DNA from: Eubacteriales bacterium | GTDB lineage: Bacteria > Bacillota > Clostridia > Oscillospirales > CAG-272 | Direction of reading: 5' to 3' | Assembly: GCA_045643285.1 (NCBI GenBank) | Contig: JAZUKN010000057.1 | Span: 10,076-74,075, forward strand | Length of the DNA stretch: 64,000 nucleotides | Shown here: positions 1 to 64,000 of the stretch, piece after piece | How the letters are laid out: each line of letters opens with the position of its first letter | How positions within the stretch are numbered: position 1 is the first letter of the stretch | Made by a program: the position numbers and the translations under genes | The notes under the pieces: generated by a model | What the model was told of the DNA's origin: nothing | The model's input: the letters and a program-made list of their open reading frames with translations, nothing else | Databases searched by the model: none

Positions 1-282
1 GAAGTGTTGAAGCAGGACAAAAACTCTCCCGTACCGGTTGAATATCAGGTGGCAATCATCTACGCCGCCATTAACGGTTATCTGAAAGAAATCAAGGTTT
101 CCGACGTACGCGAATACGAAAGCGCGCTGTTCACTTACCTCAGAGAAAACGCCGACGAGCTGATGAAGACTATCCGCGACACAGGCGTCCTCACAGACGA
201 CGACACAAAACTGCTCGCCGAGAATCTCACACGGTTCACGGAAAAATTCCGCCGCGAGGTTTACGGCGCAGTCGGTGAATAA
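1..282 (+). CDS. atpA: F1 ATP synthase alpha subunit, C-terminal fragment (gene begins upstream of window)
   Basis: Frame is open from base 1 (ORF track 4..282). The sequence looks like an alpha-subunit C-terminal helical domain and sits directly before atpG-atpD-atpC. Confidence 0.9.
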   Translation, partial: EVLKQDKNSPVPVEYQVAIIYAAINGYLKEIKVSDVREYESALFTYLRENADELMKTIRDTGVLTDDDTKLLAENLTRFTEKFRREVYGAVGE

Positions 283-325
283 ACCGCACGGAAAACTTAT
301 TCACAAACAAACCGGAGTTAGATAA

Positions 326-1174
326 ATGAGTGAAAACATCAAAGCCATACGCGCGCGGATAAAGAGCGTCGATTCCACGAGGCACATCACCAAAGCGATG
401 GAGCTTGTCGCGGCGTCGAAGATCAAAAAAGCCGGCGCGCGCATGGAAAAATCGCGCTTCTACAAGGAAGTAATGCTCGACGCATTTGCCGATCTCTCTT
501 CCGAAGAAAGCGCATACGCAAAGACGAGAGAACGCACGCTTCCGTCGCTCTATATAGTCGTTGCAGGTGACAGAGGACTCGCAGGCGGATACAACAACAA
601 CATTTTCCGCTCTTCCCTTGCCCTCATTCACAGCGGCGACTACGTTATCCCCGTCGGAAAACGCGCCGTCGAATACTACTCACGCAGAAGCGGTGTAAAC
701 GTTCTCACGTCCGATTTTATGTCGGTGGAGAGCTTCACGTCGCAGAACGCATCCGACGCCGCGTACCTCGCCAAAGAGATGTACGACAAAGGCGAGATCA
801 AGGAAGTGAACCTCATCTCGACAAAATTCGTGTCGATGCTGTCGTCGCGCCCCGATATAACGTACCTGCTTCCGCTTGAATCCCTTGCGAAAGAGCGCGG
901 AAAGAGCGAAGAAAAATCGGCGGCTGTTGCGGAGTACGAGCCGAACCCGGAAGAGGTCCTCGCGGCGCTGATACCGGAGTACATCGCAGGAGTGCTGTAC
1001 ACGTCCGCCGTTGAGTCGTATGCCGCAGAGCTTGCCGCGCGCCGTTCCGCAATGGACACCGCGACGAAGAATGCGAACGAAATGCTCGACGAGCTGAGTC
1101 TCCACTACAACAGAGCGCGTCAGGGAGCGATCACGCAGGAGATCACGGAGATCGTAGCCGGCGCGAATGCGTGA
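326..1174 (+). CDS. atpG: F1 ATP synthase gamma subunit
   Basis: 282 aa. The N-terminus IKAIRARIKSVDSTRHITKAMELVAASK and C-terminus RQGAITQEITEIVAGANA are typical of gamma. Operon position fits. Confidence 0.95.
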   Translation: MSENIKAIRARIKSVDSTRHITKAMELVAASKIKKAGARMEKSRFYKEVMLDAFADLSSEESAYAKTRERTLPSLYIVVAGDRGLAGGYNNNIFRSSLALIHSGDYVIPVGKRAVEYYSRRSGVNVLTSDFMSVESFTSQNASDAAYLAKEMYDKGEIKEVNLISTKFVSMLSSRPDITYLLPLESLAKERGKSEEKSAAVAEYEPNPEEVLAALIPEYIAGVLYTSAVESYAAELAARRSAMDTATKNANEMLDELSLHYNRARQGAITQEITEIVAGANA

Positions 1175-1202
1175 GAACAGAGTTCAATTCTGATTTAAGC
1201 TT

Positions 1203-1255
1203 CACAATCCTTTCGTCACGGAAAACCGTGACACTTCCCTTTACACAAGGGAAGC
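1203..1255. repeat. Two adjacent perfect hairpins (Q-type repeat module) inside the atpG-atpD spacer
   Basis: Hairpins are gtcacgg-aaaa-ccgtgac (1215..1232) and cttccctt-tacac-aagggaag (1234..1254), preceded by acaatcc. The same acaatcc / hairpin / ccctt-loop-aaggg layout recurs at 57674..57728, 57734..57799 and 57859..57924 (inverted). Confidence 0.8.
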
Positions 1256-1341
1256 AAATTGAAAATGTAATCACTGCACAGCATTTAAGATAAACACTTT
1301 TCAGAATAAGCAAAACGACCCAAATTCATTTTTGGAGATAG

Positions 1342-2736
<1,395 letters not shown>

Positions 2737-2775
2737 CTACGATATTTAACAGTTTACGGTAAATCGGAGGCAGAT

Positions 2776-3042
2776 ATGAAGAATTTCAAGCTGGAAATAG
2801 CCGCACCGGACGGGCTGAGATACGACGGTGAGGCGGCACAGCTTTCCGTTCGCGGAATCGGCGGTGAGCTTGCCGTTCTTGCAGGTCACATCCCGTTCGT
2901 GACCGCGCTTGCCGACGGTGAATGCCGAGTCTACACAGACGACGGAAAGAATATCCGTCATGCCCACTGCCGCGGCGGAATGCTAATGGTGTCGAAGGAC
3001 GTCGTGCGGCTTCTGTCTTCGGATTTTGAGTGGAAAGACTAA
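2776..3042 (+). CDS. atpC: F1 ATP synthase epsilon subunit, short form (N-terminal beta-sandwich only)
   Basis: 88 aa, starting 39 nt after atpD. Epsilon-like LEIAAPDG and GELAVLAGHIPF are present. No C-terminal helical hairpin is encoded before the terminator at 3066. Confidence 0.85.
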   Translation: MKNFKLEIAAPDGLRYDGEAAQLSVRGIGGELAVLAGHIPFVTALADGECRVYTDDGKNIRHAHCRGGMLMVSKDVVRLLSSDFEWKD

Positions 3043-3065
3043 GGATTTTTGTGTGCAAAAAACAG

Positions 3066-3103
3066 GAAAACGTGAGTACAAATCCCCCGTACTCACGTTT
3101 TTT
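3066..3103. terminator. Bidirectional intrinsic terminator between convergent atpC and glycerate kinase genes
   Basis: gaaaa-cgtgagtac / 9-nt loop / gtactcacg-tttttt, with an A-run on the left and a T-run on the right. Confidence 0.8.
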
Positions 3104-3122
3104 CTGTCATTTTCAGTTTTTC

Positions 3123-4376
3123 TTATCTCTTTACGAGCACCACCGCAAGGTCGTTCACGTTTGTGCCGGTCGGTCCTGTTATGATCAGCCCGTCTGCCGC
3201 TTTCAGTCCGTTATATGCGTCGTTGTCGGCAAGGATCGTGCGAATGTCAAGTCCCTGTGCGGCGAGCTTCGCTTCCGTTTCACCGTCTGCATACCCGCCT
3301 GCCGCGTCTGTGGGACCGTCCGTGCCGTCTGAGCCGAACGAGAACACACAAGTGTCCTTGCACCCTGCTATTTCGTGCGCGGCTGAAAGAGCTATCTCCT
3401 GATTCCGTCCGCCTTTGCCGTGACCTGTCAGATGAACTACAGTCTCACCGCCTGCAAGGAACGCGACAGATTCGGTATCGTTCTGATGATCCCTTGCTAT
3501 CGAGCCGAGGAACGCGCCTGCTTCCCTTGCTTCACAAGCGAGAGACGCCGTGAGAAATACAGGCTTGTATCCGAGCTGTTCACAGGTCTTTGCGGCAGAT
3601 GCGCAGAGCTGTTTCACCGAGCCCGTGACGTATGTCGTAACATTGTCGAGCGTTTTTGGCGTTTCCGTGCGGATGAGGACCTCCGCTTTCGGCGAGATTT
3701 CAAGTCCGTAGCGTTCGACTATCTCCATAGCCGCGTCCGATGTGGACGAATCCGGATAAGCAGGTCCCGACGCTATCATATCAAGCGGATCGCCGATGAT
3801 GTCGCTGAGGACGATCGTATAAACGTGTGCCGGAGCACAGCAGAGCGCGAAACGTCCACCTTTTACGGAGGAGAGACGCTTTCTTATCGTGTTTATCTCA
3901 ACAATGGACGCACCGCAGGCAAGAAGCTGTTTTGTGATCGATGCCATTTCTTCTGTATCGATCAGCGGAGACTCGAACAGCGCAGATCCGCCGCCCGAGA
4001 GAAGAAACAGCACATTGTCGTCTTTCGTCAGATTTGCAACAAGCTCAAGTGCGCGCGCAGTCGCGGAGTAGCTGTTTTCGTCCGGCACGGGATGCCCTGC
4101 TTCACGAATTTCAAGCCCTTTTATCTCTCCCTTTGCGTGATCGTATTTCGTTATGACTATTCCTGCGTCGATACGTTCACCGAGGACTTCTGCTGCGGCT
4201 CTGCCCATTTCCCATGCGGCTTTTCCTGCGGCTACGACGACGAGCTTTCCTTGTCCGTCAAAGACCTTGCAGCCGTCCTTGTCTGCCTTTATTTTATCAA
4301 GTGCGTTACGGACCGCGCCACCCGGCATAGCGTCGGCGAGAGCGGCTTCCATAATGATTTTTGCGTCTCTGTTCAA
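3123..4376 (-). CDS. Glycerate 2-kinase / hydroxypyruvate reductase family protein (DUF4147 + MOFRL)
   Basis: 417 aa. Motifs LLSGGGSALF, GGETVVHLTGHGKGGRNQE and GSDGTDGPTDAAGG are typical of the MOFRL glycerate kinase family. Confidence 0.85.
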   Translation of the reverse strand: MNRDAKIIMEAALADAMPGGAVRNALDKIKADKDGCKVFDGQGKLVVVAAGKAAWEMGRAAAEVLGERIDAGIVITKYDHAKGEIKGLEIREAGHPVPDENSYSATARALELVANLTKDDNVLFLLSGGGSALFESPLIDTEEMASITKQLLACGASIVEINTIRKRLSSVKGGRFALCCAPAHVYTIVLSDIIGDPLDMIASGPAYPDSSTSDAAMEIVERYGLEISPKAEVLIRTETPKTLDNVTTYVTGSVKQLCASAAKTCEQLGYKPVFLTASLACEAREAGAFLGSIARDHQNDTESVAFLAGGETVVHLTGHGKGGRNQEIALSAAHEIAGCKDTCVFSFGSDGTDGPTDAAGGYADGETEAKLAAQGLDIRTILADNDAYNGLKAADGLIITGPTGTNVNDLAVVLVKR

Positions 4377-4483
4377 AGTGGTATCCTGCCTTTCGGTTTA
4401 TTTATCAGAGAAATTTCGAGCCGTCCTCCCATAAAGAGAACGGCTCTGATGTTATGCTATGTTATATTATGTCCGGTTAAGAA

Positions 4484-5854
4484 TCAGACAAACAGAGAAA
4501 CGAGAAGTACGTTCAGGATTGCGGCAATACCGATAATGAGCGTACCGAGAGACTGTGTCTTGTAACCGTCCTGAGCCTTCATTTCACCGAAGTTGGTAAC
4601 AACCCAGAAGTAACTGTCGTTTGCGTGAGAAACAACCATTGCGCCTGCACCGATAGCAACAACTACGAGAGCTGCCTGTACGGGTGTGGTCCAGCCGAGA
4701 GTAGCCATCATCGGAGCGATGATACCTGCGGATGTTGTGATCGCAACTGTGGAAGAACCCTGAGCTGTCTTGAGGATAGCTGCAAGGAGGAACGGGAATA
4801 CGAGACCTATAACCTTGAGAGCGTCTGCACGTTCGCTGATGAACGCGATAAGCTCTGTGGAAGCGATGACCTTACCGAGAACGCCGCCTGCTGCCGTTAC
4901 GAACAGGATCGGACCGGTGGTCTTCAGTGTTTCGTTTGTGATGTCGTAGAATTCTTTGCCCTTCTTAGCCCAGAGGAGAAGAAGAACGCCGATGATAACG
5001 CCTACTGCGAGAGCGATGATAGGTGTGCCGAGGAATGTAATGATTGCAACCTTAAGACCTGCCATGGAGAATGCGCAGGAGAGGCCCATGAGGATGATCG
5101 GAACAACGATCGGAGCAAATGCAGCAAATCCGTTCGGGAGTTTGCCGTAGCTTGCTACGAGTTCTTCGTATGTCTGACCGATAGCTTCGTCGTTTGTGGG
5201 TTCGTCAGCTGCTTTAACCTTCTTGCCGATGATAACTGCGAAAATGCAGCCTGCGATGAGCGGGAGGATAGAGCAGATAGCGCCGATGAGCATTACCTGG
5301 AGAAGGTTAACGTCTGTGGAGCCGAGGCCTTCTGTGTAAAGTGTGTTAGCTGCAGCGATCGGGCCGGGTGTCGGCGGGATGAAGCAGTGGGAGATATAAA
5401 GACCCATGGAGAGAGCGACTGTGCAAGCTACGGAAGACTTGCGTGTTCTCTGAACGAGAGCCTTACGGATCGGGTTGAGAACTACGAAACCGGAGTCGCA
5501 GAATACGGGAATGGATACGATCCAGCCCATGATGAGCATTGCGATTTCGGGGTGGTTCTTGCCGACGAGTTTTACAACGCAGTCAGCCATTTTCAGAGCC
5601 GCGCCGGTCTTTTCAAGAAGAATACCGACGAGCGCACCGAGGATGATAACGATACCGATGCTTGTGAAGGTTCCGGAGAAGCCTGCACCGATGATGCCGG
5701 GGATAGCTGTGATGTCTTTAATTGCAAGGAGTGCGAGAATGAGCGAAACGCCCATAATGGAAAGGAACGGGTGGATCTTCCACTTCGAGATCGCAACGAT
5801 CATGAGAACGATTGCAAGCACGAAAGCAACAAGAAGCCAAATGCCTGTTAACAT
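4484..5854 (-). CDS. GntP-family organic-acid permease
   Basis: 456-aa polytopic membrane protein with GntP/DsdX-like sequence throughout. It lies immediately upstream of the glycerate kinase on the same strand. Confidence 0.88.
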   Translation of the reverse strand: MLTGIWLLVAFVLAIVLMIVAISKWKIHPFLSIMGVSLILALLAIKDITAIPGIIGAGFSGTFTSIGIVIILGALVGILLEKTGAALKMADCVVKLVGKNHPEIAMLIMGWIVSIPVFCDSGFVVLNPIRKALVQRTRKSSVACTVALSMGLYISHCFIPPTPGPIAAANTLYTEGLGSTDVNLLQVMLIGAICSILPLIAGCIFAVIIGKKVKAADEPTNDEAIGQTYEELVASYGKLPNGFAAFAPIVVPIILMGLSCAFSMAGLKVAIITFLGTPIIALAVGVIIGVLLLLWAKKGKEFYDITNETLKTTGPILFVTAAGGVLGKVIASTELIAFISERADALKVIGLVFPFLLAAILKTAQGSSTVAITTSAGIIAPMMATLGWTTPVQAALVVVAIGAGAMVVSHANDSYFWVVTNFGEMKAQDGYKTQSLGTLIIGIAAILNVLLVSLFV

Positions 5855-5964
5855 AGGGGATACCTCCTGAAAAATTTTTTTGTATTTTCTTAACAGACAG
5901 CGCGTTTCCGCCGTTGTCTGAAAAAGACAGGTTTGTTACAGAACATTGAACTTTTTTCTTGATA

Positions 5965-5993
5965 ATTTTAACATATCCGTGCTTATTTGTCAA
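5965..5993 (-). promoter_or_regulatory. Putative sigma-A promoter for the gntP-like/glycerate kinase unit
   Basis: On the minus strand: TTGACA (5993..5988), 17-nt spacer, TAAAAT (5970..5965). Confidence 0.45.
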
Positions 5994-6195
5994 TAATCTA
6001 TTATATTTTTGTCAAAAGTGTACAAAACGTCAAAATTTGAGTTGTACGAAATGAAATGAAAAAAGCAATAAGACCGCTCAGCAGAAGTCATTCTCCTTGC
6101 CGAACTCGAAAAGAAAAAATATTTTGCCTTTTTTCCTCCTCTTTTCGGACAATCCGGCTTCACATAAACAGTCTCAACGCTTGTCGGTACCGTGC

Positions 6196-6438
6196 TTATT
6201 CTATCACCTCATACATTGTCGAGGCGTCCGCTTTTGCCGCGTGTTCTCTTACGTCGATGACGCGGAAACGGAGCGTTCTGTCGCCGTACGTCACCGCGAT
6301 AACGTCGCCTTCCTTTACGTCGTACGACGCCTTTGCGACTCGTCCGTTCACTTCGACGTGCGCGGTATCACACGCTTCGTTCGCAACGGTGCGCCGCTTG
6401 ATTATTCTCGATACCTTCAGAAATTTGTCAAGTCTCAT
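6196..6438 (-). CDS. S4-domain RNA-binding protein (YabO/Hsp15-like)
   Basis: 80 aa. MRLDKFLKVSRIIKRR is a typical S4 N-terminus. It overlaps the end of the upstream flippase gene, as in the Bacillus yabM-yabO neighbourhood. Confidence 0.8.
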   Translation of the reverse strand: MRLDKFLKVSRIIKRRTVANEACDTAHVEVNGRVAKASYDVKEGDVIAVTYGDRTLRFRVIDVREHAAKADASTMYEVIE

Positions 6439-7975
6439 TTTTTCGTCTTCCTTTTATAATAATATCGTTTATTTCGTCTTGTGTTACCTCTCCCGTGAAG
6501 AGCAGAAATACCGCGTACACTGCGACTGCCACAGCGATAGCCGCTATACACGCCGTGCTTTCGCCGAACCGTGAGAGCAACTTATCGGTCAGTGACGCGG
6601 AGTACGCCGCAAGCACGCTTCCGCCGAGAGGAAGTAAAAAAGTCTTCAATAGCGGCGGCTTGATGTGCGTAAATTTCACGACGAACGCAAAATTGATGAC
6701 CGTCACCGTAAGATAGCACGCAAGCGTGGACAGCGGTGCGCCTGTTATGCCGTATCTTTTCAGGAGAAACACGCCCGACACGCACTTCACAGCCGCGCCG
6801 ACGAGCATTGATATGACAGTGCTTTTTTCGTGTCCGCACGCCTCAAGAACGGAGTTCGTCACTGCAAGCACGCACACGAAAAACGACGCAGGCGCGAGCA
6901 GAGTGAGGAGCGGTGAGGCAAGATCGGCAGACGAATCCTTGTAGATCAGCTCAAGTATCGGCTTTGCCATTGCCGACAGTCCGAGCGCGCACGGAAGTCC
7001 GACCACCACAGAATAGCGAAGCGCGGATTCTATCCTCTCAGCCGCTTTGTCCGTTTTTTGGCAGGCAAACAGCGACGCGACTACCGGAACGAGCGAGTAC
7101 GCCACCGGATAGACAAACACCGGCGGCAGATTGAACATCGGCACGGCAAGGGATGTATAGTTGCCGTACAATGCCGCCGCGTCCTCAGCCGTCATGCCGG
7201 ACGAGCGAAGCACGCGCTGTATCATCACGGTGTCGATCAGTCCCGACAGGCTCATCACGGATGCGCTGACCGTAATCGGAACGGATTTTTTCACGAGTTT
7301 TCCGAGTGCTTCACGCACGGTCAGTCTGTTTTCACTTTCGCACGCACATTCGGGAAGCAGATCGCTCTCTCCCCGTATCAGCTTAACGGCAACAAGATAT
7401 ACCGCGCCGAGAAGCGAGCCGAGCGTCAGTCCCGACAGCGCGAACGCCGCCACGATATGCACCGGATAGCCGCACCGTACCGCGTATACTGCCGCGCCGA
7501 TGCCTATAAACAGCTTACCGAGTGCTTCAATGAGCTGTGAAACTGCGGTCGGGAGCATATTGCCGCACCCTTGGAAATATCCGCGGACGGCGCAGGAGAT
7601 GCACACAAACAACATCGTCGGCGCAGTCACGGCGATCGAAAGTGCGGAAAGATCAGACCGTATCAGCGACGCAAGTTTTTGCGAAAAAACGAGCATCACA
7701 CCGCTTGACAGCAATCCGAGTACGGCAAAAACAGCCGCCGCCACCTTGAAAATCCGCGCGGCGTTCTGTTTTTCTCCGCGTCCTCTCGCCTCCGAGATCA
7801 TCACGGACAGTGCGACGGGAAGTCCCGATGTCGAGAGCATATAGAGAAATGTGTAAACTGAATAAGCCGAGTTGTAGTACCCCATTCCGGCGTCACCGAC
7901 TACATAATTCATCGGGATGCGGAAGCACAGTCCTGCGGCCTTAACGAGAATTCCGGAGGCAGTCAGGAGAAACAC
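6428..7975 (-). CDS. MOP-superfamily flippase (SpoVB / YabM / MurJ-like polysaccharide biosynthesis protein)
   Basis: 515-aa multi-TM protein with FRIPMNYVVGDAGMGYYNSAY near the N-terminus. The GTG at 7975 leaves a short N-terminus. An in-frame CTG at 8032 sits 8 nt after GGAGG (see findings). Confidence 0.8.
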   Translation of the reverse strand: MFLLTASGILVKAAGLCFRIPMNYVVGDAGMGYYNSAYSVYTFLYMLSTSGLPVALSVMISEARGRGEKQNAARIFKVAAAVFAVLGLLSSGVMLVFSQKLASLIRSDLSALSIAVTAPTMLFVCISCAVRGYFQGCGNMLPTAVSQLIEALGKLFIGIGAAVYAVRCGYPVHIVAAFALSGLTLGSLLGAVYLVAVKLIRGESDLLPECACESENRLTVREALGKLVKKSVPITVSASVMSLSGLIDTVMIQRVLRSSGMTAEDAAALYGNYTSLAVPMFNLPPVFVYPVAYSLVPVVASLFACQKTDKAAERIESALRYSVVVGLPCALGLSAMAKPILELIYKDSSADLASPLLTLLAPASFFVCVLAVTNSVLEACGHEKSTVISMLVGAAVKCVSGVFLLKRYGITGAPLSTLACYLTVTVINFAFVVKFTHIKPPLLKTFLLPLGGSVLAAYSASLTDKLLSRFGESTACIAAIAVAVAVYAVFLLFTGEVTQDEINDIIIKGRRKNET

Positions 7976-8053
7976 TCCGGCAAAAAACGTCCTTTTTTCA
8001 CCTGAACGTCCTTTTGTCGATCGTGTTTTCAGCGCGATTACCTCCGAAACGGT

Positions 8054-8953
8054 TTATCCTATGAATTCCCTGAACATCGAGGTGCTCGGGATCATTTTTT
8101 CTTCAAAAAAGTGATTTTCAAACGGCTTGAGCTTATCTGTCAGCAGATCTGCCTCGCCGCGGTACTTACTGTCTTTCGGGACAGTGCCAAGCAGTCCGAG
8201 TACGTTATTTGCAAGCACGAACGGCTCGTAGCGTAAAAGGGAATTGATATAATAGTCGCTGTTCCCTGCGTTCGGGAAGATCGACGTTATCTCATTCGCG
8301 CGGACTGTGTTCCACAAATGTAGAGTAAACTCCGCAGTCGCACCGCGGAATTTGTAGTCTCTGACGATGCGGCGGAACAGGCGAATCTCGTCGCCGAGAA
8401 GCACCGATCCTTTGTATCGCACGTCATCTGCCACACGGATGAAAATGCTCGTGTAGTCGCCGAAAAGCGATGTGACTTCGGGGTACACCGCCTGTATTCC
8501 CTCGAATACATATATATCTTTCCCGTTCGGCGAATATTCCTCGTAGCCGGAGCGGTGAGTGTTCACGAAGTCGAAGATCGGTCTTCTGACCGTCTTTCCT
8601 GCGAGCAGATCGGCGACAAACTCTTCGAGGCAGTCGAGGTCTATCGCGCTTACTGAATCGTAGTCGGGCGCGTCGCCGTCGACCACGTTTCTGTCGGCTC
8701 TGTCAAGGAAAAAGTCGTCTATCGAGAATACAACGGGGTTCTTCCCTGCTTCTCTGATGCGCTCGGTCAGCTTATTCGCCGTCGTTGTTTTTCCTGAGCA
8801 GGTCGGACCCGCGAGCGTGATTATCCTGTTATCGGCATTTGCGACGATGTCCGCGGTGATCGCATCGAGCTTTGCCGAGAAATCGTGTTCTGCGCGAGTG
8901 ATGTACTTCTGAGCGTCGCGCGGCTCGTCAATGTTGATTCTGAGATTTTTCAA
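8054..8953 (-). CDS. Uridine kinase/phosphoribulokinase-family P-loop nucleoside kinase
   Basis: 299 aa with P-loop GPTCSGKTTTANKL. Overall similarity to the uridine-kinase family is recognised by eye only. Confidence 0.65.
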   Translation of the reverse strand: MKNLRINIDEPRDAQKYITRAEHDFSAKLDAITADIVANADNRIITLAGPTCSGKTTTANKLTERIREAGKNPVVFSIDDFFLDRADRNVVDGDAPDYDSVSAIDLDCLEEFVADLLAGKTVRRPIFDFVNTHRSGYEEYSPNGKDIYVFEGIQAVYPEVTSLFGDYTSIFIRVADDVRYKGSVLLGDEIRLFRRIVRDYKFRGATAEFTLHLWNTVRANEITSIFPNAGNSDYYINSLLRYEPFVLANNVLGLLGTVPKDSKYRGEADLLTDKLKPFENHFFEEKMIPSTSMFREFIG

Positions 8954-8965
8954 AAAAGTATCTCC

Positions 8966-10465
8966 TTAATGACCGTTTCGGTCTTTATCCGCGAAAAACT
9001 CCGCGGCGGTTTTCTTCATTTCGTCGAGTTTTTTCGCGCTCTCGCCGTTTTTGTAGCCGTCGAGATATTCGTACGGATACTTCGGTTGGAACAGCCGCTC
9101 TATCCGCACGTTTCCGTCGCTGTCCGGAAGCGAGACGAGCTTTGTTACCGAGCCTGCGCCTGCGGCAAAGATTGAGTGGACTTCTTCCATCATATAAATA
9201 TTGTATAGTCCCTCGTGGCCGGGCTTTGCGTAGCCGACGTTTTCCTGGTTGCCGACAGTGTTCTTCTGACGGTACATATAGTACGGCAGGTACCCCGATT
9301 CTCTGAGCCGCTTCTGCGAATAATCAACGCTCTCTGCCGCGATGACGGAAGCCGGATCGAACCGTCCCTCGGTCTTGAACTCGGACGAGCGCTTGACGCT
9401 GAATGTATGCACGGTGATGTTTTCGGGATCGAGTGCGATGACTCCGTCTATCGAGCGCATGAACGACTCTGTTGTGTCGTACGGCAGACCTGCGATGAGG
9501 TCGACATTGATGTTCTTTATCCCCGATTCTCTCGCCGTCGCGTAAGCCGAGTAGAACATATCAGTCGTGTGCGCGCGTCCTATCCCCTTTAATACTTCGT
9601 CGTTCAATGTCTGCGGATTGACGCTGATGCGGTCTACTCCGTATTCAGCCGCGACGCGCAGTTTTTCAGCCGTTATCGTATCGGGCCGCCCTGCTTCACA
9701 GGTAAATTCGGTGAGGTCGGAAGTGTGTTCGCGTATTTTCGAGAGCAGTACGCGCATTTCGTCCGCCGTGAGGACTGTCGGTGTACCGCCGCCGATATAT
9801 ACGGTAGAGACTTTCATCCCAAGTGAGCGGATCACCGAGAATACGCCGTCGATGTCCTCGCACAGTGCGCTCAAGTAGTCCGGTATCAAAGACAGGAGCT
9901 TCTTCGACGTATAAGAAACGAACGAGCAATAGGCGCATCTCGTCGGGCAGAACGGTATTCCGACGTACACACTGCATTCGCGCCGTATGCCGTCGGTTAT
10001 TATTCTTGCTTCCGCCGCCGCAACGTCGACTGCAAGACGGGATTTGATCGGGCTGACGAAGTATTCGCGCGAGATCCCCTCTGCCGCGCCGTCCTCACCG
10101 TACCCCTTGCGGAACAGCTCCGACGCGACCTTCGCCGGTCTTACGCCTGTCAGAATACCCCACGGAGGCGTCACTCCCGTGAAGTCCTTCCCTGCTTTCA
10201 TGAAAGCCTCGCCGACTGCTATCTTGCGCCTCTTGTCGGTGTCTCCCGTGAGCGGCTGAGATGAAGTTCCTTTTGTTGTCTTTTCGCCCTGCTTTAGTGT
10301 CACTTCCGCGTATGCCGTGCCGTCGGATTCGCTCAGATTGACAGATGCAACGACGGTTTCGGGCGTTTCTTCCTCGTTTTCGGGAAACTTCGCGCCCGGA
10401 AAGAAGATCATGGCGAGCGTTTCTGCATAATACGGCTTTACGTTGCCGTTTATTCTTAAAATCAT
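8966..10465 (-). CDS. hemZ: Radical SAM coproporphyrinogen dehydrogenase-like protein (HemZ/HemN family)
   Basis: 499 aa with the radical SAM cluster motif CPTRCAYCSF and HemN-like downstream sequence (YIGGGTPT). Confidence 0.82.
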   Translation of the reverse strand: MILRINGNVKPYYAETLAMIFFPGAKFPENEEETPETVVASVNLSESDGTAYAEVTLKQGEKTTKGTSSQPLTGDTDKRRKIAVGEAFMKAGKDFTGVTPPWGILTGVRPAKVASELFRKGYGEDGAAEGISREYFVSPIKSRLAVDVAAAEARIITDGIRRECSVYVGIPFCPTRCAYCSFVSYTSKKLLSLIPDYLSALCEDIDGVFSVIRSLGMKVSTVYIGGGTPTVLTADEMRVLLSKIREHTSDLTEFTCEAGRPDTITAEKLRVAAEYGVDRISVNPQTLNDEVLKGIGRAHTTDMFYSAYATARESGIKNINVDLIAGLPYDTTESFMRSIDGVIALDPENITVHTFSVKRSSEFKTEGRFDPASVIAAESVDYSQKRLRESGYLPYYMYRQKNTVGNQENVGYAKPGHEGLYNIYMMEEVHSIFAAGAGSVTKLVSLPDSDGNVRIERLFQPKYPYEYLDGYKNGESAKKLDEMKKTAAEFFADKDRNGH

Positions 10466-10485
10466 TTTATGTCCTTAGTTTATCT

Positions 10486-10953
10486 TTATGACCGTTTCGG
10501 AGATTTCAGTACCTCGGAGTCGAGTTGTATCGTAACAGGACCGTCGTTCATAATGGAGACTTCCATGTGAGCGCCGAACACGCCGTGGCTGACCTTATCG
10601 GTGTACTTTTTTATATATTCGGTGAAATATTCGTACAGCGGTTCTGCGACCGATGGAGCGGCGGAGTTGAGGTAGTCCGGTCTGTTGCCTTTGCGGTACG
10701 CGGCGTACAGCGTGAACTGCGACACGACGATTATTCCGCCGTCAACGTCCGTGACCGAGAGATTCATTTTGTCGTTCTCGTCGGAGAAGATGCGGAGCTT
10801 TGCTATTTTGTCGGCGAGAAGCTCCGCGTCGGTCTTTGTGTCGGTGTGAGTCACGCCGAGGAGGATAAGAAGTCCTTTGCCGTCGCAGTTCGCAACAGTT
10901 TCGCCCTCGACAACGACCTTACCGCCGTTTATTCTCTGTATCAGTGCAAGCAT
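10486..10953 (-). CDS. dtd: D-aminoacyl-tRNA deacylase
   Basis: 155 aa. SQFTLYA and NDGPVTI motifs are present, and it lies immediately downstream of relA as in many Firmicutes. Confidence 0.93.
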   Translation of the reverse strand: MLALIQRINGGKVVVEGETVANCDGKGLLILLGVTHTDTKTDAELLADKIAKLRIFSDENDKMNLSVTDVDGGIIVVSQFTLYAAYRKGNRPDYLNSAAPSVAEPLYEYFTEYIKKYTDKVSHGVFGAHMEVSIMNDGPVTIQLDSEVLKSPKRS

Positions 10954-10973
10954 TTTAGTATTCCTTTATTATA

Positions 10974-13208
10974 TCATGTATATCCGCGCGTTACGGAATG
11001 GACGTGATTTATCGAGCGCAGACGCGACATGATCGAATTGTAGTGTTCGATGTTCTTGCATCCGACTGTCAGCATTATGATGATGTCGTTCTCCGTCCGC
11101 TTTTTCGTATTGATCGAGAGAAGCGTCACTTTCATATCGGCTATCGCCATTGTGATATTGGCGATAAGCGTCATATCGTTCTCGGCATAGATCTGGAGCG
11201 CGACCTCGTACAGCGCACGTCCGTTTTCCTGCATAAAGTCGTCCTTGTCCCACTCCGCTCTGAGCCAGCGTTCGCGGAGCTGTTCGTTGTCCAAGCCCTT
11301 TACTGCATTCGGGCAGTCGCGCTTGTGGATAGACACGCCGTAACCCTTTGTGACAAAGCCGATAATATCGTCTCCCGGGAGAGGATTACAGCATTTTGCG
11401 AACTTGACTTCGCATCCGTACTCGCCGTCGACGATAACGCCGCCTGTGTGACGGACTCTCTTTGAGGTCTGCGTCTGTACCTGATCGGTGTCCGTGATGA
11501 CGGGCTGCTCTTCGGGCTTGACGATGCGCTCATATTCGGGCTTGAGTTTTGTCAGTACTTTTGAAACCGTCAGTCCGTTGTAACCGAGAGCATTATAGAG
11601 GTCGTCGGGATCGTTCATACCGAGCTTTGACGCAGCGGCGGCGACGATCTCCGCTTTCTGTGCTTCGGTGGGCTTTACGCGGAAACGTGAGAACTCTTTG
11701 TCTAATTCGTCCTTGCCGATCTTGATATTCTCAGGCCGTTTTTCTTTTTTGAACCACTGGCGTATCTTCGTTCTTGCTTCGCTTGTCTTGACGATAGCGA
11801 GCCAGTCTCTCGACGGCCCTTTCGACGAAGACGACGTGATTATCTCGACGATGTCGCCGGTCTGCGGCACCTTGTCGATCTGCGTTATCATTCCGTTTAT
11901 CTTCGCGCCGACCATTTTATTGCCGACTTCGGAGTGAATCGCGTAAGCAAAGTCAATGATAGTTGAGCCTTGCGGAAGTGCGATAACGTCGCCTTTCGGA
12001 GTGAATACGAACGTTTCGTCGGAGAAAATGTCTATCTTCAGGGCGTGCATGAAGTCTTCGGACTCGATGACGCCGTCCTCAACGTCGACGAGCTTCGACA
12101 CCCATTCGAGCTTTTTGTCGATCTCTTCCTTGCTCTTTGCACCCGACTTGTACTTCCAGTGCGCCGCGATACCGTACTCAGCGATATGGTGCATCTCGCG
12201 CGTTCTTATCTGAACTTCAAACGGGATACCGTCGCGTCCGATGACGGTGGTGTGAAGCGACTGGTACATATTCGGCTTAGGCGTTGAAATGTAATCCTTG
12301 AAGCGTCCGGGCATTGACTTGAACATTTCGTGGATGATACCGAGCGCGGTGTAGCATTCAAGCTCCGTATCGACGATTATTCTTATCGCATAGAAGTCGT
12401 ATATCTCATCGAACGACTTATCCTGTCTGAACATCTTGCGGTAGATCGAATAAACGGTCTTTACACGTCCTTCGAGCGTGTAGTGGATGTTGTATTCATC
12501 GAGCTTTGCGGACACGACTGCGCGCGTGTTTTCGATAAAATCGTGGTTCTGACCGTATTTGTCTTCGATATATTTCGACACCTGCGCGTGTCCTATCGGA
12601 TCGAGGTACGACAGTGCAAGGTTTTCAAGCTCCTGCTTTATCCTCTGCATACCGAGACGGTGAGCGAGCGGCGCGTAAACGTACATCGTTTCAAGAGCGG
12701 TGGCACGACGTTTTTCTTCTTTCTTCACGCCGAGAGTCTTCATATTGTGGAGTCTGTCGCAGAGCTTGATGAAGATGACGCGGATGTCCTTTGACATGGC
12801 AAGGAGCATCTTGCGGATGTTCTCGATGTTTTCTTCTTCCTTATCCTCGACGTTGATCGACTTCATTTTCGTCAGTCCGTCGACGAGCATTGCGACTTCA
12901 TCACCGAAGCGCGCGCGTATCTCGTCAAGGCTCGTCTTGTCGGCGCAGTCCTCGACTGTATCGTGCAGAAACGCCGCGCAGATAGAGTCGGTGTCAAGTC
13001 CGAGAGAGGTCACTATCTCCGCTACCGCTATGGGGTGGGAGATATACGGGTCTCCGCTGACTCTGAACTGCCCCTCGTGGAGCGACTTTGCGTAAAGGAA
13101 CGCTCTTTCGATCTTTTCGATGTCGTATCGGTGGCCGTTTGTCGAAAGAGTGTTTATAAGTCCGGCAATTTCCGGATATTCCGTGGAAGTAATTTCTGTG
13201 TTATCCAT
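10974..13208 (-). CDS. relA: Bifunctional (p)ppGpp synthetase/hydrolase RelA/SpoT
   Basis: 744 aa. It has an HD hydrolase region (HPIAVA, HDTVED), a synthetase region (YRSLHTT-like QSLHTTV), a TGS domain and a C-terminal ACT-like domain. Confidence 0.95.
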   Translation of the reverse strand: MDNTEITSTEYPEIAGLINTLSTNGHRYDIEKIERAFLYAKSLHEGQFRVSGDPYISHPIAVAEIVTSLGLDTDSICAAFLHDTVEDCADKTSLDEIRARFGDEVAMLVDGLTKMKSINVEDKEEENIENIRKMLLAMSKDIRVIFIKLCDRLHNMKTLGVKKEEKRRATALETMYVYAPLAHRLGMQRIKQELENLALSYLDPIGHAQVSKYIEDKYGQNHDFIENTRAVVSAKLDEYNIHYTLEGRVKTVYSIYRKMFRQDKSFDEIYDFYAIRIIVDTELECYTALGIIHEMFKSMPGRFKDYISTPKPNMYQSLHTTVIGRDGIPFEVQIRTREMHHIAEYGIAAHWKYKSGAKSKEEIDKKLEWVSKLVDVEDGVIESEDFMHALKIDIFSDETFVFTPKGDVIALPQGSTIIDFAYAIHSEVGNKMVGAKINGMITQIDKVPQTGDIVEIITSSSSKGPSRDWLAIVKTSEARTKIRQWFKKEKRPENIKIGKDELDKEFSRFRVKPTEAQKAEIVAAAASKLGMNDPDDLYNALGYNGLTVSKVLTKLKPEYERIVKPEEQPVITDTDQVQTQTSKRVRHTGGVIVDGEYGCEVKFAKCCNPLPGDDIIGFVTKGYGVSIHKRDCPNAVKGLDNEQLRERWLRAEWDKDDFMQENGRALYEVALQIYAENDMTLIANITMAIADMKVTLLSINTKKRTENDIIIMLTVGCKNIEHYNSIMSRLRSINHVHSVTRGYT

Positions 13209-13262
13209 TTTTTATGCCTTAAAGCTAATATTTTGCTTTATTAAATTTGTTTATCGTAAGAA

Positions 13263-15425
13263 TCAGCCGTTCAGCCGTTCTTTCAGTGACGAATAAAGGA
13301 CGGACGATTCAAGCGGAGTCTTTCCCCTCTGCTCTATGTATCTGAACGAATATATCTCCGCGTCCTCCGACTCTCTCAGATTCACGCCGAGGAGTCCAAG
13401 CTCGTCGAACACCGTAAGAATCAGTTTGAGTTTGACGTATCCGACGGGGATATTTGCCGATTTGAGAAGGTGGCGGAGCGCTCTCATGCTGAACACCTCG
13501 TGTTCCACCCGAAGTTCATGCTTCAGAATATTGTATACTGCGGCAAAATCGTCTCTCGTCGGTACGACAGAACGAAGCACGTCCGTACCGACGGAATCCG
13601 GCTCGTCTATCAGCTTTCTGTATAGCGCACGGTCGGCGTTCTCTTCGCGTGCTTTCGATAAAGAAAGCCGCACGTCCTTGACGATAAGCTGAACGCTCTT
13701 CTGGTCGCGGAATTCGTTCACGTCGAGCGAGAACATCACATCTACGGTGTCGCCGGGGTACAGGTCAAGCTCACCGAGAGAGAGGCGGAACACCATTGCG
13801 TTTACGTAATTCTGCCCTATCCTGAGCGTCAGACGGGTGTGCTTTCCGCCGCCGACAAGAGCGGTATCGTAAAGCGGTACGTCGTACATGACGAACACCG
13901 GCACCGGGTTAGACACGCCGTACGGCTCGAGCATATAAAGCTCGTTCGCCTGCTCTATCGTTATGTCGTCGGGAGCAAGCTCCATTTCAGCGTCAAGCGT
14001 CGGTTCGGTATCTACGTCAGTGAGATATTCGCGTGCGTATTCGTTGAGTTTTTTCTTGAAATCGTCGAGGTTCTCGCGCTTTATCGTAAGTCCGACGGCA
14101 AGCTCGTGACCGCCGAATTTTTCGAGCAGGTCTGAGCAGTTCTTCAGTGCGTCGACGAGGTTCAGCCCTTTTACGGATCGCCCCGAGCCTTTGCCGATCT
14201 CGCCGTTTTCCGAGCCTTCAAATGATATGAGGATCGACGGGCAGTTATACTTTTCTGTTATGCGCGACGCGACGATACCGATTATGCCGTGGTGCCATTT
14301 ATCGTCGTCGAGAACGATAACGGGATCGTTTTCAAAGTCGTGTTCCGCGGCGATTTTCGCGTACGCCTCTTCGACGATGTCGTTCTCGCCGGACTGACGC
14401 TCGCGGTTGATGTCGCAGAGCTGTTTTGCGATAGGTGCGGCAGTTTCGCGGTCCTTTGCGAGGAACAGCTCTACTGCGATAGACGCGGAGCTTATTCTGC
14501 CGGCGGCGTTTATTCTCGGCGCGACTGTAAATCCGATGAACGACGCCGTGATCTTGCGTTTTTTGCCGTATTTTGAATCCGCACTTGTTGCGTCGATAAG
14601 CTCGCACAGTCCCGGGCGTTCGGTATTTTCGATCAGTTCAAGACCGTACGAAACGATGAGACGGTTTTCGTCCTTTACGGGCATAACGTCTGCGATAGTG
14701 CCGATTGCAACAAGGTCGCCGTATTCGGCTGAGATGCGTCGCACGCAGTCTATCATGCTGTCATCGGGGTTCAGTACACTTTCAACGGCGCAAAGGAGCT
14801 TATACACCACTCCGACGCCTGCAAGCTCCTTGAAAGGATAATCACAGTCCGGTCTTCTCGGATTCACAACAGCGACGGCATCCGGAAGCTCGCTGTGACA
14901 TTCGTGGTGGTCAGTGACGATAACGTCCACGCCAAGCGATTTTGCGACTTCGACTTCTCCGACGGCTGTTATACCGGTGTCAACGGTTATGATGAGGCTG
15001 CATCCGTCCTCGGCGAGCTTGCGTATCGCGCCCTCGGAAACACCGTAGCCCTCGCCTGCCCTGCACGGGATGTAGTACGAAACGTCCGCGCCGTTTTTGC
15101 TCAGATAAAGGTACAGGCTGGAGACGGAAGTCACGCCGTCCACATCGTAATCGCCGAAGATAACGATTTTTTCGCCGCTTACCACCGCGTCAGCGACTCT
15201 TTCGGCGGCTTTCCGCATATCGCGCATCAGAAACGGGTCGTGGAGGATCTCTTCGGTCTTTCCGAGGAACGATTTTGCGCCGTCGACTGTAGTATACCCT
15301 CGGTTGACGAGCAGCATCGCGGTCGTCAGCGAAATGCCCAGCGCCGACGACAGCTCGTGCGCTTCCCGGCAGTCGAGAACGGCGTTATGGGGCGCCGCGA
15401 CTGCCCATTTTTTCTCTTTTCTCAT
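13263..15425 (-). CDS. recJ: Single-stranded-DNA-specific exonuclease RecJ
   Basis: DHH motifs DYDVDGVTS and VTDHHE plus DHHA1 GGHELAVG. I chose the ATG at 15425 (purine-rich AAAGAGAGA upstream) over the ORF-track start at 15464, which has no RBS. Confidence 0.9.
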   Translation of the reverse strand: MRKEKKWAVAAPHNAVLDCREAHELSSALGISLTTAMLLVNRGYTTVDGAKSFLGKTEEILHDPFLMRDMRKAAERVADAVVSGEKIVIFGDYDVDGVTSVSSLYLYLSKNGADVSYYIPCRAGEGYGVSEGAIRKLAEDGCSLIITVDTGITAVGEVEVAKSLGVDVIVTDHHECHSELPDAVAVVNPRRPDCDYPFKELAGVGVVYKLLCAVESVLNPDDSMIDCVRRISAEYGDLVAIGTIADVMPVKDENRLIVSYGLELIENTERPGLCELIDATSADSKYGKKRKITASFIGFTVAPRINAAGRISSASIAVELFLAKDRETAAPIAKQLCDINRERQSGENDIVEEAYAKIAAEHDFENDPVIVLDDDKWHHGIIGIVASRITEKYNCPSILISFEGSENGEIGKGSGRSVKGLNLVDALKNCSDLLEKFGGHELAVGLTIKRENLDDFKKKLNEYAREYLTDVDTEPTLDAEMELAPDDITIEQANELYMLEPYGVSNPVPVFVMYDVPLYDTALVGGGKHTRLTLRIGQNYVNAMVFRLSLGELDLYPGDTVDVMFSLDVNEFRDQKSVQLIVKDVRLSLSKAREENADRALYRKLIDEPDSVGTDVLRSVVPTRDDFAAVYNILKHELRVEHEVFSMRALRHLLKSANIPVGYVKLKLILTVFDELGLLGVNLRESEDAEIYSFRYIEQRGKTPLESSVLYSSLKERLNG

Positions 15426-15480
15426 AGTATTGTCTCTCTTTATATAAATAAAAATAATAATCAAAGTTAAAACTATACAC

Positions 15481-16160
15481 TTGCACGAAGTGCAAACATC
15501 ATTTTTCTTTTACTTGCACAAACCTCATTAAGACAAAAGGAAGAAAACGTTTCACGTTTTCAATTTCATCTTTCTGTCCTGTTCGTTTACGAACGGGCGG
15601 ACGGCGCACAAGCCGAGTTCACTCCGTGAACTCGTCGAGATGCTCCGCATCTCGGTGAGTCACTTTCGCGGACTCCTTGCCAATCCACACGACTTAGGGG
15701 GAAGGTTGCTTCGCTCTATTCACGCCTACCGACTTCGTAAACGAAGTCGTCGAGATGCTCCGCATCTCGGTTGAACCCCTTTGTTTCAGAGTAAATGCAA
15801 CTCAATTATTTATCTTACCATTTAAAAACGACTACGTTTTACTTCATAATGAGCGTCAGCGCGCTATTATTATCGATCTAAATCCTCTACACCGTCGCAC
15901 TCGCTTTGTGACAAAGGGGAGTCCAGAGGGGGAATGAGCTTGCTCCTTCCCCCTTTGGCGGGATGATTCACAAGAAGGCCGCGTCGGTCTTCTTGTGCGC
16001 CCCGCGCGTAGCGGAAAACCGATACTAAACGTAGAGTTTGTGCAGATTCCGCGGGAGGGGAAACCCCTCCCCTACGGTGTATGTGGTGAAAAAAGTGTGA
16101 TTACGCGCGTAGCCGCGAAGAAAACTGAATTTTGAAAACGTCCCCGACGTTTTCTACCTT
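15481..16160. repeat. Double copy of the mosaic hairpin-module repeat (left arm 15513..15812 forward, core 15813..15895, right arm 15896..16160 inverted)
   Basis: Perfect hairpins lie at 15481..15495, 15543..15561, 15578..15597, 15615..15633, 15636..15654, 15730..15749, 15751..15769, 15969..15997, 16053..16071 and 16134..16154. The region is homologous by eye to 44920..45560 and to single copies elsewhere. Confidence 0.9.
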
Positions 16161-16178
16161 ACACCACCGTAGTGGAAA

Positions 16179-16619
16179 CTATTTATTAGCCGAAACAATG
16201 TCGACTATTTCTATATCCGGCTCTTTTTTTCTTTTTGTTCTGTCAAAAACCGCTATTCCGGCGAAGGTCAGCACAAATCCGACTGCCGCGCCGATCAGTC
16301 CCGATGCTTCCGTATGCCACACGCTGTCCGCTACGATATATCCGGCAACTGCCACAACGAGCGGCAGAATGAACACGAGTGCGGCGTATCCGAGGACTTT
16401 TTTGCTCTCCGTTTCCACCTCAACCGTATCTCCGACCTTTGCGCCGAGCGCATTTTTCGCCTTTGTTTTCATCTTTCCACCGGTCGAAAGCAGTCCTGTT
16501 ATTTCGCATTTTCCGTCACAGCCGCCGTGCTTCTCGCATCCGTCGCACATTGTGGCGCGGCTGACTTCTATCACTGCTTCTTTTCCGTTCGTTTCAAGTA
16601 CAACAGCACGCTGGCGCAT
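16179..16619 (-). CDS. SoxR-reducing system RseC-family protein
   Basis: 146 aa. The N-terminal Cys-rich segment is CDGCEKHGGCDGKC, and two C-terminal TM helices give the typical RseC/MucC layout. Confidence 0.78.
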   Translation of the reverse strand: MRQRAVVLETNGKEAVIEVSRATMCDGCEKHGGCDGKCEITGLLSTGGKMKTKAKNALGAKVGDTVEVETESKKVLGYAALVFILPLVVAVAGYIVADSVWHTEASGLIGAAVGFVLTFAGIAVFDRTKRKKEPDIEIVDIVSANK

Positions 16620-16647
16620 GGAAAACCTCCGTTTGTTTGATTCCTTT

Positions 16648-18231
16648 TTAATCAGCCCTGTATTTTGCCATTACGGCACGGGCAATTCTTATCCCGTCCA
16701 CTGCGGCTGAGACTATCCCACCGGCGTAACCGGCACCCTCTCCGCAGGGATATATCTTATTCTTTCCGACTGCCAGAAAATCGTCGCCACGCATTATTCT
16801 GACCGGTGCGGACGTTCTCGTCTCCACTCCCGTGAGCGGAACACAGCCGTCGTCGTAGCCTCTGATCTTTCTGCCGAAATCGTACAGTCCCTCGCGGAGC
16901 ATTTCCGTAACGAATCCCGGAAAAATCTCGGAAAAATCCGCGCATTTGACACGTCCGTCGCGGTACGTCGGAACGATTTTTGAATACTCTTCTCCGCGCT
17001 TGCCGCTCATGAAGTCTCCGACTGTCTGGAACGGTGCGGTATAGTCCCGTCCGCCGGAGACGAAAGCCTTTTTTTCAAGCGTGCGCTGAAATTCTATCGC
17101 GTTTGCGGCGTTGTTTCCGAAATCCGACGGCAGAACAGACACACACACCGCGGCGTTTGCGTTCCGTCCGTCTCTTGCGCGTGTGCTCATGCCGTTTGTA
17201 ACGACTCCGCCCTCTTCGCTCGTCGACGGTACTACAGTTCCTCCGGGGCACATACAGAACGTATAACACCCTCTCTCGCCCTTGCGGTATGAAAGCTGAT
17301 ATTCGCCCTTGCCGAGTGAAACGTCGCCTGCATGTGCGCCGAAGAGAGCCTTGTCTATGTCACTTTGCAGATGCTCCGCTCTTACGCCGACTGAAAACGG
17401 CTTCGGTTCGACGACAAATCCCGCCGAGATAAGCTCGCCGTAAGTATCGCGTGCGCTGTGGCCCGTTGCGAGGATCAGCGCGTCCGTTTCGATCTCTTCG
17501 CCGTCGGCAGTCAGTCGCCCGTCGCGGATGTTTCCGGCGGTGGTTTTGTATCTTATCTCACCGCCAAGTTCCGTTATCCGTCTGTCGATATTCTTCACGA
17601 CCTCGCGGAGTACGTCTGTGCCGATGTGCGGCTTCGCTTTATAGAGAATATCCTCCGGCGCGCCCATTTCGCTGAGTTTTTTGATAACGTACCGCGCAAG
17701 CGGATCGTTTATCCTCGTTGTGAGCTTTCCGTCGGAGAAAGTACCTGCACCGCCTGCGCCGAACTGGATGTTCGTATCGGTGTCGAGTACGCCGTCTCTG
17801 ACGAAATGCTCGACTGCCGCCACTCTTTCGTCGACCGACGCGCCTCTTTCGATAACGAGCGGCTTATATCCGTTCTCTGCGAGCAGAAGTGCGGCGAACA
17901 TTCCGGCAGGTCCGAAGCCTACGATTACGGGACGACCGTTCATTTTTTCGGTGCCGAAGGTCACATCGGGATCGGCTTCCGAATACACGCGGATGCGGCT
18001 GTCTTCGGTTTTCGGCTTTCCGTCGATCTCGGCGTAGACCGTGTAAACGAACGTGATGCCGTGCCGCGCGTCTATAGATTTTTTCGATATATGGAGATTC
18101 GTCGGACGTGCGCCCGTCTGTTTGCGGATATACGAAGCGGCTGTCTGTATTGCCGCGCCGTCAAAGTCGCTCTCTCCCTCGCGGTATGCGACCTTAACGC
18201 CCGTCACTTCGATTTTTGTGAGTTCTTTCAT
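16648..18231 (-). CDS. FAD-dependent oxidoreductase (COG2509-like NAD(FAD)-utilising dehydrogenase)
   Basis: 527 aa with dinucleotide-binding VIVGFGPAGMFAALLLAE and a C-terminal GEGAGYAGGI motif. Confidence 0.82.
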   Translation of the reverse strand: MKELTKIEVTGVKVAYREGESDFDGAAIQTAASYIRKQTGARPTNLHISKKSIDARHGITFVYTVYAEIDGKPKTEDSRIRVYSEADPDVTFGTEKMNGRPVIVGFGPAGMFAALLLAENGYKPLVIERGASVDERVAAVEHFVRDGVLDTDTNIQFGAGGAGTFSDGKLTTRINDPLARYVIKKLSEMGAPEDILYKAKPHIGTDVLREVVKNIDRRITELGGEIRYKTTAGNIRDGRLTADGEEIETDALILATGHSARDTYGELISAGFVVEPKPFSVGVRAEHLQSDIDKALFGAHAGDVSLGKGEYQLSYRKGERGCYTFCMCPGGTVVPSTSEEGGVVTNGMSTRARDGRNANAAVCVSVLPSDFGNNAANAIEFQRTLEKKAFVSGGRDYTAPFQTVGDFMSGKRGEEYSKIVPTYRDGRVKCADFSEIFPGFVTEMLREGLYDFGRKIRGYDDGCVPLTGVETRTSAPVRIMRGDDFLAVGKNKIYPCGEGAGYAGGIVSAAVDGIRIARAVMAKYRAD

Positions 18232-18238
18232 TACGTCT

Positions 18239-19501
18239 TTACGTTTCTTTTCCGAATGTCACGTTTACATAGTATGTCCCGACGGGAAGCACGCCGTCCG
18301 CGTCTCCTTCGGGGACTTCAATGTCCGCTTTGATGCGTATGTCTCCGCTGTTCGAGTCTGAATACGGGCTTACGTCAAACGATATTTTTATGTCATCGGG
18401 TTTGAGACGTGCGAGGACTTCCGTCTTTCCGAGAAGCTCGACCGTGATCGGTGCTTCCTGCCACGTGAATTTTACTCCTCCGACTCCCTTTGCGCTGATA
18501 TTCTCTTCGGGAACGGTAAACTCGCGCACTGCATAACCGGGTTTGAGGGTTACGGTTATCTTTGCTTTCTGAGCGGACAACTCGAGTCCGTCTTCAGCTT
18601 CGATCGTAACGACGCTCGAATAGATACCGCCGTGCATCGCGCTCTTTTCGTCTATCACAACGGGGAGGATGCAGTCGCCGCGGTTAACGGTATCGGAGTC
18701 TCCCGTGACTTCGACAAATTCGGGATCGACGAACACGTTCGCGCTGTCGTATGAAAGGAATCCGTTCCTGAACTTCACTTCGACCGGTACGCGCGCTGTC
18801 TTCATTATTGTAACGGGTGCGGTCACTTCTTTCGGGAAATAGTCGATATACGGGCTTTCAACAACTGCGCCTGCAGCGTCGACAAGGGTGATCCTCTCGG
18901 TCACTGTCGTAGTCTTCGTGATGCCGGACATATCGAGCGTCACAACGGCTTCGGCAACCTTTGTGAGCATTGAGAGCGGCCCCGTTACCGTAACTTTATC
19001 GACATCGTATTCGATAGCTCCGGTGAAGCATCCCTCTGGAAGATCGGTGTTCTCGCGCTTCTCGGCGAGGTCTACCGTTATCTGACCGGAGCGGTCAACA
19101 TAAACAGACACGGTATCCTGCGACACGCCGATGAGCTTGCAGCCCACCGGAACATCGACTACCGTTTTGAGGCTGTAGCGTCCGCTCGCTTCAATGCGCG
19201 AGAGATCAGCCGTAACGACGATATCCTCCGCCGCAAGACGGGACACGATGCTCTTTTTTCCGGACAGCGTCACGTCGATCTTCATACCGTAGCCGGAGAA
19301 GATCGCAAGTTCGTTTTCGGCGAGCTTATCCGTTCCCGTAAGCTCTACGGTGACGTCGCTGACCGTCTGACTGTACTTCGGGCTTTCGACGTTCATAACG
19401 TAAACCCACATTCCGAACGCAACGATCACGCACACTGCGAATGCGATGATCGAAGTAACTTTTTTATTGTTCTGTTTCTTGTTTTTTGTTTTTTCAGCCA
19501 T
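18239..19501 (-). CDS. cdaR: YbbR-domain protein CdaR (diadenylate cyclase regulator)
   Basis: 420 aa with an N-terminal TM anchor and repeated YbbR-like beta-rich segments. It lies directly downstream of cdaA. Confidence 0.85.
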   Translation of the reverse strand: MAEKTKNKKQNNKKVTSIIAFAVCVIVAFGMWVYVMNVESPKYSQTVSDVTVELTGTDKLAENELAIFSGYGMKIDVTLSGKKSIVSRLAAEDIVVTADLSRIEASGRYSLKTVVDVPVGCKLIGVSQDTVSVYVDRSGQITVDLAEKRENTDLPEGCFTGAIEYDVDKVTVTGPLSMLTKVAEAVVTLDMSGITKTTTVTERITLVDAAGAVVESPYIDYFPKEVTAPVTIMKTARVPVEVKFRNGFLSYDSANVFVDPEFVEVTGDSDTVNRGDCILPVVIDEKSAMHGGIYSSVVTIEAEDGLELSAQKAKITVTLKPGYAVREFTVPEENISAKGVGGVKFTWQEAPITVELLGKTEVLARLKPDDIKISFDVSPYSDSNSGDIRIKADIEVPEGDADGVLPVGTYYVNVTFGKET

Positions 19502-19524
19502 AATAATCTCCGTCCGATCCGGTT

Positions 19525-20409
19525 TTATTCGCCCTTTGATGTTTTATCCTTCTGTGAGCGGAAAAGCGGCAGATGAATCTTTTCGTCTTCCTCTCCGACG
19601 AGCTTCGACTGCAAAAATGCGCGAAGCGTACCTTTGTTGTAGCCGCGGACGAGTTGTCCTTCGACTGCCGTGGAGATCGTTCCGGTCTCCTCGGATACGA
19701 TAACGACTATAGCGTCGCTTATTTCGCTCATTCCGATGCCTGCTCTGTGGCGTGTGCCGAGATCCTTGATAATATCGGGGTTATTCGACAGCGGAAGCAC
19801 GCATCCGGCGGCATACACGCGCTTATCGCGGATGATCATTGCGCCGTCGTGCATCGGTGCTTTATTGAAGAAGATGTTCTTTACGAGGAATGATGCAGGA
19901 TTTGCGTCGAGAACTGTGCCTGTCGAGATCGTCTCGCCGAGCTTTGTCGTGCGCTCGAAGACGATAAGTGCGCCGGTCTTTGAATCGGAAAGGTCGCACA
20001 CCGCGGATGTGACTTCGTCGATGACTTTAGTCATATCGGCAGTGCCGCGCGACTCGCCGATACTCTTCAGTCCTTTAAGCGGAGTCGTGCCGAACTTTTC
20101 GAGCATCGAACGAATCTCGGGTTGGAAGAGGATGACGAGCGTGATGAAGCCGATCTGGAATATGTTTTGCAAAATGTACGACATGAGGTACATATCGAGC
20201 ACGTCGCTGATGATCCGCACCGCTATGAGCAGGAGGACGCCGACGGCGAGCTTCCCTGCCCGTTTGTCGCGTATGAAGACGAAAAGATAATAAAGCAGTA
20301 CGGCAACGCAGAGAATATCGACAATGTCGATCAGCGAAATTGATTTTATTGTGCTCCAGATATCGGAAAAACCTCTGAAGTTTTCGACTGTGACGGATTG
20401 CGGATTCAT
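19525..20409 (-). CDS. cdaA: Diadenylate cyclase CdaA
   Basis: 294 aa with three N-terminal TM helices and a DAC domain carrying HDGAMII and TRHRAGIGMSE. Confidence 0.93.
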   Translation of the reverse strand: MNPQSVTVENFRGFSDIWSTIKSISLIDIVDILCVAVLLYYLFVFIRDKRAGKLAVGVLLLIAVRIISDVLDMYLMSYILQNIFQIGFITLVILFQPEIRSMLEKFGTTPLKGLKSIGESRGTADMTKVIDEVTSAVCDLSDSKTGALIVFERTTKLGETISTGTVLDANPASFLVKNIFFNKAPMHDGAMIIRDKRVYAAGCVLPLSNNPDIIKDLGTRHRAGIGMSEISDAIVVIVSEETGTISTAVEGQLVRGYNKGTLRAFLQSKLVGEEDEKIHLPLFRSQKDKTSKGE

Positions 20410-20472
20410 ATATTCAGTCGCCCCTTTCGCGCTCGTAATTTACGTTTATGAAAAATAATTATACTTATTATA

Positions 20473-20501
20473 AGTATAGCACATAATCAGCGGTTTTTCA
20501 A
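20473..20501 (-). promoter_or_regulatory. Putative sigma-A promoter for cdaA-cdaR
   Basis: On the minus strand: TTGAAA (20501..20496), 17-nt spacer, TATACT (20478..20473). Confidence 0.45.
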
Positions 20502-20560
20502 ATGTTTTTTTGTGATTTTTTAATTATTTTTGAAGATTTCTATGAGGATTTTCGAAAAAT

Positions 20561-20841
20561 CTCACGGCTTCGCACGAAATGTCATTTTCCACCGTAGGGC
20601 GGGGGTTTACTCCCGCCGCCGAAAGACTTGAGTTTACTTTATATAGGCAAAAGGTAGAAAACGTCTGCGACGTTTTCAGATTTATTTTTTGTCCTGTTCG
20701 CTTGCGAACGGGCGGACATCGGACAATTCATCCAAACCACACGTTTGGTGTCGTCTTTGTCCTACGCGGACGGCGCACAAGAGCATCGAATCATGGAGTT
20801 CACGAAGAGAACTCGGCTTGTCCGCCGTCCGCGTAAGACAA
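20561..20841 (+). repeat. Single forward copy of the mosaic hairpin-module repeat (truncated at the GRE promoter)
   Basis: Hairpins lie at 20598..20617, 20657..20677, 20693..20712, 20732..20748 and 20797..20813. A long outer inverted repeat gtcctacgcggacggcg / cgccgtccgcgtaagac spans 20759..20839. Confidence 0.85.
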
Positions 20842-20844
20842 ACC

Positions 20845-20873
20845 TTGACATATCCCCCAAAAACGGATATAAT
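20845..20873 (+). promoter_or_regulatory. Consensus sigma-A promoter for the glycyl-radical enzyme operon
   Basis: TTGACA (20845..20850), 17-nt spacer, TATAAT (20868..20873). A second TATAAT lies at 20881..20886. Confidence 0.7.
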
Positions 20874-20933
20874 TATACTGTATAATTTTTTGACGTAATT
20901 TCACAAATTTCGTCCACCGCGGAGGTGATCATC

Positions 20934-21704
20934 TTGACGCTCGTTGCAGACATCGAACGCTGCTCTACTCACGACGGTCCCGGACTGCGTACCGTAGTCT
21001 TCCTCAAGGGCTGTCCTCTCCACTGCGCGTGGTGCCACAATCCCGAATGTATATCTTTCGATGCGGAAGAGCTTTTCTACGCCGACAAGTGCATCAGATG
21101 CGGTCACTGCAAGGACGGCTGTGTCACCGGTGCGCGCGTCACCTGCGGACGTGAGATGACGGCTGACAAAGTCCTCGAAGAAGTCCTCGCTGACCGCGAT
21201 TACTACGGCAAAAACGGCGGCGTCACCGTCAGCGGCGGAGAGCCGCTCGCGCACCCCGATTTCACAAAAGAATTACTTTACAAATGTAGAGAAAACGACA
21301 TTAAAACAGCTCTCGAAACGTCGCTGTACCGATATGACGAAGAGATTCTTTCGCTCGTAGATGTGCTGATGACGGACATAAAGATCTTCGATTCAGTTGA
21401 ACATAAAAAATACACCGGGATCGGAAACGAAGAAATACTCGCAAACATAAAACGCGCCGATACACTCGACGTGCCGATCATCGTTCGCACGCCCGTTGTC
21501 ACGGGAGTGAACGACAGCGCGGAGAACATAAAACAGACTGCCTTCTTTGTCCGTTCGCTCAAAAACGCTGTGAAATACGAGCTTCTGCCGTATCATCCGC
21601 TCGGACTGACAAAGGCACGCGCGCTCGGCAGGGAAATGACCGAATTTTCGTCCCCTACAAAAGAAAAAATGGAGGAACTCAGACAATATGCTTACATACG
21701 CTGA
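20934..21704 (+). CDS. Glycyl-radical enzyme activating protein (radical SAM, PflA family)
   Basis: It carries CSTHDGPGLRTVVFLKGCPLHCAWCHNPE (the CxxxCxxC cluster) plus one ferredoxin-like CIRCGHCKDGC motif. I prefer the TTG at 20934 (GGAGG 9 nt upstream) to the ORF-track GTG at 20925, which abuts the RBS. Confidence 0.9.
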   Translation: MTLVADIERCSTHDGPGLRTVVFLKGCPLHCAWCHNPECISFDAEELFYADKCIRCGHCKDGCVTGARVTCGREMTADKVLEEVLADRDYYGKNGGVTVSGGEPLAHPDFTKELLYKCRENDIKTALETSLYRYDEEILSLVDVLMTDIKIFDSVEHKKYTGIGNEEILANIKRADTLDVPIIVRTPVVTGVNDSAENIKQTAFFVRSLKNAVKYELLPYHPLGLTKARALGREMTEFSSPTKEKMEELRQYAYIR

Positions 21705-23904
21705 CCGACTCGCACAAATGCGAAAAACAAAAATCGAGCACACATTCATAAAAAAACAGCAGAACGGCTTTACCGACATCGACGACTTCGGCACCGTTCC
21801 GCTTCCGGAGAATTATTCCGTCATGCCGTGGTATAACAGCGACAAAGGCAGTTTCTACGGGCTTGACGGCATGAGCGAGAACTTCTGCCGCGTCCTCGGT
21901 GCGCATCCGGCATACATCGATCCTATGGAAATGCTCTGCGGACGGTGGAGAGATATGCTCGTCAACTACCGCGGTGACATCCACTACGCGCCCGACTGGA
22001 TGAGAAAGAACAAAGAGCTGTTCGATCTCGTCTACGGCAACACTTCCGTTCAGTGGAGCAAATGCTGGGACGAAAAACGCTTCCCGTACGACGATCTGAA
22101 GCCACTGCAGAAGCTTTACAACATCCAGTCCGGCATCGACGGCGACGCACATCTCGCACCCGATTACCGCATCGGGCTGTCGCTCGGCTTCGGCGGACTG
22201 CTTGAGAAGATCGAGAAATACAGAAAGATAAACCCCGAAAAAAAGGCGTTCTACGACGCGGAAGAAAAGTGCGTCCGTGCGATAGTTGCGTTCATCGACA
22301 GGCATATCGAAAAGATCAAAGAAATGATCCCCGACGAGGAGCGTCCCGAAATCAAAGCATCACTCGAAAAGATGCTTACAGTGTGCGAAAACGTCCGCCT
22401 CGGTGTGCCGAAAACGTTCCACGAGGCTTGCCAGTGGGTGGCGTTCTACGTCTGCGCGACGCGCGTTTACACAAGAGACGGCGCGGGCTTCCAGCTCGAC
22501 ACTATCCTCCTGCCGTACTACGAAAACGACATAAAATCGGGCGAGCTTGACGACGGGACTGCAGTGTTCCTCATCGCAAATCTCTTGTTGATCGACCCGC
22601 ATTACTACCAGATCTCGGGTGTGGACGAGAACGACCGCGATATCACGAATCACCTTTCTTATCTCATTCTTGACGCAGCAGACGCGATAAACATATCCTG
22701 TAACCTCACGGTGCGTGTCCACGAAAACTGCGACGCGGATTTTCTCCGCAAAGCCGTCGGTTGCCTCCTCAAAAACAAGAACGGATGGCCGCGCTTCTGC
22801 GGTGACAAGTCCCTCTGCGACGGATATATGCGCTGGGGTATCGACAAGGAAACTGCACGTCAGCGTATCGCAGTCGGGTGCAACTGGATGGCGGTTCCGG
22901 GGCTTGAATTTCCGATGAATGACACCGTAAAGATCAATATTGCAAAGGTTTTCGACGTTGCAATGGCTGAAATGCATTCCGAGTCTGATAAATCGGTGGA
23001 AAAGCTGTTCGAGATATATGAAAAGCACCTCAGAAAAGCCGTAGAAGTCACGGCGGCAGGCGTGAATCTGCACCTCGACCACATCCACGACGTAACGCCT
23101 GAGCTTATAATGGATCTGATGTTCGTCGATTCTATTGAAAAAGGACTTGACGCGTCGCAGTGCGCGAAGCTCTATACAGTCGGCGTTGACGGTGCGGGAC
23201 TTGCAGTCGTCGCCGATTCGTTCGGTGCGCTGAAAACGAGAGTCGAAGACGAAAAGCGTCTCACATGGGACGAAGTATACGCCGCGCTTGATTCTGATTT
23301 TGCCGACGAAAGAGTACGGCTTATGCTCGCGTCATCACCGAAATACTGCGGTGGCGGTAACGTGTCTGATAAATTCGCGCAGAAGCTCACTGATTCGTGG
23401 GTGAAAGCCGTAACAGGTGCAAAAATGCCCGACGGACGGCACCTCGTTCCGGGGTGGTTCTCGTGGGCGCGGTCGATCGAATACGGCGCAGTCGTCGGCG
23501 CAACGCCGAACGGAAGAAAAAAAGGCGAGCCGATCTCGCACGGTGCGAACCCGAATCCGCATTTCCGTGAAGACGGCGCGGCTACGGCACAGTCGAACGG
23601 TATCGCGGCAGTACAGTGCGGCTGGGGCAACACTGCACCGCTCCAAATTGAATTTGATCCGAAGCTCGCCGATGACGACGGTGCTGTCGAGATAATCTGC
23701 GACTTTATTAAAGCGCATTTCGGACGCGGCGGCACACTGATCAACATAAACATACTTGACAAAGAAAAGCTCATGGAAGCGCACCGCGATCCGTCGACGC
23801 ATCCCGATCTTGTCGTGCGCGTTACGGGCTTCACGGCATACTTTGCGTCGTTGACGCCGGGATTCAGACAACTTGTGGTGAACAGGTTTATTGAGGGGAT
23901 GTAA
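21688..23904 (+). CDS. Glycyl-radical enzyme of unknown substrate (PFL-like fold)
   Basis: 738 aa. The C-terminal glycyl-radical motif is VVRVTGFTAYF (Gly714, codon 23827..23829). A single candidate thiyl Cys sits in AVGCNWMAVPG (Cys398, codon 22879..22881). Its start overlaps the activase stop by 17 nt. Confidence 0.9.
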   Translation: MLTYADRLAQMRKTKIEHTFIKKQQNGFTDIDDFGTVPLPENYSVMPWYNSDKGSFYGLDGMSENFCRVLGAHPAYIDPMEMLCGRWRDMLVNYRGDIHYAPDWMRKNKELFDLVYGNTSVQWSKCWDEKRFPYDDLKPLQKLYNIQSGIDGDAHLAPDYRIGLSLGFGGLLEKIEKYRKINPEKKAFYDAEEKCVRAIVAFIDRHIEKIKEMIPDEERPEIKASLEKMLTVCENVRLGVPKTFHEACQWVAFYVCATRVYTRDGAGFQLDTILLPYYENDIKSGELDDGTAVFLIANLLLIDPHYYQISGVDENDRDITNHLSYLILDAADAINISCNLTVRVHENCDADFLRKAVGCLLKNKNGWPRFCGDKSLCDGYMRWGIDKETARQRIAVGCNWMAVPGLEFPMNDTVKINIAKVFDVAMAEMHSESDKSVEKLFEIYEKHLRKAVEVTAAGVNLHLDHIHDVTPELIMDLMFVDSIEKGLDASQCAKLYTVGVDGAGLAVVADSFGALKTRVEDEKRLTWDEVYAALDSDFADERVRLMLASSPKYCGGGNVSDKFAQKLTDSWVKAVTGAKMPDGRHLVPGWFSWARSIEYGAVVGATPNGRKKGEPISHGANPNPHFREDGAATAQSNGIAAVQCGWGNTAPLQIEFDPKLADDDGAVEIICDFIKAHFGRGGTLININILDKEKLMEAHRDPSTHPDLVVRVTGFTAYFASLTPGFRQLVVNRFIEGM

Positions 23905-23911
23905 GGTATTC

Positions 23912-23982
23912 ATACGCGAAGCGTATATCATCCGTGAAACGGATATCATCGCGCAGCGATATCATCCGCGAATGCGGATATC
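23912..23982. repeat. Tandem array of four mini-hairpins separated by exactly ATC
   Basis: Hairpins are atacgc-gaa-gcgtat (23912..23926), atccgt-gaa-acggat (23930..23944), atcgc-gca-gcgat (23948..23960) and atccgc-gaat-gcggat (23964..23979). The array starts 8 nt after the GRE stop codon. Confidence 0.85.
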
Positions 23983-23995
23983 ATTATTCTTTAAC

Positions 23996-24535
23996 TTGCA
24001 CAAGCCACGTGGCTTCGCACGAAATACAAATCCACCTCCGGTAGGGGACGGTGTCCTCGACGTCCCGCGGATTTAGGCAAACCTCACTGCTACGCACGAA
24101 AAATCATTCTATACCGTAGGGGAGGGGTTTCCCCTCCCGCGGATTTGCACAAACCTCACAAAGGAAAAGGAAGAAAACGTCGGGAACGTTTTCAAATAAT
24201 CTATTTGTCCTGTTCGTTTACGAACGAGCGGACAGGCGCACGATTTTTCCAAACCGCACGTTTGGCTTCGGTGTGTCCTGTTCGCTTGCGAACGGGCGGA
24301 CGGCGGACAAGCCGAGTTCACTCCGTGAACTCAGTGAACGTCGCCTCCTTGTCAATCTACCCGCTTAGGGGGAAGGGACTTCGTCCTATTCACGCCTCCC
24401 GACTTCGTAAACGAAGTCGTCGAGATGCTTCGCATCTCGGTCTGACTCCCCTTTGTTGCAAAGCGAATGCAAATCTTTTGTTCGCTTTATCAAATTATTC
24501 ATTATTCATTCTTCATTATTCATTATTCATTTCAG
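23996..24535 (+). repeat. Forward copy of the mosaic hairpin-module repeat with an internally duplicated module, ending in AT-rich heptamer repeats
   Basis: Hairpins lie at 24002..24015, 24045..24066, 24120..24138, 24173..24193, 24209..24228, 24249..24265, 24277..24296, 24314..24332, 24400..24419 and 24421..24439. Five attattc-type heptamers occupy 24494..24528. It matches 15513..15812 closely by eye. Confidence 0.9.
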
Positions 24536-24543
24536 GAGACATC

Positions 24544-25107
24544 ATGGTTCATCACGGCACGAAAACTATCGAAACATCGCGACTGATTCTGCGCAAATTC
24601 ACGCTTGAAGACGCGCCAGCCGCTTATAAAAACTGGACAAGCGACGAGCGTGTGACGGAGTTTCTCCGCTGGCCGACGCACCGCGACATAGAAACGACAG
24701 AACGGATCGTAAAAATGTGGGTCGACGACAGCGAGCGCGACGATTTTTACCAGTGGGCTATCGTCTTGAAAGAGCTCGGCGAGCCTATCGGCACTATCAG
24801 CGTGGTTGACCGCAACGAAGACCTCGATATACTTCACATAGGCTACTGCATCGGAAGCAAGTGGTGGCACAAAGGCATCACGAGCGAGGCGTTCTCGGCG
24901 ATCATTCCGTATCTTTTCGGCGAGGTCGGCGCGAATCGTATCGAATCACAGCACGATCCGAACAACCCGAACTCTGGTGCGGTCATGCGCAAGTGCGGAC
25001 TCACTTACGAAGGCACGCTCAGACAGGCAGACTACAGCAACAAAGGTGTAGTTGACGCCGCGATGTACAGTATTCTGAAAAGCGAGTGGCTCGCGTCGCG
25101 GAAATAA
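24544..25107 (+). CDS. GNAT-family N-acetyltransferase (RimJ/RimL-like)
   Basis: The ATG at 24544 is preceded by AGGAGA. The sequence TSRLILRKFTLEDA...WAIVLKE...IGYCIGSKWWHKGITSEA is typical of GNAT. The ORF-track extension back to 24145 runs through the repeat element. Confidence 0.88.
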   Translation: MVHHGTKTIETSRLILRKFTLEDAPAAYKNWTSDERVTEFLRWPTHRDIETTERIVKMWVDDSERDDFYQWAIVLKELGEPIGTISVVDRNEDLDILHIGYCIGSKWWHKGITSEAFSAIIPYLFGEVGANRIESQHDPNNPNSGAVMRKCGLTYEGTLRQADYSNKGVVDAAMYSILKSEWLASRK

Positions 25108-25113
25108 AACAAA

Positions 25114-25150
25114 AATCCCACGGCTTTTTCTTCCGTGGGATTTGTTTTTT
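25114..25150. terminator. Bidirectional intrinsic terminator between convergent GNAT and esterase genes
   Basis: aatcccacgg / 9-nt loop / ccgtgggatt, flanked by an A-run and a T-run. Confidence 0.8.
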
Positions 25151-25152
25151 GC

Positions 25153-25998
25153 TTATCTGCGGCTCTCAAGCACCTTTTCAGCCATTAGATTACCGAGCCT
25201 TATTATGCTGTCCGAGTCGTAGTGCGCGAGGTCGGGTGCGTCGAGCGGCTCGCGTGTGACCGAAAGACCCTCAGCCTGCGTGTCGATGTAATAATAGTGC
25301 ATCTCACGCGCGTTTTCTTCTTTGCGGCGGTTCATTTCCCCGTTCTGCGGCCAAGACTTTGAGATACCGCAGTCGATCACGGCGCAGTTGCGGATGTATT
25401 CGCTGAACTCTGCCTTAAAATCGCCGATCAGGTTGTTGAACATCCTGATATAGTCGTCGACTTCGGGATCCGATTCGCCCTGCATCCAGCAGAACGCCGC
25501 TATTTCGGGGGCGTAACCCTGCTTTTCGAGCTTATCTATGCTTTCCGACAGCAACGCCCGGAACTCATTGTAGTACCAGCCGCGCTTGTAGCGATGTTTT
25601 TCGAGGTCGTTGTAGATATTCTCTCGGTCAATGCAACGCTCGTTATAGTCAAAATCCTCGACGGATGACGGGGACGCCCAGTCGTAACTGAGGGACGCAC
25701 CTCCGACCGCGCTCTTGACGATGAACCACTCGCCGTCCGCCGGATTTTTCGTCAATACTTCCGCGATACCAAGTTCGGGACCGACGGTGTCTTTCGTTTT
25801 TTCGGTGCAGCCCACAGTCGTCGGAACGAAGCCGTCGCTCCACTTGTCGTGTGAGAAGTAATTGATCTTCACGCTGTCGTATCCTGCGAGATATTCTTTG
25901 ACTTTCTCATCTGAGAAGTGGTCGCCGAGGTATTTTTTCCAGCCGACACCGACAGCATTCGACTGTCCTGCAAGAATCACGATGTTTGCTTTTTTCAT
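25153..25998 (-). CDS. SGNH/DUF303-type carbohydrate esterase (sialate O-acetylesterase-like)
   Basis: 281 aa. N-terminal IVILAGQSNAVGVG resembles the GQSNM motif of the sialate O-acetylesterase family. Confidence 0.65.
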   Translation of the reverse strand: MKKANIVILAGQSNAVGVGWKKYLGDHFSDEKVKEYLAGYDSVKINYFSHDKWSDGFVPTTVGCTEKTKDTVGPELGIAEVLTKNPADGEWFIVKSAVGGASLSYDWASPSSVEDFDYNERCIDRENIYNDLEKHRYKRGWYYNEFRALLSESIDKLEKQGYAPEIAAFCWMQGESDPEVDDYIRMFNNLIGDFKAEFSEYIRNCAVIDCGISKSWPQNGEMNRRKEENAREMHYYYIDTQAEGLSVTREPLDAPDLAHYDSDSIIRLGNLMAEKVLESRR

Positions 25999-26037
25999 AA
26001 GACTTTTTTGCTCGTTTTCTGTGAATGATTTTATATC

Positions 26038-26151
26038 CCGTACACGTCCTTGACCTTAGCTTCAAGGTATCTGAGGTAGAAGTCGGGATCGAACGGCTCG
26101 CCGAGGACCTTGTCAAGTATCTCGCACGGCTTGTAAAGCGAGCCGAACTGC
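26038..26151 (-). pseudogene. Orphan duplicate of the last ~37 codons of the M32 carboxypeptidase gene
   Basis: 114 bp align to 27396..27509 with 3 mismatches, all in the first ~25 bp. In the carboxypeptidase frame it reads ...LRYLEAKVKDVYGI-stop, and the substitutions are synonymous. No upstream coding sequence is attached. Confidence 0.85.
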
Positions 26152-26166
26152 GTGGGGATCTGTTTT

Positions 26167-27366
26167 TTATTTCCCTATGCACTTGCGTTCAAGTGCACTG
26201 AGGAATGCGCTTGACGTGAAAATCTGATAGTTACCGACTGTTTCGCCGTTGTCTGCCGGAAGCAGTCTGGTGTTTTCTGTCCCGACGAACAGCTTTGACG
26301 GAGTTGGGACGATAATCAGGATTTTTGTCGTGTCACTTTCAAATGAAAAATCAAATCTTGACAGAATGGGGTACAATTCTGTTTTAAAAAGCCGAAACGT
26401 GTGCAGGCATATTCCGTTTCCGTTTTCGGAAAAAGCAAGCGGCGAACCTTTCCACACTCCTGCAATAATCTTACAGCGGAATTCTTTCTCCCCGACCGAT
26501 ACGCTGAAATTGTAGCCTCTCTGTTCGCGGAACACAGAAGAATAAGGCTTTTTGACTTCGCTCAAAGCTATTGATTCTTTTGAGCAGACGCGGCGCAGAC
26601 TGCGCATAAATCTTCTCTGTTTCAAAAGAGCGCGTGCAAAGACAATCACGATAACCGCAGCTATCACAGACAGCACGGCAATAATTATTTTCACTGCATA
26701 TTCCCGATTTCCTCGCGCTAAGAGCAGCAGAGTACTTGCCAATGGTATGAGACACGCAAATCCCGAAAAGAGAATGAGACAACCGATAAGTACCACTATG
26801 AGATTTTTGATGGTTCTGACAATAGGATTCTTCTTGTTCGCCTTTCCATCATAATGGTCACGTCTCCAACCTTTATGTACATAATAGAATACGCAAAATT
26901 CAATCATGAACAAAAGCACGATGTAAATTACCCAAGAGATAATTTTTGTTTGAATCGGTGACAGAGATGATTTGTCAAGGAATGATCCCGCTATGCAGCC
27001 TAATCCGAAAGAGAACGGCATCACTGCCGATAAAACTGCGAAGCAGGCAAATTCGATTAAAAAGTCAAAAGAGAGGATAATGTTTTTCGATTCGGCGGAG
27101 AAAGTCGATTTCTCTTTGATTTTGTCGAGGTAGTCGCATTTTTTCTCATTGTTATTAACCTCCACTGCGCTCATAACAAGAAAAGTAATCAACAAAAGAA
27201 TGATAAAACCCCACACGGCAATGAAATGATCGCTGGTTTCATACGCCGCTACGGACAGAATTATTTCGAACATAATTTTTACTGCCGTCCAAAATCCGAC
27301 GACAAAAAAGTATGCGATGATCGAAATAAGAAATCGAAAACCTATTCTTTTCGCTTTATCTTCCAT
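26167..27366 (-). CDS. Hypothetical 6-TM membrane protein with ~140-aa C-terminal soluble domain
   Basis: 399 aa with six hydrophobic segments and then a basic linker RRFMRSLRR. I do not recognise the C-terminal domain. The gene is visibly AT-richer than its neighbours and sits between the 114-bp direct repeats. Confidence 0.7.
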   Translation of the reverse strand: MEDKAKRIGFRFLISIIAYFFVVGFWTAVKIMFEIILSVAAYETSDHFIAVWGFIILLLITFLVMSAVEVNNNEKKCDYLDKIKEKSTFSAESKNIILSFDFLIEFACFAVLSAVMPFSFGLGCIAGSFLDKSSLSPIQTKIISWVIYIVLLFMIEFCVFYYVHKGWRRDHYDGKANKKNPIVRTIKNLIVVLIGCLILFSGFACLIPLASTLLLLARGNREYAVKIIIAVLSVIAAVIVIVFARALLKQRRFMRSLRRVCSKESIALSEVKKPYSSVFREQRGYNFSVSVGEKEFRCKIIAGVWKGSPLAFSENGNGICLHTFRLFKTELYPILSRFDFSFESDTTKILIIVPTPSKLFVGTENTRLLPADNGETVGNYQIFTSSAFLSALERKCIGK

Positions 27367-27388
27367 AAAAAATCCTTTAGGGTTCTAT

Positions 27389-28888
27389 TTACACGCCGTA
27401 TACGTCCTTGACTTTCGCTTCAAGGTATCTGAGGTAGAAGTCGGGATCGAACGGCTCGCCGAGGACCTTGTCAAGTATCTCGCACGGCTTGTAAAGCGAG
27501 CCGAACTGCCATATTTCTGCTTTGTTCCACGCATTCACCGGTGCGAAATCGCCTTTTCTTATACAGCCGTCTACATCGACGGTCTTTTTCATTTTATCGA
27601 GGAACTGCGCGCCGTATGCCGAGCCGAGCGCATAGGACGGGAAGTATCCGATCGAGCCGCCCGACCAGTGGCTGTCCTGGAGAACGCCGTGCTTGTCGTC
27701 CGGCACGTCCACACCGAGATATTCTTTGTAGAGCGCGTTCCATGCCGCCGGCAGATCGTGGACGCTGAGCTGTCCTGCCATGACGCGCTTTTCAAGCTCG
27801 TATCTTACCATGACGTGCAGACAGTATGTTACTTCGTCGGCTTCGGTGCGGATCAGCGACGGCTCTGCCTTGTTTACCGCACGGTAGAAGTCCTCTGCGG
27901 TGTGCGCCTTTAGTTCAGGGAACAGCTCGCACAGCTTCGGATAGATGAATTCGCAGTACGCGCGGCTCCGTCCGATAATGTTTTCGTAGAAGCGGCTCTG
28001 GCTTTCGTGGATGCCCATTGAAACTCCGCCGTCGATCGCCGTGAATGCGTACTCGTCACGGCAACCCGTGTCATAAAGCGCGTGACCGCCTTCGTGGATG
28101 ACCGAGTACATCGACGGAACAAAATAGTCCTCGTGATAGTGCGTCGTGATGCGTTCGTCGAGGTGCGAGCCGAGGTCAGTCGTGAACGGATGCTCCGTCT
28201 CTGCGATGCCGACGTGCATGAGATCAAGTCCCATTGTACGCATCAGATAATCGGACAGCTCTCTCTGCTTGTCTATCGGGAAATTACCCCAGAGGAATGA
28301 GTCGTCGACCTGCTTTGTCGCGGCAACTTTTTTGAGCAAGGGAACAAGGCACGCGCGGACTTTTCCGAAAAAGTCGTCGCACACGGCTTTGTTAAGTCCG
28401 TCTTCATATTCACCGAGCCAGTAGTCGTAGGGATCCTTGTCAGGCGCGAAATATCCGGCAAAGCGCTTGTTCGTCTCGAAGATCTTTTCGAGGATAGGCT
28501 CGAAAAGCGCGAAATCGCTCGCTTCTTTTGCTCTGTGCCATACGTCGTCCGCCTCGACGAGCAGTTCCTCGTATGCGATATACTCGTTCATCGGAACTTT
28601 CTGCATCTGACGGATTGATTTGAGAAGCAGAAATACCTCGCGGCGCTCTTCTTCGGTAAGCTCATCCTTGTTTACGTCGAGAAATTCGAGCAGAGCAACG
28701 GTTTCTTCACCCGTCGAGAGCTTGTATTCCTCTTCGGAAAGAACTGCGAGCGTGCGTGCGCGGTTTGCGGCTGTGCCTTTCGGCGCGGTCGTCTGTCCGT
28801 CGTAGAAGATCATCGTGGATGCGTGGGCGTATGCTTTGAGTTTTGTTTGCAGGGTTTTGAGGTTTTCTCTTGCTTCGGTGAGTGTCAT
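27389..28888 (-). CDS. M32 carboxypeptidase (Taq-type thermostable carboxypeptidase 1 family)
   Basis: 499 aa with the zinc motif HEGGHALYD and the M32-typical HESQSRFYEN. Confidence 0.93.
   Translation of the reverse strand: MTLTEARENLKTLQTKLKAYAHASTMIFYDGQTTAPKGTAANRARTLAVLSEEEYKLSTGEETVALLEFLDVNKDELTEEERREVFLLLKSIRQMQKVPMNEYIAYEELLVEADDVWHRAKEASDFALFEPILEKIFETNKRFAGYFAPDKDPYDYWLGEYEDGLNKAVCDDFFGKVRACLVPLLKKVAATKQVDDSFLWGNFPIDKQRELSDYLMRTMGLDLMHVGIAETEHPFTTDLGSHLDERITTHYHEDYFVPSMYSVIHEGGHALYDTGCRDEYAFTAIDGGVSMGIHESQSRFYENIIGRSRAYCEFIYPKLCELFPELKAHTAEDFYRAVNKAEPSLIRTEADEVTYCLHVMVRYELEKRVMAGQLSVHDLPAAWNALYKEYLGVDVPDDKHGVLQDSHWSGGSIGYFPSYALGSAYGAQFLDKMKKTVDVDGCIRKGDFAPVNAWNKAEIWQFGSLYKPCEILDKVLGEPFDPDFYLRYLEAKVKDVYGV
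27396..27509. repeat. Direct-repeat partner of 26038..26151 (functional 3' end of the carboxypeptidase gene)
   Basis: Aligned by eye, about 90 consecutive identical bases plus a 5' part with 3 mismatches. Copy-to-copy offset is 1358 bp. Confidence 0.85.
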
Positions 28889-28966
28889 ATTGTTTCCGCC
28901 TTTCTATGATTTGTGTTAAAATTATGCCTCCCCTGTGCAAAGGGAGCCTGCTTGTAGGTATTGCAC

Positions 28967-30796
28967 TTACGATAATTCAATCATGTTTGAGTAAAGCTGA
29001 TAATACTTTCCGTGCTGAGCGAGCAGGTCGTCGTGGTCGCCACGCTCGATGACCTTGCCGTGCTCGAGCACAAGTATCGCGTTCGAGTGACGGACTGTCG
29101 AAAGCCTGTGCGCGATAACGAACACCGTGCGCCCTTCCATAAGCCCGTCAAGCCCCTGCTCGATCAGTTTTTCCGTTCTCGTGTCGACAGAAGACGTAGC
29201 TTCGTCGAGAATAAGCACCGGCGCTTCCGAAACTGCCGCACGGGCTATGGCGATAAGCTGACGCTGACCTGCCGAAAGGTTTGCGCCGTCATTCACGAGA
29301 AGCGTATCGTATCCGTCGGGCAGATGCGAGATGAAATAGTGCGCGTTCGCTATCTTCGCGGCTTTTACGCAGTCTTCGTCCGTCGCGTCGAGCTTTCCGT
29401 AGCGGATGTTGTCCATTACCGTACCCGTGAAGAGGTGCGTATCCTGTAAAACTATACCGAGCGAGCGGCGCAGATCGTCTTTTTTTATTTTACGCACGTC
29501 TATGCCGTCGTAAGTGATCGTGCCGCCCTGTATATCGTAAAATCTGTTTATAAGGTTCGTTATCGTCGTTTTTCCGGCGCCTGTCGAGCCTACGAACGCG
29601 ATCTTCTGCCCGGGTTTTGCGTACAGCGAAAGGCCTGTAAGTACGGGCTTTCCTTCGATATATGAGAAATCGACGTCGTAGAACCGCACGTCGCCCTTGA
29701 GCGGCACTCTCTCGCCGTCAGGTTTTACCCAGAAGTAGTCGCGTCCGTCGTTTTCGAGCGTCACGCTTCCGCCGTCTTCTTCGTCGTCAAGATCGAGCAC
29801 GCCGAATATTCTTTCCGCGCCTGCAAGTGCAAGCATGATCGAATTGAACTGCTCCGCTATCTGGCTCACGCGGTTTGCAAATGTTCTTATGTATGAGAGG
29901 AACGTGATCAGCACCGAGCCTGCGTCGTCCGCCGTGAGCCACAGCACACCGACGGAGCAGGTCGTCGCATAGAAGAAGTGCGAAAGGTTGTTCAAAATCG
30001 GTCCGAGGATAGACGTTACGGTCGTCGCCTCGGTGGAGGCTTTTCTGAGGTCCTCATTTATCGGTTCGAAGCCGTCCATTACTTCGTCTTCGTGGGTGAA
30101 GACCTTGACGTCGCGCGCACCTGCTATCATTTCTTCAATGTAACCGTTGACTGCCGCCGCGCCTTTCTGCTGTGCACGGTAGCTCCGTCCGCTTATCGTT
30201 GTAGTGATCTTCACGACGGCTATCACGATGCCTCCGAGGACTATCATCAAGGCGAACAGCTTCATAGACAGCACGAGCATCATTGAGACCGTACCGATAA
30301 GCGACGTTACCGAAATGAGCATCTGCGTGATGCTGTGTTCGAGCAGTTCGTTCGTTGCTTCGATATCGTTCGTGAAGTAGCTCATCAGCGCGCCGTGCGG
30401 ATTGCGGTCAAAGTAACTGACGGGGAGCTTCTGCATCTTCGAGAACAGCTCTGTTCTCAGCTCACGCATGATTATCGTGCTCGATTCCATCATAAGGCGG
30501 TTGAGTATGTAGTTCGTGACAGCCGACAGAACATACAGCGCAAAAAGCCCGATGAGCAGAGCAAAATATTTTGCGTACTTTTCGTCGGCGATCCCCGATG
30601 ATTCAAGCACGCCGACGAGCGGCTTCATCATGAACGACGCCGCTATGGTCGCGCCCGAATACACAAGGATAGACGCAACTGCCGCAGTGATAAGCACACG
30701 GCAATGGCTGAAATATTTCACGAGCCGCATGAGAGTGTGCATCGGAGTGGCGGCTTTCGAGTATTTCTGCAGATCAACTCTCGGCATTTCCGTCAT
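28967..30796 (-). CDS. ABC exporter permease/ATPase subunit (heterodimer partner with consensus catalytic site)
   Basis: 609 aa with an N-terminal 6-TM domain. Walker A is GSTGAGKTT, the signature is variant LSAGQRQ, and Walker B is VLILDEATSSVD with the catalytic Glu. Confidence 0.92.
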   Translation of the reverse strand: MTEMPRVDLQKYSKAATPMHTLMRLVKYFSHCRVLITAAVASILVYSGATIAASFMMKPLVGVLESSGIADEKYAKYFALLIGLFALYVLSAVTNYILNRLMMESSTIIMRELRTELFSKMQKLPVSYFDRNPHGALMSYFTNDIEATNELLEHSITQMLISVTSLIGTVSMMLVLSMKLFALMIVLGGIVIAVVKITTTISGRSYRAQQKGAAAVNGYIEEMIAGARDVKVFTHEDEVMDGFEPINEDLRKASTEATTVTSILGPILNNLSHFFYATTCSVGVLWLTADDAGSVLITFLSYIRTFANRVSQIAEQFNSIMLALAGAERIFGVLDLDDEEDGGSVTLENDGRDYFWVKPDGERVPLKGDVRFYDVDFSYIEGKPVLTGLSLYAKPGQKIAFVGSTGAGKTTITNLINRFYDIQGGTITYDGIDVRKIKKDDLRRSLGIVLQDTHLFTGTVMDNIRYGKLDATDEDCVKAAKIANAHYFISHLPDGYDTLLVNDGANLSAGQRQLIAIARAAVSEAPVLILDEATSSVDTRTEKLIEQGLDGLMEGRTVFVIAHRLSTVRHSNAILVLEHGKVIERGDHDDLLAQHGKYYQLYSNMIELS

Positions 30797-32633
30797 CCTC
30801 CTCTCTCATTTGGCTGTCGTAAACGTCGCGGTAGATGTGGCTCCGTTTCATAAGCTCGTCGTGCGTTCCGAAATCGGAGAGCTTGCCTTCATCGAGAACG
30901 ACTATTCTGTCGCAGGTGATGATCGACGCTATGCGCTGTGCGATGATGATTTTCGTCGTGTCAGGCAGGGACGAACGGAGAGCGCGGCGAATGTGCTCGT
31001 CAGTCGTCATGTCAACTGCACTTGTGGAGTCGTCGAGGATCAGTATCTTCGGCTTCTTGATGACGGCACGCGCTATTCTCAATCTCTGCCTCTGACCGCC
31101 CGACAGATTTGCGCCGCCCTGTTCAATGGGATGCTCATATTGTTCGGGATAATTTTCTATGTATTCGTCAGCCGCGGCGATACGGCACGCTTCTTTCATT
31201 TCGTCGAGTGTTGCGTCGGCTTTTCCCCAGCGCAGATTCGACGCAACTGTACCCGAGAACAGCGAGCCGTTCTGCAGTACCATGGAAACTCCGCCGCGGA
31301 GATTTTCGAGCGTGTATTCGCGCACGTCACGACCGCCGACTTTCACTGTGCCTGATAAAGTATCGTAAAAACGCGGAATGAGGTTCACGAGGGTGGACTT
31401 GCCCTCTCCGGTGCCGCCGATGACGCCGATAGTCTCGCCGCTCTTTATATGCAAAGTGACGTGATTCACGGCGAGCTTGTCTATGTCTCCCGAATACGAG
31501 AAGCACACATCGTCGAAGTCCACCGAACCGTCGGGAACGGGTTCCGTGCAGTCGCCGTCCGCTATATCGGGTACTTCGTCAAGCACTTCTCCTATTCTTA
31601 CAAGAGAAGCCTGCGCGCGTGAAAATCCCATAACGAGCCATGTGAGCATCGTGAGCGCGTTTACAGCCTGCGTCGTGTATGACATGATGCTGACAAGCTC
31701 GCCTGTGAGCAGTCCTGTTTTTTCATAGATGATCTCGCCGCCTCCGATATAGAGTATGATAACGGAGCAGATCCACATGATCATCATCTGTATCGGTCCT
31801 GTCAGCGTGAAGAGCTTTCCTGAATAGAACTGCGCTGAACGAAGCTCCTCCGCCGTATCGGCAAAGCGTTTTGATTCGTATTTTCCGCGGACGTACGCCT
31901 TTACCACACGGTTTGATGTGAGGTTTTCCTGCACGGCGCGGTTCATGTCGTCTGTTTTGACGAGCATTTTACGGAAACGCGGCTGACCGATCTTTATCAT
32001 CACCGTCAGAATTGCGGCAAGAACAGGTATCGCAATAAGAAATACTACCGCAAGGCGCGGTGCTATCAGCATCGCCATGACAGCCGAGAGGATGAGCATG
32101 ACGGGTTGACGGAACAGCACGCGGATGAACTGGTGCATCGTGTTGCGGACGGTATTTACGTCTGTCGTCGCACGGGTGATAAGGCTCGGCGTCGAAAAAC
32201 GGTCGGTGTTCGAGAACGATAACGACTCTATCTTCGTGAGAATATCGGTGCGGAGATTCTTTGCGAATCCCTGACTTGCGACAGCCGAAAGGCGCGCGGA
32301 AAGCAGTCCGCAGACGAGCGAGAGCACGGCGACAGTCACCATGATCGCGCCGACGAAAATGACGAAACGGCTTCGGTCGGCAACGAGATCTTCTCTGAAA
32401 TATTCGTGAAGCAGAAAATTATCTTTTCTGTACAGACCGCCGTCGACGATGACCGACATGAGAAGCGGTATGAACATTTCGAGTACGACCTCGAGTCCGG
32501 CGAAAAATGCCGCCAGAACCGTATACCCGCCGTATCCGCGAAGACTGTTTATAAGGTGAGAATATACTCCGCGAGAGGATTTTTTCGTTTCAGAAGAAAC
32601 TTGGTTTTTTATGATTATCACTTCCGTGTGCAA
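30774..32633 (-). CDS. ABC exporter permease/ATPase subunit (heterodimer partner with degenerate Walker B)
   Basis: 619 aa. Walker A is GGTGEGKST, the signature is LSGGQRQR, and Walker B ILILDDSTSAVD has Asp in place of the catalytic Glu. This is the pattern of heterodimeric exporters such as TM287/288. The TTG start is uncertain. Confidence 0.88.
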   Translation of the reverse strand: MHTEVIIIKNQVSSETKKSSRGVYSHLINSLRGYGGYTVLAAFFAGLEVVLEMFIPLLMSVIVDGGLYRKDNFLLHEYFREDLVADRSRFVIFVGAIMVTVAVLSLVCGLLSARLSAVASQGFAKNLRTDILTKIESLSFSNTDRFSTPSLITRATTDVNTVRNTMHQFIRVLFRQPVMLILSAVMAMLIAPRLAVVFLIAIPVLAAILTVMIKIGQPRFRKMLVKTDDMNRAVQENLTSNRVVKAYVRGKYESKRFADTAEELRSAQFYSGKLFTLTGPIQMMIMWICSVIILYIGGGEIIYEKTGLLTGELVSIMSYTTQAVNALTMLTWLVMGFSRAQASLVRIGEVLDEVPDIADGDCTEPVPDGSVDFDDVCFSYSGDIDKLAVNHVTLHIKSGETIGVIGGTGEGKSTLVNLIPRFYDTLSGTVKVGGRDVREYTLENLRGGVSMVLQNGSLFSGTVASNLRWGKADATLDEMKEACRIAAADEYIENYPEQYEHPIEQGGANLSGGQRQRLRIARAVIKKPKILILDDSTSAVDMTTDEHIRRALRSSLPDTTKIIIAQRIASIITCDRIVVLDEGKLSDFGTHDELMKRSHIYRDVYDSQMREEDDGNAES

Positions 32634-32747
32634 AATAATACATTGAATACATTATATCACCGCACACCGGTTTTTGCAACCGATTCCGACTTATTTTGAC
32701 GTGAGCTTACATTATTATTCACAACAAAAACGCCGATACTGTGTCTT

Positions 32748-33347
32748 TTATTTCTTCACTGTCCGTATGATCTCTTCCGCGATCTCGACAATTCTCAGTT
32801 TAACTTTCACTTTTCCGTCGGATTTCGTTATCATTCTGTACTCCGCAGGCGTGAGCGACACTGCCGAATATTCGTCGGTCCTCGCAAATCTCATACACAC
32901 CGCCGGAAACAGCACGCACCACCAGTTATGCCCCTCTCCCTCTCCGAGAACGACTCTGAGAGAATCGTATTCACCGGACGGAAGCACAGTATCCCCGTAA
33001 TCGCGCCGCGGATATGTCTCGCGCCCGAGCAGCACCGTCACCGCGCAGTCTCCGCCGTTCTCCGAGACGCATTCTTCAGCCGCATCTTTGATTTCTTCCG
33101 TTACCATACCGACAGCCGCGTATGCCTCATCCTCGGTCGTACAGTTCTCCACTGCTCCCGTCACTACTTCAAGCACAGCGTCGCGCACCTTTAGTTTAAG
33201 CGACTGATCTTCGTCCGAGTCAGACTCCGCTATGACGTGAAGCCGCAGTACGTCGTCGTATATATTGCCCTCGCCGCAAATCGGAAAAACAGACACCAGA
33301 ACAGCCGCCACAAGCACAGACGACACAAAAGAAAGAAGATATTTCAT
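32748..33347 (-). CDS. spoIIR: Stage II sporulation protein R
   Basis: 199 aa with a signal/anchor sequence followed by LRLHVIAESDSDEDQSLKLKVRDAVL, the hallmark SpoIIR block. Confidence 0.88.
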   Translation of the reverse strand: MKYLLSFVSSVLVAAVLVSVFPICGEGNIYDDVLRLHVIAESDSDEDQSLKLKVRDAVLEVVTGAVENCTTEDEAYAAVGMVTEEIKDAAEECVSENGGDCAVTVLLGRETYPRRDYGDTVLPSGEYDSLRVVLGEGEGHNWWCVLFPAVCMRFARTDEYSAVSLTPAEYRMITKSDGKVKVKLRIVEIAEEIIRTVKK

Positions 33348-33398
33348 CTGAAAACCTCCGTTTAGTTGATGAAATATCTTTTGCTTTTATGTTCTTTT

Positions 33399-34181
33399 TT
33401 ACTCATCCGCGCCGATTATTTCCGGCGGTCTTGCCGTTCTTGCGACAGACACCGGAAAAACAGTCGCCGCACCGCACGAATACAGCAGTTCCGCCGCCGT
33501 TTTCACAGTCGCGCCCGACGTTATTATATCGTCAACGAGAATGTATTTTCCGCCGTCCTCGATCCTGTTCCGCAGTGGAATAAGTGTGCTTTCGGCGTTA
33601 ATTTTTCTCTTCTCCGCCGAGAGAGTCTTCTGCTCGACGGATCTTGAGCCGCGCGCCAGTGTTCTTGCCGTCCTACAACCGAGTATTTTCGCCATTTCGG
33701 AGGCAAGCGTCTCGCTTTGGTCTATGCCATATTTATAGAAATTCCTGTCGGAGCGCGGAGGATAAGTGATGATCCATTCCGTTATATCCTCGCCGCCGTC
33801 CGAAAAGATTCTGCCGAGTCCGCGGCATATCTCCGTCGCAAACATACGCGCGAATGCACCGCGTTCTTTCAGCGCGAATATCAGCTTTTCCGTCGCGCGG
33901 TCACTTTCTCCGAACGATTTTTCGCTTTTGTAAAACGTGAGAGAAAAGAAAGACTTTCCACCAACCGTGCGGCGTGTCACGTCCGTAAAATCAGTTCCGC
34001 AGGTGCAGTTCTGAGCGGTCTTTCCGCACACGGGACAATGCTCGAAGCATTCGCGGACGAATTTTGCGCGGCAAGAGTCGCACAGTTCTTCGCCTTTCGT
34101 GCCGTTTTCACCGCAAAGCTCGCACCTCGGAGGTATCAGAATATCGAGTAATTTTCCGAAAAGTCCCATATTGTCTCTCAC
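33399..34181 (-). CDS. comFC: ComF-family phosphoribosyltransferase-domain protein
   Basis: N-terminal Cys pairs (PPRCELCG, CPVCG) and the C-terminal PRTase motif ILVDDIITSGATV. Confidence 0.85.
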   Translation of the reverse strand: MRDNMGLFGKLLDILIPPRCELCGENGTKGEELCDSCRAKFVRECFEHCPVCGKTAQNCTCGTDFTDVTRRTVGGKSFFSLTFYKSEKSFGESDRATEKLIFALKERGAFARMFATEICRGLGRIFSDGGEDITEWIITYPPRSDRNFYKYGIDQSETLASEMAKILGCRTARTLARGSRSVEQKTLSAEKRKINAESTLIPLRNRIEDGGKYILVDDIITSGATVKTAAELLYSCGAATVFPVSVARTARPPEIIGADE

Positions 34182-34238
34182 TTCAAAAAGTCTTTTTTAT
34201 ATGATATACTTTTTCGGGCGTTTTTTCAATACAAAGGC

Positions 34239-34277
34239 AAAAAATAACCGGGATCCGCGGTTCTGCATTTCCCGGTT
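34239..34277 (-). terminator. Intrinsic terminator after the Na/Pi cotransporter gene
   Basis: On the minus strand: aaccggga / 16-nt loop / tcccggtt followed by ATTTTTT. Confidence 0.7.
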
Positions 34278-34293
34278 TTCTGTCTGATGATTC

Positions 34294-36096
34294 TTATCTT
34301 GCCTTGATTGCGACGAGCGGATCGAAGAACTGCTTCCGTCTGTCCGCGATCTCGATATCGTAGCTTTCGTCGTGCGATTCGTGGAGGTCGTGGATGTATT
34401 CGTGGTGGTTCTTGCGGATCTCCGCGTCGTTTATTGCAAGCACACGCATTGCGATAGACGAACACTGGTCGGACGCTCTTTCAAGATATGTGAGCGTTTC
34501 GATGAAGATGATGCCCGACGTGATAGTACAGTCTCCGCTCTTGAGACGATTGATATGGTTGTCGTTGAGGTACTCTACCATATCGTCGATGACTTCTTCA
34601 AGCGGCTCGACACGCTTTGCAAGCTCTTCGTCCTGTTTCTCGAACGCTTCGACTGTAAGGTCGATTATCTCGTTCACGGCGGACAGGAGAAGACCAAGCT
34701 CGTCCACGGCGGACTGAGAGAACGTGAGCTTTTGTGAGTGGATGCTCTCGGCAAACTCGTTGATGTTCGTCGCGTAGTCGCCGATACGCTCGAAGTCCTT
34801 CGTCGTCTGGATAAGCAGGTTGATTATCTCGTTCTGCTCCTCGGACAGCATGAGCTGAGACAGACCGAGCAGGTAGTTTTCGGATTCGTCGGTGAACGCG
34901 TCGACCTTTGCCTCGCGCGTGTTGATCTCCTCCGTCATCTCATCGCTGTATTCGGTGAGCTGTTCTATACTCTTTTCAAAGTTGTCATGTGCAAGTCTGC
35001 CCATTTTGCCGATACCGACAGTCGTTTCGGAAATCGCCATCTGCGGGATACCGTAGAGCTTCTTGTCGAGCACGTGAACGGGGGATTTTATCGTGTTTTC
35101 TTCTTCATCGGGCTTGATTATCATAAGCGTGATCTTCACGAGCAGTCCGGTAAACGGCAGAAGAAGAACGGCTGTTATAACGTTAAAGAGCGTCTGGAAG
35201 TTTGCGATATGTCCGCTGTTGACGGTCATTCCCCACATTTCAGGGAACGCGCCGACGTTTTTGAGCACGGTCATACCGATCATAAAGAGGACAGTACCGA
35301 CGACGTTGAAGATGATATGCGCGATACCCGTTCTCTTTGCGTCCTTTGACGAGCCGATGGCGCAGACGATAGCAGTCGTAACGCAGGTACCGATGTTGAT
35401 ACCCATAATAATAGGATAGATAACGTCAAACGTCATCACGCCGGTGGACGAGAGTGCCTGTAGCATACCGACCATTGCGGCGGACGACTGCGCGATTACA
35501 GTTGAGACAAATCCGACGAGAATACCGATGAGCGGCATATCTGCGAACTTTGTTACGATCTCTTCAAATACTGGAGAGTTTGCGAGAGGCTCAACTGCCG
35601 CCGACATTGACATGATACCGGTGAACAGTACGCCGAAACCGCAGAATATCTCTCCGACTGCCTTCGAGTTCTTCGTTTTGAGGAACATATAGAAGATGAT
35701 ACCGACGAACAGCGCAAGAGGTGCGAGCGTCGACGGCTTGAACAGTTCGAGAATGAAGCTGCCTCCCGAATCAATATCCATAAGGCGGATGATCTGCGCG
35801 GTGATCGTCGTACCGATGTTCGCGCCGAGGACGATCGAAACAGCCTGCTTAAGATTGAGGATCCCTGCCGCGATAAGACCGACCGTGATGACGACGGTTG
35901 CGGTCGACGACTGAATGACAGCCGTGACTATCGTACCCATAAGAACGCCCATAAAGACGTTCGACGTGACTTTCTCAAGCACCTTCTTGAGAGTTGAGCC
36001 GGATGCGTTCTTGAGTCCGGACGACATGATCTCCATACCGAAGAGGTACATCGAAAGCCCGCCGAGGACTGCGACTACTGTGAAAAAGATATTCAT
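34294..36096 (-). CDS. Na/Pi cotransporter family protein with C-terminal PhoU-like repeats
   Basis: The N-terminal NptA-type membrane domain has repeated QSSTATVV/QSSAAMVG blocks, and the C-terminal helical region is PhoU-like. I chose the ATG at 36096 (AAGGAG 8 nt upstream) over the ORF-track start at 36123. Confidence 0.9.
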   Translation of the reverse strand: MNIFFTVVAVLGGLSMYLFGMEIMSSGLKNASGSTLKKVLEKVTSNVFMGVLMGTIVTAVIQSSTATVVITVGLIAAGILNLKQAVSIVLGANIGTTITAQIIRLMDIDSGGSFILELFKPSTLAPLALFVGIIFYMFLKTKNSKAVGEIFCGFGVLFTGIMSMSAAVEPLANSPVFEEIVTKFADMPLIGILVGFVSTVIAQSSAAMVGMLQALSSTGVMTFDVIYPIIMGINIGTCVTTAIVCAIGSSKDAKRTGIAHIIFNVVGTVLFMIGMTVLKNVGAFPEMWGMTVNSGHIANFQTLFNVITAVLLLPFTGLLVKITLMIIKPDEEENTIKSPVHVLDKKLYGIPQMAISETTVGIGKMGRLAHDNFEKSIEQLTEYSDEMTEEINTREAKVDAFTDESENYLLGLSQLMLSEEQNEIINLLIQTTKDFERIGDYATNINEFAESIHSQKLTFSQSAVDELGLLLSAVNEIIDLTVEAFEKQDEELAKRVEPLEEVIDDMVEYLNDNHINRLKSGDCTITSGIIFIETLTYLERASDQCSSIAMRVLAINDAEIRKNHHEYIHDLHESHDESYDIEIADRRKQFFDPLVAIKAR

Positions 36097-36228
36097 TTTT
36101 TCTCCTTTTTTGGGACGGCGCACTTCTTTTTGCGGTCATACTTCCGTACGCGCGTATCTCACCGTGCGCGAACCGCTCCGCCGTTCCTGTTTTTAATCCA
36201 ATTTTCGACAAATAAATAATATCAAAAA

Positions 36229-36269
36229 ATTATGAACACTTTTTGTGCGAATTATTAACTTTGTGTTAA
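36229..36269 (-). promoter_or_regulatory. Pho-box-like direct repeats upstream of the Na/Pi cotransporter gene
   Basis: The minus strand reads TTAACA-caaag-TTAATA-attcg-CACAAA-aagtg-TTCATA, four hexamers on an 11-bp period. TATTAT follows 9 nt downstream. Confidence 0.4.
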
Positions 36270-36326
36270 ATGATCTCATCCAAAGCCTCGTAAAACGCAC
36301 CCTTGAAAGCGCTGCCATGACTGTTA

Positions 36327-36355
36327 TTGACAAACCGGACGTGCGGTGATATAAT
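36327..36355 (+). promoter_or_regulatory. Sigma-A promoter with extended -10 for greA
   Basis: TTGACA (36327..36332), 17-nt spacer ending TGa, TATAAT (36350..36355). Confidence 0.7.
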
Positions 36356-36399
36356 ACTGTTTACATCAGTGATTCATAATGATTCGGAGGCAAACGAAT

Positions 36400-36900
36400 A
36401 TGCCCTCACATGAGCTTACGGAAGTTGAGATCAGCAAAATAAAAGAAGAAATACTCCACCGCCAGACTGTGCTGACACCGCAGTACATCGCCGAGGTACA
36501 GCGTACCCGCGCGCTCGGAGACTTATCCGAAAACGACGAATACCGCACGGCAAAAAGAGAGCTGAACCGCAACTATTCTCGCATCAGATACTTAAACAAC
36601 ATCCTCGACAACGCAGTCGTCGTCAGCTACTCGTCGGAAGCGGACTCTGTCGGTCTTTTCGATCATGTAACGCTATGGAACGAAGAGGACGAGGAAGAAA
36701 CGACTATAACCCTCACGACTCCTCTCCGCAACGACGTTCTCGCAGGACTTATCTCAAAGGAATCTCCACTCGGTGCGGCTATAATCGGTCACAAGGTCGG
36801 CGACAGAGTCGAGATAAAAGTGAACGAAAAGTATTCGTACTTCGTCGAGATCAAGGCTATCGAAAAAGGCTCGGACGACTCGGGCGCATTCATCAACTGA
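36400..36900 (+). CDS. greA: Transcription elongation factor GreA
   Basis: GDLSENDEYRTAKRE coiled-coil motif and a C-terminal FKBP-like domain. The ATG at 36400 lies 9 nt after GGAGG, which the ORF-track start at 36379 would contain. Confidence 0.9.
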   Translation: MPSHELTEVEISKIKEEILHRQTVLTPQYIAEVQRTRALGDLSENDEYRTAKRELNRNYSRIRYLNNILDNAVVVSYSSEADSVGLFDHVTLWNEEDEEETTITLTTPLRNDVLAGLISKESPLGAAIIGHKVGDRVEIKVNEKYSYFVEIKAIEKGSDDSGAFIN

Positions 36901-36968
36901 AAAAACAAGGAATATCACGCGCTGTCGTGATATTTTCTGTAAATCGGGAAGAAAGGACGGCTGCACAG

Positions 36969-38333
36969 GTGAAACTGTACGATTTTCTGAAAAAACAGGG
37001 CGAGAACGGCAGAATACCGTTCCACATGCCGGGACACATGAGAAAAAAGTTCCCGTATCTCGTCGGCGAAGATATTGATTTCACCGAGATCGACGGGCTT
37101 GACGACCTGCACGCACCGGACGGGATCCTCTGCGACGCAATGGACAACGCCGCGCGTGTTTTCGGTGCGCGGAAAGCGTTCTTTCTCGTCGGCGGTTCGA
37201 CTGTCGGCATTCTTTCCGCAATTTACGCAGTCGCAAACGGCGGAAAAACAGTCGTCGCCGCTCGCAACTGCCACAAGTCCGTCTACAACGCGCTGACGTT
37301 GACCGGATCAAAAGTGAAATACATCTACCCCGAACGGCACCCTCTCGGATTCTCGCTTGAAATCACGCCGCAGTCGGTAAAAGCGGCACTCGCTGAGACG
37401 CCCGACACCGCCGCTGTGATCATTACCTCTCCGACGTACGACGGAGTGGTAAGCGACATAAAATCAATAGCTGAAATCTGCCACGAGAGCGGCGTTCCGC
37501 TCATCGTAGACGCGGCGCACGGCGCACATCTCGGCTTTCTCGACGAACGTGTTCCCTCTCCCGTAAAATGCGGCGCGGACATTGTCGTAACGAGTCTGCA
37601 CAAAACGATGCCGTCGCTCACACAGACAGGACTGCTTCTGCTCTCCGGCGATTTTGCGGATGAAGAAAAGATCGCGTCCTCACTCGGCATATTTGAAACC
37701 TCCAGCCCGTCGTATATTCTCATGGCATCTATCGACGGTTGTGTCCGCTCTTACGGAGACGTGCGGTTGTTCTCCGACTGGCACGAACGCCTTGAAAAGA
37801 TTCGCCGGGCGGCTGAGAACACCGCAGTCACGCTGACGGTGCCGCAGTCGTTCGCGTTTGACGAAAGCAAGCTGATCGTCTCGTCAGACGGCTACACGGG
37901 CGCGGAGATTGCCGGAATACTCAGAGAAAAACACAATATCGAGCCTGAAATGGTGTCGGAAAACTACGTTCTTCTGCTGACGGGCGCAGGGCTGGGAGAC
38001 GCACAGGTGAACGCAGTCTCGGAGTTCTTTGCGTCACTTCCGAGGAAAAGCGGAAATGTTCTACATTTGTCAAGTAACACTCCCGTATGCGAAAGCGTGA
38101 TGACGATGGCAGAAGCCGGCGTGCGCGAAAGCGAAGAAATACAGGCGTCTGCGGCAGTCGGACGTATATCAGCCGATATGCTGACGCCGTATCCGCCGGG
38201 TATCCCGCTCGTCGTTCCCGGAGAAGTCATTTCTTCTACAGCTGTAGAATATATAGAAAAACTGTACGCCGAGGGCACAAAGATCGTCACGCCGCGCGGT
38301 CATTATGACGGCAAGATCCGCGTTCTGCGGTAA
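36969..38333 (+). CDS. PLP-dependent Orn/Lys/Arg decarboxylase-family protein (YaaO-like)
   Basis: IPFHMPGH near the N-terminus and SLHKTMPSLTQ (PLP lysine). The start is the GTG at 36969. The ORF-track start at 36675 overlaps greA in another frame and has no family similarity. Confidence 0.85.
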   Translation: MKLYDFLKKQGENGRIPFHMPGHMRKKFPYLVGEDIDFTEIDGLDDLHAPDGILCDAMDNAARVFGARKAFFLVGGSTVGILSAIYAVANGGKTVVAARNCHKSVYNALTLTGSKVKYIYPERHPLGFSLEITPQSVKAALAETPDTAAVIITSPTYDGVVSDIKSIAEICHESGVPLIVDAAHGAHLGFLDERVPSPVKCGADIVVTSLHKTMPSLTQTGLLLLSGDFADEEKIASSLGIFETSSPSYILMASIDGCVRSYGDVRLFSDWHERLEKIRRAAENTAVTLTVPQSFAFDESKLIVSSDGYTGAEIAGILREKHNIEPEMVSENYVLLLTGAGLGDAQVNAVSEFFASLPRKSGNVLHLSSNTPVCESVMTMAEAGVRESEEIQASAAVGRISADMLTPYPPGIPLVVPGEVISSTAVEYIEKLYAEGTKIVTPRGHYDGKIRVLR

Positions 38334-38381
38334 AAATACAGAATTTTCCGAATAAATATTATTAAAAATTGCCCGTTTCCC

Positions 38382-38410
38382 TTGAAATGGCGGCGTAATA
38401 AGTGTATAAT
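38382..38410 (+). promoter_or_regulatory. Putative sigma-A promoter for glnN
   Basis: TTGAAA (38382..38387), 17-nt spacer, TATAAT (38405..38410). Confidence 0.6.
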
Positions 38411-38441
38411 TATAAATCATTTTAACTTATCGGTGGTTTTT

Positions 38442-40538
38442 ATGGAAACTGTAACGGAATACTTCGGCTTGCTGACATTCAACGACAAAGCGATGCGCGA
38501 ATATCTGCCCGAAGAAATATACGTCTCACTGAAAAAGACGATAGACGAAGGCAAGCGGCTCAACGCAACTATCGCAGACGCAGTCGCAAACGCAATGAAA
38601 GACTGGGCTATCGAGCGCGGATGCACACACTTCACGCACTGGTTCCAGCCGCTCACCGGCATCACCGCCGAAAAGCACGACAGCTTCATCACACCCGTAA
38701 GCGACGGCACTGTTATTATGGAGTTTTCGGGAAAAGAGCTTGTGAGCGGTGAATCCGATGCGTCGTCGTTCCCGTCGGGCGGACTGCGCGCGACATTTGA
38801 AGCGAGAGGCTACACCGCGTGGGACCCGACATCGTACGCTTTTATCAAGGACAAGACGCTATGCATCCCGACGGCGTTCTGCTCGTTCGGCGGAGAGGCG
38901 CTCGACAAGAAAACTCCCCTGCTCCGCTCAATGGAGGCGATCAACACAGAGGCACTCCGCATTCTGAAGCTGTTCGATCCCGAAACGGACGTAGAATGTG
39001 TCCGCACGAGCGTGGGAGCCGAGCAGGAATATTTTCTCGTACCGAAAGAGCTGTACGACAAGCGGCTCGATCTGATAATCACGGGGCGCACGCTGTTCGG
39101 TGCAAAGCCGCCGAAAGGACAGGAGCTTGACGATCACTACTTCGGCGCAATAAAGCCGCGTATCGAAGCGTACATGAAAGAGCTTGACACGGAGCTTTGG
39201 AAGCTCGGGATCCCGGCGAAGACCGAACACAACGAAACGGCACCGGCTCAGCACGAGCTTGCACCCGTATTCTGCCAGGCGAATATTGCGACGGATCACA
39301 ACCAGCTCATGATGGAGATCATGAAAAAGGTCGCAAAGCGGCACGGGCTTGTATGTCTTCTGCACTCAAAGCCGTTCGCAGGCGTAAACGGCTCCGGCAA
39401 GCACAACAACTGGTCGATCTCAACAAACACCGGCGTGAATCTCCTGAAGCCGGGTGAAACACCGCACGAGAACGCGCAGTTTCTTCTGTTCCTCTGCGCT
39501 GTCATCAAGGCGGTCGACGATTATCAGGATCTTCTCCGTATCAGTGCGGCGAATGCCGGAAACGATCACCGTCTCGGCGCGTCCGAAGCACCGCCGGCAA
39601 TAGTCTCGATTTTCCTCGGAGACGAGCTGACAGCCGTCCTCGAAGCACTTGAAACGGATTCTCACTACGACGCACGTGAAAAAACACAGCTCACGCTCGG
39701 CGTTGACGTTCTGCCGAAATTCCCGAAGGACAACACAGACAGAAACAGAACTTCCCCGTTCGCGTTCACCGGAAACAAATTTGAGTTCCGTATGCTCGGT
39801 GCCGCCGACTCGATAGCCGACTGCAATACCGTGCTGAACACTGCGGTTGCGGAATCACTCAGAGAGTTTGCGGACATCCTCGAAAAAGCCGACGACTTCG
39901 GAAAAGCCCTGAACCTGCTCATCCGCGACACCGTAAAGGCGCACAAGAGGATCATTTTCAACGGCAACGGCTACGGCGAAGAATGGGTAAAAGAGGCAAC
40001 AGAGGTCCGCGGACTGATGAATCTGCCGACGACACCGGACGCACTGCCGCACTTTATTGACGAAAAGAACATACGGCTCTTTACCTCACACGGTGTGTTC
40101 ACGGAAGCCGAAATGCGCTCACGGTATGAGATAATGCTCGAAAACTACACGAAGACCGTCCGCATCGAAGCCGCGACGATGGTCGATATGGTATACAAGC
40201 AGATTTTGCCTGCAACCACGGCATACGCAAAAGAGATCGGCGAATGTGCGGCGGCAAAGAAGTCCGTCGGTATCAACAATGTTGCATACGAGACGGAAAT
40301 GCTCGGCAAGCTGTCGTCTCTTTCGGAGATGATCTACAAAAACGCCGAAAAGCTCCGCGACGCGACGGATGAAACGTCGGACGTAAAGGACACCGCTTCC
40401 CGTGCAGTCTGCGTAAAGGAAAAGGTCATCCCTGCGATGAAATCTCTCCGCGCGGTCTCGGACGAAGCCGAATTCATCACGGCGGAAAAATTCTGGCAGT
40501 ACCCGAACTACGCGGCACTTATGTACGCACTGCAATAA
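38442..40538 (+). CDS. glnN: Glutamine synthetase type III
   Basis: About 698 aa from the ATG at 38442. Blocks FTHWFQPLTG, HNETAPAQHELAP and NGSGKHNNWS are typical of GSIII. Confidence 0.93.
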   Translation: METVTEYFGLLTFNDKAMREYLPEEIYVSLKKTIDEGKRLNATIADAVANAMKDWAIERGCTHFTHWFQPLTGITAEKHDSFITPVSDGTVIMEFSGKELVSGESDASSFPSGGLRATFEARGYTAWDPTSYAFIKDKTLCIPTAFCSFGGEALDKKTPLLRSMEAINTEALRILKLFDPETDVECVRTSVGAEQEYFLVPKELYDKRLDLIITGRTLFGAKPPKGQELDDHYFGAIKPRIEAYMKELDTELWKLGIPAKTEHNETAPAQHELAPVFCQANIATDHNQLMMEIMKKVAKRHGLVCLLHSKPFAGVNGSGKHNNWSISTNTGVNLLKPGETPHENAQFLLFLCAVIKAVDDYQDLLRISAANAGNDHRLGASEAPPAIVSIFLGDELTAVLEALETDSHYDAREKTQLTLGVDVLPKFPKDNTDRNRTSPFAFTGNKFEFRMLGAADSIADCNTVLNTAVAESLREFADILEKADDFGKALNLLIRDTVKAHKRIIFNGNGYGEEWVKEATEVRGLMNLPTTPDALPHFIDEKNIRLFTSHGVFTEAEMRSRYEIMLENYTKTVRIEAATMVDMVYKQILPATTAYAKEIGECAAAKKSVGINNVAYETEMLGKLSSLSEMIYKNAEKLRDATDETSDVKDTASRAVCVKEKVIPAMKSLRAVSDEAEFITAEKFWQYPNYAALMYALQ

Positions 40539-40547
40539 AAGTGAAGA

Positions 40548-40628
40548 TGTGACTTCGTCACAGTGAAGTTTGCCTTCGGCAAGTGATGTTCGGCTTCGCC
40601 GAATGATGTTTTCATACTTCGTATGAAA
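40548..40628. repeat. Tandem array of four mini-hairpins directly after the glnN stop
   Basis: Hairpins are tgtgac-ttc-gtcaca (40548..40562), ttgcc-ttc-ggcaa (40570..40582), ttcggc-ttc-gccgaa (40589..40603) and tttcatac-ttc-gtatgaaa (40610..40628), separated by gtgaagt / gtgatg / tgatgt. A module-B-like hairpin follows at 40638..40666. Confidence 0.85.
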
Positions 40629-40680
40629 GTTAAGGAAGAAAAAACGTAACACGGTTACGTTTTTTCAAATAAACAAAACA

Positions 40681-40712
40681 AAAAATCTGTATCGGAAGAT
40701 ACAGATTTTTTT
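40681..40712. terminator. Bidirectional intrinsic terminator between convergent glnN and M23 peptidase genes
   Basis: aaaaatctgtatc-ggaa-gatacagattttt, a 13-bp stem including the A and T runs. Confidence 0.85.
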
Positions 40713-40740
40713 ACATTAACTGCGCGGAGCACATCATAAC

Positions 40741-40801
40741 TTGCCGAAGGCAATCATCACTTCACGAAGTGAATCATCACTGCTCACTGTGACGTAGTCA
40801 C
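40741..40801. repeat. Mirror-image mini-hairpin array after the M23 peptidase gene stop
   Basis: Hairpins are ttgcc-gaa-ggcaa (40741..40753), ttcac-gaa-gtgaa (40761..40773) and gtgac-gta-gtcac (40789..40801), with tcatcac spacers. The first is the exact reverse complement of 40570..40582. Confidence 0.85.
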
Positions 40802-40807
40802 TTTTCC

Positions 40808-41614
40808 TCAGTCTTCGACTAAATCCTTGAGGAACACTACCTCGACGTATTCCGCAGGGTCTTTCGCCTCTCCGTTTACCGAAAGCTCAAAGTGAACGTG
40901 GTCTTCTTCGCCGCTTTCGATCAGTGCGGTGTCGCCCGATACGCCGATAACGTCACCTTTTGCAACAGTGTCACCGACTGCGTGCATCGAAAGCGTCTCT
41001 TCGGCAAGTCCCTTATATTTCGTCTCGGAACCTCCGGAGTGGGAAACCGCAACCGTCACGCCCATCATCGGATCGTCGTAAACTTCGCTTATCACGCCGT
41101 CAGCCGCCGCGCAGACCGGTGTTCCTGCCGATGCCGCAAAATCAAGTCCGCCATGCGTGCGGTAGTCGTTCATCGTGTACGAAAAAACGGGAGTCGCAAG
41201 GCTCGCGCCCTTTATAACGATAGAATCTACCGGTGCGATGAAGCTCGGCAATACGTCTTCTGCAATTACTTCAACCGTTTCTTCCGGCTCTGCGTCCGTC
41301 TTTTCAGTGGGCTTTGTCTCTTTCGACGGCTTAGACGGCTCGTCCGGCTTTACTTCGGGTGTTGTCTTGCCTTTTTCGTCGGTCTTGTTCTCTTTTTCGG
41401 TCTTTACGTCCGTTTCGGGAGTCTGAGTATCTGTGTTTTCGGTCTTGTTTTCTTCCGACTGCTCCGTCTGCTTCTCAAGCGGAGGATTTTCTTCCGATTT
41501 TCTCTTGTTCGCGCTTCCCGTAACACCGACGAGAACGGCGGACGACGCGAGGATCACCACAAGTGCTCCGAGGAGGAGTTTATTCTGTTTGTTTACTGAC
41601 GTATTGTTTGCCAT
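40808..41614 (-). CDS. M23-family metallopeptidase with N-terminal membrane anchor (possibly SpoIIQ-like)
   Basis: The ATG at 41614 has an AAAGG-type RBS. The protein has a TM helix LLLGALVVILASSAVLV, a low-complexity E/K/T linker, and a LytM domain with HGGLDF and HVHFEL. The ORF-track extension to 41854 has no support. Confidence 0.82.
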   Translation of the reverse strand: MANNTSVNKQNKLLLGALVVILASSAVLVGVTGSANKRKSEENPPLEKQTEQSEENKTENTDTQTPETDVKTEKENKTDEKGKTTPEVKPDEPSKPSKETKPTEKTDAEPEETVEVIAEDVLPSFIAPVDSIVIKGASLATPVFSYTMNDYRTHGGLDFAASAGTPVCAAADGVISEVYDDPMMGVTVAVSHSGGSETKYKGLAEETLSMHAVGDTVAKGDVIGVSGDTALIESGEEDHVHFELSVNGEAKDPAEYVEVVFLKDLVED

Positions 41615-41776
41615 ATCTTTACCTTTCTTTTTGATGCGTATTTGTCTCACGCCTTTATTTTTGCCACGGGAAGATTTTTTATACAGCAGAAAAATATTTT
41701 TCACCGAAAAGGTTGTACTTCCCTGCTTTTCCTCATAATATATCGTACAGTCACGCCTGTCCGATAACCGTGCGCT

Positions 41777-41804
41777 TGATTTTTTCTCCCCGATATGATA
41801 GAAT
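41777..41804 (+). promoter_or_regulatory. Putative sigma-A promoter (extended -10) for the GHL10-amidase lipoprotein gene
   Basis: TTGATT (41777..41782), 16-nt spacer ending TGa, TAGAAT (41799..41804). Confidence 0.5.
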
Positions 41805-41853
41805 ATTGTCGTAAAACCGCGATACTCGTGATACCCCACGAAAGGATAACACA

Positions 41854-44853
41854 ATGAAAAAGCGCTTACAGCTTATCACAACGCTTGTTCTTTTGATAAT
41901 AATGACAGCTTGCCTCTCGTCCTGCACAAGCGACAGAGACTTTTCTGCTCCACGTCTTCCGGCTGACGGTACTGTGATCCCGCTCACAAAAATAATCAAC
42001 CCAGACTCAGAAGTCCGCGGCGTGTGGATAGCGTCCGTCTTCAATATCGACTACCCGTCTTCTGCCGACCTTTCGGCTGAAGATTTACGCGCGGAGATAG
42101 ACGAGATCATCTCGACCTGCAAACAAAGCGGCGTGAATACTATATATTTCCAGGTCCGCCCGTCGTGCGACGCACTGTACGAGAGCGACATTTTCCCCGT
42201 GTCGAAATATCTTTCGTCGTCGGGTGAGCTGACTTTCGATCCGCTCGGATATATAGTCGAGACGGCGCACCGCGAGAACATCTTCGTTCACGCATGGGTC
42301 AATCCTCTCCGCGTAACTGCCGACGGAAGCACTCTCGATTCTCTCCCGGATTCTTCTCCGGCAAAGGCGCATCCCGAATGGGTGGTCGAATACTCCGGAA
42401 AGCTCTATTTTGACGCAGGTATCCCCGAAGTACGCACGCTCATCTCCGACGGGGTAAGCGAGATCGTCAGAAAATACGACGTCGACGGAGTGGTTTTCGA
42501 CGACTATTTCTACCCCTACCCGGTATACGGAGACAACAAAAAAATCCTTGATTTTGACGACGGCGACACATACGCCGTACACTGCGGTAATTTTACAAAT
42601 GTAGAAGATTGGCGGCGTGAGAACGTCAACGAAATGATACGCGCCTGCTATGAAGCCGTTCATGAAGCGGACAAAGACTGCGTGTTCGGCGTTGCACCGT
42701 TCGGCGTATGGCAGAACAACAACGGCAAGAACGGCGGAAGCGACACCGCAAACCTTGAAGCGTACAGTTCACTCTACTGCGACGCGCTCGCGTGGGTAAA
42801 GGGCGGATATATCGACTTCCTCTCGCCGCAGATTTATTGGGAATTTACAAACAAAACCTCGCCGTATGATGTAGTTCTTCGCTGGTGGAACGCCAAGCTC
42901 GACGGAACGGGTGTAAAGCTGATCGTCTCCCACGCGCTTCATCAGTACAACGGCGACTGGAAATACCCTGAGGGCGAGATCACGGAGCAGATCGTCTACT
43001 CGCGCTCCGAAAAGCAGTACTACGGAAGCGCCTGCTACGGCTACAGCGTGCTCGAAAATAACGTCCGCGGCGCGTCTGACGAGCTTAAAAAAGTATGGTC
43101 GGGCGAGATCGTTTACACCGGCATTTCGTCGACCGGCTCGCCTGTCACGTTCTCATCCCCCGAAAACGATTCCGTCACATATAACGACCGCACGTTCCTC
43201 CTCGGGCAGTGCGATCCGGCTTATCCGCTCACAATGGGCGGCGAGCCGATCAGCATGACGAAAAGCGGCTATTTCAGCACATATCTGCATCTCACGGAGG
43301 GCGAGAACGTTTTCGTCTTCACGCAGAACGGGAAAGAATACGAATACAAAATCACATACAAGACCTCATACGACGGAGTCACGGAGAAAACCGGCGTGTA
43401 TTCCGACACGGTGGACGCCGTGAACATTTATCCAATGACCGACACGGCGACATCCGACGGCACTATGTGGGTGCAGTGCTACGCGCCGAACGGGAGCACG
43501 GTGACGGCGTCCGTCGGAGGTATCTCAACAAAACTGAAACGGCTCACTGATCCCGTACCCGGCGGAAAGGGTTATGCCTGTGTGCTGTACGGTGCGGAGA
43601 TCTCGCTTCCGTCCTCCCCGGACGGAGTTGTGACCGACTGCGGAAACATCATTCTGACAGTCGAGCACAAGGACGGCACAGCGACGAAAACCGGTGGGCG
43701 CGTGCGCATCCTCGGCGAAGGTGCGAGCTTGTGCGTCCGTGCGAAACAGGACTACACCGAGTTGAAAATCACCGAAAACAGCTTATATTACAACGACTAC
43801 ACCGTTCAGTCCGCCGGAATGACCGACTACGCCGACGCGCTCTCTGACGGATTCTATCACCTCCGCATGGGCGGTTATGTCTACGAAAGCGCCATGGAAG
43901 AGATCGACGATCCGAAATTGTGCGACAAATGTAGAATTGAGTCGGTGAAGGTGTCGGACGACGGCGAGCGGACAAGTATAGTCTTCCGTGCGACTGACAG
44001 TATGCCATACAACGGATGTATCGACGGAGATTCGTTCGTCGTGACGTTCTACAACGCGGACGGGGAAAACTCAGCAGACGCGGAGATCGGCGAGAATCCG
44101 TTTTTTGAGTCGTGCGACGTGATACGACTCGAAAAAAAGGTTAGATATTCGTTCCCGCTCTATGACACGGACAACTTCTATGGGTTTGATCTCATGTACG
44201 GCGACGGCGAGATCGTCGTGACACTGCGCGATCCCGTGAAGATAGACGCGACGGCGGAAAAACCGCTTGAGGGAAAAATCATCGTACTTGACGCAGGTCA
44301 CGGAGGAGAAGACAGCGGTGCGGTCGGCATGAAAACTCTCGGCGGACGGGCTGACGAAAAGGACGTAAACCTTGCAGTCGTTCTTGCGGCGGAGAAAAAG
44401 CTCTCGTCTCTCGGCGCGGACGTGAGGCTAACGAGAAGCGACGACAGCACGTTTTCACTTGTCGGGAACGACGGGCGGATGAAGTATCTCGAAGCGCTTG
44501 AGCCGGACTTGTGCGTGTCCGTTCATCAGAACTCGGACGAGTACACGAAAGACATACGAAGCACGCACGGCACGCTCGGGCTATGGTGCATGGACGGCGG
44601 AACGATGCTCGCGGAATGTGTATCGAAATCGGTGGCGGAGGCGCTCGGGCGAATGTGGCAAGATTCGCGCTATCAGATGCTTGCGATGTGCCGCAATCCG
44701 AAATTCCCGGCGGCACTGATCGAGGTCGGATATATGACGAGCGCGGAGGAATACGAGCTGATGACGACGGAGGTAGGGGTAAACCGCGCGGCAGACGGGA
44801 TAGTCGACGGGATACTCGAATGGTACGCACGGCAGGAGAAGTACATAAAATAA
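41854..44853 (+). CDS. Large lipoprotein fusing a glycosyl-hydrolase-like 10 (GHL10/DUF187) domain and a C-terminal N-acetylmuramoyl-L-alanine amidase (Amidase_3)
   Basis: 999 aa with a signal peptide and Cys lipobox (IIMTACLSSC). A GHL10-like block RGVWIASVFNIDYPS is followed by a central beta-rich region and the C-terminal IIVLDAGHGGEDSGAVG amidase_3 motif. Confidence 0.85.
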   Translation: MKKRLQLITTLVLLIIMTACLSSCTSDRDFSAPRLPADGTVIPLTKIINPDSEVRGVWIASVFNIDYPSSADLSAEDLRAEIDEIISTCKQSGVNTIYFQVRPSCDALYESDIFPVSKYLSSSGELTFDPLGYIVETAHRENIFVHAWVNPLRVTADGSTLDSLPDSSPAKAHPEWVVEYSGKLYFDAGIPEVRTLISDGVSEIVRKYDVDGVVFDDYFYPYPVYGDNKKILDFDDGDTYAVHCGNFTNVEDWRRENVNEMIRACYEAVHEADKDCVFGVAPFGVWQNNNGKNGGSDTANLEAYSSLYCDALAWVKGGYIDFLSPQIYWEFTNKTSPYDVVLRWWNAKLDGTGVKLIVSHALHQYNGDWKYPEGEITEQIVYSRSEKQYYGSACYGYSVLENNVRGASDELKKVWSGEIVYTGISSTGSPVTFSSPENDSVTYNDRTFLLGQCDPAYPLTMGGEPISMTKSGYFSTYLHLTEGENVFVFTQNGKEYEYKITYKTSYDGVTEKTGVYSDTVDAVNIYPMTDTATSDGTMWVQCYAPNGSTVTASVGGISTKLKRLTDPVPGGKGYACVLYGAEISLPSSPDGVVTDCGNIILTVEHKDGTATKTGGRVRILGEGASLCVRAKQDYTELKITENSLYYNDYTVQSAGMTDYADALSDGFYHLRMGGYVYESAMEEIDDPKLCDKCRIESVKVSDDGERTSIVFRATDSMPYNGCIDGDSFVVTFYNADGENSADAEIGENPFFESCDVIRLEKKVRYSFPLYDTDNFYGFDLMYGDGEIVVTLRDPVKIDATAEKPLEGKIIVLDAGHGGEDSGAVGMKTLGGRADEKDVNLAVVLAAEKKLSSLGADVRLTRSDDSTFSLVGNDGRMKYLEALEPDLCVSVHQNSDEYTKDIRSTHGTLGLWCMDGGTMLAECVSKSVAEALGRMWQDSRYQMLAMCRNPKFPAALIEVGYMTSAEEYELMTTEVGVNRAADGIVDGILEWYARQEKYIK

Positions 44854-44860
44854 AGCGGCA

Positions 44861-44895
44861 AACCGCGGAGAGAAGAAAAAACCTCCGCGGTTTTT
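44861..44895 (+). terminator. Intrinsic terminator after the GHL10-amidase gene
   Basis: aaccgcggag / 12-nt loop / ctccgcggtt followed by TTTTT. Confidence 0.8.
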
Positions 44896-44919
44896 GTATT
44901 CCCTTTTTTCTTTGGCAAA

Positions 44920-45560
44920 GAAAGAGAGAAAACGTCAGAGACGTTTTTATTATCCTAACTTGTTTACAAGTGGGCAGACGGGTATTTATCCAAACCGCAC
45001 GTTTGGATTCGTTTTTCCGCTACGCGCGGGGGCGCACAAGAGCGTACCGCGACGCTCTTGTGAATCACCGCGCTTAGGGGGAAGGTCGCTGCGCTCTATT
45101 CCCCCTAAGAACCCCTTTGTTGCAAAGTAATTGCAAATCTATTATTATCTAATCATTTATTAACGATTATGTTATACTTTATAATGAGCGGCAGCGCGCT
45201 ATTATTAACGATCTAAATCCTCGAAAACGTCGCACTCGCTTTGTGACAAGGGAGATTCCAACCGAGATGCGGAGCATCTCGACGACTTCGTTTACGAAGT
45301 CGGTAGGCGTGAATTGACGAAGTCCTTCCCCCTTTGGTTCGGTGATTGACAAGAGCGTCGAATAACGCTCTTGTCCGCCGTCCGCCGCGTATACATATGC
45401 CGGACAAAAAGATGAATTTGAAAACGTCACCGACGTTTTCTACCTTTTGCCGATGTAAAGAGTGTGCAGATCGTTCGGCGGCAGGAGTAACGCGTATACA
45501 TACGCACTGCCCTACGGCATACAGGTGAAGTTCACGCGAAGCCGCAAAATTTGTGCAAAG
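44920..45560. repeat. Second double copy of the mosaic hairpin-module repeat (left arm 44920..45140 forward, core 45141..45230, right arm 45231..45560 inverted)
   Basis: Hairpins lie at 44928..44948, 44959..44970, 44990..45006, 45035..45062, 45073..45109, 45263..45281, 45283..45302, 45348..45375, 45420..45440 and 45492..45505. The core segment 45181..45222 matches 15846..15887 at 40 of 42 positions. Confidence 0.9.
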
Positions 45561-45608
45561 CGCAAAAACGTATTTGCAAAAAACCGCTTAGGTTTTTTCC
45601 TTTTCCCG

Positions 45609-45637
45609 TTGACCTTCCGACATTTTCGGAGTATAAT
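45609..45637 (+). promoter_or_regulatory. Sigma-A promoter for the DUF512-der-plsY unit
   Basis: TTGACC (45609..45614), 17-nt spacer, TATAAT (45632..45637). Confidence 0.65.
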
Positions 45638-45699
45638 ATAAAATAGGTTAAAAGGGAAAAATATGTTTATCCGCAAACACGCCGAAAGGAGACGGGATC

Positions 45700-46992
45700 A
45701 TGGTCGAGATAACAGGGGTGCTTCCCCACTCACGCGCCGCTCGCGCAGGAATAAAAACAGGCGATATCCTCATCTCCGTCAACGGCAGAGACATAAACGA
45801 CGTACTCGACTACCGCTTCCGTCTCGCAGACGAAAAAGTCGAGCTTCTGCTCCACCGCGGCGCGGAGCTTGTCACCGTAAAGATCAAAAAAGACGAGTAC
45901 GACGACATCGGTCTTGAGTTCGGCACGCCCCTCATGGACAAGAAGCACCGCTGTGAAAACGGGTGCGTCTTCTGCTTCATCGATCAGAACCCGAAAGGGA
46001 TGCGCGAAACTATCTACTTCAAGGACGACGACAGCCGTCTATCGTTCCTCCACGGAAACTACATCACGCTGACAAATCTGCACGACGCGGACATCGACCG
46101 AATAATCGAGATGCACATCTCGCCGGTGAACGTGTCCGTGCACACGACAAATCCCGAGCTTCGCGTTAAGATGATGAAGAACAAGCGCGCCGGCGATGTT
46201 CTCGCGTATCTTCGCCGCCTTGCCGACGCAGGTATCACTCTTCGCGGACAGATAGTGCTGTGCAAAGGACTGAACGACGGGGACGAGCTTGACCGCACGA
46301 TGCGCGACCTCTCGGCTTTTTATCCGGCGATGGACAGCGTGTCTGTCGTTCCGGCAGGGCTTACGGGACACCGCGACGGGCTCTATCCGCTTGAACCGTT
46401 CACCGCGGACGAATGCGCCGCCGTCATAAAGCAGGTCGACAGCTTCAACAACACGCTTCCGGAGCGGATGTTCTTCGCCTCCGACGAGTTCTTCGTCAAA
46501 AGCGGCACTCCACTGCCGGGCGGCGACTTCTACGGCGAATACACGCAGATCGAAAACGGCGTCGGAATGCTCACGTCGTTCGGAGACGAATTTTTGTCCC
46601 TGTTCGGCACATACGACAGCACAGACGGCATAAAACCGCGCGAAATATCCGTCGCAACGGGTGAAGCGGCGTATGAGCTGATAAGCTCACTTTGCAATAA
46701 AGTCAATGAAAAATTTCCGCAGATAAAAATACACATCTACCCCGTCAAAAACACGTTCTTCGGCGGTGAAGTGACCGTCACGGGACTGCTCACTGGAAAA
46801 GATCTTCTCGCCGGACTGTCGGGAAAGCCGCTCGGAGATGTGCTTTATCTATCACGCACGATGCTCCGCTCAGAGGGTGACTTGTTCCTCGACGGAACAA
46901 CTCCCGAAGAGCTGTCAAAAATGCTCGGCGTGCCTGTAGAATTCACCGAAAACGACGGCGCGGAGTTCTGCGAAAAGATAATAGGCGAATGA
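45700..46992 (+). CDS. PDZ + DUF512 domain protein (radical-SAM-like, TIGR03279 type)
   Basis: 430 aa with an N-terminal PDZ-like AGIKTGDILISVNG followed by CENGCVFCFIDQ. It lies directly upstream of der, which is conserved in Clostridia. Confidence 0.82.
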   Translation: MVEITGVLPHSRAARAGIKTGDILISVNGRDINDVLDYRFRLADEKVELLLHRGAELVTVKIKKDEYDDIGLEFGTPLMDKKHRCENGCVFCFIDQNPKGMRETIYFKDDDSRLSFLHGNYITLTNLHDADIDRIIEMHISPVNVSVHTTNPELRVKMMKNKRAGDVLAYLRRLADAGITLRGQIVLCKGLNDGDELDRTMRDLSAFYPAMDSVSVVPAGLTGHRDGLYPLEPFTADECAAVIKQVDSFNNTLPERMFFASDEFFVKSGTPLPGGDFYGEYTQIENGVGMLTSFGDEFLSLFGTYDSTDGIKPREISVATGEAAYELISSLCNKVNEKFPQIKIHIYPVKNTFFGGEVTVTGLLTGKDLLAGLSGKPLGDVLYLSRTMLRSEGDLFLDGTTPEELSKMLGVPVEFTENDGAEFCEKIIGE

Positions 46993-47044
46993 TTTCAGTT
47001 ATTCTTTGAAAAATACGCTAATAATAAAAAGGACAGGATATATC

Positions 47045-48379
47045 ATGTCAAAACCGATCATAGCAATAGTAGGACGCCCGAACGTTGGCAAAAGCACGCT
47101 TTTCAACAAGCTCATCGGTGAGCGGCGTGCAATAGTCGAAGACAGCCCCGGCATCACGCGCGACCGTATCTACGGCGAGTGCGAGTGGAGAGGCAAAAAG
47201 CTCACGGTCATCGACACCGGCGGAATCGAGCCGAAGACTGACGACCTTATTCTGAAGAAAATGCGCGAGCAGGCACAGCTTGCGATAGACACAGCCGATG
47301 TTATCATCTTTATGTGCGACATCCGCACGGGACTGCTCGCCGACGACATGGATATTGCCGTCATGCTCAAAAAGAGCGGCAAGCCCGTCGTCCCCGTTAT
47401 CAACAAATCCGACAGGATCGGCGACGTTGCGCCGGAGTTCTACGAGTTCTACGAGCTTGGCTTCAAGATCGACCCGATAGCCATTTCTTCCCTTCACGGA
47501 AGCGGAAGCGGCGACGTTCTTGACGCGGTGCTTGAGGCGCTCCCCGAATTTGAAGAGGAAGAAAAAGACGACGACATCATTTCCGTCGCAGTCATCGGCA
47601 AGCCGAACGCCGGAAAATCGTCTCTCGTAAACCGCGTGCTCGGAAGCGACAGATGTATCGTGTCCGACATTCCCGGCACGACGCGCGACGCTATCGACAC
47701 GCAGTTCGAGAACGACTGGGGAAAATACAATTTCATCGACACCGCAGGCATCCGCCGTCAGTCGAGAGTTGACGACAAGGTCGAAAAGATCAGCGTGCTG
47801 CGCGCGAAAATGGCAGTCGACCGTGCAGACGTTTGTCTCATCATGATCGACGCGAACGAGGGCATCACCGAGCAGGACGAAAAGATCGCCGGTACAGCAC
47901 ACGAAGCCGGCAAAGCGTCGATAATCTGCGTGAACAAGTGGGATTCCGTCGACAAGGACAACTCAACGACGAACAAGTTCACAAAGGACATCGAAACCGC
48001 GCTGTCGTATATGACTTACGCGCCTATCATGTTCATCTCGGCAAAGACCGGACAGAGAGTCGACAAGCTGTTTGAGCTTATAAACTACGTCAACAACCAG
48101 TCGAAGATGCGCGTCTCCACGGGTATGCTCAACGACGTGCTGGCAGACGCAGTTTCCCGCGTTCAGCCGCCGTCCGACAAGGGCAGAAGACTGAAGATAT
48201 ACTATATGACTCAGGCGTCCGTTGCACCGCCGACGTTTGTCATCTTCTGCAACAACGCGGAACTCTTCCACTTCTCTTATCAGAGATATATCGAAAACTG
48301 TCTCCGCGAAACGTTCGGCTTCAAGGGCACGCCCGTCAAGCTGATAATCCGCCAGAAAGGCGAAAACGACGACGAATAA
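47045..48379 (+). CDS. der: Ribosome-biogenesis GTPase Der (EngA)
   Basis: Two tandem G domains (GRPNVGKST, GKPNAGKSS; DTGG, DTAG; NKSD, NKWD) plus a KH-like C-terminus. Start is the ATG at 47045. Confidence 0.95.
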   Translation: MSKPIIAIVGRPNVGKSTLFNKLIGERRAIVEDSPGITRDRIYGECEWRGKKLTVIDTGGIEPKTDDLILKKMREQAQLAIDTADVIIFMCDIRTGLLADDMDIAVMLKKSGKPVVPVINKSDRIGDVAPEFYEFYELGFKIDPIAISSLHGSGSGDVLDAVLEALPEFEEEEKDDDIISVAVIGKPNAGKSSLVNRVLGSDRCIVSDIPGTTRDAIDTQFENDWGKYNFIDTAGIRRQSRVDDKVEKISVLRAKMAVDRADVCLIMIDANEGITEQDEKIAGTAHEAGKASIICVNKWDSVDKDNSTTNKFTKDIETALSYMTYAPIMFISAKTGQRVDKLFELINYVNNQSKMRVSTGMLNDVLADAVSRVQPPSDKGRRLKIYYMTQASVAPPTFVIFCNNAELFHFSYQRYIENCLRETFGFKGTPVKLIIRQKGENDDE

Positions 48380-48412
48380 ACCCACATCCCCCCTTTTTTT
48401 GGAGAAAAAACA

Positions 48413-49198
48413 ATGCTCTATTTTCTTTTTGGTAACGAAACAGGCTATTCCCTCAACCACATCGGCGTGATAGGCACTTTCCTGTGGAAGGACGGTGCCT
48501 TGATGTTCCCCGTAATGCTCGCGTTTCTTGCGCTCTCACTGTTTATCGGCTATCTTCTCGGAAGCGTGAACTTCGCGCTCATCTTCTCAAAGAGAATGTA
48601 CGGTGAAGACATCCGCAAATCGGGAAGCGGCAACGCCGGCTTTACGAATATGATGCGGAATTACGGCGGAAAGGCAGCGTATCTCACTTTCGTCGGAGAC
48701 TTTGTGAAGACTGTCGCCGCAGTCCTCATCGGCTGGGTGCTGTACGGTTATCTAGGTGCGTGGACAGGTGCGCTCGGTGCGATACTCGGTCACGTCTTTC
48801 CGCTCTACCACAACTTCCGCGGCGGCAAAGGGATAGTCTGCCTCACCGCAACTCTCGTCGTGCTCGACTGGAGGATATTCCTCGTCTTGTTCGTCATCTT
48901 CATGGTGACGGCATTCACGACAAAATATATCTCCCTCGCGTCTTTCATCTGCGGCGCGACTCTTCCGATATTTGCAAGCCGTTTCTACAAGGCGACAGCG
49001 GTCGAGGGTGGTATACTGATCGACGAAAACAGCCGTCTCAAAGCGTTCGTTACAATGGTATGCCTGATAATCGCGGTGATCATCGTAGTGAAGCACATCC
49101 CGAACATCAAACGCATCAGCGACGGCAGAGAAGGCAAATTCACCTTTAATAAATCGAAAAAAACGTTTGAAGAAGTAAAAACGGACAAACAGAAATGA
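48413..49198 (+). CDS. plsY: Glycerol-3-phosphate acyltransferase PlsY
   Basis: IGYLLGSVNF, GSGNAGFTN and FRGGKG motifs are present. The start could instead be the ATG at 48503, 30 codons further in. The C-terminal tail is basic. Confidence 0.88.
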   Translation: MLYFLFGNETGYSLNHIGVIGTFLWKDGALMFPVMLAFLALSLFIGYLLGSVNFALIFSKRMYGEDIRKSGSGNAGFTNMMRNYGGKAAYLTFVGDFVKTVAAVLIGWVLYGYLGAWTGALGAILGHVFPLYHNFRGGKGIVCLTATLVVLDWRIFLVLFVIFMVTAFTTKYISLASFICGATLPIFASRFYKATAVEGGILIDENSRLKAFVTMVCLIIAVIIVVKHIPNIKRISDGREGKFTFNKSKKTFEEVKTDKQK

Positions 49199-50358
49199 CT
49201 GACGAAAAGATAAAAGCGTTCGCATCTCTCGCCGAAAAAAGCGCGACTGCCGGAACGCTATGCAATATAGTTTTTCACTCTCCGAAAGTCGGAGATATGC
49301 TCAAAGCGAAAGGAACTCTCCGCTCGGTATCCGGAGAAGACGTCGTGCAGTTTGAAACTTCGCTCACCGAGGGCAGAGTATCGCAGAAAAACGTGAAGCT
49401 CGCTTTCCTCTCGGAAGAGATCGCACGGCTGTTTGATATTTACACTAAAGCTGATCTCAACGACAGCGGCGGAAGCGCGTCTCTGATGATCTCGAAAAAA
49501 GGCGCGGTGACGCTCCTCAAAAAAGGAAAGATCGGCGAGGGCAGAGAGAAAACAGTTCTACAGTTGTCGAATAACCGCGAGAAAAAGCACCTACTTGACG
49601 GGAGCGAGCCGTTTCTCTTTTCTCTCGGCGTATCCGACGAAAACGGACGGGTACACGACAAGCGTCAGTCGAAATTCAGACAGATCTGCCGTTTTGCGGA
49701 ATACATCTGCGACGCTGAAAAGAAACTGAAAAAGAACGGCACGCTGTACGTCTGCGACCTCTGCTGCGGAAAAAGCTATCTATCGTTCGCGTGCTATCAT
49801 GTGCTGACCGAGATATGCGGACGGGATGTGATAATGGCGTGTGTCGATCTCAAGGCGAGCGTTATGGAATACTGCTCGGGTATCGCAAAATCGGCTCACA
49901 TGGACGGGATTAAGTTCTACGCAATGGACATAAACGACTTCGTACCCGAAGAAAAGCCCGATCTTGTGATCTCTCTCCACGCCTGCGATACGGCGACGGA
50001 CATCGTTCTCGACTTCGCCGCAAAAAACCGCGCGGATATGATACTCTCGACTCCGTGCTGTCATCATCAGATGAACCGCGAGATGGACTGCCCGACGCTT
50101 GATTTTATCGGAAGCCGTCCCATTCTCCGTCAGAAGCTCTGCGACGCGGCAACGGATGCACTGCGGCTCTTAAAACTCGAATCCGAGGGCTACAAAACGG
50201 ACGCAACGGAGCTGATCGACCCCGAAGAAACACCGAAAAACGTCATGCTGAGAGCGGAAAGAATAAGGCTTTACGACTTTGATTCACCGGAAGCCGCAGA
50301 AAAAGTGAAGAAATACCGCTCGACTTACGCTTTCCTTTACGGAAAAGAACCGGAATAA
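49195..50358 (+). CDS. Class I SAM-dependent methyltransferase (Methyltransf_32-like)
   Basis: 387 aa with a SAM-binding-like VCDLCCGKSYLS and downstream SLHACDTATD. It overlaps the plsY stop by 4 nt. Confidence 0.72.
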   Translation: MTDEKIKAFASLAEKSATAGTLCNIVFHSPKVGDMLKAKGTLRSVSGEDVVQFETSLTEGRVSQKNVKLAFLSEEIARLFDIYTKADLNDSGGSASLMISKKGAVTLLKKGKIGEGREKTVLQLSNNREKKHLLDGSEPFLFSLGVSDENGRVHDKRQSKFRQICRFAEYICDAEKKLKKNGTLYVCDLCCGKSYLSFACYHVLTEICGRDVIMACVDLKASVMEYCSGIAKSAHMDGIKFYAMDINDFVPEEKPDLVISLHACDTATDIVLDFAAKNRADMILSTPCCHHQMNREMDCPTLDFIGSRPILRQKLCDAATDALRLLKLESEGYKTDATELIDPEETPKNVMLRAERIRLYDFDSPEAAEKVKKYRSTYAFLYGKEPE

Positions 50359-50386
50359 AATATAATTACATAAAAGAGGTATCATT

Positions 50387-51682
50387 ATGGACAAAAGTGA
50401 ACTTCTGCGCGAGATCAGCCGCACGGATATTCCGGCAGAGGCGCGTCTTGACGCACTGCGCGGACTGAAAGCGAAGATCGACTCAGGCGAGATAGAAACG
50501 CCCGAGAAAACCGTCTTTGTTAACAACCACATCCACACCTGCTACTCGTTCTCGCCATATACACCCACGTCCGCCGTCTTCTACGCATGGAAAGCCGGAC
50601 TCGGCACTGCCGGTATCATGGATCACGACTCCGTCGGCGGTATGCGTGAGTTCATCGAAGCCGGTGCGATCATGGGTATGCCTATCACCTGCGGTTTTGA
50701 ATGCCGCGTGAACGTCGACGGAACACCGCTCGTCGGCAAGCGTATCAACAACCCCGACCAGCACTCGTGCGCGTACCTTGCGATGCACGGCATACCGCAT
50801 CAGAATATCGACAAAGCGGAAGCCGTTCTCGCCGGTCTGAGAAAAAAGAGAAACATCCGCAACAAAAAAATGTGCGAAAAGATCACGGAGCTGACTTCCC
50901 CGTTCGGTATTGTTCTCGATTTTGATACGGACGTATATCCGCTCTCCATGGCGGACTTCGGCGGAAGCGTCACCGAGCGGCATATTTGCTTCGGGCTCAC
51001 GAAAAAGATCGTCGCGGCATACCCCGACAGAGCGGCGGCGTGCGATTTCATCGACCGTCTCTGCGGCGCGAAGATGAGCGACAAGGTAAGGGACAAGCTC
51101 CTCACTGCCCCCGACAGTTTCTACGAATACGACATCCTCGGCGTGCTGAAAGGTCATCTCGTCGAGAAGTTCTACATACCTGCGACCGACGAGTGCATCA
51201 ACATCCGCGAGTTCACCGCGCTTGCAAAAGAGCTGGGCGCGATCTCGGCTTACGCATATCTCGGCGACGTGGGCGAATCCCCCACAGGCGACAAGAAAGC
51301 GCAGAAATTCGAGGACGATTTCCTCCCCGATGTGTTCGACACGCTCGCGGACTGCGGTTTTTCTGCGGTAACGTATATGCCGTCGAGAAACACGAAAGAA
51401 CAGCTTGCGCGCCTCATCGGAATGTGCCACGACAGAGGACTGTTCGAGATATCCGGCGAGGACATCAACTCTCCGCGCCAGTCGTTCATCTGCCCCGCCC
51501 TCGCCGATCCGGCATACGCGCACCTCAGAAAAGCAACGTATGCGCTGATCGGTCACGAAAAAGCGGCGACCGAAGACATAACCAAAGCGATGTTCTCCGA
51601 TGAAACAAAGAAAAATTTTCCGTCAATGGACGAGAGAATAGAAGTATACGCTGAAATAGGCGGATACGAAGAATTAAAGTAA
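50387..51682 (+). CDS. PHP-domain metal-dependent phosphoesterase
   Basis: 431 aa. The N-terminal VNNHIHTCYSFSPY and GIMDHDS are PHP metal-binding motifs. Confidence 0.8.
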   Translation: MDKSELLREISRTDIPAEARLDALRGLKAKIDSGEIETPEKTVFVNNHIHTCYSFSPYTPTSAVFYAWKAGLGTAGIMDHDSVGGMREFIEAGAIMGMPITCGFECRVNVDGTPLVGKRINNPDQHSCAYLAMHGIPHQNIDKAEAVLAGLRKKRNIRNKKMCEKITELTSPFGIVLDFDTDVYPLSMADFGGSVTERHICFGLTKKIVAAYPDRAAACDFIDRLCGAKMSDKVRDKLLTAPDSFYEYDILGVLKGHLVEKFYIPATDECINIREFTALAKELGAISAYAYLGDVGESPTGDKKAQKFEDDFLPDVFDTLADCGFSAVTYMPSRNTKEQLARLIGMCHDRGLFEISGEDINSPRQSFICPALADPAYAHLRKATYALIGHEKAATEDITKAMFSDETKKNFPSMDERIEVYAEIGGYEELK

Positions 51683-51726
51683 GAAGTAAAATGAATATGA
51701 AAGAAGTAGACAAAGTGATCAAAAAA

Positions 51727-51880
51727 ATTTGCATTCACTTTGTAATAAAGGGGAGTCCAGAGGGGGAATGAGCTTGCTCCTTCCCCCTTTGGCGGGTAGA
51801 TTGACAAGAAGGTGACGGTCACCTTCTTGTCCGCCCCGCGCGTAGCGGAAACCATGAAATCGAAAACACGAAGTGTTTTC
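51727..51880 (-). repeat. Single inverted copy of the mosaic hairpin-module repeat (short subtype)
   Basis: Contains gacaagaaggtgac-g-gtcaccttcttgtc (51803..51831) and gaaaacac-gaa-gtgttttc (51862..51880). It nearly matches 15905..16015 by eye. Confidence 0.88.
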
Positions 51881-51965
51881 TTCCCCTTTACTCAAAAAAT
51901 GAATTACAACAAAACAAAAATAGAAAAATAAAAAAAGCATTTTTTACGAAAGGACAGATAAAACC

Positions 51966-53918
51966 ATGTCACTCGAAACACTCGTTAAGTTCTCGAACCG
52001 CTACGGCAAGACGGACGGCTTCGTCCTCGCAGGCGGCGGCAACACATCCGCAAAAGAGGGCGAATACCTCTTCGTCAAGGGAAGCGGCACTTCCCTCGCA
52101 ACGATCACCGCAGACGGTTTCGTCCGTATGGATCGCGCAAAGCTCGACGCTATCTGGCAGAAAAACTACTCCACCGACACCGCCGCACGTGAAAGCGAAG
52201 TCCTCGCCGACCTCATGGCTTCCCGCGCAGACTGCAACTCGAAACGCCCGTCAGTCGAGACACTTCTCCACAATCTCTTCCCGCAAAAATACGTTCTCCA
52301 CGTCCACCCGACCAAGGTAAACGGTCTCACTTGCTCCAAGAGCGGCAAGGAAGCCGCTGGGGCGCTCTTCCCGAACGCCGTATGGGTTGACGAATGCGAG
52401 CCCGGCTACATACTCGCGTCAAGGTGCAGAACAGCCCTCACAAACGCAAAAATGAAAACCGGCAAGGACGCCGATGTCGTCATCCTCCAGAATCACGGCA
52501 TCTTCTTCGCGGCAGACGACGAAAAATCACTCGACGCACTTGTTGACGGATTTATGGCAAAGCTCAATGAACAGCTCAAAGCTCAGCCAGATTTTACATC
52601 TGTAGAACAGTATGACGCAGAGACAGCCGCAACGATCGCGCCGGTTCTCCGTCTGCTCTACAATGAAAACGGCACGGCATACGTCCACTTCACGGCAAAC
52701 AAAGAAGTAATGAAGTACGCTGAATCGGCTGAGGCATTCTCCGTGCTGAAACATCCGCTCTCTCCCGATCACATCGTTTACTGCAAGGCTGAGCCGCTCT
52801 TCCTCGAGGATTTCTCAGTCGACGGAATCAAAGCCGCATTTACTGAACTGAAAGAACGCCGCGGATTCGCTCCGAAGATCGTCTTCGCAAAGGGCGTCGG
52901 TATGTTCGCTCTCGGCGCAAACGTCAAGGAAGCGAAGATCGCCGCAGACGTTTGGGCAGACGCAATGGCAGTATCCGACTACGCCGCAAACTTCGGCGGT
53001 GTCCGCCACATGGCAAAAGAGCTTGAAGAATTCATCGTGAACTGGGAAGTCGAGAGCTATCGCTCGAAAGTATCCCTTTCCGCAAACGCAGACAAGCCGC
53101 TCTCCGGCAAAATCGCGCTCGTCACCGGCTCCGCGCAGGGCTTCGGCGAAGGTATCGCACGCAATCTTGCCGCCGCAGGTGCATCCGTTGTTATTGCCGA
53201 CATGAACGCGGCAGGAGCGCAGAAGACAGCCGACGCTATCGCAGAAGAATACGGCGTTCCGACTATCGCAATAGCAGGCAACGTGACCGACGAAGAATCC
53301 GTCAAAGCGATGTTCCGCGACACAGTGCTCTCCCTCGGCGGCGGCCTTGATATTTTCGTTAACAACGCAGGTATCGTCCGCTCCGGCTCGCTTGAAGAGA
53401 TGACAAAATCGAACTTCGAGCTTGTCGCGTCCGTCAACTACACGGCATACTTCCTCTGCACGAAGTACGCATCCGCCGTCATGAAGTTACAGCGCGCCGC
53501 CGCTCCCGAATACATGGCTGACATTATCGAGATCAACTCGAAGTCGGGACTTGCAGGCTCCAACAAAAACTTTGCATACGCCGGCTCGAAGTTCGGCGGC
53601 ATAGGTCTGACGCAGTCGTTCGCCATGGAGCTTGCTCCTTACGGCATCAAGGTCAACGCGGTCTGCCCCGGCAACTTCCTCGACGGTCCTCTGTGGTCCG
53701 ACCCCGAAAAGGGACTGTTCGTTCAGTACCTCAAGGCAGGCAAAGTCCCGGGTGCAACGTGCGTTGAAGACGTGCGCAAGTTCTACACGTCGAAAGTACC
53801 GCTCGGACGCGGATGCCGCATTGAAGACGTCGCAAAAGCCGTGCTCTACATAATCAACCAGAAGTACGAGACAGGACAGGCTGTTCCCGTAACCGGCGGT
53901 CAGGAAATGCTGAAGTAA
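51966..53918 (+). CDS. Bifunctional class II aldolase / short-chain dehydrogenase (rhamnulose-1-phosphate aldolase/lactaldehyde dehydrogenase-like, YuxG/RhaEW type)
   Basis: 650 aa. The N-terminal aldolase-like half is followed by an SDR half with TGSAQGFG and the catalytic YAGSK. Confidence 0.86.
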   Translation: MSLETLVKFSNRYGKTDGFVLAGGGNTSAKEGEYLFVKGSGTSLATITADGFVRMDRAKLDAIWQKNYSTDTAARESEVLADLMASRADCNSKRPSVETLLHNLFPQKYVLHVHPTKVNGLTCSKSGKEAAGALFPNAVWVDECEPGYILASRCRTALTNAKMKTGKDADVVILQNHGIFFAADDEKSLDALVDGFMAKLNEQLKAQPDFTSVEQYDAETAATIAPVLRLLYNENGTAYVHFTANKEVMKYAESAEAFSVLKHPLSPDHIVYCKAEPLFLEDFSVDGIKAAFTELKERRGFAPKIVFAKGVGMFALGANVKEAKIAADVWADAMAVSDYAANFGGVRHMAKELEEFIVNWEVESYRSKVSLSANADKPLSGKIALVTGSAQGFGEGIARNLAAAGASVVIADMNAAGAQKTADAIAEEYGVPTIAIAGNVTDEESVKAMFRDTVLSLGGGLDIFVNNAGIVRSGSLEEMTKSNFELVASVNYTAYFLCTKYASAVMKLQRAAAPEYMADIIEINSKSGLAGSNKNFAYAGSKFGGIGLTQSFAMELAPYGIKVNAVCPGNFLDGPLWSDPEKGLFVQYLKAGKVPGATCVEDVRKFYTSKVPLGRGCRIEDVAKAVLYIINQKYETGQAVPVTGGQEMLK

Positions 53919-53942
53919 CTTAATATACACATAAAGGAAAAT

Positions 53943-53971
53943 CACTTCACTTGAAGTGGTTTTCTTTTTTT
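53943..53971 (+). terminator. Intrinsic terminator after the aldolase/SDR gene
   Basis: cacttca-ct-tgaagtg followed by a long T-rich run (gttttcttttttt). Confidence 0.6.
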
Positions 53972-54071
53972 GACCACTCCCTTGCAAAAATAACTTCATT
54001 TATACTTTTAACTACATTTGTGCTATGAATATTCACCAAAAGATGTATATTTTTATTGTTTGAGTTGATAA

Positions 54072-54100
54072 TTGACAAATACTTCACCATTTTATATAAT
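54072..54100 (+). promoter_or_regulatory. Consensus sigma-A promoter for the BlaI-family gene
   Basis: TTGACA (54072..54077), 17-nt spacer, TATAAT (54095..54100), within a ~270-bp AT-rich spacer. Confidence 0.65.
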
Positions 54101-54189
54101 TTTTATAGTAAAGTGGATTGGTGTTTATTTCATTTTGTTTAATTATGTACAAACATTTATATTAAATGAACGTGTAAGGAGACTATAAA

Positions 54190-54573
54190 ATGAGAGGCAG
54201 AAGAAAAACAGCCAGGATCTCGGAAGCCGAATGGAACATTATGAAAGTTCTGTGGAAAGGCACGGGAGATCACGGGCGCGGCATGACGCTCGGCGAGATC
54301 GTAACGGAGCTTTCCGAACCGACGGGCTGGAGCGATACAACGATCCGTACGCTCATCATTCGCCTTTCGGAAAAAGGTGCAGTCTCGATCGACAAATCAA
54401 CGGGTGTATACAAGTACACGCCGATCCCGTCTTTCGGCGATTCCGTAGCGGCTGAAACGAATGCGTTTCTTATGCGCGTTTACGACGGAAAAGCGGCGGA
54501 TTTGATAATCGACTTACTGAAGTCCGCGTCTCTCTCGGAAGAAGACCGCGAAGCGATCAGAAAAGCGCTGTAA
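54190..54573 (+). CDS. BlaI/MecI/CopY-family winged-helix repressor
   Basis: 127 aa. ISEAEWNIMKVLW...TTIRTLIIRLSEKGAV is typical of the penicillinase repressor family. No adjacent BlaR1/M56 sensor gene is present. Confidence 0.86.
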   Translation: MRGRRKTARISEAEWNIMKVLWKGTGDHGRGMTLGEIVTELSEPTGWSDTTIRTLIIRLSEKGAVSIDKSTGVYKYTPIPSFGDSVAAETNAFLMRVYDGKAADLIIDLLKSASLSEEDREAIRKAL

Positions 54574-54588
54574 CAGAGAAACGAAAAG

Positions 54589-54620
54589 TCCCTCACGAAA
54601 AAGTGAGGGATCTTGTTTTT
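54589..54620 (+). terminator. Intrinsic terminator after the BlaI-family gene
   Basis: tccctcac-gaaaaa-gtgaggga followed by tcttgttttt. Confidence 0.75.
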
Positions 54621-54660
54621 CTTTCGGGAAAGAAATAAAGAAAGCTATAACATATATAGA

Positions 54661-54866
54661 AGAGGAAGAAAACGTCTGAGACGTTTTCTTCCTCTTGCCT
54701 ATGTGAAGTATGTGCAAATCGCCAGACGGGAGACCAATGGTCTCCCCTACGGTGGAAAACGATATTCCGTGCGCAGCCGTGACAATTCTTCGCCGGAAGA
54801 AATAACGTGCGGTTCCGCGCGTAGCCGCAGAAAACAGTTTCTTTCAAAAACGTTTCAAACGTTTTT
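54661..54866 (-). repeat. Inverted partial copy of the mosaic hairpin-module repeat
   Basis: A 16-bp perfect hairpin agaggaagaaaacgtc-tga-gacgttttcttcctct lies at 54661..54695. gggagacc-aat-ggtctccc (54728..54746) is followed by ctacgg, and aaaaacgt-ttcaa-acgttttt lies at 54846..54866. The region is collinear with 16030..16154. Confidence 0.82.
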
Positions 54867-54876
54867 CCCCTTTCGC

Positions 54877-54905
54877 TTGACGCACGCGAAAACCTGCTGT
54901 ATAAT
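54877..54905 (+). promoter_or_regulatory. Sigma-A promoter for azlC-azlD
   Basis: TTGACG (54877..54882), 17-nt spacer, TATAAT (54900..54905). Confidence 0.65.
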
Positions 54906-54935
54906 AAGGGGTACTATTTTTTCGAGGACTTTATC

Positions 54936-55733
54936 ATGCACGACAATAAAATCAAAAAAGCATTCATCGCCGCTTTCCCGAAAACGCTCCCCGTCCTCGC
55001 CGGCTATGCGTTTCTCGGTATGACCTACGGCATCTATCTCAATGTCAAGGGCCTTCCCCTTTGGCTCCCGTTCATCATGACGGTCGTAATCTTCTCCGGC
55101 ACTGCCGAAATTATCGGCGTCGACATCTTAGCCGCGGCGTTCGACCCTCTCGGAGCAATTCTTCTCTCTGTCATGATCGGCGCAAGGTACATCTTCTACG
55201 GCATTTCCCTGCTCGACAAATACAAGGATCTCGGTTGGAAGAAGTTCTTCTGCATATACGGCTCAGTTGACGAAACTTTTTCGATCAACTTCCAGTCGGT
55301 CGTTCCGCCGGACGTCGACAAGGGTTGGTACTATCTCTTCGTATCGTGGCTCGACCACCTCTACTGGATCTCCGGCTCGCTTTTCGGCGCGTTCTGCGGA
55401 TCCCTCATCAAGTTCAACACAAAAGGGCTTGAGTTCGTCGTGACGGCGATGTTCATCGTCATTTTTCTTGAACAGTGCGTCACCGAAAAGAAATACTACA
55501 GCGAGCTTATCGGTATCGTCTCAGCGACGGCGTGCCTGCTCATTTTCGGCAAGGACAACTTTCTCATCCCGACAATGCTCATCATTCTCGCACTGCTGAC
55601 GCTCTTCAAAAAGCCGCTCGGCGAAATGGCTGAGATAAACGAGGCGTACAAGCTCGAAGTTGCCGCAAAAGCCGCAAAACCGAAGAAAAAACTGCTCGCG
55701 CACACTGCATCCGAAGGAGGAGACACAAAATGA
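54936..55733 (+). CDS. azlC: AzlC-family branched-chain amino acid exporter subunit
   Basis: 265-aa membrane protein with AzlC-like sequence, followed by a 4-nt-overlapping azlD. Confidence 0.86.
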
Positions 55734-56059
55734 CGACTGCTCAGTTACTCATAACGGTTGCCGCAATATCCGTAGGTACACTGTCGATGAGGTTTCTGCC
55801 GTACATCCTCTTCCCTGCCGGAAAACCGACGCCGAAATTCGTGCAGTACCTCGGAAAAGTCCTGCCGGGCGCGGTGTTCGGAATGCTTCTGATCTACTCT
55901 CTGAAAGATGTTTCGATCCTGTCGGGCTCTCACGGCATACCGGAGCTTATCGGCGTAGCAGTCACGACGGGCGTACACCTCTGGAAAAAGCAAATGATGC
56001 TCTCAATGGCTGCCGGTACGCTTACATATATGCTGCTCGTGCAGTTCGTTTTTGTCTGA
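55730..56059 (+). CDS. azlD: AzlD-family branched-chain amino acid transport protein
   Basis: 109-aa, 4-TM small membrane protein translationally coupled to azlC. Confidence 0.8.
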
Positions 56060-56081
56060 TATAACAAAAAGGAAAAGAACT

Positions 56082-56846
56082 ATGGGTAAAAAAACAGCTG
56101 TGATAACGGGTGCGTCAGCCGGACTCGGACGGGAATTTCTCCGTGCGATCCCGACGTATTTTCCCGAAATCGAAGAATACTGGCTCATCTCCCGCAGCCG
56201 CGAAAAGCTCGAAGACGCCGCAAAAATCATAACGAGAGCGGATGTAAAGATCTTTCCGCTCGATCTCTCGTCAAAGGAGAGCTACGCACTGCTCGAGCGC
56301 GAATACGATATGCTCAAACCGGAAATCGCACTGCTTATAAACAATGCCGGATGCGGATTCCTCGGCAATGTCGGCGAAGGTGAGCTGGAGAGGCAGTCCG
56401 CTATGATCGACTTAAACCTCGGCGGTCTTACGGCGGTGACGCATCTCACCGTACCGTACATGGTGCGCGGCTCGAAGATAATCAACATTTCGTCGATAGC
56501 GTCGTTCTGCCCGAATCCGCGCATGACTGTCTACAGCGCGACAAAATCGTTCGTGACAGCGTTCTCGCTCGGCATCGGCGAAGAGCTGAAAGAGCGCGGT
56601 ATCACGTCGACTGCGGTCTGCCCGGGGCCCATGGACACGGATTTTATCGTCGCCGGCGGTATCAAAGGACAGTCGAAAGCTTTTGACCGTCTTCCGTACT
56701 GCTCGCCCGAAAAAGTGGCGCGCGGTGCGCTCAAAGCGGCGAAAAAAGGCCGCTCGGTCTGGACACCGACTTTCTTCTACAAATTCTACAGGCTCGTCGC
56801 AAAGCTCGTACCCGTGAAGCTGATGATGAAAGCCGCAAAAACTTGA
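56082..56846 (+). CDS. Short-chain dehydrogenase/reductase
   Basis: VITGASAGLG cofactor motif, NNAG and the catalytic YSATK. I chose the ATG at 56082 (AAGGA upstream) over the ORF-track start at 56052. Confidence 0.87.
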   Translation: MGKKTAVITGASAGLGREFLRAIPTYFPEIEEYWLISRSREKLEDAAKIITRADVKIFPLDLSSKESYALLEREYDMLKPEIALLINNAGCGFLGNVGEGELERQSAMIDLNLGGLTAVTHLTVPYMVRGSKIINISSIASFCPNPRMTVYSATKSFVTAFSLGIGEELKERGITSTAVCPGPMDTDFIVAGGIKGQSKAFDRLPYCSPEKVARGALKAAKKGRSVWTPTFFYKFYRLVAKLVPVKLMMKAAKT

Positions 56847-56873
56847 TTATAATAAACCGAAAGGAACACAAAT

Positions 56874-57629
56874 ATGGACAACATTCAGGGAAAAATCCTC
56901 GCAACGGTAGCAGGTCAGCCGATAACGGACGCTGACGTAACAATGGCGCTCATGCAAATGGGACAGCGCGGTCAGGCGTACAACACACCCGAAGGCAGAG
57001 CGGCACTGCTCGACAATCTCATCGCACGCAAGCTCTTTCTCATGGACGCGAAAAAGAATCTCATGGAAAGAGAGCCGGACTTCAAGGAACAGCTTGCGCG
57101 TGTCAAGGACGATATGCTGACGAACTATGCCATTCAGAAGTCCGTCGAAAGGGTCCGCGTATCCGACGACGACGTGAAGAAATTCTACGACGAAAACCCC
57201 GACAAATTCGATTCCGGTGAGACGTTCGACGCAAGCCACATCCTCGTCGACAGCGAAGAAAAAGCAGTTGAGATTCTCGGCGAGATCAAGTCCGGCAAGG
57301 TAACATTCGAGGACGCGGCGAAAGAGTACAGCTCGTGTCCGTCGGGCAAAGAGGGAGGCGCACTCGGCGAGTTCGGTCACGGTCAGATGGTGCCGGAATT
57401 TGAAAACGCCTGCGCGGCAATGGAAAAAGGCGCGTTGTCGGAGCCTGTGAAGACGCAGTTCGGCTGGCACATCATCCGTCTCAACTCCAAAAAAGCCGGC
57501 GGAACGATCCCATTCGGCGAAGCGAAAGACGAGATCCGTCAGGTACTTCTTGCCGACAGGCAGCAGGCGGCGTACCAGTCGAGAATAAATCAGCTTAAGC
57601 TGCTGTTCCCGGTAGACAAGCAACTGTAA
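56874..57629 (+). CDS. Parvulin-type peptidyl-prolyl cis-trans isomerase (PpiC/PrsA-like)
   Basis: 251 aa. The SurA-N-like N-terminal half is followed by FDASHILV and GGALGEFGHGQMVPEFE, the parvulin core. Confidence 0.87.
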   Translation: MDNIQGKILATVAGQPITDADVTMALMQMGQRGQAYNTPEGRAALLDNLIARKLFLMDAKKNLMEREPDFKEQLARVKDDMLTNYAIQKSVERVRVSDDDVKKFYDENPDKFDSGETFDASHILVDSEEKAVEILGEIKSGKVTFEDAAKEYSSCPSGKEGGALGEFGHGQMVPEFENACAAMEKGALSEPVKTQFGWHIIRLNSKKAGGTIPFGEAKDEIRQVLLADRQQAAYQSRINQLKLLFPVDKQL

Positions 57630-57637
57630 AAAAGAAA

Positions 57638-57665
57638 AAATCACGTCGAAATGGCGTGATTTTTT
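57638..57665 (+). terminator. Intrinsic terminator after the PPIase gene
   Basis: atcacg / 9-nt loop / cgtgat followed by TTTTTTT, with an A-run upstream. Confidence 0.75.
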
Positions 57666-57673
57666 GATTCAGT

Positions 57674-57924
57674 TGTGACAATCCTTCCGTCACGGCAAGC
57701 CGCGCCACCTCCCTTTGCACAAGGGAGGCTTAAATTGAGTCTCACGCTAAGGCTCCCTTGTGTAAAGGGAGCTGTCAACAAAGTTGACTGAGGGATTGTT
57801 CACCATTACATCAAAGTATTATTATCCCACATCACGACTTTTATCAAGTGAGGCTTTGATTAAGTCTCACGTTAAGGCTCCCTTGTGTAAAGGGAGCTGT
57901 CAACAAAGTTGACTGAGGGATTGT
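57674..57924. repeat. Q-type hairpin modules: one forward unit plus a 66-bp direct repeat of the inverted unit
   Basis: The forward unit is 57674..57728 (cctccctt-tgcac-aagggagg at 57708..57728). The 66-bp repeats are 57734..57799 and 57859..57924, with 2 mismatches and a 125-bp period. Each contains gctccctt-gtgta-aagggagc and gtcaac-aaa-gttgac. Confidence 0.88.
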
Positions 57925-58248
57925 GAAACCTGCTCGTCAATATATTCACACACTTTTTTGAAATTTGTGTTCACGTAGCTGTTGGCAAATCGGATGACTG
58001 TAAGACCGTATTGTTCAAGTAACGCTGTTCGTTCCTCATCGTATTGCTTGCCATCGGCAGTTTCGTGCTGTCGACCGTCAAGCTCAATTACAAGTTTGGC
58101 TTTGGCACAGTAAAAATCAACGATGTATCTCCCGAGTACTTTTCCCGAGAAAAGCGAACAGGATAGGTACTTAGAAAATCATACCATAAATGTTTTTTCT
58201 GAGCATCTTTGCAGTCGGAACAATGCTTTTGTTATGCTTGCTCTCCAT
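57900..58248 (-). pseudogene. DUF559 (Vsr-like endonuclease domain) gene remnant with frame disruptions
   Basis: The minus strand reads MESKHNKSIVPTAKMLRKN.. then (frame change) ..HLWYDFLSTYPVRFSREK then (frame change) VLGRYIVDFYCAKAKLVIELDGRQHETADGKQYDEERTALLEQYGLTVIRFAN... No intact ORF of 60 aa or more is listed in the track. The last 8 codons lie inside repeat copy 57859..57924. Confidence 0.75.
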
Positions 58249-58252
58249 AACT

Positions 58253-59080
58253 TCACTCTTCTAACTTTTCCTCGTATCCTTCGGGGAATTTGAAGTCCAC
58301 TATTTTTCTGAATGCTTCTTCTGCGATGGCGTGAAGTTTTTCGTAACGCTTTTTTCCCGTCAGTGCGGATGCGGTCGGGATAGTGCGAAGTGCAATCACT
58401 GCGTCTTCCGGAAACACCTTTGCGCTGTCAAAGAAACGGCAAAACTGTGTCTCGTTGAATCGTATCCCGTAATCGTCAATCGCGCCGTCGGGAATCGTTT
58501 CATAGAGCGAATCGAGCCGCTCAAATCCTCCGCCTTCCTTTACCATTTCATACTGATCTTCTGCGAGGATGAGGAGCATCGCATCTCCGCCGAACACCTC
58601 GAAAACGAATCTGTCGGCAACTTCTTTATTCTTAAGCGTATCGACAGCCGCGTCGACGTTTTCGGCTTTAGCGGCTTCGATGTATTCTTCGATCTGTCCG
58701 TCCGACATATAAACGAGGTCTTCGAGTCGGACATATTCGCGCCCATCGCCGTTCATGTCTCCCGTCAGCAGGCCGACAGTCGAGCAAAACTCACGGCTCG
58801 CGTTCGGCGTGATATAATCGGGACCTGCGTAGAGGATGCTGACGTCGGGATTCTGCCGATTTATGAGCTGTACGAGCGAGATCGCAAGAATTATGAAAAA
58901 CGCGCCGCCGATTAAAATTTTCGCCTTATTGTAGTGCCAGAAATTTGCGAGCTTATCGACCTTGACGGGTTCTTCCTGCTCTGTTTTTTCGTCGCCTCCG
59001 AGAGCTTTCAGCCGTCTTGCCGCGTTCGATTCGTATTTTTCTTGGTTTTCGTCTGCCATACCGTCCTCCGATCGTTTCAT
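58253..59080 (-). CDS. Hypothetical single-pass membrane protein
   Basis: 275 aa with an acidic N-terminus, one TM helix (ILIGGAFFIILAISLV) and an extracytoplasmic domain of about 190 aa. I recognise no family. Confidence 0.6.
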   Translation of the reverse strand: MKRSEDGMADENQEKYESNAARRLKALGGDEKTEQEEPVKVDKLANFWHYNKAKILIGGAFFIILAISLVQLINRQNPDVSILYAGPDYITPNASREFCSTVGLLTGDMNGDGREYVRLEDLVYMSDGQIEEYIEAAKAENVDAAVDTLKNKEVADRFVFEVFGGDAMLLILAEDQYEMVKEGGGFERLDSLYETIPDGAIDDYGIRFNETQFCRFFDSAKVFPEDAVIALRTIPTASALTGKKRYEKLHAIAEEAFRKIVDFKFPEGYEEKLEE

Positions 59081-59179
59081 TATGCTTCGATTATAGCAGG
59101 AATTTGTGAATATTTCAAGAGTAATTCTTTTCCGTTCTTATAACGGTTATCTTATAGTGGTCAATCGCTCGAAAACCGC

Positions 59180-59208
59180 TTGACTTCTCGCCGCCGAGGG
59201 AGTATAAT
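59180..59208 (+). promoter_or_regulatory. Sigma-A promoter for trpS
   Basis: TTGACT (59180..59185), 17-nt spacer, TATAAT (59203..59208). This leaves a leader of only about 40 nt. Confidence 0.65.
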
Positions 59209-59256
59209 TTAGAATAGAATAATAGGAAAAAAACAGTAAAGGTTCGGTTTATTACT

Positions 59257-60261
59257 ATGTACAAAGACAAAAAAGTCGTATTCTCGGGAGTTCAGCCGTC
59301 GGGTGTGCTTACTATCGGCAACTATCTCGGCGCTATCCGCAATTTCAGCGAGTTTTCCGACGAATACCACTGCTATTACTGCGTCGTCGACGAGCACGCA
59401 ATAACAGTCCGTCAGGTACCTGCGGAGCTTCGCAAGAGAACATACGAGACGCTCGCGCTCTATATCGCCTGCGGACTTGATCCCGACAAGAACACACTGT
59501 TCGTGCAGAGCCACGTTTCCGCGCACGCAGAGCTTGGCTGGATCATCGACTGCTACACGATGTTCGGTGAGCTGTCGCGCATGACGCAGTTCAAGGACAA
59601 ATCCGCGAAGCACGCCGACAACGTAAACGCGGGGCTGTTCACATATCCGTCGCTTATGGTGGCGGACATTCTGCTCTACCAGTCGGAGCTTGTGCCGGTC
59701 GGAGTCGACCAGAAGCAGCATCTTGAGCTGACGCGAGACATCGCAACAAGATTCAATCAGCTCTACGGCGACACGTTCGTCGTTCCGGAGCCGTTCATTC
59801 CGAAGACGACGGCGAAGATCATGTCGCTCGCTGACCCGACGAAGAAGATGTCGAAATCTGACGAAAACGAGAACGCAACGGTGCGTATACTGGATCCGAA
59901 GGATGTCATCATACGCAAATTCAAGAGAGCGGTCACGGATTCCGGAAGCGAAGTAAAGTATTCCGACGACAAGCCGGGCGTATCGAATCTGATGTCGATA
60001 TACGGCGCGTTCACGGGTAAGGCAATGGACGAGATCGAGCGAGAATTTGACGGCAAGGGCTACGGCGACTTCAAGCTGGCTGTAGGGGAAGCGTGTGCAG
60101 ATGCGCTCGCACCGGTTCAGGCGGAGTTCAACCGTCTCGCCGCCGACAAGGCATATCTTGAAAGCGTAATGATCAAAGGCGCGGAGGCAGCCGCACACGA
60201 CGCCGCGAGAACGATGTCGAAGGTGCGCCGCAAGATCGGGCTTACGGAAGTAAGAAGATAA
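59257..60261 (+). CDS. trpS: Tryptophan--tRNA ligase
   Basis: 334 aa. The class I motifs are a HIGH-like TIGNYLG and KMSKS (KKMSKSD), and the sequence is TrpRS-like overall. Confidence 0.96.
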   Translation: MYKDKKVVFSGVQPSGVLTIGNYLGAIRNFSEFSDEYHCYYCVVDEHAITVRQVPAELRKRTYETLALYIACGLDPDKNTLFVQSHVSAHAELGWIIDCYTMFGELSRMTQFKDKSAKHADNVNAGLFTYPSLMVADILLYQSELVPVGVDQKQHLELTRDIATRFNQLYGDTFVVPEPFIPKTTAKIMSLADPTKKMSKSDENENATVRILDPKDVIIRKFKRAVTDSGSEVKYSDDKPGVSNLMSIYGAFTGKAMDEIEREFDGKGYGDFKLAVGEACADALAPVQAEFNRLAADKAYLESVMIKGAEAAAHDAARTMSKVRRKIGLTEVRR

Positions 60262-60530
60262 GGCTACGCACGAGGTATCACACACCTGTATACCGTAGGG
60301 GAGGGGTTTCCCCTCCCGCGGAACGACCTTCACATACTTCACATCGGCATAAGGTAGAAAACGTCGGGGACGTTTTCAAATTATTTGTTTTGTCCTACGC
60401 GGACGGCGGACAAGAAGGTGACCGTCACCTTCTTGTCAATCTACCCGCCAAAGGGGGAAGGTCGCTACGCCCACTTCCCACACTGGACTCCCCTTTGATG
60501 CAAAGTAAATGCGAGACTTTCGTTCACTCT
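60262..60530 (+). repeat. Single forward copy of the mosaic hairpin-module repeat (short subtype), followed by AT-rich heptamers
   Basis: Contains gggagggg-ttt-cccctccc (60299..60317), gaaaacgtc-ggg-gacgttttc (60357..60377) and gacaagaaggtgac-c-gtcaccttcttgtc (60409..60437). attattc-type repeats lie at 60543..60560. Confidence 0.88.
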
Positions 60531-60614
60531 GTCCTATTTTTCATTATTCATTATTAATTCTATTTTAACCCAAACTAACAATTTCAACCTAACATAATTC
60601 AAAGGAGCATCACA

Positions 60615-61898
60615 ATGAAAACAACAGCAGTAAGACTTTACGGAGAAATGGATCTCCGTATGGAAGAATTTGAGCTTCCCGAAATCACCGACGGCGAAAT
60701 ACTTGCCGAGATCATCTCCGACAGCATTTGTATGTCCTCGTACAAAGCCGCTTGCCAGGGCAAAAACCACAAGAGAGTTCCCGACGACGTAGCGGAAAAC
60801 CCGATCATCATCGGTCACGAATTCTGCGGCAGACTCGTCAAGGTCGGCGCAAAATGGGCAGACAAATACAAACCCGGCGACAAATTCGTTATCCAGCCGG
60901 CTATGAACTACAAAGGTTCTCTCGCCGCTCCCGGATACAGCTACAAATACTGTGGCGGCGCGTCCACTTACGTTATCCTCCCCGAAGAAGTAATGCTCTG
61001 CGACTGTCTCCTCCCGTTCGACGGCGACGCATACTTCTACGGAAGCCTTGCCGAGCCTATGTCCTGCATCGTAGGCGGCTACCACGCAAACTACCACACC
61101 ACACCAGGCAAGTACGTCCACGACATGGGTACAAAAGAAAACGGCTGCATGGCTATCCTCGCAGGTGCAGGTCCTATGGGACTCGGTTGTGCAGACTACG
61201 CTATCCACGGCGGTCGTGCTCCGCGTCTGCTCATCGTTACCGATATTGACGACGCACGTCTCGCTCGCGCAGAAAAGCTCCTGCCGCCCGAAGACGCAAA
61301 GAAATACGGCGTAGATCTCCGCTTCATCAACACGTCGAAGCCCGAAAACAATGTCGAAGCTCTCAAGGCTCTCACAGGCGGCGACGGTTTCAACGACGTA
61401 TTCGTATACGCTCCCGTAAAGCCCGTAGTTGAAATGGGCGACGCACTTCTCGCGCGTGACGGCTGTCTCAACTTCTTCGCAGGTCCTACCGATCCCGCGT
61501 TCTCCGCAATGTTCAACTTCTACAACGTCCACTACGGCGCAACGCACATCGTCGGCACATCCGGCGGCAACACGGACGACATGAAGGAATCCATTTCCCT
61601 CATGGAGAAGAAAGCGATCAACCCGGCAGGCATGATCACACACATCGGCGGTCTTAACGCCTGCGCCGAGACTACAATGACTCTCCCGAAGATCAAGGGC
61701 GCAAAGAAGCTCATATACACGCACGTAAATCTTCCGCTCACCGCTATCGAAGACTTCGGCAAGGCTGCTGAAGAAAACAAGGGTACCGCTCTCGGCGAGC
61801 TGTTCGCAAAGCTCGACAAGATTTGCAAAGCCGCAGGAGATCTCTGGTGCGCTGAGGCTGAAAAAGTCCTTCTTGCATACGCAGGGGTCGAGGCATAA
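60615..61898 (+). CDS. Zinc-binding medium-chain dehydrogenase (sorbose-1-phosphate reductase-like)
   Basis: 427 aa. Zinc-ligand context DSICMSSYK and GHEFCG is present, and the Rossmann motif is ILAGAGPMGLG. Confidence 0.86.
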   Translation: MKTTAVRLYGEMDLRMEEFELPEITDGEILAEIISDSICMSSYKAACQGKNHKRVPDDVAENPIIIGHEFCGRLVKVGAKWADKYKPGDKFVIQPAMNYKGSLAAPGYSYKYCGGASTYVILPEEVMLCDCLLPFDGDAYFYGSLAEPMSCIVGGYHANYHTTPGKYVHDMGTKENGCMAILAGAGPMGLGCADYAIHGGRAPRLLIVTDIDDARLARAEKLLPPEDAKKYGVDLRFINTSKPENNVEALKALTGGDGFNDVFVYAPVKPVVEMGDALLARDGCLNFFAGPTDPAFSAMFNFYNVHYGATHIVGTSGGNTDDMKESISLMEKKAINPAGMITHIGGLNACAETTMTLPKIKGAKKLIYTHVNLPLTAIEDFGKAAEENKGTALGELFAKLDKICKAAGDLWCAEAEKVLLAYAGVEA

Positions 61899-61948
61899 GT
61901 CGCGGCATCGGCAAAACAGCCGCAGGATCAATTACATATAACTCAACT

Positions 61949-61989
61949 GACCGGAGGTATTCTCAAACGGATGACCTCCGGTCTTTTTT
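61949..61989 (+). terminator. Intrinsic terminator after the dehydrogenase gene
   Basis: gaccggaggt / 15-nt loop / acctccggtc followed by TTTTTT. Confidence 0.85.
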
Positions 61990-62061
61990 GCGGTTTAGTC
62001 GATCATTTTTTCTATTTTGTGATATAATAATACTGTCAGTTTACCGAAAGGAGCGAACACT

Positions 62062-62556
62062 ATGCCGGTTCATCCCATTCCGCCCGTTTTTGATTCGCAC
62101 TCGTCCGTACTGATTCTCGGCTCGTTTCCGTCGGTGAAGTCACGCGAGGTCGGCTTCTACTACGGACATCCGCAAAACCGCTTCTGGCGCGTGCTGTCCG
62201 CCGTTTTTGAGGACGAAGTACCCGTCTCCGTCGATGAAAAACGCGCGTTTCTTCTCCGTCACGGCGTCGCGCTGTGGGACGTTATACAGTCTTGCGAGAT
62301 AGACGGCAGCTCCGACAGCTCGATCCGCTCCGTCACACCGAACGACTTGTCTGTCATCCTCTCAACCGCGCCTATCCGTGCTATATTTGTTAACGGACGC
62401 ACCGCCGAAAAATACTACAGGCAGTATGCCGAGCCGGCGACGCACTTCACAGCCGTTTGTCTGCCGTCGACGAGTCCGGCAAACGCCGCGTATTCCCTCG
62501 CGCGCCTCACAGAAGAATGGGAAAAGATAAAATCGTTCACATCTATTGCAAAATGA
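62062..62556 (+). CDS. DNA-deoxyinosine (hypoxanthine) glycosylase, UDG superfamily
   Basis: 164 aa. LILGSFPSVKSRE, FYYGHPQNRFW and the C-terminal PSTSPANA are typical of the family. Confidence 0.84.
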   Translation: MPVHPIPPVFDSHSSVLILGSFPSVKSREVGFYYGHPQNRFWRVLSAVFEDEVPVSVDEKRAFLLRHGVALWDVIQSCEIDGSSDSSIRSVTPNDLSVILSTAPIRAIFVNGRTAEKYYRQYAEPATHFTAVCLPSTSPANAAYSLARLTEEWEKIKSFTSIAK

Positions 62557-62574
62557 AAATGAATATGGTATAAT
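62546..62574 (+). promoter_or_regulatory. Sigma-A promoter (extended -10) for the EamA transporter gene
   Basis: TTGCAA (62546..62551), 17-nt spacer ending TGg, TATAAT (62569..62574). It overlaps the end of the glycosylase gene. Confidence 0.55.
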
Positions 62575-62609
62575 AATAGTTGTATATACAAGACGGGCAG
62601 GTATAATGA

Positions 62610-63497
62610 ATGAAAAAAACAGAACCCAAAGGCATAATCTTTTTACTGATCGCGGCGATCGTATGGGGCGGCGCGTTTGCGGTACAGTGCATCGCGGCCG
62701 AAAAGATCACACCGCTTTTCTTTAACGCTTCACGTTTTCTTATCGGTGCGGTATCGCTGATTCCGCTCATCCTCATCTTCGAGAAAGGCGCGAACAACAA
62801 AAAGATGCTCAAGCACACCGTAATAATCGGCGTGATCGAGGGTTTTCTGCTCTGCTCCGCGTCATATATCCAGCAGGTCGGTATCGGACTGACGGACAGC
62901 GCCGGAAAAGCAGGCTTCATCACGGGTCTGTACATGATCTTCGTGCCGTTCATCGGGCTGTTTTTCGGTCATAAGACCGCGCTCAACTCGTGGCTCGGCG
63001 CACTGCTCGGAATCGGCGGACTGTTCTTCATCTGCATGAACGGAAGCGGCATGACCGTTACAAAAGGCGACGCACTTCTTATCTCGTGCGCGGTGATATT
63101 TGCCCTTCACATCGTGATAATCGACCGTTTCGGCGGAAAAATGTACTCCCTGCGGTTCTCGGCGATACAGTTTCTCACAAGCGCGATAATCAGCTTCATA
63201 GGCGCGCTGTTCACGGAAGACATCGGAATCGAGCCGATCAAAGCATCGATAATCCCGATTCTCTACTGCGGTATCTTCTCGGTAGGTATCGGATATACGT
63301 TCCAGACGCTCGGGCAGAAGTATTCCGAACCGACGTCAGCCGCGATACTGTTGTCGACAGAATCGGTGTTTTCAGCGGTGTTCGGCGCAATAATACTCCA
63401 CGAAAGAATGGAGCCGCTCGCGTACATCGGTTGCCTGCTGATCTTCGCAGGTATCGTGATATCACAGCTTAATTTCAAAAAGAAAAAGAGCCTTTGA
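62610..63497 (+). CDS. DMT-superfamily (EamA) transporter
   Basis: 295 aa, 10 TM helices, two EamA-like halves. Confidence 0.9.
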   Translation: MKKTEPKGIIFLLIAAIVWGGAFAVQCIAAEKITPLFFNASRFLIGAVSLIPLILIFEKGANNKKMLKHTVIIGVIEGFLLCSASYIQQVGIGLTDSAGKAGFITGLYMIFVPFIGLFFGHKTALNSWLGALLGIGGLFFICMNGSGMTVTKGDALLISCAVIFALHIVIIDRFGGKMYSLRFSAIQFLTSAIISFIGALFTEDIGIEPIKASIIPILYCGIFSVGIGYTFQTLGQKYSEPTSAAILLSTESVFSAVFGAIILHERMEPLAYIGCLLIFAGIVISQLNFKKKKSL

Positions 63498-63553
63498 AAG
63501 CAAACTTCTCATAAGGAAGTTTAGTTAAATTTGCTTCGCAGAAAACAAATAAT

Positions 63554-63588
63554 AATCCCCGACAGATTTTTACAGTCTGTCGGGGATT
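63554..63588. terminator. Bidirectional intrinsic terminator between convergent EamA and GNAT genes
   Basis: A 13-bp perfect stem aatccccgacaga / 9-nt loop / tctgtcggggatt, with A-rich and T-rich flanks. Confidence 0.85.
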
Positions 63589-63624
63589 GTTTGTTCTGTT
63601 CGATAAATTGGAATTTATCAATAA

Positions 63625-64000
63625 CTATCTTAATTCCTTAGCATACAAGCGGTCAATATCTCCACCGTAATTCACTATATCTTTTATGTAGGTGTAGCCG
63701 TACTTCTCATATAACCCGATATGTACCGATGGGATATACGTTTTATCAAAGCCAATACCTTTCGCATACTCATTTGCAAAATCAATTAGCTTTTTACTGA
63801 TCCTCTTGCCGCGATATTCTTCGGAAACAAACAGCGTTGATATCCATGGAAATATCTCGGGCAAGGGATAATAATCCGACTCCATAATGGTTACCATTCC
63901 GACAATGCAACCGTCTGCCATTGCTACGAATGGCGTTTCCCATTCCTTAAACTCCCAATTTTTGATCACGCGAACCGTATGCTCTTTCACTTCTTCCCAA
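63625..64000 (-). CDS. GNAT-family N-acetyltransferase (5' end probably beyond window)
   Basis: FVSEEYRGKRISKKLIDFANEYAK is an acetyl-CoA-binding-type motif. The frame stays open upstream of the ORF-track GTG at 63990 to the window edge (..WEEVKEH..). Confidence 0.8.
   Translation of the reverse strand, partial: WEEVKEHTVRVIKNWEFKEWETPFVAMADGCIVGMVTIMESDYYPLPEIFPWISTLFVSEEYRGKRISKKLIDFANEYAKGIGFDKTYIPSVHIGLYEKYGYTYIKDIVNYGGDIDRLYAKELR

Follow-up and report, generated by a model that had tools for sequence, protein, structure and literature searches.

The intergenic DNA of an uncultured Clostridia bacterium contains a new, previously undescribed repeat family, which we take, with a probability of roughly 0.58, to be a lineage-restricted, non-coding and non-autonomous family of the REP/BIME kind. 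Nine homologous non-coding arms were found in seven intergenic gaps of the window, i.e. the whole 64-kb stretch of DNA analyzed here, where they total about 2.9 kb (4.5% of the sequence) and show pairwise identities of 67-87%. A self-BLAST of the window connected all nine blocks that a sequence-only reading had proposed to be homologous (24274-24482 versus 15575-15810, 77% over 238 nt, E 7e-41; 51731-51851 versus 15897-16017, 87%; 60372-60568 versus 51867-51674, 79.5%; 45109-45260 versus 15773-15925, 85.6%), and a MAFFT alignment of the nine arms, together with a second alignment of their inner halves, confirmed that this is true collinear homology. Likewise, the recurring modules occur far above chance: AGAAAACGTCNNNGACGTTTTC is present at 7 loci with at most 2 mismatches (chance expectation 0.00), a G-rich hairpin of 29 nt has three exact copies (chance expectation 0.00), and an excess of the same kind was obtained for the TTAGGGGGAAGG module and for the CCCCTTTGTTGCAAAG...AAATGCAAATC module.

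The arms occupy 7 of the 16 intergenic gaps of at least 150 bp in the window, including six of the seven largest, so that the earlier suggestion that they fill most inter-operon gaps was too broad. The same applies to the suggestion that a member sits at every operon boundary past 44.8 kb, since four gaps in this part (53919-54189, 59081-59256, 61899-62061 and 63498-63624) are free of arms. Q-type repeats, which lie at 57.7 kb and 1.2 kb and had been considered related, showed no self-BLAST similarity to the family and were rejected as relatives; these repeats flank a frameshifted DUF559 endonuclease pseudogene. No gene is interrupted by an arm, and both orientations relative to the flanking genes occur, A4 and A9 being sense and A7 and A8 antisense.

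Each arm is a polar, collinear unit of about 300 nt that consists of eight modules, nearly all of them hairpins, and of optional hairpin cassettes. M1 is GGCTWCGCACGAA; M2 combines CCGTAGGG with a variable GC hairpin and GCGG; M3 has the form AAGGTAG-AAAACGTC-nnn-GACGTTTT-CAAATT; M4 is TTTGTCC with a variable hairpin; M5 reads TACGCGGACGGCGsACAAG - variable hairpin - CTTGTsAATC; M6 is the CCAAAGGGGGAAGG hairpin, with or without a two-hairpin cassette; M7 is ACTCCCCTTTGTTGCAAAGtAAATGCAAATC; and M8 is an AT-rich tail. According to the alignments the order from M1 to M8 is essentially fixed across the arms, and entire hairpin cassettes are present in some arms and absent from others. The freely varying module order that had been read from the sequence is thus replaced by a collinear order with insertions and deletions of cassettes, and the seeming order inversion at 16.1 kb and 54.8 kb is explained by an additional outer GAAAACGTC hairpin and part of the next module.

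Some arms stand alone, others are joined tail to tail as inverted pairs that enclose a conserved AT-rich centre, and this composite has itself been copied. The first two-armed element comprises left arm A1 (15481..15812, + strand), a centre (15813..15895, + strand) and right arm A2 (15896..16170, - strand). A1 is devoid of the GC-rich, REP-like M2 and has a CGACTTCG/CGAGATGC cassette with the CGAGATGC hairpin present twice, and A2 carries M1, an M2 composed of GTAG and GGGAGGGG/CCCCTCCC (16049-16077) and an extra outer GTAG-GAAAACGTC hairpin (16134-16157). The second element is composed of left arm A5 (44916..45140, + strand), which begins at M3 and has no M2, a centre (45141..45230, + strand) homologous to 15813-15895, and right arm A6 (45231..45575, - strand) with M1, a long-loop M2 (GTAG at 45515), M3 (GTAG at 45443) and a cassette. 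The first centre is polar, as it aligns with the second in direct orientation (85.6%), and includes a conserved 10-codon mini-ORF at 15849-15881 without a Shine-Dalgarno sequence, which corresponds to a mini-ORF at 45184-45216 in the second. Because both copies share the asymmetry of the arms and the polarity of the core, the composite was evidently duplicated as a unit.

Among the remaining arms, A3 (20561..20841, + strand) covers M1-M5, ends with an inverted copy of module 5a that forms a palindrome at 20756-20842, and is situated between the divergent cdaA and PFL-activating enzyme genes, upstream of a TTGACA-17-TATAAT promoter. The longest arm, A4 (23996..24535, + strand), has a head-to-tail duplication of its M1-M2 unit with REP-like hairpins at 24039 and 24114, two M4 hairpins and a cassette, and its AT-rich tail of TTCATTA repeats ends at the start codon of a GNAT gene. 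A7 (51683..51885, - strand) comprises M3-M8 and a tail that adjoins the stop codon of a PHP-domain gene, and its M3 stem displays compensatory changes (GAAAACAC/GTGTTTTC). In A8 (54661..54872, - strand) two M3-type hairpins flank M1-M2, the latter consisting of GTAG and GGGAGACC/GGTCTCCC at 54750, and A9 (60262..60590, + strand) is a complete single arm with M1-M8 and a tail that sits directly after the trpS stop codon.

The resemblance to REP sequences, which the sequence-only reading had noted in general terms, turned out to be closer than it had seen, since two modules fit the formal rule for GTAG-type REPs. According to this rule (PMC6006769), GT[AG]G is followed at a distance of 0-2 nt by a hairpin whose perfect stem has 7 bp or more and whose loop spans 2-5 nt; a scan of the window gave nine matches versus 0.58 +/- 0.75 in simulations. 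Eight of the nine are family modules (four M2 and four M3); in all of these GTAG directly adjoins (offset 0) a hairpin with a stem of 8 bp and a loop of 3 nt, so that both M2 and M3 have the geometry of a GTAG-type REP hairpin. The definition of GTAG-REPs also covers long hairpins that contain an inner stem (PMC6006769, PMC3733652), and the long-loop copies of the family resemble the described long-loop REP classes. In total the window contains seven M2 and ten M3 copies. GTAG precedes every M2 copy, both in the window and in the related loci L024 and L045-L048. However, the tag differs from GTAG in 10 of 16 aligned M3 copies, GAAG being the commonest substitute, and other tetranucleotides precede hairpins about as frequently as GTAG does, which argues against the REP/BIME interpretation. 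It is also weakened by the arrangement of the M2 copies, which are single or head-to-tail (24039/24114; 12285/12341 in L047) and restricted to the right arm in the two-armed elements, and thus do not form the inverted doublets with a short spacer that are typical of REPINs.

The capacity to fold has been retained by these modules. In the M3 alignment 94.4% of the cells are paired and four of the nine pairs have changed on both sides, and the stems of M4 and M5 have been swapped for different complementary sequences between copies. Hence, hairpin potential is kept through compensatory changes, and folding z-scores of -4.2, -5.2 and -11.2 were obtained.

Comparison with related genomes demonstrated that the arms were inserted into intergenic DNA. 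The gap between trpS and ADH measures 353 bp in the window versus 16-32 bp in four relatives (32 bp in L040, whose TrpS is 93% identical, 28 bp in L041, 31 bp in L043 and 16 bp in GCA_016648615.1), and the gap between the GHL10 and rSAM genes measures 846 bp versus 189 bp in the syntenic L043, where it holds a terminator and a promoter only. No target-site duplication or defined cleavage site was visible when the trpS-ADH junctions were compared with three empty sites, a comparison limited by sequence divergence, and this, too, speaks against the REP/BIME interpretation. Palindrome-associated elements derived from IS200/IS605 insert 3' of a fixed tetra- or pentanucleotide; here the left junctions often read CAC|GGC, which is possibly element sequence, and clean junctions are few. 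In a relative with 84% nucleotide identity (L047/L048), related modules were found upstream of the PFL-AE gene and downstream of the PFL gene, in a gene context otherwise different from that of the window, and since L047 is non-syntenic around the PFL genes it offers no empty-site comparison for A1-A4. Related modules were absent from 20 kb of L043 and from 21 kb of L019.

In contigs of the same species, on the other hand, the sites of the window are occupied as well. Three independent metagenome assemblies carry the elements, and conspecific contigs from three samples (L042, L044, L045 and L046) have them at the same positions; the contigs tend to break at the repeats, as in L042 (97.7% nucleotide identity), which ends inside A7. 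Between strains, individual copies have exchanged stretches of 120-150 bp whose breakpoints fall in conserved modules. In L044 positions 54689-54811 of A8 are replaced by a different 128-bp string of family modules, and in L045 the outer 150 bp of A5 have been replaced, the stretch 44900-45050 being only 62% identical versus 99.2% for the other 510 bp of the element and about 91-97% for third codon positions of the neighboring genes. As the swapped-in patches have no exact counterpart in the window, their source copies must lie elsewhere in the genome. The pattern fits gene conversion or recombination.

Searches for known relatives and for a mobilizing enzyme gave no match, in agreement with the proposal that these sequences belong to no named family. 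No arm matched Rfam 15, including its large ornate RNAs and its omega-RNA/IS605-associated motifs, at the gathering score or at E<=5, and BLAST searches of plasmids and phages and three IMG/VR pattern scans were equally without match. A pattern scan for AGAAAACGTCNNNGACGTTTTC returned 18 matches in GTDB representative genomes and 14 in JGI metagenome contigs, most of which represent one recurring locus seen in Limosilactobacillus genomes, and none of them was accompanied by any other module. A stop-free frame of 182 aa across A4 had no match among 5.8 billion proteins. Pfam analysis of the window ORFs revealed no RAYT, IS200-type or other transposase and no integrase, tnpA and tnpB were likewise not found in the 64 kb, and the genes annotated in the related loci include no transposase. 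The description of the family as non-coding, transposase-less hairpin modules with conserved linkers, reminiscent of REP/BIME, was therefore upheld, yet the missing transposase also counts against placing it with such systems. Two further candidate functions were discarded: the AT-rich tail and centre contain only weak AT-type promoter matches that are inconsistent across copies, and M3 is at best a weak intrinsic terminator because its core has four G-C pairs and scores on both strands.

REP and BIME elements, together with RAYT (TnpA-REP) enzymes, are known from Enterobacteria and Pseudomonas, and the GTAG type of REP has been defined (PMC3733652, PMC6006769). REPs of this type usually number more than 100 copies scattered through the extragenic space of the genome, and their Y1-HUH transposase gene, mostly single-copy, is flanked by the same REPs (a REPtron). 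Like REP and BIME sequences, the family is extragenic, has GTAG next to the base of a short-looped hairpin with a perfect stem of 8 bp, comprises sub-families with alternative complementary stems and long self-complementary loops, and is a mosaic with conserved linkers whose copy content varies between close lineages. In contrast to REPs of 20-40 nt, its unit of about 300 nt is some tenfold longer and has at least six further hairpin modules, another argument against the assignment, and it differs from REP/BIME systems in its single or head-to-tail REP-like hairpins and in the lack of a RAYT in the window or the related loci. BIMEs are mosaics in which REPs alternate in orientation and are joined by a few conserved linker motifs; the family has conserved linkers and a mosaic cassette content and lacks a regular alternation of REP orientation, and in A8 and at 8961-9113 of L047 a REP(-) lies between two oppositely oriented M3 hairpins. 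REPINs of Pseudomonas fluorescens are about 100 nt long and contain two REPs about 70 nt apart, and they share with the family two inverted halves that form a long hairpin as well as a non-autonomous, mostly vertical and lineage-specific expansion (PMC3116915, PMC3337134). Unlike REPINs, the inverted composite measures 650-700 nt, its centre is polar and AT-rich, and only one of its arms carries a REP-like module.

The family also resembles pneumococcal BOX elements, which occur in a Gram-positive host, are structured, intergenic and without an ORF, have a variable number of internal modules and are co-transcribed with neighboring genes. BOX elements follow the scheme boxA-boxB(n)-boxC, with three module types and no GTAG-tagged hairpins, and we know of no sequence relationship between them and the family. 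Correia elements of Neisseria, RUP of pneumococcus and bcr1 of the Bacillus cereus group are MITEs with tens to hundreds of copies and, similarly, small foldable non-coding intergenic repeats that influence neighboring transcripts. They possess defined terminal inverted repeats, target-site duplications (TA for Correia) and a recognizable parent IS, none of which was found for the family.

A derivation of this latter type, in which the family would be a classical MITE descended by internal deletion from an IS with a DDE transposase, with the 270-nt arms as terminal inverted repeats, cut-and-paste or copy-and-paste movement with target-site duplication, and single arms as solo ends left by deletion, appears very unlikely to us. 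The two composites with long inverted arms around a short AT-rich core, their size of about 650-700 bp and the lack of an ORF are in line with it. However, at five of the seven loci there are single arms or combinations of irregular build, and in a composite the left arm lacks M1-M2, so that its two outer ends are unlike and the termini are not inverted repeats. Single arms also have unlike ends, GGCTWCGCACGAA on one side and the AT-rich tail on the other, and thus do not show the inverted termini of a MITE. Moreover, no target-site duplication was seen at the sole site with clean empty-site comparisons, and neither the window nor some 150 kb of related loci contains an IS with matching ends. 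Similarly improbable is an origin without mobility, in which template switching at palindromes, slipped duplication and ectopic gene conversion among intergenic regions would have generated hairpin-rich DNA and spread it locally with no dedicated enzyme. Such processes would account for patch replacements bounded by conserved or palindromic modules, the inverted duplication at the M5 hairpin of A3, the tandem duplication of M1-M2 in A4 and, in L045, an A5 hairpin loop converted to that of A6. Gene conversion, however, requires a pre-existing homologous tract, and it explains neither how a complete arm of 328 nt first entered an intercistronic spacer of 30 bp nor how a 650-bp composite came to lie between a terminator and a promoter; furthermore, the conserved collinear order of nine arms across 45 kb indicates the copying of whole units.

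The folding data also bear on the idea that the arms are structured-RNA genes or cis-elements, for instance a family of sRNAs or a scaffold in UTRs to which an RNA-binding protein would attach, in which case selection would preserve the RNA structure and the multiplicity would reflect duplication of a functional RNA. The compensatory stem changes, the z-scores strongly negative on both strands, a basal T·G wobble of the M4 stem that is conserved in arm orientation despite different stems, and a possible alternative pairing of CAAAGGGGGAA with TTCCCCCT or CTCCCCTTTG, as read from the sequence, all agree with this idea. In addition, the inner element is 99.2% identical between strains versus about 95% at synonymous positions, a conservation that could indicate a cellular function instead of selfish spread and therefore also weighs against the REP/BIME reading. 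Nevertheless, we consider an RNA family of this kind rather unlikely, as the arms lie in both orientations relative to the flanking transcription, have no consistent promoter and, as sole terminator-like signal, only the weak, bidirectional M3, gain and lose entire hairpin cassettes, have no Rfam match even at the relaxed threshold, and are completely missing from sister species in which the neighboring genes are conserved. A more specific proposal remains speculative and is on the whole doubtful, namely that the arms are the substrate of a vertically inherited REP/RAYT-type ssDNA transposition in Clostridia, a class for which no GTAG REPs have been catalogued, and that their unit has grown to a multi-hairpin scaffold of 300-700 nt with recombinationally re-filled variable-hairpin slots, or that the arms are proliferated guide-RNA-like scaffolds of an unseen HUH/TnpB-type element.

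As a REP/BIME-like family, the arms would have been spread in trans by an HUH-Y1 enzyme of the RAYT/TnpA-REP type that recognizes ssDNA hairpins, and this putative enzyme may act on the GTAG-tagged hairpins M2 and M3. In a 2013 survey, GTAG REPs were confined to Proteobacteria, Cyanobacteria, Chloroflexi and the PVC group, with none in Firmicutes, and Group 1 RAYTs are present in Clostridia (PMC5581495). Since the arms lie inside or between operons without strong terminators, they are probably co-transcribed and, in the form of RNA hairpins, may secondarily influence mRNA stability or read-through in the manner of REP and BIME sequences. The family occupies a housekeeping region, and with 300-700 nt of strongly folding sequence between housekeeping genes and within operons such as trpS-ADH it probably affects co-transcription. 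Two GTAG-tagged hairpins that share one geometry are joined in this family by six additional hairpin modules, and the family would provide a natural system for watching module swapping between nearly identical strains. The repeats also break metagenome assemblies of this lineage and could serve as strain markers. Work on REP, BIME and REPIN sequences has been almost entirely proteobacterial, and the family would extend the phenomenon to abundant uncultured Clostridia of the gut or rumen type.

Self-BLAST linked all nine intergenic blocks that the sequence-only reading had proposed to be homologous, at 67-87% identity over 100-380 nt (best E value 7e-41), and the module recurrence it described was also borne out, the GAAAACGTC hairpin occurring at seven loci and the G-rich 29-nt hairpin exactly three times, with none expected by chance in either case. 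These blocks, here called arms, make up 4.5% of the window (about 2.9 kb in total). The window is chromosomal DNA (G+C 51.7%) rich in housekeeping genes: ATP synthase, relA/spoT, recJ, cdaA, spoIIR, greA, der, plsY and trpS, as well as those for a pyruvate formate-lyase-like enzyme, its activase and a type III glutamine synthetase. The nearest public proteins belong to MAGs of uncultured "Clostridia / Eubacteriales / Ruminococcaceae bacterium", with TrpS identity of at most 93%. Gene orientation changes from almost all minus at 3-36 kb to almost all plus at 36-57 kb, the switch lying in the divergent gap between the Na/Pi-cotransporter gene and greA (36124-36378). The arms had been said to fill most inter-operon gaps, which proved too strong: of the 16 intergenic gaps that measure 150 bp or more, seven hold arms, among them six of the seven largest. 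As had been claimed, none of the blocks overlaps a genuine gene, and the coding capacity of the arms is nil with no transposase nearby within the 64-kb window. The long ORF at 24145 is an artefact, a GNAT gene read too far upstream, with its domain starting only at residue 146. Rfam, plasmid, phage and IMG/VR comparisons gave no match to the arms, a 182-aa stop-free frame across arm A4 matched none of 5.8 billion proteins, and hits to the pattern of M3, the third module of an arm, were no more frequent than chance in JGI metagenomes and in 185,579 representative genomes. The repeat family is genuine and well delimited, apparently undescribed, and has informative strain-level dynamics. Exact copies of the hairpin GAAAACGTC-nnn-GACGTTTTC, together with some 39 nt of similar flanking sequence, were found in several Limosilactobacillus species (high-coverage contigs of 1.7-1.8 kb), in a contig of Streptococcus uberis and in a number of metagenome contigs (L001, L004, L012, L014, L015, L002, L008, L026, L029, L030, L039). 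No other family module accompanies these copies, which probably belong to a small plasmid or IS.

Multiple alignment of all nine arms in a common orientation, and a second alignment of their inner halves, showed the arms to be collinear from M1 to M8; module presence does vary as previously described, through optional cassettes and partial duplications, but module order is fixed rather than shuffled. M1 is GGCTWCGCACGAA; M2 comprises CCGTAGGG, a variable GC-rich hairpin and GCGG; M3 reads TTGCACAAAC...AAAGGTAG-AAAACGTC-nnn-GACGTTTT-CAAATT; M4 is TTTGTCC followed by a variable hairpin, to which a CCAAACCGCACGTTTGG hairpin may be added; and M5 is TACGCGGACGGCGsACAAG, a variable hairpin and CTTGTsAATC. 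M6, a CCAAAGGGGGAAGG...TTCCCCCT hairpin, occurs with or without a 45-nt cassette that splits it (CGACTTCG-taaa-CGAAGTCG plus CGAGATGC-tcc-GCATCTCG), M7 is ACTCCCCTTTGTTGCAAAGtAAATGCAAATC, and M8 is a 60-100-nt AT-rich tail containing repeats that resemble TTCATTA. M1-M2 is duplicated in tandem in A4 (23996-24535, +), A2 (15896-16170, -) and A8 (54661-54872, -) have an additional outer M3, and A3 (20561-20841, +) is closed by an inverted M5a. At two loci, 15481-16170 (A1 and A2) and 44916-45575 (A5 and A6), inverted arms are paired tail to tail around an AT-rich centre. The two centres align in direct orientation (85.6%), and each composite is missing M1-M2 from its left arm and has the M7 variant GTCACAAAGCGAGTGCGAC on its right arm; this shows that the 650-700-bp composite was copied whole. 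Both centres also conserve a 10-codon mini-ORF, MS(V/G)SALLL(S/T)I (15849-15881 and 45184-45216), with a TATAAT/CATAAT-like box upstream and no Shine-Dalgarno sequence, which is probably not translated.

The arms fold much better than shuffled controls, with z-scores of -4.2 and -5.2 when either strand of A9 (60262-60590, +) is folded as RNA and of -11.2 when the two-armed element is folded as single-stranded DNA. Pairing is kept in 94.4% of the stem cells in an alignment of 16 M3 copies, and at four of the nine pairs both sides have changed, for instance from CGTC/GACG to CAC/GTG. At least three complementary stems unrelated to one another occupy the M4 slot (TGTTCG/CGAACG, GCTTG/CAAGC, GCGTAT/ATACGC), that of M5 alternates between AAGG/CCTT and AGCG/CGCT, and that of M2 holds at least six different stems. 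GTAG stands directly 5' of the stem in every M2 copy of the window and its relatives. The canonical REP rule (GT[AG]G, 0-2 nt, a perfect stem of 7 bp or more and a loop of 2-5 nt; PMC6006769) is matched nine times in the window, compared to 0.58 +/- 0.75 times in simulated sequence, and eight of the nine matches fall in M2 (four) or M3 (four); in all eight, GTAG abuts the stem (offset 0), which is 8 bp long and closed by a 3-nt loop. Other M2 copies have long, internally self-complementary loops, and GTAG-REP classes with such loops are known (PMC3733652). The M3 tag differs from GTAG in 10 of the 16 aligned copies, most commonly as GAAG, and in the window other tetranucleotides are found 5' of hairpins at about equal frequency.

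The gap between trpS and the alcohol dehydrogenase (ADH) gene measures 353 bp in the window, 32 bp in L040 (TrpS 93% identical), 28 bp in L041 (92%), 31 bp in L043 and 16 bp in GCA_016648615.1; A9 starts immediately 3' of the trpS TAA stop and ends just 5' of a conserved AAGGAG ribosome-binding site. Likewise, in L043, a 31-kb contig syntenic with 40.8-61.9 kb of the window (genes 73-87% identical in nucleotides), the gap that in the window measures 846 bp and contains the two-armed element is 189 bp long and consists of a terminator and a TTGACC-17-TATAAT promoter, and no family members were found in 20 kb of this contig. By these comparisons, the arms are insertions into intergenic DNA. Other lineages carry different hairpin-rich DNA in the trpS-ADH gap (236-238 bp in L019 and L023; 293 bp with two GTAG hairpins in L024), and in L047/L048, from a more distant relative with PFL genes of 84% nucleotide identity, related modules lie both up- and downstream of the PFL genes and include the GGTAGGGGACG...CGTCCC and GTAGGGGAGACC...GGTCTCCC hairpins present at 24039 and 54750 of the window. 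Since modules occur in L047/L048 and occupancy varies among lineages, the family predates the species and is patchy in the clade.

Within the species, three independent assemblies of near-identical DNA (97-99% identity) were compared. One contig terminates within A7 (51683-51885, -; L042), one begins just past the M3 hairpin of A6 (45231-45575, -; L046) and one ends exactly at a Q-type hairpin repeat (L044), as expected if the repeats break assemblies. Positions 1-396 of L042, a 2-kb contig, do not align to the window upstream of 50123, within a methyltransferase gene, and appear to hold a reverse-strand ORF fragment, reflecting a chimeric assembly or else a rearrangement in the strain. L044 retains A8, but 54689-54811 is swapped for a different 128-bp string of family modules, delimited by the palindromic M3 hairpin and TTCCGCGCGTAGCCGC. 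In L045 the inner 510 bp of the two-armed element are 99.2% identical, compared to 91-97% for the neighbouring genes at third codon positions. Identity drops to just 62% in the outermost 150 bp of A5 (44916-45140, +), where the stems are compensated and the M5 loop has been converted to that of the opposite arm. The mosaicism is therefore a product of segment exchange between copies rather than of lone modules moving on their own, and, because the replacing segments have no exact counterpart in the window, the genome must hold further copies elsewhere.

Multiplicity, insertion, duplication of a composite unit, hairpin maintenance and segment exchange between copies are all observed for this family, which we interpret, with a probability of roughly 0.58, as non-autonomous REP/BIME-like repeats. 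A RAYT-type Y1-HUH enzyme would mobilise the arms in trans by acting on their GTAG hairpins when the DNA is single-stranded; Clostridia do carry Group 1 RAYTs (PMC5581495). Secondarily, the arms may act as RNA hairpins inside read-through transcripts; their terminator-like signals are only weak, and no consistent promoter was found across the arms. That the arms constitute a structured-RNA family is unlikely, as they lie in both orientations relative to host transcription, gain and lose cassettes and give no Rfam signal. We consider a classical TIR/TSD MITE quite improbable given that the two ends are unlike and no target duplication was seen at the trpS-ADH junctions, and give equally little credence to local, enzyme-free generation by palindrome-driven recombination, which cannot account for how a whole arm first entered a spacer of 30 bp.

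Other repeats occur nearby. The Q-type modules, previously thought related to the family, turned out to be unrelated; two 87-bp copies with 91% identity (57663-57932) and a third copy (1188-1262) were found, directly downstream of a frameshifted DUF559 endonuclease pseudogene (about 57945-58250, -; PF04480, E 1.4e-25 on joined frames). Arrays of very short hairpins with GTGAAG/GTGATG/GATATCAT spacer words (23905-23995, 40539-40808 and L047 5064-5296) are located just 3' of stop codons, those at 40.5-40.8 kb on both strands and symmetrical about a pair of convergent terminators, and give sub-threshold Rfam matches to the Gut-1 RNA motif RF01706 (41.4 and 35.1 bits; gathering score 50). These arrays, in contrast to the main family, follow the orientation of the upstream gene, suggesting a 3'-UTR RNA role. 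The L043 terminators are flanked by simpler GTGAAGAGTGAAG repeats. A 122-bp direct repeat with 95% identity (26030-26151 and 27388-27509), corresponding to the 3' end of an M32 carboxypeptidase gene, flanks a gene for a predicted 399-aa membrane protein (26167-27366, minus strand; weak DUF2298 match only), a pattern that looks like gene insertion with the target duplicated.

The family works like REP/BIME elements and bears the hairpin and tag that formally define a REP, but lacks the doublet that defines a REPIN. We regard it, as known here from the window and related loci, as a variant of the REP/BIME kind, neither a member of the REP/RAYT family nor categorically new. Since the survey of GTAG repeats lists Proteobacteria, Cyanobacteria, Chloroflexi and PVC and includes no Firmicutes (PMC3733652), a link to RAYTs, if confirmed, would be a real extension.

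Follow-up and report, generated by a model that had tools for sequence, protein, structure and literature searches.

The locus studied here pairs a glycyl-radical enzyme (GRE) with a radical-SAM activase in a 64-kb window (the whole stretch of DNA that was analyzed), and it raises the question of which reaction this enzyme catalyzes and on what kind of substrate. In the GRE superfamily, an activase generates a glycyl radical, the glycyl radical generates a thiyl radical on a cysteine, and the thiyl radical removes a hydrogen atom from the substrate. Our enzyme is a member of a large, uncharacterized, monophyletic clade of short PFL2-like GREs, and the catalytic loop of its family is unlike that of every characterized relative.

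Locus layout and activase

The pair forms a self-contained two-gene operon composed of promoter, activase gene, GRE gene and hairpin (Table 1). Both the perfect promoter and the 17-nt gene overlap described in the original prediction were confirmed, and the identical overlap is kept in relatives (for example 9250-10017 / 10001-12214 in L001). Note that the terminator-like hairpin is a consensus match only, with a 6-bp stem, four G-C pairs and a T-rich tail. The upstream repeat block gave no match in Rfam. By domain search, CdaA and YbbR/CdaR lie upstream and a GNAT lies downstream, and transporter, microcompartment, dehydrogenase and regulator genes are absent within about 8 kb of the pair, in agreement with the earlier description of a locus that has no pathway neighbors. 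The window is mostly housekeeping in content, and homologues of Gfo/Idh/MocA, AP_endonuc_2, GH4 or AraC were found nowhere in it. Purifying selection is strong on the GRE gene (dN/dS 0.06) and acts on the activase gene as well (dN/dS 0.11).

Table 1. Features of the activase-GRE locus, in window positions.
Feature	Positions	Strand	Remarks
Dispersed repeat modules, upstream intergenic block	20560..20845	.	not cassette-specific
Promoter TTGACA-17 nt-TATAAT, sigma-70-type	20845..20873	+	12/12 consensus positions; 5' of the pair
Activase-GRE pair	20934-23904	+	
Radical-SAM activase gene	20934..21704	+	ORF list; 256 aa from TTG start
Radical-SAM cluster motif C-P-L-H-C-A-W-C	21012..21035	+	CX3CX2C; Cys27/31/34; translation
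Single auxiliary motif C-I-R-C-G-H-C-K-D-G-C...C	21090..21146	+	Cys53/56/59/63/71; translation
GRE-gene SD sequence GGAGGA	21671-21676	+	
GRE gene	21688..23904	+	ORF list; 738 aa; C-x-W clade
His155 codon	22150..22152	+	aligns with glycerol dehydratase His164; family-invariant
Cys loop A-V-G-C398-N-W400-M-A-V-P-G	22870..22902	+	thiyl-radical Cys; translation, alignments
Asp412 codon	22921..22923	+	aligns with glycerol dehydratase Asp447; C-x-W-clade-invariant
Glycyl radical motif R-V-T-G714-F-T-A-Y-F	23818..23844	+	translation, Pfam Gly_radical; family-invariant
Terminator-like hairpin, weak	23964..23979	+	60 nt 3' of GRE stop codon
Same dispersed repeat modules, downstream intergenic block	23985..24480	.	

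Translation of the activase most likely begins at the TTG at 20934, which has an SD sequence (GGAGG) at 20921-20925; an upstream GTG at 20925 is a less likely start. The protein matches Radical_SAM and Fer4_12 in Pfam and clears the cutoff of TIGR02494, the NCBIfam subfamily model for GRE activases (270.3 versus 174.35 bits), and it scores below the respective cutoff of every named NCBIfam activase equivalog. In the family activase alignment, the CX3CX2C motif is kept in 72 of 74 aligned rows. Most GRE activases carry eight extra cysteines, and PFL-AE and RNR-AE carry none (review PMC13450708). As originally predicted, there is a single extra motif here, and the auxiliary region is reduced to half of the usual eight-Cys ferredoxin-like insert: one CX2CX2CX3C plus one distal cysteine, a pattern conserved in 73 family activases.

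Catalytic motifs and fold of the enzyme

The protein is a genuine GRE, with matches in Pfam to PFL-like (297.8 bits) and to Gly_radical (44.8 bits). In HMMER alignments with both single sequences and profiles, Cys398 sits on the catalytic cysteine of PflD (8yjo) and glycerol dehydratase (1r8w), so its assignment as the loop cysteine stands. The G-C-N-W of the loop overlies the G-C-V-E of these two enzymes, which places Trp400 at the position of the catalytic Glu of eliminases and isomerases and bears out the claim that the loop is neither of the PFL Cys-Cys type nor of the C-x-E type. The Cys-Cys pair is confined to PFL and TdcE, and characterized eliminases and isomerases all keep C-x-E (review PMC13450708). 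According to the same review, glycerol dehydratase His164, the counterpart of His155, is proposed to protonate the leaving group. F591, likewise conserved, aligns with glycerol dehydratase Tyr640. The loop that holds His281/Ser282 in glycerol dehydratase is replaced by a shorter, family-invariant T-R-D-G-A-G-F-Q, and the pocket is therefore remodeled.

An AF2 model of the GRE (pLDDT 90.7) contains the Cys- and Gly-loop hairpins, the latter a beta-hairpin around Gly714 with strands 709-711 and 716-718, and superimposes on structures of glycerol dehydratase, PflD, PD and YbiW with TM scores of 0.82-0.84. Identity to all solved GREs is only 17-22%. The enzyme falls below the cutoff of every NCBIfam GRE model, the best being PFL2-3 (TIGR01774) at 254.8 bits versus 678.2; scores with decarboxylase models are weak (indoleacetate decarboxylase, 108.5 bits; HPAD large subunit, 104.2 bits). 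Judged by these scores and the low identity, the enzyme does not group with any characterized subfamily, and the suggestion of novelty is upheld. Judged from its sequence, the GRE is probably functional, with an intact predicted catalytic apparatus and a dedicated activase.

The family and its gene neighborhoods

The description of the enzyme as an orphan does not extend to its family. Homologous database clusters number 1,915 at E<=1e-20, and 188 species genomes, all of gut or rumen Clostridia, carry members that are 69-92% identical to the enzyme. The G-C-N-W loop is invariant (121/121 family sequences), as are 44% of positions. The wider C-x-W clade also occurs in Chloroflexota, Poribacteria and Bathyarchaeota. 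In a tree with C-x-E representatives, the 28 C-x-W representatives form a monophyletic group with no other sequence among them, and they are short, as was claimed for the enzyme (median 734 aa versus 787.5 aa for C-x-E representatives). Clade signatures are W400, D412, E407, E472, P651 and T713; W400 is present in 100% of C-x-W and 0% of C-x-E representatives, and Asp412 in only 21% of the latter. C-x-W enzymes do not feature in a June 2026 GRE review.

Most family members carry two extra cysteines, in H-F-A-C158-D-Y and G-C-N-W-M-C402. The sub-clade of our enzyme departs from this majority near the active-site motifs with P158, A402 and L406. Because outgroups P0121-P0124 share P158 and A/S402, these states are ancestral-like.

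Gene neighborhoods were surveyed at 58 loci with enough flanking sequence; genes were called by longest-ORF heuristics and BLAST clustering, which is crude. The activase adjoins the GRE in 52 loci, and a divergent AraC is present in 38. At least one Gfo/Idh/MocA gene is found in 51 loci (one to five per operon, mode 3-4), where the activase-GRE pair is terminal in an AraC-controlled operon. An AP_endonuc_2 (xylose-isomerase-like) gene is present in 13 of the 58. One core Gfo paralog matches DgpA (7xr9) at 7.6e-55, and a PF12831 FAD oxidoreductase lies 3' of the GRE in 16-17 of 80 loci. Some loci have acidic-sugar-type neighbors (GH88, heparinase II/III, GH28, DHDPS-type aldolase, MR_MLE and a URO-D-like protein). 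The P0011 locus combines the full operon with a ROK kinase and phosphomannose isomerase. Thus the original prediction was right that the locus is bare here, but relatives mostly have the Gfo operon, and their Gfo/Idh/MocA, AraC and carbohydrate-active enzyme context supplies the substrate hint that it had considered missing. Copies that do not have the operon, the window's among them, make up roughly 12% of loci, and the other bare copies are surrounded by glycoside hydrolases and polysaccharide lyases.

Sugar-related genes also accompany more distant C-x-W enzymes. In L091, the gene order is XylR/AraC, Gfo, 3-keto-disaccharide hydrolase, AP_endonuc_2, Gfo, Gfo, activase, GRE, Gfo; L092 includes a CUT1 sugar ABC transporter; and the archaeal L093 has an FGGY kinase, DeoC and transaldolase. 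In an environmental C-H-W sub-clade, the conserved neighbors are a URO-D-like protein and, directly downstream, a sugar-type ABC transporter. Since these differ from the Gfo operon, the C-x-W clade is probably not isofunctional.

Candidate reactions and known systems

Our preferred explanation, held with modest confidence and drawn from genomic context, is that the enzyme is an active GRE performing radical chemistry of the eliminase/isomerase type on a sugar-derived substrate. Given the divergent loop and the sugar-oxidizing operon in most relatives, the enzyme probably carries out a type of anaerobic carbohydrate reaction that is new. Gly714, once the activase has placed a radical on it, would generate the thiyl radical on Cys398, and the latter would abstract hydrogen from the substrate. 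This substrate may be a neutral compound derived from a carbohydrate, for example a keto- or anhydro-sugar, a glycoside or a cyclitol. Its producers or consumers in most relatives would be one to five Gfo/Idh/MocA dehydrogenases encoded in the same transcript, including a DgpA-like one, under AraC-type control and in some cases with a xylose-isomerase-like TIM-barrel protein. Retention of His155 and Asp412 would make a C-O bond-cleaving elimination or a ring-opening isomerization the most likely reaction. Asp412 is the best candidate to replace the general base of C-x-E enzymes; alternatively, no such base may be necessary due to a carbonyl already carried by the substrate. Trp400, with W590, F591 and W593, could provide a sugar-stacking platform. 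In the source genome, the pair would have been separated from its partner genes yet maintained by selection. The window itself holds no partner genes, which was counted against the preferred explanation.

Catalysis by CutC and IslA requires the C-x-E Glu (review PMC13450708), and its loss in 100% of the clade means that the chemistry may not be elimination. A reaction unlike those of eliminases and isomerases, in the same clade and carbohydrate context, is a possibility to which we assign clearly less weight. It could be C-C cleavage of a keto-sugar or C-glycoside, sugar-acid decarboxylation, epimerization or an RNR-like reductive dehydroxylation in which the reductant is formate or the Cys158/Cys402 pair that most family members have beside the active-site motifs. 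Decarboxylases can do without the Glu (the essential Gln484 of PAD implies C-x-Q; review PMC13450708), the acidic-sugar-type neighbors would suit such substrates, and the PF12831 protein could recycle a disulfide or electron carrier. However, both cysteines are missing in our enzyme, its nearest relatives and the closest outgroups, and P0011 has no Cys402 but sits in a full operon, so the family reaction cannot depend on the pair. The conserved His155, a leaving-group proton donor, fits elimination-type chemistry, and the best sequence and profile matches are PflD and glycerol dehydratase rather than decarboxylases or XSS enzymes.

The remaining readings fare worse. That the substrate in the source genome is not a carbohydrate, the Gfo/Idh/MocA link of relatives being untransferable to a bare copy, is improbable: the housekeeping character of the window, its lack of sugar-pathway genes, the residues peculiar to the sub-clade and the other bare loci speak for it, but the enzyme shares 72-78% identity and exactly the same Cys loop with operon-embedded members, and its cluster mates at >=90% identity (L009, L094) adjoin a Gfo gene and a GH4 glycosidase. 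Moreover, the residues at 158 and 402 are ancestral-like, A402 occurs within a full operon, and the other bare loci lie amid carbohydrate-active enzymes. We regard as very unlikely a known eliminase or isomerase (glycerol/propanediol dehydratase, HypD, CutC, IslA, PflD/YbiW) with a tolerated loop variant. These provide the closest folds (TM 0.82-0.84) and best HMM matches, and glycerol dehydratase shares His155 and Asp412, but scores with the equivalog models all fall short of the cutoffs by factors of 4-10, the identity is low, the Glu has become an invariant Trp, the His281/Ser282 loop is replaced, and the microcompartment, aldehyde dehydrogenase, PTS and aldolase genes of such enzymes are not nearby. 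Less likely still is formate-lyase activity on pyruvate or 2-ketobutyrate. Relatives are annotated at source as "formate acetyltransferase" or "pyruvate formate lyase family protein", and the Cys398-Gly714 distance of 316 residues equals that given for E. coli PFL in the original prediction. The arithmetic is correct but has no functional meaning: the enzyme is PFL2-like and scores 61.9 bits with TIGR01255 versus a cutoff of 994.2. PflB and TdcE belong to the same superfamily and share this linear spacing but have the Cys-Cys pair that our enzyme does not, and PFL structures match only its C-terminal third.

The preferred explanation, eliminase/isomerase-type chemistry on a sugar-derived substrate, finds its nearest known counterparts in PflD/YbiW (8yjo, 8id0, 8id7), GRE isomerases acting on 1,5-anhydromannitol-6-P and 1,5-anhydroglucitol-6-P. 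PflD is the best match (8yjo; 1.7e-53 with a single sequence, 2.9e-91 with a profile), and these enzymes share with ours the fold (TM 0.80-0.84), the His of G-x-x-H-x-x-D-Y, the Cys-loop architecture, an origin in gut bacteria and, probably, sugar-derived substrates. However, identity is only 18-21%, our enzyme is about 40 residues shorter and scores 217.6 bits with their model NF007437 (cutoff 1109), and it has the invariant Trp in place of the Glu that deprotonates the C2-OH (review PMC13450708). The family context has Gfo/Idh/MocA dehydrogenases rather than PTS, kinase and aldolase genes, so the family substrate is probably unphosphorylated.

The C-x-E 1,2-eliminases (glycerol dehydratase, PD, HypD, CutC, IslA/IseG, HpsG/HpfG) likewise have an adjacent TIGR02494-type radical-SAM activase, and glycerol dehydratase (1r8w/1r9d) has the same PFL2-type barrel (TM 0.82). 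Our enzyme differs in having no C-x-E Glu, microcompartment or aldehyde-processing genes, and its activase has roughly half their usual auxiliary Cys complement. PAD/PhdB provide a precedent for a working GRE with a different residue at the second position past the thiyl Cys, but PAD acts on an aromatic acid in another genomic context. With DgpA-type 3-keto-glycoside pathways (DgpA/DgpBC C-glycoside cleavage), which combine Gfo/Idh/MocA proteins with xylose-isomerase-like lyases, the family operons share the DgpA homologue, further Gfo/Idh/MocA paralogs, AP_endonuc_2 and, in L091, the 3-keto-disaccharide hydrolase domain. Such partners are absent from the window. To our knowledge, known 3-keto-glycoside pathways include no radical enzyme, whereas in the family operons the GRE is the terminal and most conserved gene.

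Cassette organization and active-site residues

The activase and the glycyl radical enzyme (GRE) are encoded by two ORFs on the forward strand, which are listed below together with the other features discussed. Pfam matched the GRE with PFL-like (PF02901, 297.8 bits) and Gly_radical (PF01228, 44.8 bits versus a cutoff of 22.2), and the activase ORF with Radical_SAM and Fer4_12. The activase also scored 270.3 bits with the NCBIfam GRE-activating-enzyme model TIGR02494, above the cutoff of 174.35. The activase–GRE pair originally proposed for this locus is thus borne out, and the two peptides on which that proposal relied (the thiyl-cysteine loop and the glycyl motif) are encoded exactly where it had placed them. 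Both start codons, the TTG at 20934 (activase) and the ATG at 21688 (GRE), have a good Shine-Dalgarno sequence upstream, and a weak hairpin lies 3′ of the GRE stop codon. Together with the promoter and the overlap of the two ORFs, these signals make the cassette an autonomous bicistronic unit.

Features of the window and of relatives' loci (L-numbers; positions of the latter refer to the locus named)
Sequence	Feature	Position	Strand	Basis or remark
Window	Sigma-70 consensus promoter, TTGACA-17-TATAAT	20845-20873	+	12/12 consensus positions
Window	Activase ORF	20925/20934-21704	+	ORF listing; 17-nt overlap with GRE ORF
Window	GRE ORF, 738 aa	21688-23904	+	ORF listing; PFL-like and Gly_radical by Pfam
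Window	Cys loop AVGCNWMAVPG	22870-22902	+	Translation
Window	Glycyl motif RVTGFTAYF	23818-23844	+	Translation
Window	CdaA gene	19525-20409		Neighbour of cassette
Window	Repeat modules flanking cassette	20560-20845; 23985-24480		Direct and inverted orientation
Window	Further repeat copies	near 15575-15771; 16048-16160; 44984-45460; 51722-51822; 54668-54782; 60289-60448		
Window	SASA-family carbohydrate esterase	25153-25998	-	Sialate O-acetylesterase-like
Window	GntP-family permease	4484-5854	-	
Window	Class II aldolase–short-chain dehydrogenase fusion, 650 aa	51966-53918	+	
L001 (Qingrenia)	Second-position Gfo gene	7090-8160		DgpA-like
L001 (Qingrenia)	Activase-adjacent Gfo gene	8157-9257		Altered N-terminal motif
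L005/L006	Four Gfo genes, then GRE	5564-12214		78%-identical relative
L005/L006	AraC, Gfo, Gfo, AP_endonuc_2, Gfo	16268-21687		Second cluster
L073	Tandem activase–GRE copies	9250-16457		GH88 gene between copies

In both single-sequence and profile HMM alignments, Cys398 falls on the catalytic Cys of E. coli PflD (8yjo) and of glycerol dehydratase (GD; 1r8w), with R-x-x-V-G-C-N-W...P-G of the query lying over ...V-G-C-V-E...P-G, which confirms its earlier designation as the catalytic loop cysteine. This residue is invariant in 121/121 family sequences and in 96/96 wider representatives. The alignments further match His155 with GD His164, Asp412 with GD Asp447 and Phe591 with GD Tyr640. His155 belongs to the motif G-x-x-H-x-x-D-Y, in which GD His164 is the leaving-group proton donor, and is kept by 89% of representatives with a C-x-W loop versus 93% of those with C-x-E (named for the residue two positions after the thiyl Cys). 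The GD loop N-G-H281-S282-I-S corresponds in the query to T-R-D-G-A-G-F-Q, which is two residues shorter and invariant in the family. The strand matching the GD Tyr640 wall reads P-G-W590-F-S-W593-A-R, and we take this strand to be the equivalent of the CutC L698/I700 wall as well. A pocket for a sugar ring is expected to be aromatic-rich and polar-lined. Glu472 was considered as a relocated general base and was rejected: it aligns to GD Leu519, in a region that has no known part in lining the active site.

The glycyl domain of the query, RVTG714F-TAYFAS-L-TPGFR-Q-LV-V-N-R, carries a motif that is invariant in the family and fits the GRE fingerprint RVxG[FWY]x6-8[FL]x4Qx2[IV]x2R (PMC13450708), save for a one-residue shift that leaves x5 before Q and x1 before R. 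An AF2 model built from a 67-sequence alignment reached a pLDDT of 90.7 and a pTM of 0.91, with beta-hairpins around Cys398 and Gly714; a first model from a shallow alignment (pLDDT 74, poor at the active-site loops) gave the same ranking of structural matches. Foldseek aligned the model with GD, PflD, propanediol dehydratase (PD) and YbiW at TM 0.82–0.84, with identities of only 17–22%. The PF02901 match, the AF2 model and the Foldseek results agree on a PFL-like ten-stranded beta/alpha barrel, and we predict with high confidence that the protein is a functional GRE.

Conserved cysteines in 73 family activases (median ∼254 aa) are C27/C31/C34 (CX3CX2C), C39, C53-x2-C56-x2-C59-x3-C63 and C71. 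Most GRE activases have eight extra cysteines, enough for two auxiliary clusters, and PFL-AE and RNR-AE have none (PMC13450708), so that the family activases are intermediate; the reduced auxiliary complement predicted for the query activase therefore stands. Distant C-x-W members have longer activases of 297–340 aa with Fer4 matches. One relative, P0363 (1,054 aa), combines radical-SAM/ferredoxin (activase) domains and a C-x-W GRE in a single polypeptide, and on this domain make-up is a natural activase–GRE fusion. A GRE of similar length, P0130 (1,052 aa), carries no annotation in its N-terminal 400 residues.

Family size and the C-x-W clade

At E≤1e-20, a search of a 5.8-billion-protein database yielded 1,915 clusters, of which the best 120 are all 727–740 aa long and 72–92% identical to the query. 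Their few named sources are Clostridia or Oscillospiraceae, including the species Qingrenia yutianensis. When 121 sequences were aligned, 44% of positions were invariant, among them R-I-A-V-G-C-N-W-M, His155, Asp159-Tyr160, Asp412 and V-V-R-V-T-G-F-T-A-Y-F. With each species represented by one genome, 188 genomes proved to encode a relative of the GRE, and nearly all of the best 80 of these are labelled gut or rumen Clostridia MAGs. Hadza and ruminant datasets are among those in which the family is common. The original prediction had described the enzyme as an unusual orphan; “unusual” is justified, but “orphan” is not, as the query is one bare copy (a locus without a Gfo/Idh/MocA dehydrogenase gene, abbreviated Gfo) of a very widespread family. 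Between the window and Q. yutianensis, identity is 73% for the GRE and 55% for the activase versus 39% for the neighbouring housekeeping protein CdaA, and the difference between GRE and CdaA suggests that the GRE either is under exceptional constraint or has spread horizontally. Two activase–GRE copies per genome were seen in L073, in one Tyzzerella MAG (L082/L084) and in one Clostridia MAG (L025/L059).

When 1.84 billion representatives were searched exhaustively with HMMER, more distant relatives formed a graded series from 52% down to ∼27% identity. Loop types in 96 full-length representatives were 28 C-x-W (where “x” is N, H, F, Q, Y, G or P), 56 C-x-E and 12 other, and a neighbour-joining tree placed all 28 C-x-W sequences in a single clade with no intruders. 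Median lengths are 734 aa for C-x-W versus 787.5 aa for C-x-E. Trp400 is present in 100% of C-x-W and 0% of C-x-E representatives, Asp412 in 100% versus 21% and Glu472 in 100% versus 5%; Glu407, Pro651 and Thr713 are also common to the C-x-W clade. As delimited here, the clade is defined by a G-C-x-W loop followed by P-G-x-E-[YF]-x3-D, equivalents of Glu472 and Pro651, and a length of ∼700–775 aa. The query has C398-N-W400, P404-G-L-E407-F-P-M-N-D412, E472 and P651. A profile of distant members extended the clade to Anaerolineae/Chloroflexota, Poribacteria, Firmicutes and Bathyarchaeota, where the proteins bear no annotation beyond “formate acetyltransferase” or “PFL family”. That C-x-W GREs are a distinct, uncharacterised clade is very likely.

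Gene neighbourhoods

Q. yutianensis and related contigs share the gene order AraC (divergent), Gfo, AP_endonuc_2, Gfo, Gfo, activase, GRE. Relatives 78% identical to the query have AraC, four Gfo genes, the activase in most cases, and the GRE; in some of them, a PF12831 FAD oxidoreductase comes after the GRE. Crude gene calls from 80 genome loci were subjected to unbiased clustering, with tallies made on the 58 loci that have at least 5.5 kb of upstream sequence. The activase is adjacent in 52/58 loci; at least one Gfo gene is present in 51 (mode 3–4, up to 5), a divergent AraC-type gene in 38, AP_endonuc_2 in 13 and a downstream FAD oxidoreductase in nine, leaving seven bare loci. The AP_endonuc_2 protein resembles a hydroxypyruvate isomerase or a ketose epimerase. 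Beside the operon encoding P0011 are genes for a ROK kinase and a phosphomannose isomerase.

Two Gfo orthogroups make up the core of the operon. The first (∼367 aa), the immediate upstream neighbour of the activase in 57 loci, has an atypical G-x-x-H-x-H N-terminus and keeps the EKP motif. The second (∼371 aa) is canonical and occurs in 45–50 loci. In Qingrenia, the second-position Gfo gene matches the C-glycoside 3-oxidoreductase DgpA (7xr9) at 7.6e-55. Note that in the activase-adjacent paralog (OG1/OG3, L010–L089) the GxGxxG Rossmann motif is replaced by I-I-G-f-a-H-M-H-V-N-E, and that its closest solved structures are weak matches only (3oqb, 1.3e-09). This paralog may bind its cofactor in an atypical way, or may serve the GRE as a non-redox partner.

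Some loci depart from this arrangement. In one 78%-identical relative (L005/L006), four Gfo genes precede a GRE without an adjacent activase; a second cluster with AraC, three Gfo genes and AP_endonuc_2 lies no more than 10 kb away, and a LarA-like gene (nickel-pincer racemase family) is also within 10 kb. The seven bare loci are themselves amid carbohydrate-active genes: a BNR/sialidase-like gene with a DHDPS-type aldolase (L059, L060), GH36-, GH42- and GH78-like genes (L038, L044), a heparinase II/III-like gene (L075), and GH88 with a tandem second activase–GRE pair (L073). In the last case the GH88 gene is that of an unsaturated glucuronyl hydrolase, and the ORF of the second GRE is 778 aa long.

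Across the wider clade, L091 (a 5-Mb contig) has XylR/AraC, Gfo, a 3-keto-disaccharide hydrolase (PF06439), AP_endonuc_2, Gfo, Gfo, activase, GRE and Gfo. L092 (Clostridiaceae) has an AraC-type response regulator and a kinase, Gfo, Gfo, activase, GRE, a CUT1 sugar ABC transporter, AraC and AP_endonuc_2, and L090 (Anaerolineae) has AP_endonuc_2, Gfo and an enolase-superfamily gene. The archaeal C-x-W GRE and its activase (L093, Bathyarchaeota, GCA_018397055.1) are found amid genes for an FGGY kinase, a DeoC aldolase and a transaldolase. C-H-W loci from environmental metagenomes (n = 78, among L095–L174) comprise activase, GRE, a URO-D-like protein (PF01208), SBP_bac_1 and two permeases (a CUT1-type ABC transporter), with Gfo in 11/78 and MR_MLE in 4/78; the URO-D-like partner suggests that the downstream step of the C-H-W enzymes differs from that of the gut family. 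Outside the query genome, conserved neighbours thus point to anaerobic carbohydrate redox metabolism, a theme that runs through the wider clade.

The query belongs to the minority of bare loci, and its 64-kb window is without the Gfo and AraC operon. At least 20 protein queries (Gfo paralogs, AP_endonuc_2, AraC, GH4, FAD oxidoreductase, ROK, PMI, DHDPS and BNR) had no match in the window, and Pfam identified only housekeeping genes among 29 further window ORFs. In its cluster mates at 90% or more (L009, L094), a housekeeping region contains Gfo, a GH4 alpha-galactosidase gene on the other strand, the activase, the GRE and DUF218. Relative to these two loci, dN/dS is 0.06 in the GRE gene and 0.11 in the activase gene, which argues that the bare copy is kept by selection. 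Close to the cassette, the query genome has a single carbohydrate-related gene, for a SASA-family esterase located 1.2 kb downstream of the GRE. Far from the cassette, a GntP-family permease is the sole sugar-acid-type transporter seen in the window. The aldolase–dehydrogenase fusion ∼28 kb from the GRE has an architecture that we take to be that of bifunctional rhamnulose-1-phosphate aldolase/lactaldehyde dehydrogenase.

Most members of the C-N-W family (∼96–98%) have two additional cysteines next to active-site motifs, in H-F-A-C158-D-Y and G-C-N-W-M-C402. Neither cysteine is present in the query sub-clade or in the nearest outgroups. The Cys158/Cys402 pair looks like a derived feature, with a redox pair or a second H-donor as candidate roles. 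Where most family members have Cys158, Cys402 and Lys/Arg406, the query sub-clade has Pro158, Ala402 and Leu406. These residues were considered as the mark of a stand-alone subtype when four of five A402 loci proved to be bare. That subtype was then rejected: A402 arose about six times, A/S402 and P158 also occur in outgroups, and P0011 has A402 yet lies within a full operon, so that no separate function is indicated.

The long intergenic regions flanking the cassette were searched for a riboswitch or leader RNA that might hint at the substrate, but Rfam had no match anywhere in the window. These regions contain dispersed modules of a mosaic repeat family (for example TGTCCTGTTCGCTTGCGAACGGGCGGAC, the hairpins GAAAACGTC..GACGTTTTC, and CCGTAGGGGAGGGGTTTCCCCTCCCGCGG) that have no Rfam match and may be REP/MITE-like elements. 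Because the repeats recur in at least six other places in the window, they are uninformative about the cassette. Recombination between the flanking copies would be a plausible cause of cassette relocation.

Proposed reaction and comparison with characterised GREs

As is standard for the superfamily, the radical-SAM activase would use its CX3CX2C cluster to remove a hydrogen from Gly714, and the resulting radical would generate a thiyl radical at Cys398 for hydrogen abstraction from the substrate. Genomic context suggests that the substrate is a neutral sugar-derived molecule tied to the DgpA-like Gfo oxidoreductases, and a carbohydrate-derived substrate is probable. On the active-site mapping, His155 would be kept as leaving-group proton donor, as would Asp412, whose GD counterpart contacts substrate hydroxyls, and the base of C-x-E would be replaced by Trp. 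The retention of His155 and Asp412, the aromatic-rich and polar-lined pocket and the Gfo context favour a C–O cleaving elimination or a ring-opening isomerisation, an assignment that we make tentatively. Deprotonation could then be performed by Asp412, or might be needless if a carbonyl had been introduced beforehand by a Gfo enzyme. Loss of the Glu (Trp400 in the query) could instead signal another type of reaction, such as C–C cleavage, decarboxylation of a sugar acid, epimerisation or reductive dehydroxylation. We regard such a reaction as the main rival, only slightly less likely than elimination or isomerisation.

GREs open chemically hard reactions to anaerobes, and the characterisation of CutC, HypD, IslA and PflD/YbiW exposed in each case a host-relevant gut-microbial pathway. 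Short of calling it probable, we consider it a real possibility that the C-x-W GREs constitute an eighth functional class, performing a radical carbohydrate transformation without the C-x-E base that is unprecedented in the superfamily. If so, a 3-keto- or anhydro-sugar, a C-glycoside or a cyclitol, for instance, supplied by DgpA-like dehydrogenases, would be cleaved or rearranged in a widespread, unseen anaerobic sugar pathway of abundant gut and rumen Clostridia, Chloroflexota, Poribacteria and Bathyarchaeota. Knowledge of the reaction would explain how a GRE can dispense with the Glu of the accepted eliminase/isomerase mechanism, and would probably reveal a new way for anaerobes to break down carbohydrates, glycosides or cyclitols. 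The value lies more in the family than in the query locus: it is very widespread, unusually conserved and without the catalytic Glu, and its operons encode dehydrogenases related to the C-glycoside oxidase DgpA. Q. yutianensis, a cultured host with a complete operon (GCA_014385105.1, contig JACRTE010000002.1), makes the family directly testable.

All NCBIfam GRE models scored the query far below their cutoffs (in bits): 254.8 versus 678.2 for PFL2-3 (TIGR01774), 217.6 versus 1109 for the PflD-type NF007437, 194.6 versus 1100 for HypD, 149.7 versus 1050 for CutC, and 197.7 and 190.3 versus 1000 for HpfG and HpsG. A formate lyase (PFL/TdcE) was rejected, as the query has G-C-N-W without adjacent cysteines and scored 61.9 versus 994.2 with TIGR01255; Cys-Cys occurs only in PFL and TdcE (PMC13450708). 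The decarboxylases (HPAD, PAD, IAD, AAD) were likewise rejected, with 108.5 versus 1100 for NF033718 and 104.2 versus 1150 for NF033715, and no decarboxylase small-subunit gene was found near the cassette; the essential Gln484 of PAD implies C-x-Q (PMC13450708). AAREs store the radical on Ala, Ser or Thr instead of Gly (PMC13450708), and this assignment was rejected as well, since the radical residue of the query is Gly714 in a family-invariant R-V-T-G-F.

The comprehensive GRE review of June 2026 mentions no C-x-W enzyme, and states that none of the archaeal PFL-like GREs has a characterised function (PMC13450708). A full-text literature search combining glycyl radical with carbohydrate or Gfo-type partners, or with PflD/YbiW, returned no paper on the C-x-W family. 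The C-x-E motif is kept in all six C–O eliminases, CutC, the C–S lyases and three isomerases, where the Glu hydrogen-bonds the substrate (PMC13450708). Relative to the GRE 1,2-eliminases and isomerases, the query thus lacks the C-x-E Glu that deprotonates the substrate hydroxyl, having C398-N-W400 in its place, but shares with them the His of G-x-x-H-x-x-D-Y.

Follow-up and report, generated by a model that had tools for sequence, protein, structure and literature searches.

The 64-kb stretch of DNA analyzed here (the window, from an uncultured lineage of gut Clostridia) carries a single, compositionally foreign gene (the cargo) directly behind an intact M32 carboxypeptidase gene, and a direct repeat of the end of the carboxypeptidase gene flanks it. 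The duplication is real and is inherited in three strains. The best explanation, which we favor tentatively and regard as having somewhat less than an even chance, is that a circularised fragment composed of an M32 gene end and the cargo was integrated by a single crossover (i.e., Campbell-type integration). The footprint is of an ordinary kind and involves no new mechanism. It provides a clean natural example of a single foreign gene entering a bacterial core chromosome without mobile-element machinery, with a preserved scar (a displaced gene end and one illegitimate joint) that lets the event be reconstructed. Decay usually erases scars of this kind before they can be noticed.

The duplicated gene end and its cargo

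The features of the locus are listed in Table 1. The predicted M32 peptidase was left intact, as the preliminary description of this DNA had maintained: the Pfam match (E value, 5.8e-160) covers model positions 2 to 488 of 489, the translation contains the zinc motif HEXXH in the form HEGGH, and the dN/dS against one of the two sister strains (L003) is 0.02. No terminator-like site was found in the spacer between the peptidase and cargo genes, and Rfam and promoter/terminator scans of the two spacers gave no match.

Table 1. Features of the M32-SASA interval (window positions)
Feature	Position	Strand	Remarks
SASA-family carbohydrate esterase	25153..25998	-	Conserved downstream edge of slot; Pfam PF03629, E value 6.6e-19
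R2, orphan M32 3' end	26030..26151	-	Reads QFGSLYKPCEILDKVLGEPFDPDFYLRYLEAKVKDVYGI-stop; stop at 26031-26033
Non-homologous junction 26151/26152	26152..26166 (15 nt past cargo stop)	-	...GATCCCCAC / GCAGTTCGG... (slash, junction)
Cargo gene, 399-aa multi-pass membrane protein	26167..27366	-	Sole ORF within the 1244 nt between the repeats
Spacer, M32 stop to cargo start (22 nt)	27367..27388	-	AAAGGA Shine-Dalgarno-like motif
R1, functional 3' end of M32	27388..27509	-	Last 40 codons plus stop, continuous with M32
Peptidase M32 (carboxypeptidase Taq-type), intact, 499 aa	27389..28888	-	Pfam PF02074; ends ...KDVYGV-stop

Pairwise alignment bore out the previously noted 114-bp direct duplication (26038-26151 versus 27396-27509), with exactly three mismatches that all lie towards the stop-proximal end, and extended the repeat to 122 nt (95% identity; spacing, 1358). 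It corresponds to the last 40 codons plus the stop of the M32 gene. Read in the M32 frame, the three core mismatches are synonymous, as had been stated (GCG/GCT, Ala; AAA/AAG, Lys; GTA/GTG, Val), and the tails read DVYGV-stop in the functional copy (R1) and DVYGI-stop in the orphan copy (R2), with tips that differ by V/I only. The window contains exactly two copies of one 42-nt stretch of the repeat, while two matches were obtained in 0 of 100 shuffles, in agreement with the earlier view that the orphan is a genuine M32 3' end. Both copies stop one codon past the end of homology, at the length found in all relatives. The GV-stop tail is canonical, being present in 16 of 16 relatives examined (the 12 that make up the 90% M32 cluster, plus 4 that are more distant); the GI-stop of R2 is the odd one.

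The synonymous differences had also been taken as proof of a separate allele, and this argument fails. The changes are private to R2 of the window strain, except for one shared with the second sister strain (L002), and the orphans of L003 and L002 otherwise match the functional copy there and carry other changes, nonsynonymous ones among them (AAG GTC to CGC GTA in L003, including K to R; GTA to ATG, V to M, in L002). Thus, where two repeat copies within a genome show synonymous differences only, comparison with sister strains is needed to avoid a misleading conclusion. The four private changes in R1 of L003, on the other hand, are all synonymous. R2 has no in-frame start codon, which makes it an untranslatable second gene end. 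Given the missing start codon and the nonsynonymous changes in the sister strains, R2 is a decaying relic, left as a scar. Today, R1 and R2 differ at two to seven positions, and zero differences are inferred at the common ancestor of the strains over approximately 107 nt. This ancestral identity fits a purely local duplication or a later gene conversion equally well.

The homology to M32 begins abruptly at the 26151/26152 junction and is otherwise seamless. The adjoining 15 nt are the same in the window and L003, whereas L002 is one A short in the A-run beside the cargo stop. We read this junction as an illegitimate joint (i.e., a recircularisation or end-joining joint).

Regarding the single AT-richer gene described between the repeats, windowed GC (0.38 to 0.46 at the cargo; 0.52 to 0.58 in its surroundings) and codon-position composition both set it apart. 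Its GC3 is 0.458, versus 0.62 to 0.68 in six neighbors (PFL, GNAT, SASA, M32, ABC1, and ABC2), and on the basis of this difference the cargo is compositionally foreign and probably horizontally acquired. The three strains all have it as an uninterrupted ORF (dN/dS, 0.29 to 0.42). That the cargo has been kept at a dN/dS of 0.3 to 0.4, although the 114-nt repeats should allow its RecA-mediated loss, suggests that it confers some benefit or, failing that, is tolerated.

The cargo belongs to a real, uncharacterised membrane-protein family (455 representatives at an E value of ≤1e-3), which deserves attention as a family of ~400-aa proteins that fall into hundreds of clusters at 50% identity and are all without annotation. 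The window protein had nothing above the curated cutoff in Pfam and no match in NCBIfam or PADLOC, and a third protein search with the family alignment as the query added no further names or taxa. Its C-terminal domain (about 135 aa) is beta-rich and conserved; the xCK motif is also conserved, with the preceding acidic position occupied by R in the window protein. An AF2 model was obtained (pLDDT, 88), and fold searches against PDB with the whole model and the C-terminal domain gave no significant match. A PD-(D/E)XK nuclease fold was considered for this domain and rejected (top PDB matches, Hjc, I-Ssp6803I, and Bax1; E values of ≥0.14 and TM scores of ≤0.33), and a role as a nuclease or homing endonuclease was dropped because no fold match was significant. 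An assignment as a phage or plasmid gene was discarded after tblastn gave no match in the phage or plasmid collections. The immediate cargo cluster has three members only, all with R2. A metagenome scan with the family yielded one locus; flanking repeats were absent there and at two other loci of cargo homologs, so family-wide self-insertion by the cargo is not supported (n = 3). The 402-aa neighbor of one distant homolog was considered as a paralog and is not one.

Inheritance in three strains and the variable slot

Exact look-ups of the cargo and M32 proteins of the window gave no match, and the useful contigs were obtained through members of the clusters to which the window proteins belong. 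The junction (...AAAAACAGATCCCCAC / GCAGTTCGG...) and the same architecture are present in two independent metagenome assemblies from other samples (L003 and L002), which differ from the window by SNPs and represent diverged strains. The recurrence of one junction in independent assemblies of SNP-diverged strains establishes that the duplication is real and inherited and is no assembly artefact. One might suspect that sequences of two strains had been collapsed or joined into a chimera, given that the source DNA is a metagenome-type assembly, that L002 (a SPAdes contig) begins inside R1, and that one related contig (L089) may itself be chimeric; nevertheless, such an artefact is extremely improbable, since the junction is common to three assemblies made from different samples with different assemblers and since the L003 contig (megahit k141, with k = 141 exceeding the repeat length) spans both repeat copies, which differ from each other at seven positions. 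A 620-nt stretch comprising the 3' half of the cargo and the junction is identical in the three strains, which are otherwise 2 to 6% diverged, and the SNP patterns at the locus are mosaic, which points to frequent homologous exchange.

In relatives, the gene frame is ABC-ABC-M32-[slot]-SASA-GNAT-PFL, and the slot holds a DUF4332-like gene or is empty. The flanks of L090 are the same as those of the window (CdaA/YbbR, ABC, ABC, and M32 on one side; SASA, GNAT, PFL, and activase on the other), and its slot is occupied by a DUF4332-like gene; L087 likewise reads M32-DUF4332-like-SASA, and in L085 and L089 SASA follows M32 directly. None of these four contigs has a repeat of the M32 end. The comparison with related genomes that the preliminary description had called for is therefore available, with an occupied or empty slot and no duplication (L090, L087, and L085). 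By these gene orders, the M32-SASA interval is a slot whose content varies among strains in this group of gut Clostridia, and it can be flagged as such in the clade. Beyond the closest lineages, a scan of species-representative genomes (80 loci) revealed no conserved neighborhood; in "Ca. Apopatosoma intestinale," the nearest named relative (87% amino acid identity), the order is M32-DGOK.

Over the R1/R2 region, L087 and L086 differ at 6 to 9 of 107 sites and L024 differs at about 20%. As R1 and R2 are far closer to each other than to these nearest other lineages, the incoming M32 end was probably conspecific, i.e., it came from this lineage itself or from a very close relative. No empty site within the species (M32 with a GI-stop followed by SASA) was found, the 12 cluster members and 4 distant relatives all ending in GV, and no donor haplotype (M32-cargo without R2) was present in the 12-member M32 cluster or the loci fetched. 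The sole near-conspecific M32-SASA contig (L089) turns L085-like 300 nt before the stop, has 3x coverage, and may be an assembly chimera. The syntenic flanks contain no integrase or transposase gene, as had been reported for the window, and a ComFC-like competence gene lies nearby (33399-34181).

Origin of the arrangement

According to the single-crossover model, the cargo would have entered the M32-SASA slot on a small DNA molecule that also bore the last 110 to 120 nt or so of an M32 gene. A linear piece of DNA (the M32 3' end, 22 nt, the cargo gene, and 15 nt) would have been circularised by an illegitimate end-join, today's 26151/26152 junction, and one RecA-type crossover inside the ~107-nt homologous stretch would then have integrated the circle. 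M32 would thereby have been reconstituted complete with R1 (GV-stop) and with the cargo directly behind it, while the resident end attached to SASA (R2, GI-stop) would have been pushed 1358 nt downstream, where it would decay without a start codon. The resident haplotype under this displacement would be an M32 gene ending in GGG ATA TAA, followed by AATCATTCACAG...SASA. The circular form, the one crossover, and the parental origin of each tail are inferred here. The arrangement itself is as expected for Campbell-type integration: R1 is continuous with M32, R2 lies downstream at the spacing given above, and the two copies are nearly identical, as RecA-dependent exchange over some 100 bp demands (the ancestral count of zero differences over 107 nt compares with at least 6 to 9 in other lineages). 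No donor haplotype was found among the sequences searched. The model needs the cargo already beside M32 in a conspecific donor, which places its original acquisition one step earlier.

There is an experimental precedent. At Escherichia coli lacZ, single crossovers of the re-circularised molecule accounted for 56 of 60 insertions of DNA bearing the gene end, and the 14 insertions sequenced had 109- to 950-bp duplications of the gene end (PMC3240628). Here too, the homologous gene-end segment stands on both sides of the insert in direct orientation, and its length (about 107 to 122 bp) falls within the reported range; both cases have one illegitimate joint and a reconstituted target gene, and neither needs a site-specific recombinase. 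The present case differs in being a natural event in which the circle and donor are postulated and in having a single foreign gene of chromosomal type, with no plasmid, as cargo. The single crossover proposed in the preliminary description thus gains a precedent and a conspecific repeat, and lacks a donor or a same-species empty site among the loci obtained.

Alternatively, one-ended homologous recombination may have been combined with one illegitimate join between two conspecific haplotypes, as in HFIR or Rhs/CDI/T6SS loci, an option that we consider unlikely but worth weighing. A linear M32-cargo molecule would have been anchored by homology in M32, its far end would have joined illegitimately within a second M32 copy 114 nt before the stop, and the resident M32 end would have been shifted downstream. 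The single abrupt non-homologous junction amid seamless homology agrees with this course of events, as do the neighboring ComFC-like gene and the mosaic SNP patterns. To yield a duplication, however, the join would have to occur inside the anchor-paired region, which requires a second chromosome copy. C-terminal displacement in Rhs/CDI/T6SS effector loci was reportedly described by Jackson in 2009. It is treated by Kirchberger 2017 (PMC5361080), and HFIR-like events have been proposed to place old 3' ends behind incoming modules in T6SS/Rhs loci (PMC5361080). The present locus resembles these in that a new 3' end comes in together with the gene behind it, the old one persists downstream as an orphan without its 5' part, and the array was later exchanged between strains by homologous recombination. 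Those loci combine a toxin core, a variable tip, an immunity gene, and orphan tips; here, in contrast, the target is a housekeeping metallopeptidase and no polymorphic toxin, the peptides encoded by the two ends are almost identical, with no functional diversification, and an immunity function of the cargo is unsupported, given its lack of database matches. HFIR proper is defined as insertion of foreign DNA coupled with deletion of recipient DNA beside the anchor, and its experimental products carry that deletion and no duplication (PMC3240628). What is shared with HFIR is the gain of foreign DNA through homology that anchors one side only, together with a single illegitimate joint, but here recipient DNA was duplicated instead. 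Deletion of a DUF4332-like gene at the slot may have happened.

A purely local origin is rather unlikely. The cargo would have been inserted behind the M32 stop, an illegitimate sister-strand exchange would have duplicated the R-cargo unit, and a deletion would have removed most of the second copy (or, alternatively, a templated repair insertion occurred); the I-stop of R2 would then be an accident of the deletion joint and no real gene end. The tails fit this reading, since R1 has the canonical M32 end throughout (GGA/GGC GTG TAA A, as in L087, L090, and L086; GGC GTG TAA A in R1), while the R2 tail differs from it at four of nine positions directly after 107 identical bases. So do the inferred ancestral identity of the copies and the 26151/26152 joint, which has the exact form of a tandem-duplication junction. 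Three separate events are required, however; an orphan M32 end right before SASA, the gene behind M32 in relatives, would be a coincidence; and the in-frame stop one codon past the homology would be due to chance (roughly 5 to 10%, our own uncomputed estimate). We consider it quite improbable that the locus is a decayed site-specific integrative element (CIME-like) that had the M32 3' end in its attachment site, restored the gene on integration, and later lost its integrase and all but one cargo gene. Elements that integrate at a gene 3' end and restore the target include e14 and phage 21 in icd and ICESt3 in fda. In CIMEs, direct repeats (attL/attR) that include the target gene 3' end remain after integration and transfer genes have been lost (PMC5704250), and formally the layout conforms to this (target gene restored by an element-borne copy, attL-like repeat, cargo, and attR-like repeat with the displaced 3' end), as does the absence of recombination genes. 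Against it, no element with or without an integrase occupies the site in 80 species representatives or 6 closer loci (no integrase-bearing relative downstream of M32 in L005 to L090), with no recurrent use of the site; the repeat did not turn up in viral contigs, nor the cargo in phages or plasmids; the insert spans just 1.24 kb and holds a single gene, which is separated from the repeats by 22 nt and 15 nt and leaves no element remnants; and cargo homologs elsewhere have no flanking repeats. Two further modes were rejected: a staggered cut of the transposase type, which would leave a long target-site duplication, because it is the sequence after R1 and not R2 that is the canonical M32 continuation, and, considered in passing, integron-cassette insertion, as there is no attC-like inverted repeat at the cargo ends and no IntI nearby.

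A further reading, which we regard as very doubtful, is that the 1358-bp unit (M32 end plus cargo) acts as a minimal recombinase-free mobile cassette. The circle would pop out by RecA recombination between the 114-nt repeats, and one crossover at the M32 end could then bring it into any chromosome of the species again, so that the duplicated housekeeping-gene end would serve as an address label and the 620-nt identity across the three strains would be a trace of recent spread.

The duplicated gene end in three strains

Between the peptidase M32 gene and a SASA-family esterase gene, the window carries one membrane-protein gene (the cargo) and an orphan copy (R2) of the M32 3' end, R1 being the end of the working gene. 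A repeat finder matched R1 and R2 over 122 nt at 95% identity. The 114-nt core contains exactly three mismatches (GCG/GCT, AAA/AAG, and GTA/GTG), which are synonymous in the M32 frame; the direct repeat reported in the preliminary description was thus borne out in every detail, by the repeat finder and by alignment. The window contains two occurrences of a 42-mer from the repeat, a number that none of 100 shuffles reached. The homology has an abrupt onset at GCAGTTCGG and is patchy beyond TACGG, where R1 continues as C GTG TAA A (V-stop) and R2 as G ATA TAA A (I-stop). The sole non-homologous joint lies at 26151/26152.

Features of the window and of M32 loci from relatives (L085, L086, L087, and L090)
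Feature	Location	Strand	Remark
ABC transporter genes (ABC1, ABC2)	32633..28967	-	First in transcription order
Peptidase M32	28888..27389	-	After ABC genes
R1, working M32 3' end	27388-27509
Cargo, 399-aa ORF	27366..26167	-	After M32
R2, orphan M32 3' end, 122 nt	26151..26030	-	After cargo
SASA-family esterase gene	25998..25153	-	After R2
Gut-1 RNA match (RF01706)	23920-23986	-	Just downstream of PFL-like gene
ComFC-like ORF	33399-34181	-	Adjoins SpoIIR
SpoIIR	32748-33347
Inverted block, regions compared	window 18239-32633; L090:2910-15822
~430-nt repeat, copies in L085	3796-4196, 7004-7440, also 5-304
~430-nt repeat, partial copies in window	15657-16011, 20757-20842, 24345-24376, 45012-45121, 51732-51845, 60388-60508		Intergenic
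~430-nt repeat, copy at inverted block	20557-20842		CdaA-side end
Tandem hairpin units 3' of M32	L087:4648-4710; L086:9504-9584; L090:10504-10584; L085:5859-5950

The 90% cluster of the cargo protein has three members, whose contigs differ in sample and assembler. One sister-strain contig (L003; megahit, k=141) covers ABC1, M32, cargo, orphan, and SASA; the other (L002; SPAdes) begins within R1 and extends across cargo, orphan, SASA, GNAT, and PFL up to CdaA/YbbR. Both are ~97.3 to 97.7% identical to the window, and the junction ...AAAAACAGATCCCCAC|GCAGTTCGG... is common to all three. Because R1 and R2 differ at 7 of 122 positions in L003, they are not a collapsed repeat there, and it is highly improbable that an assembly artefact explains the duplication. 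The structure is a real, inherited recombination scar, left when a single foreign gene was acquired in a variable slot.

The three differences in R2 of the window are private to it, except for the G of GTG, which also occurs in L002; at the other private sites, R2 agrees with R1 in both L003 and L002. The earlier argument that three synonymous changes indicate allelism therefore fails. The L003 orphan has AAG GTC changed to CGC GTA (K to R) and the L002 orphan GTA changed to ATG (V to M); all four private changes in R1 of L003 are synonymous. This strain-by-strain distribution suggests that R1 and R2 were identical from GCAGTTCGG to TACGG (~107 nt) in the common ancestor of the strains. The orphan, which has no in-frame start codon and has TAG just upstream in its frame, has since been drifting without coding constraint.

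The earlier proposal that R2 is a genuine gene end stands, because both copies stop one codon past the homology, giving the length that every relative has. M32 ends in GV throughout its 90% cluster (12 members) and in four relatives of 84 to 89% identity, and the M32 tails of L087, L090, and L086 read GGA/GGT GTG TAA AA; the tail of R1 is the canonical one. In the repeat region, L087 and L086 differ at 6 to 9 of 107 sites, and a further relative (L024) differs by ~20%. Since R1 and R2 are mutually much closer than either is to any other lineage, the source of the second M32 end was either this species or this genome itself.

The interval in related lineages

In L090 (M32, 89% aa identity), CdaA/YbbR, ABC, ABC, and M32 are followed by tandem hairpin repeats and then by a 174-aa DUF4332-like gene, SASA, GNAT, PFL, and PFL activase, the genes on either side of the slot being those of the window. 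L087 contains M32, a DUF4332-like gene (87% identical to that of L090), and SASA; L086 shares the sequence 3' of M32 with L087; and L085 has a 93-nt spacer between M32 and SASA. Given that L090, L087, and L085 keep the pair, the M32-SASA linkage is ancestral in this group; no synteny at all was found with more distant species. In none of these four loci is the M32 end duplicated, and the window's species is the one among the compared lineages with a low-GC cargo and an orphan in the slot.

The comparison of orthologous intervals proposed in the preliminary description thus yielded relatives lacking the cargo, none with the membrane-protein gene at this position, but no same-species empty site. 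The only near match (L089; ERZ1767638 NODE_26444, 1-3580; 3x coverage), from the same assembly as L002, is window-like (0 to 4 mismatches per 100 nt) over ABC1 and M32 nt 1-1200. From that point to its end, which takes in the final 300 nt of M32, the 93-nt spacer, and SASA, it is L085-like (99.7%). Two lineages may truly have recombined here, with a breakpoint inside M32; otherwise the contig is a chimera assembled at low coverage.

Straight after the M32 stop, the relatives carry tandem 20- to 45-nt units with a GTGATGAT/AAGTGAAG motif and a short GC hairpin (loop TTCG, TTAC, or TGAC); these units are lost from the slot of the window's species. A dispersed, hairpin-rich, non-coding repeat of ~430 nt (copies 77 to 90% identical; no Rfam match) brackets the M32-SASA pair in L085. 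Possible identities are a MITE/REP-like element or an as yet undescribed RNA, and the repeat may underlie rearrangements in this clade. Relative to CdaA/YbbR, a ~12-kb block that runs from PFL activase to ABC2 has opposite orientations in the window's species (CdaA, activase, PFL, GNAT, SASA, cargo, M32, ABC, ABC) and in L090/L086 (in L090, CdaA, ABC, ABC, M32 ... PFL, activase), and a copy of this repeat lies at one end of the block. The Gut-1 RNA match covers the whole model (E, 9.8e-6); its 41.4 bits fall short of the gathering score of 50. The ComFC-like ORF encodes a double zinc ribbon and a phosphoribosyltransferase domain, a hint of possible DNA-uptake machinery in the organism.

Origin and later history of the insertion

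We tentatively rank first a single-crossover insertion, in which a molecule carrying an M32 end and the cargo would have re-circularised and then recombined at the M32 end, because the present structure has exactly the form of such an event. In Escherichia coli, molecules with a gene end mostly entered in this way, after partial degradation and re-circularisation (56 of 60 clones; gene-end duplications of 109 to 950 bp in the 14 sequenced) (PMC3240628). True homology-facilitated illegitimate recombination accounted for the other 4 of the 60 clones, with deletions as the product (PMC3240628); an event like it, or like C-terminal displacement, between two haplotypes (PMC5361080) is rather unlikely here. 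A local tandem duplication followed by deletion, somewhat less likely again, would explain the canonical tail on the working copy but turns two features of the orphan, its place before SASA and its in-frame stop, into coincidences. A decayed integrative element (CIME; defined in PMC5704250) is improbable; neither a related element nor recurrent use of the site was found in the species representatives, closer loci, and viral, phage, and plasmid sequences searched. Events of this kind are already known, and the scar adds one more example; the preliminary account, apart from its allelism argument, was accurate in description and right in its general reading.

Between the window and L003, cargo nt 1-671 differ at 38 sites (5.7%), whereas no strain differs from the others in the remaining 529 nt of the gene, at the junction, or in the first part of R2. 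Since this ~620-nt stretch (26167-26695, cargo nt 672-1200, plus 26062-26166) is identical while the 5' part of the cargo and the flanking genes (2 to 3%) differ, a recent homologous exchange or sweep is indicated. The cargo should be open to loss by RecA recombination between the 114-nt repeats; the databases, in which sampling is thin, contain no M32 gene ending GI, the expected pop-out allele.

The cargo gene and its family

The cargo is a foreign yet real gene. Its GC3 is 0.458, compared with 0.651 (PFL), 0.670 (GNAT), 0.681 (SASA), 0.670 (M32), 0.667 (ABC1), and 0.621 (ABC2) for its neighbours. All three strains keep the ORF intact; its dN/dS is 0.29 to 0.42 (M32, 0.02). When 1.84 billion cluster representatives were searched exhaustively with HMMER, the cargo had 455 relatives at E<=1e-3 (counted at 50% clustering) and 342 at E<=1e-10, mostly 390 to 410 aa long. 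The cargo matched no Pfam family at its cut-off and nothing in NCBIfam or PADLOC.

The AlphaFold model (pLDDT 88) comprises long helices (residues 1-263) and a beta-rich domain (264-399), the latter being the conserved part of the family (motifs xCK, FES..KILI.P.P, and AD.GE). Cys-Lys, FES, P.P, and D.G are invariant there in this unannotated family of ~400-aa membrane proteins. Fold searches with the whole model and with the domain alone (pLDDT 89) returned nothing significant; the top matches, to PD-(D/E)XK nucleases, were weak (E>=0.14; TM<=0.33), and we built nothing on them. Of the homologs elsewhere, two (L001 and L004) adjoin and follow an ECF sigma factor and a 402-aa protein, and behind a third (L088) lies an AAA_15/AAA_21 ATPase gene; no flanking repeats were found around these three. 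Because neither the 22-nt spacer ahead of the cargo nor those around the orphan contain a terminator-like or promoter-like site, the cargo is probably co-transcribed with M32 and SASA.
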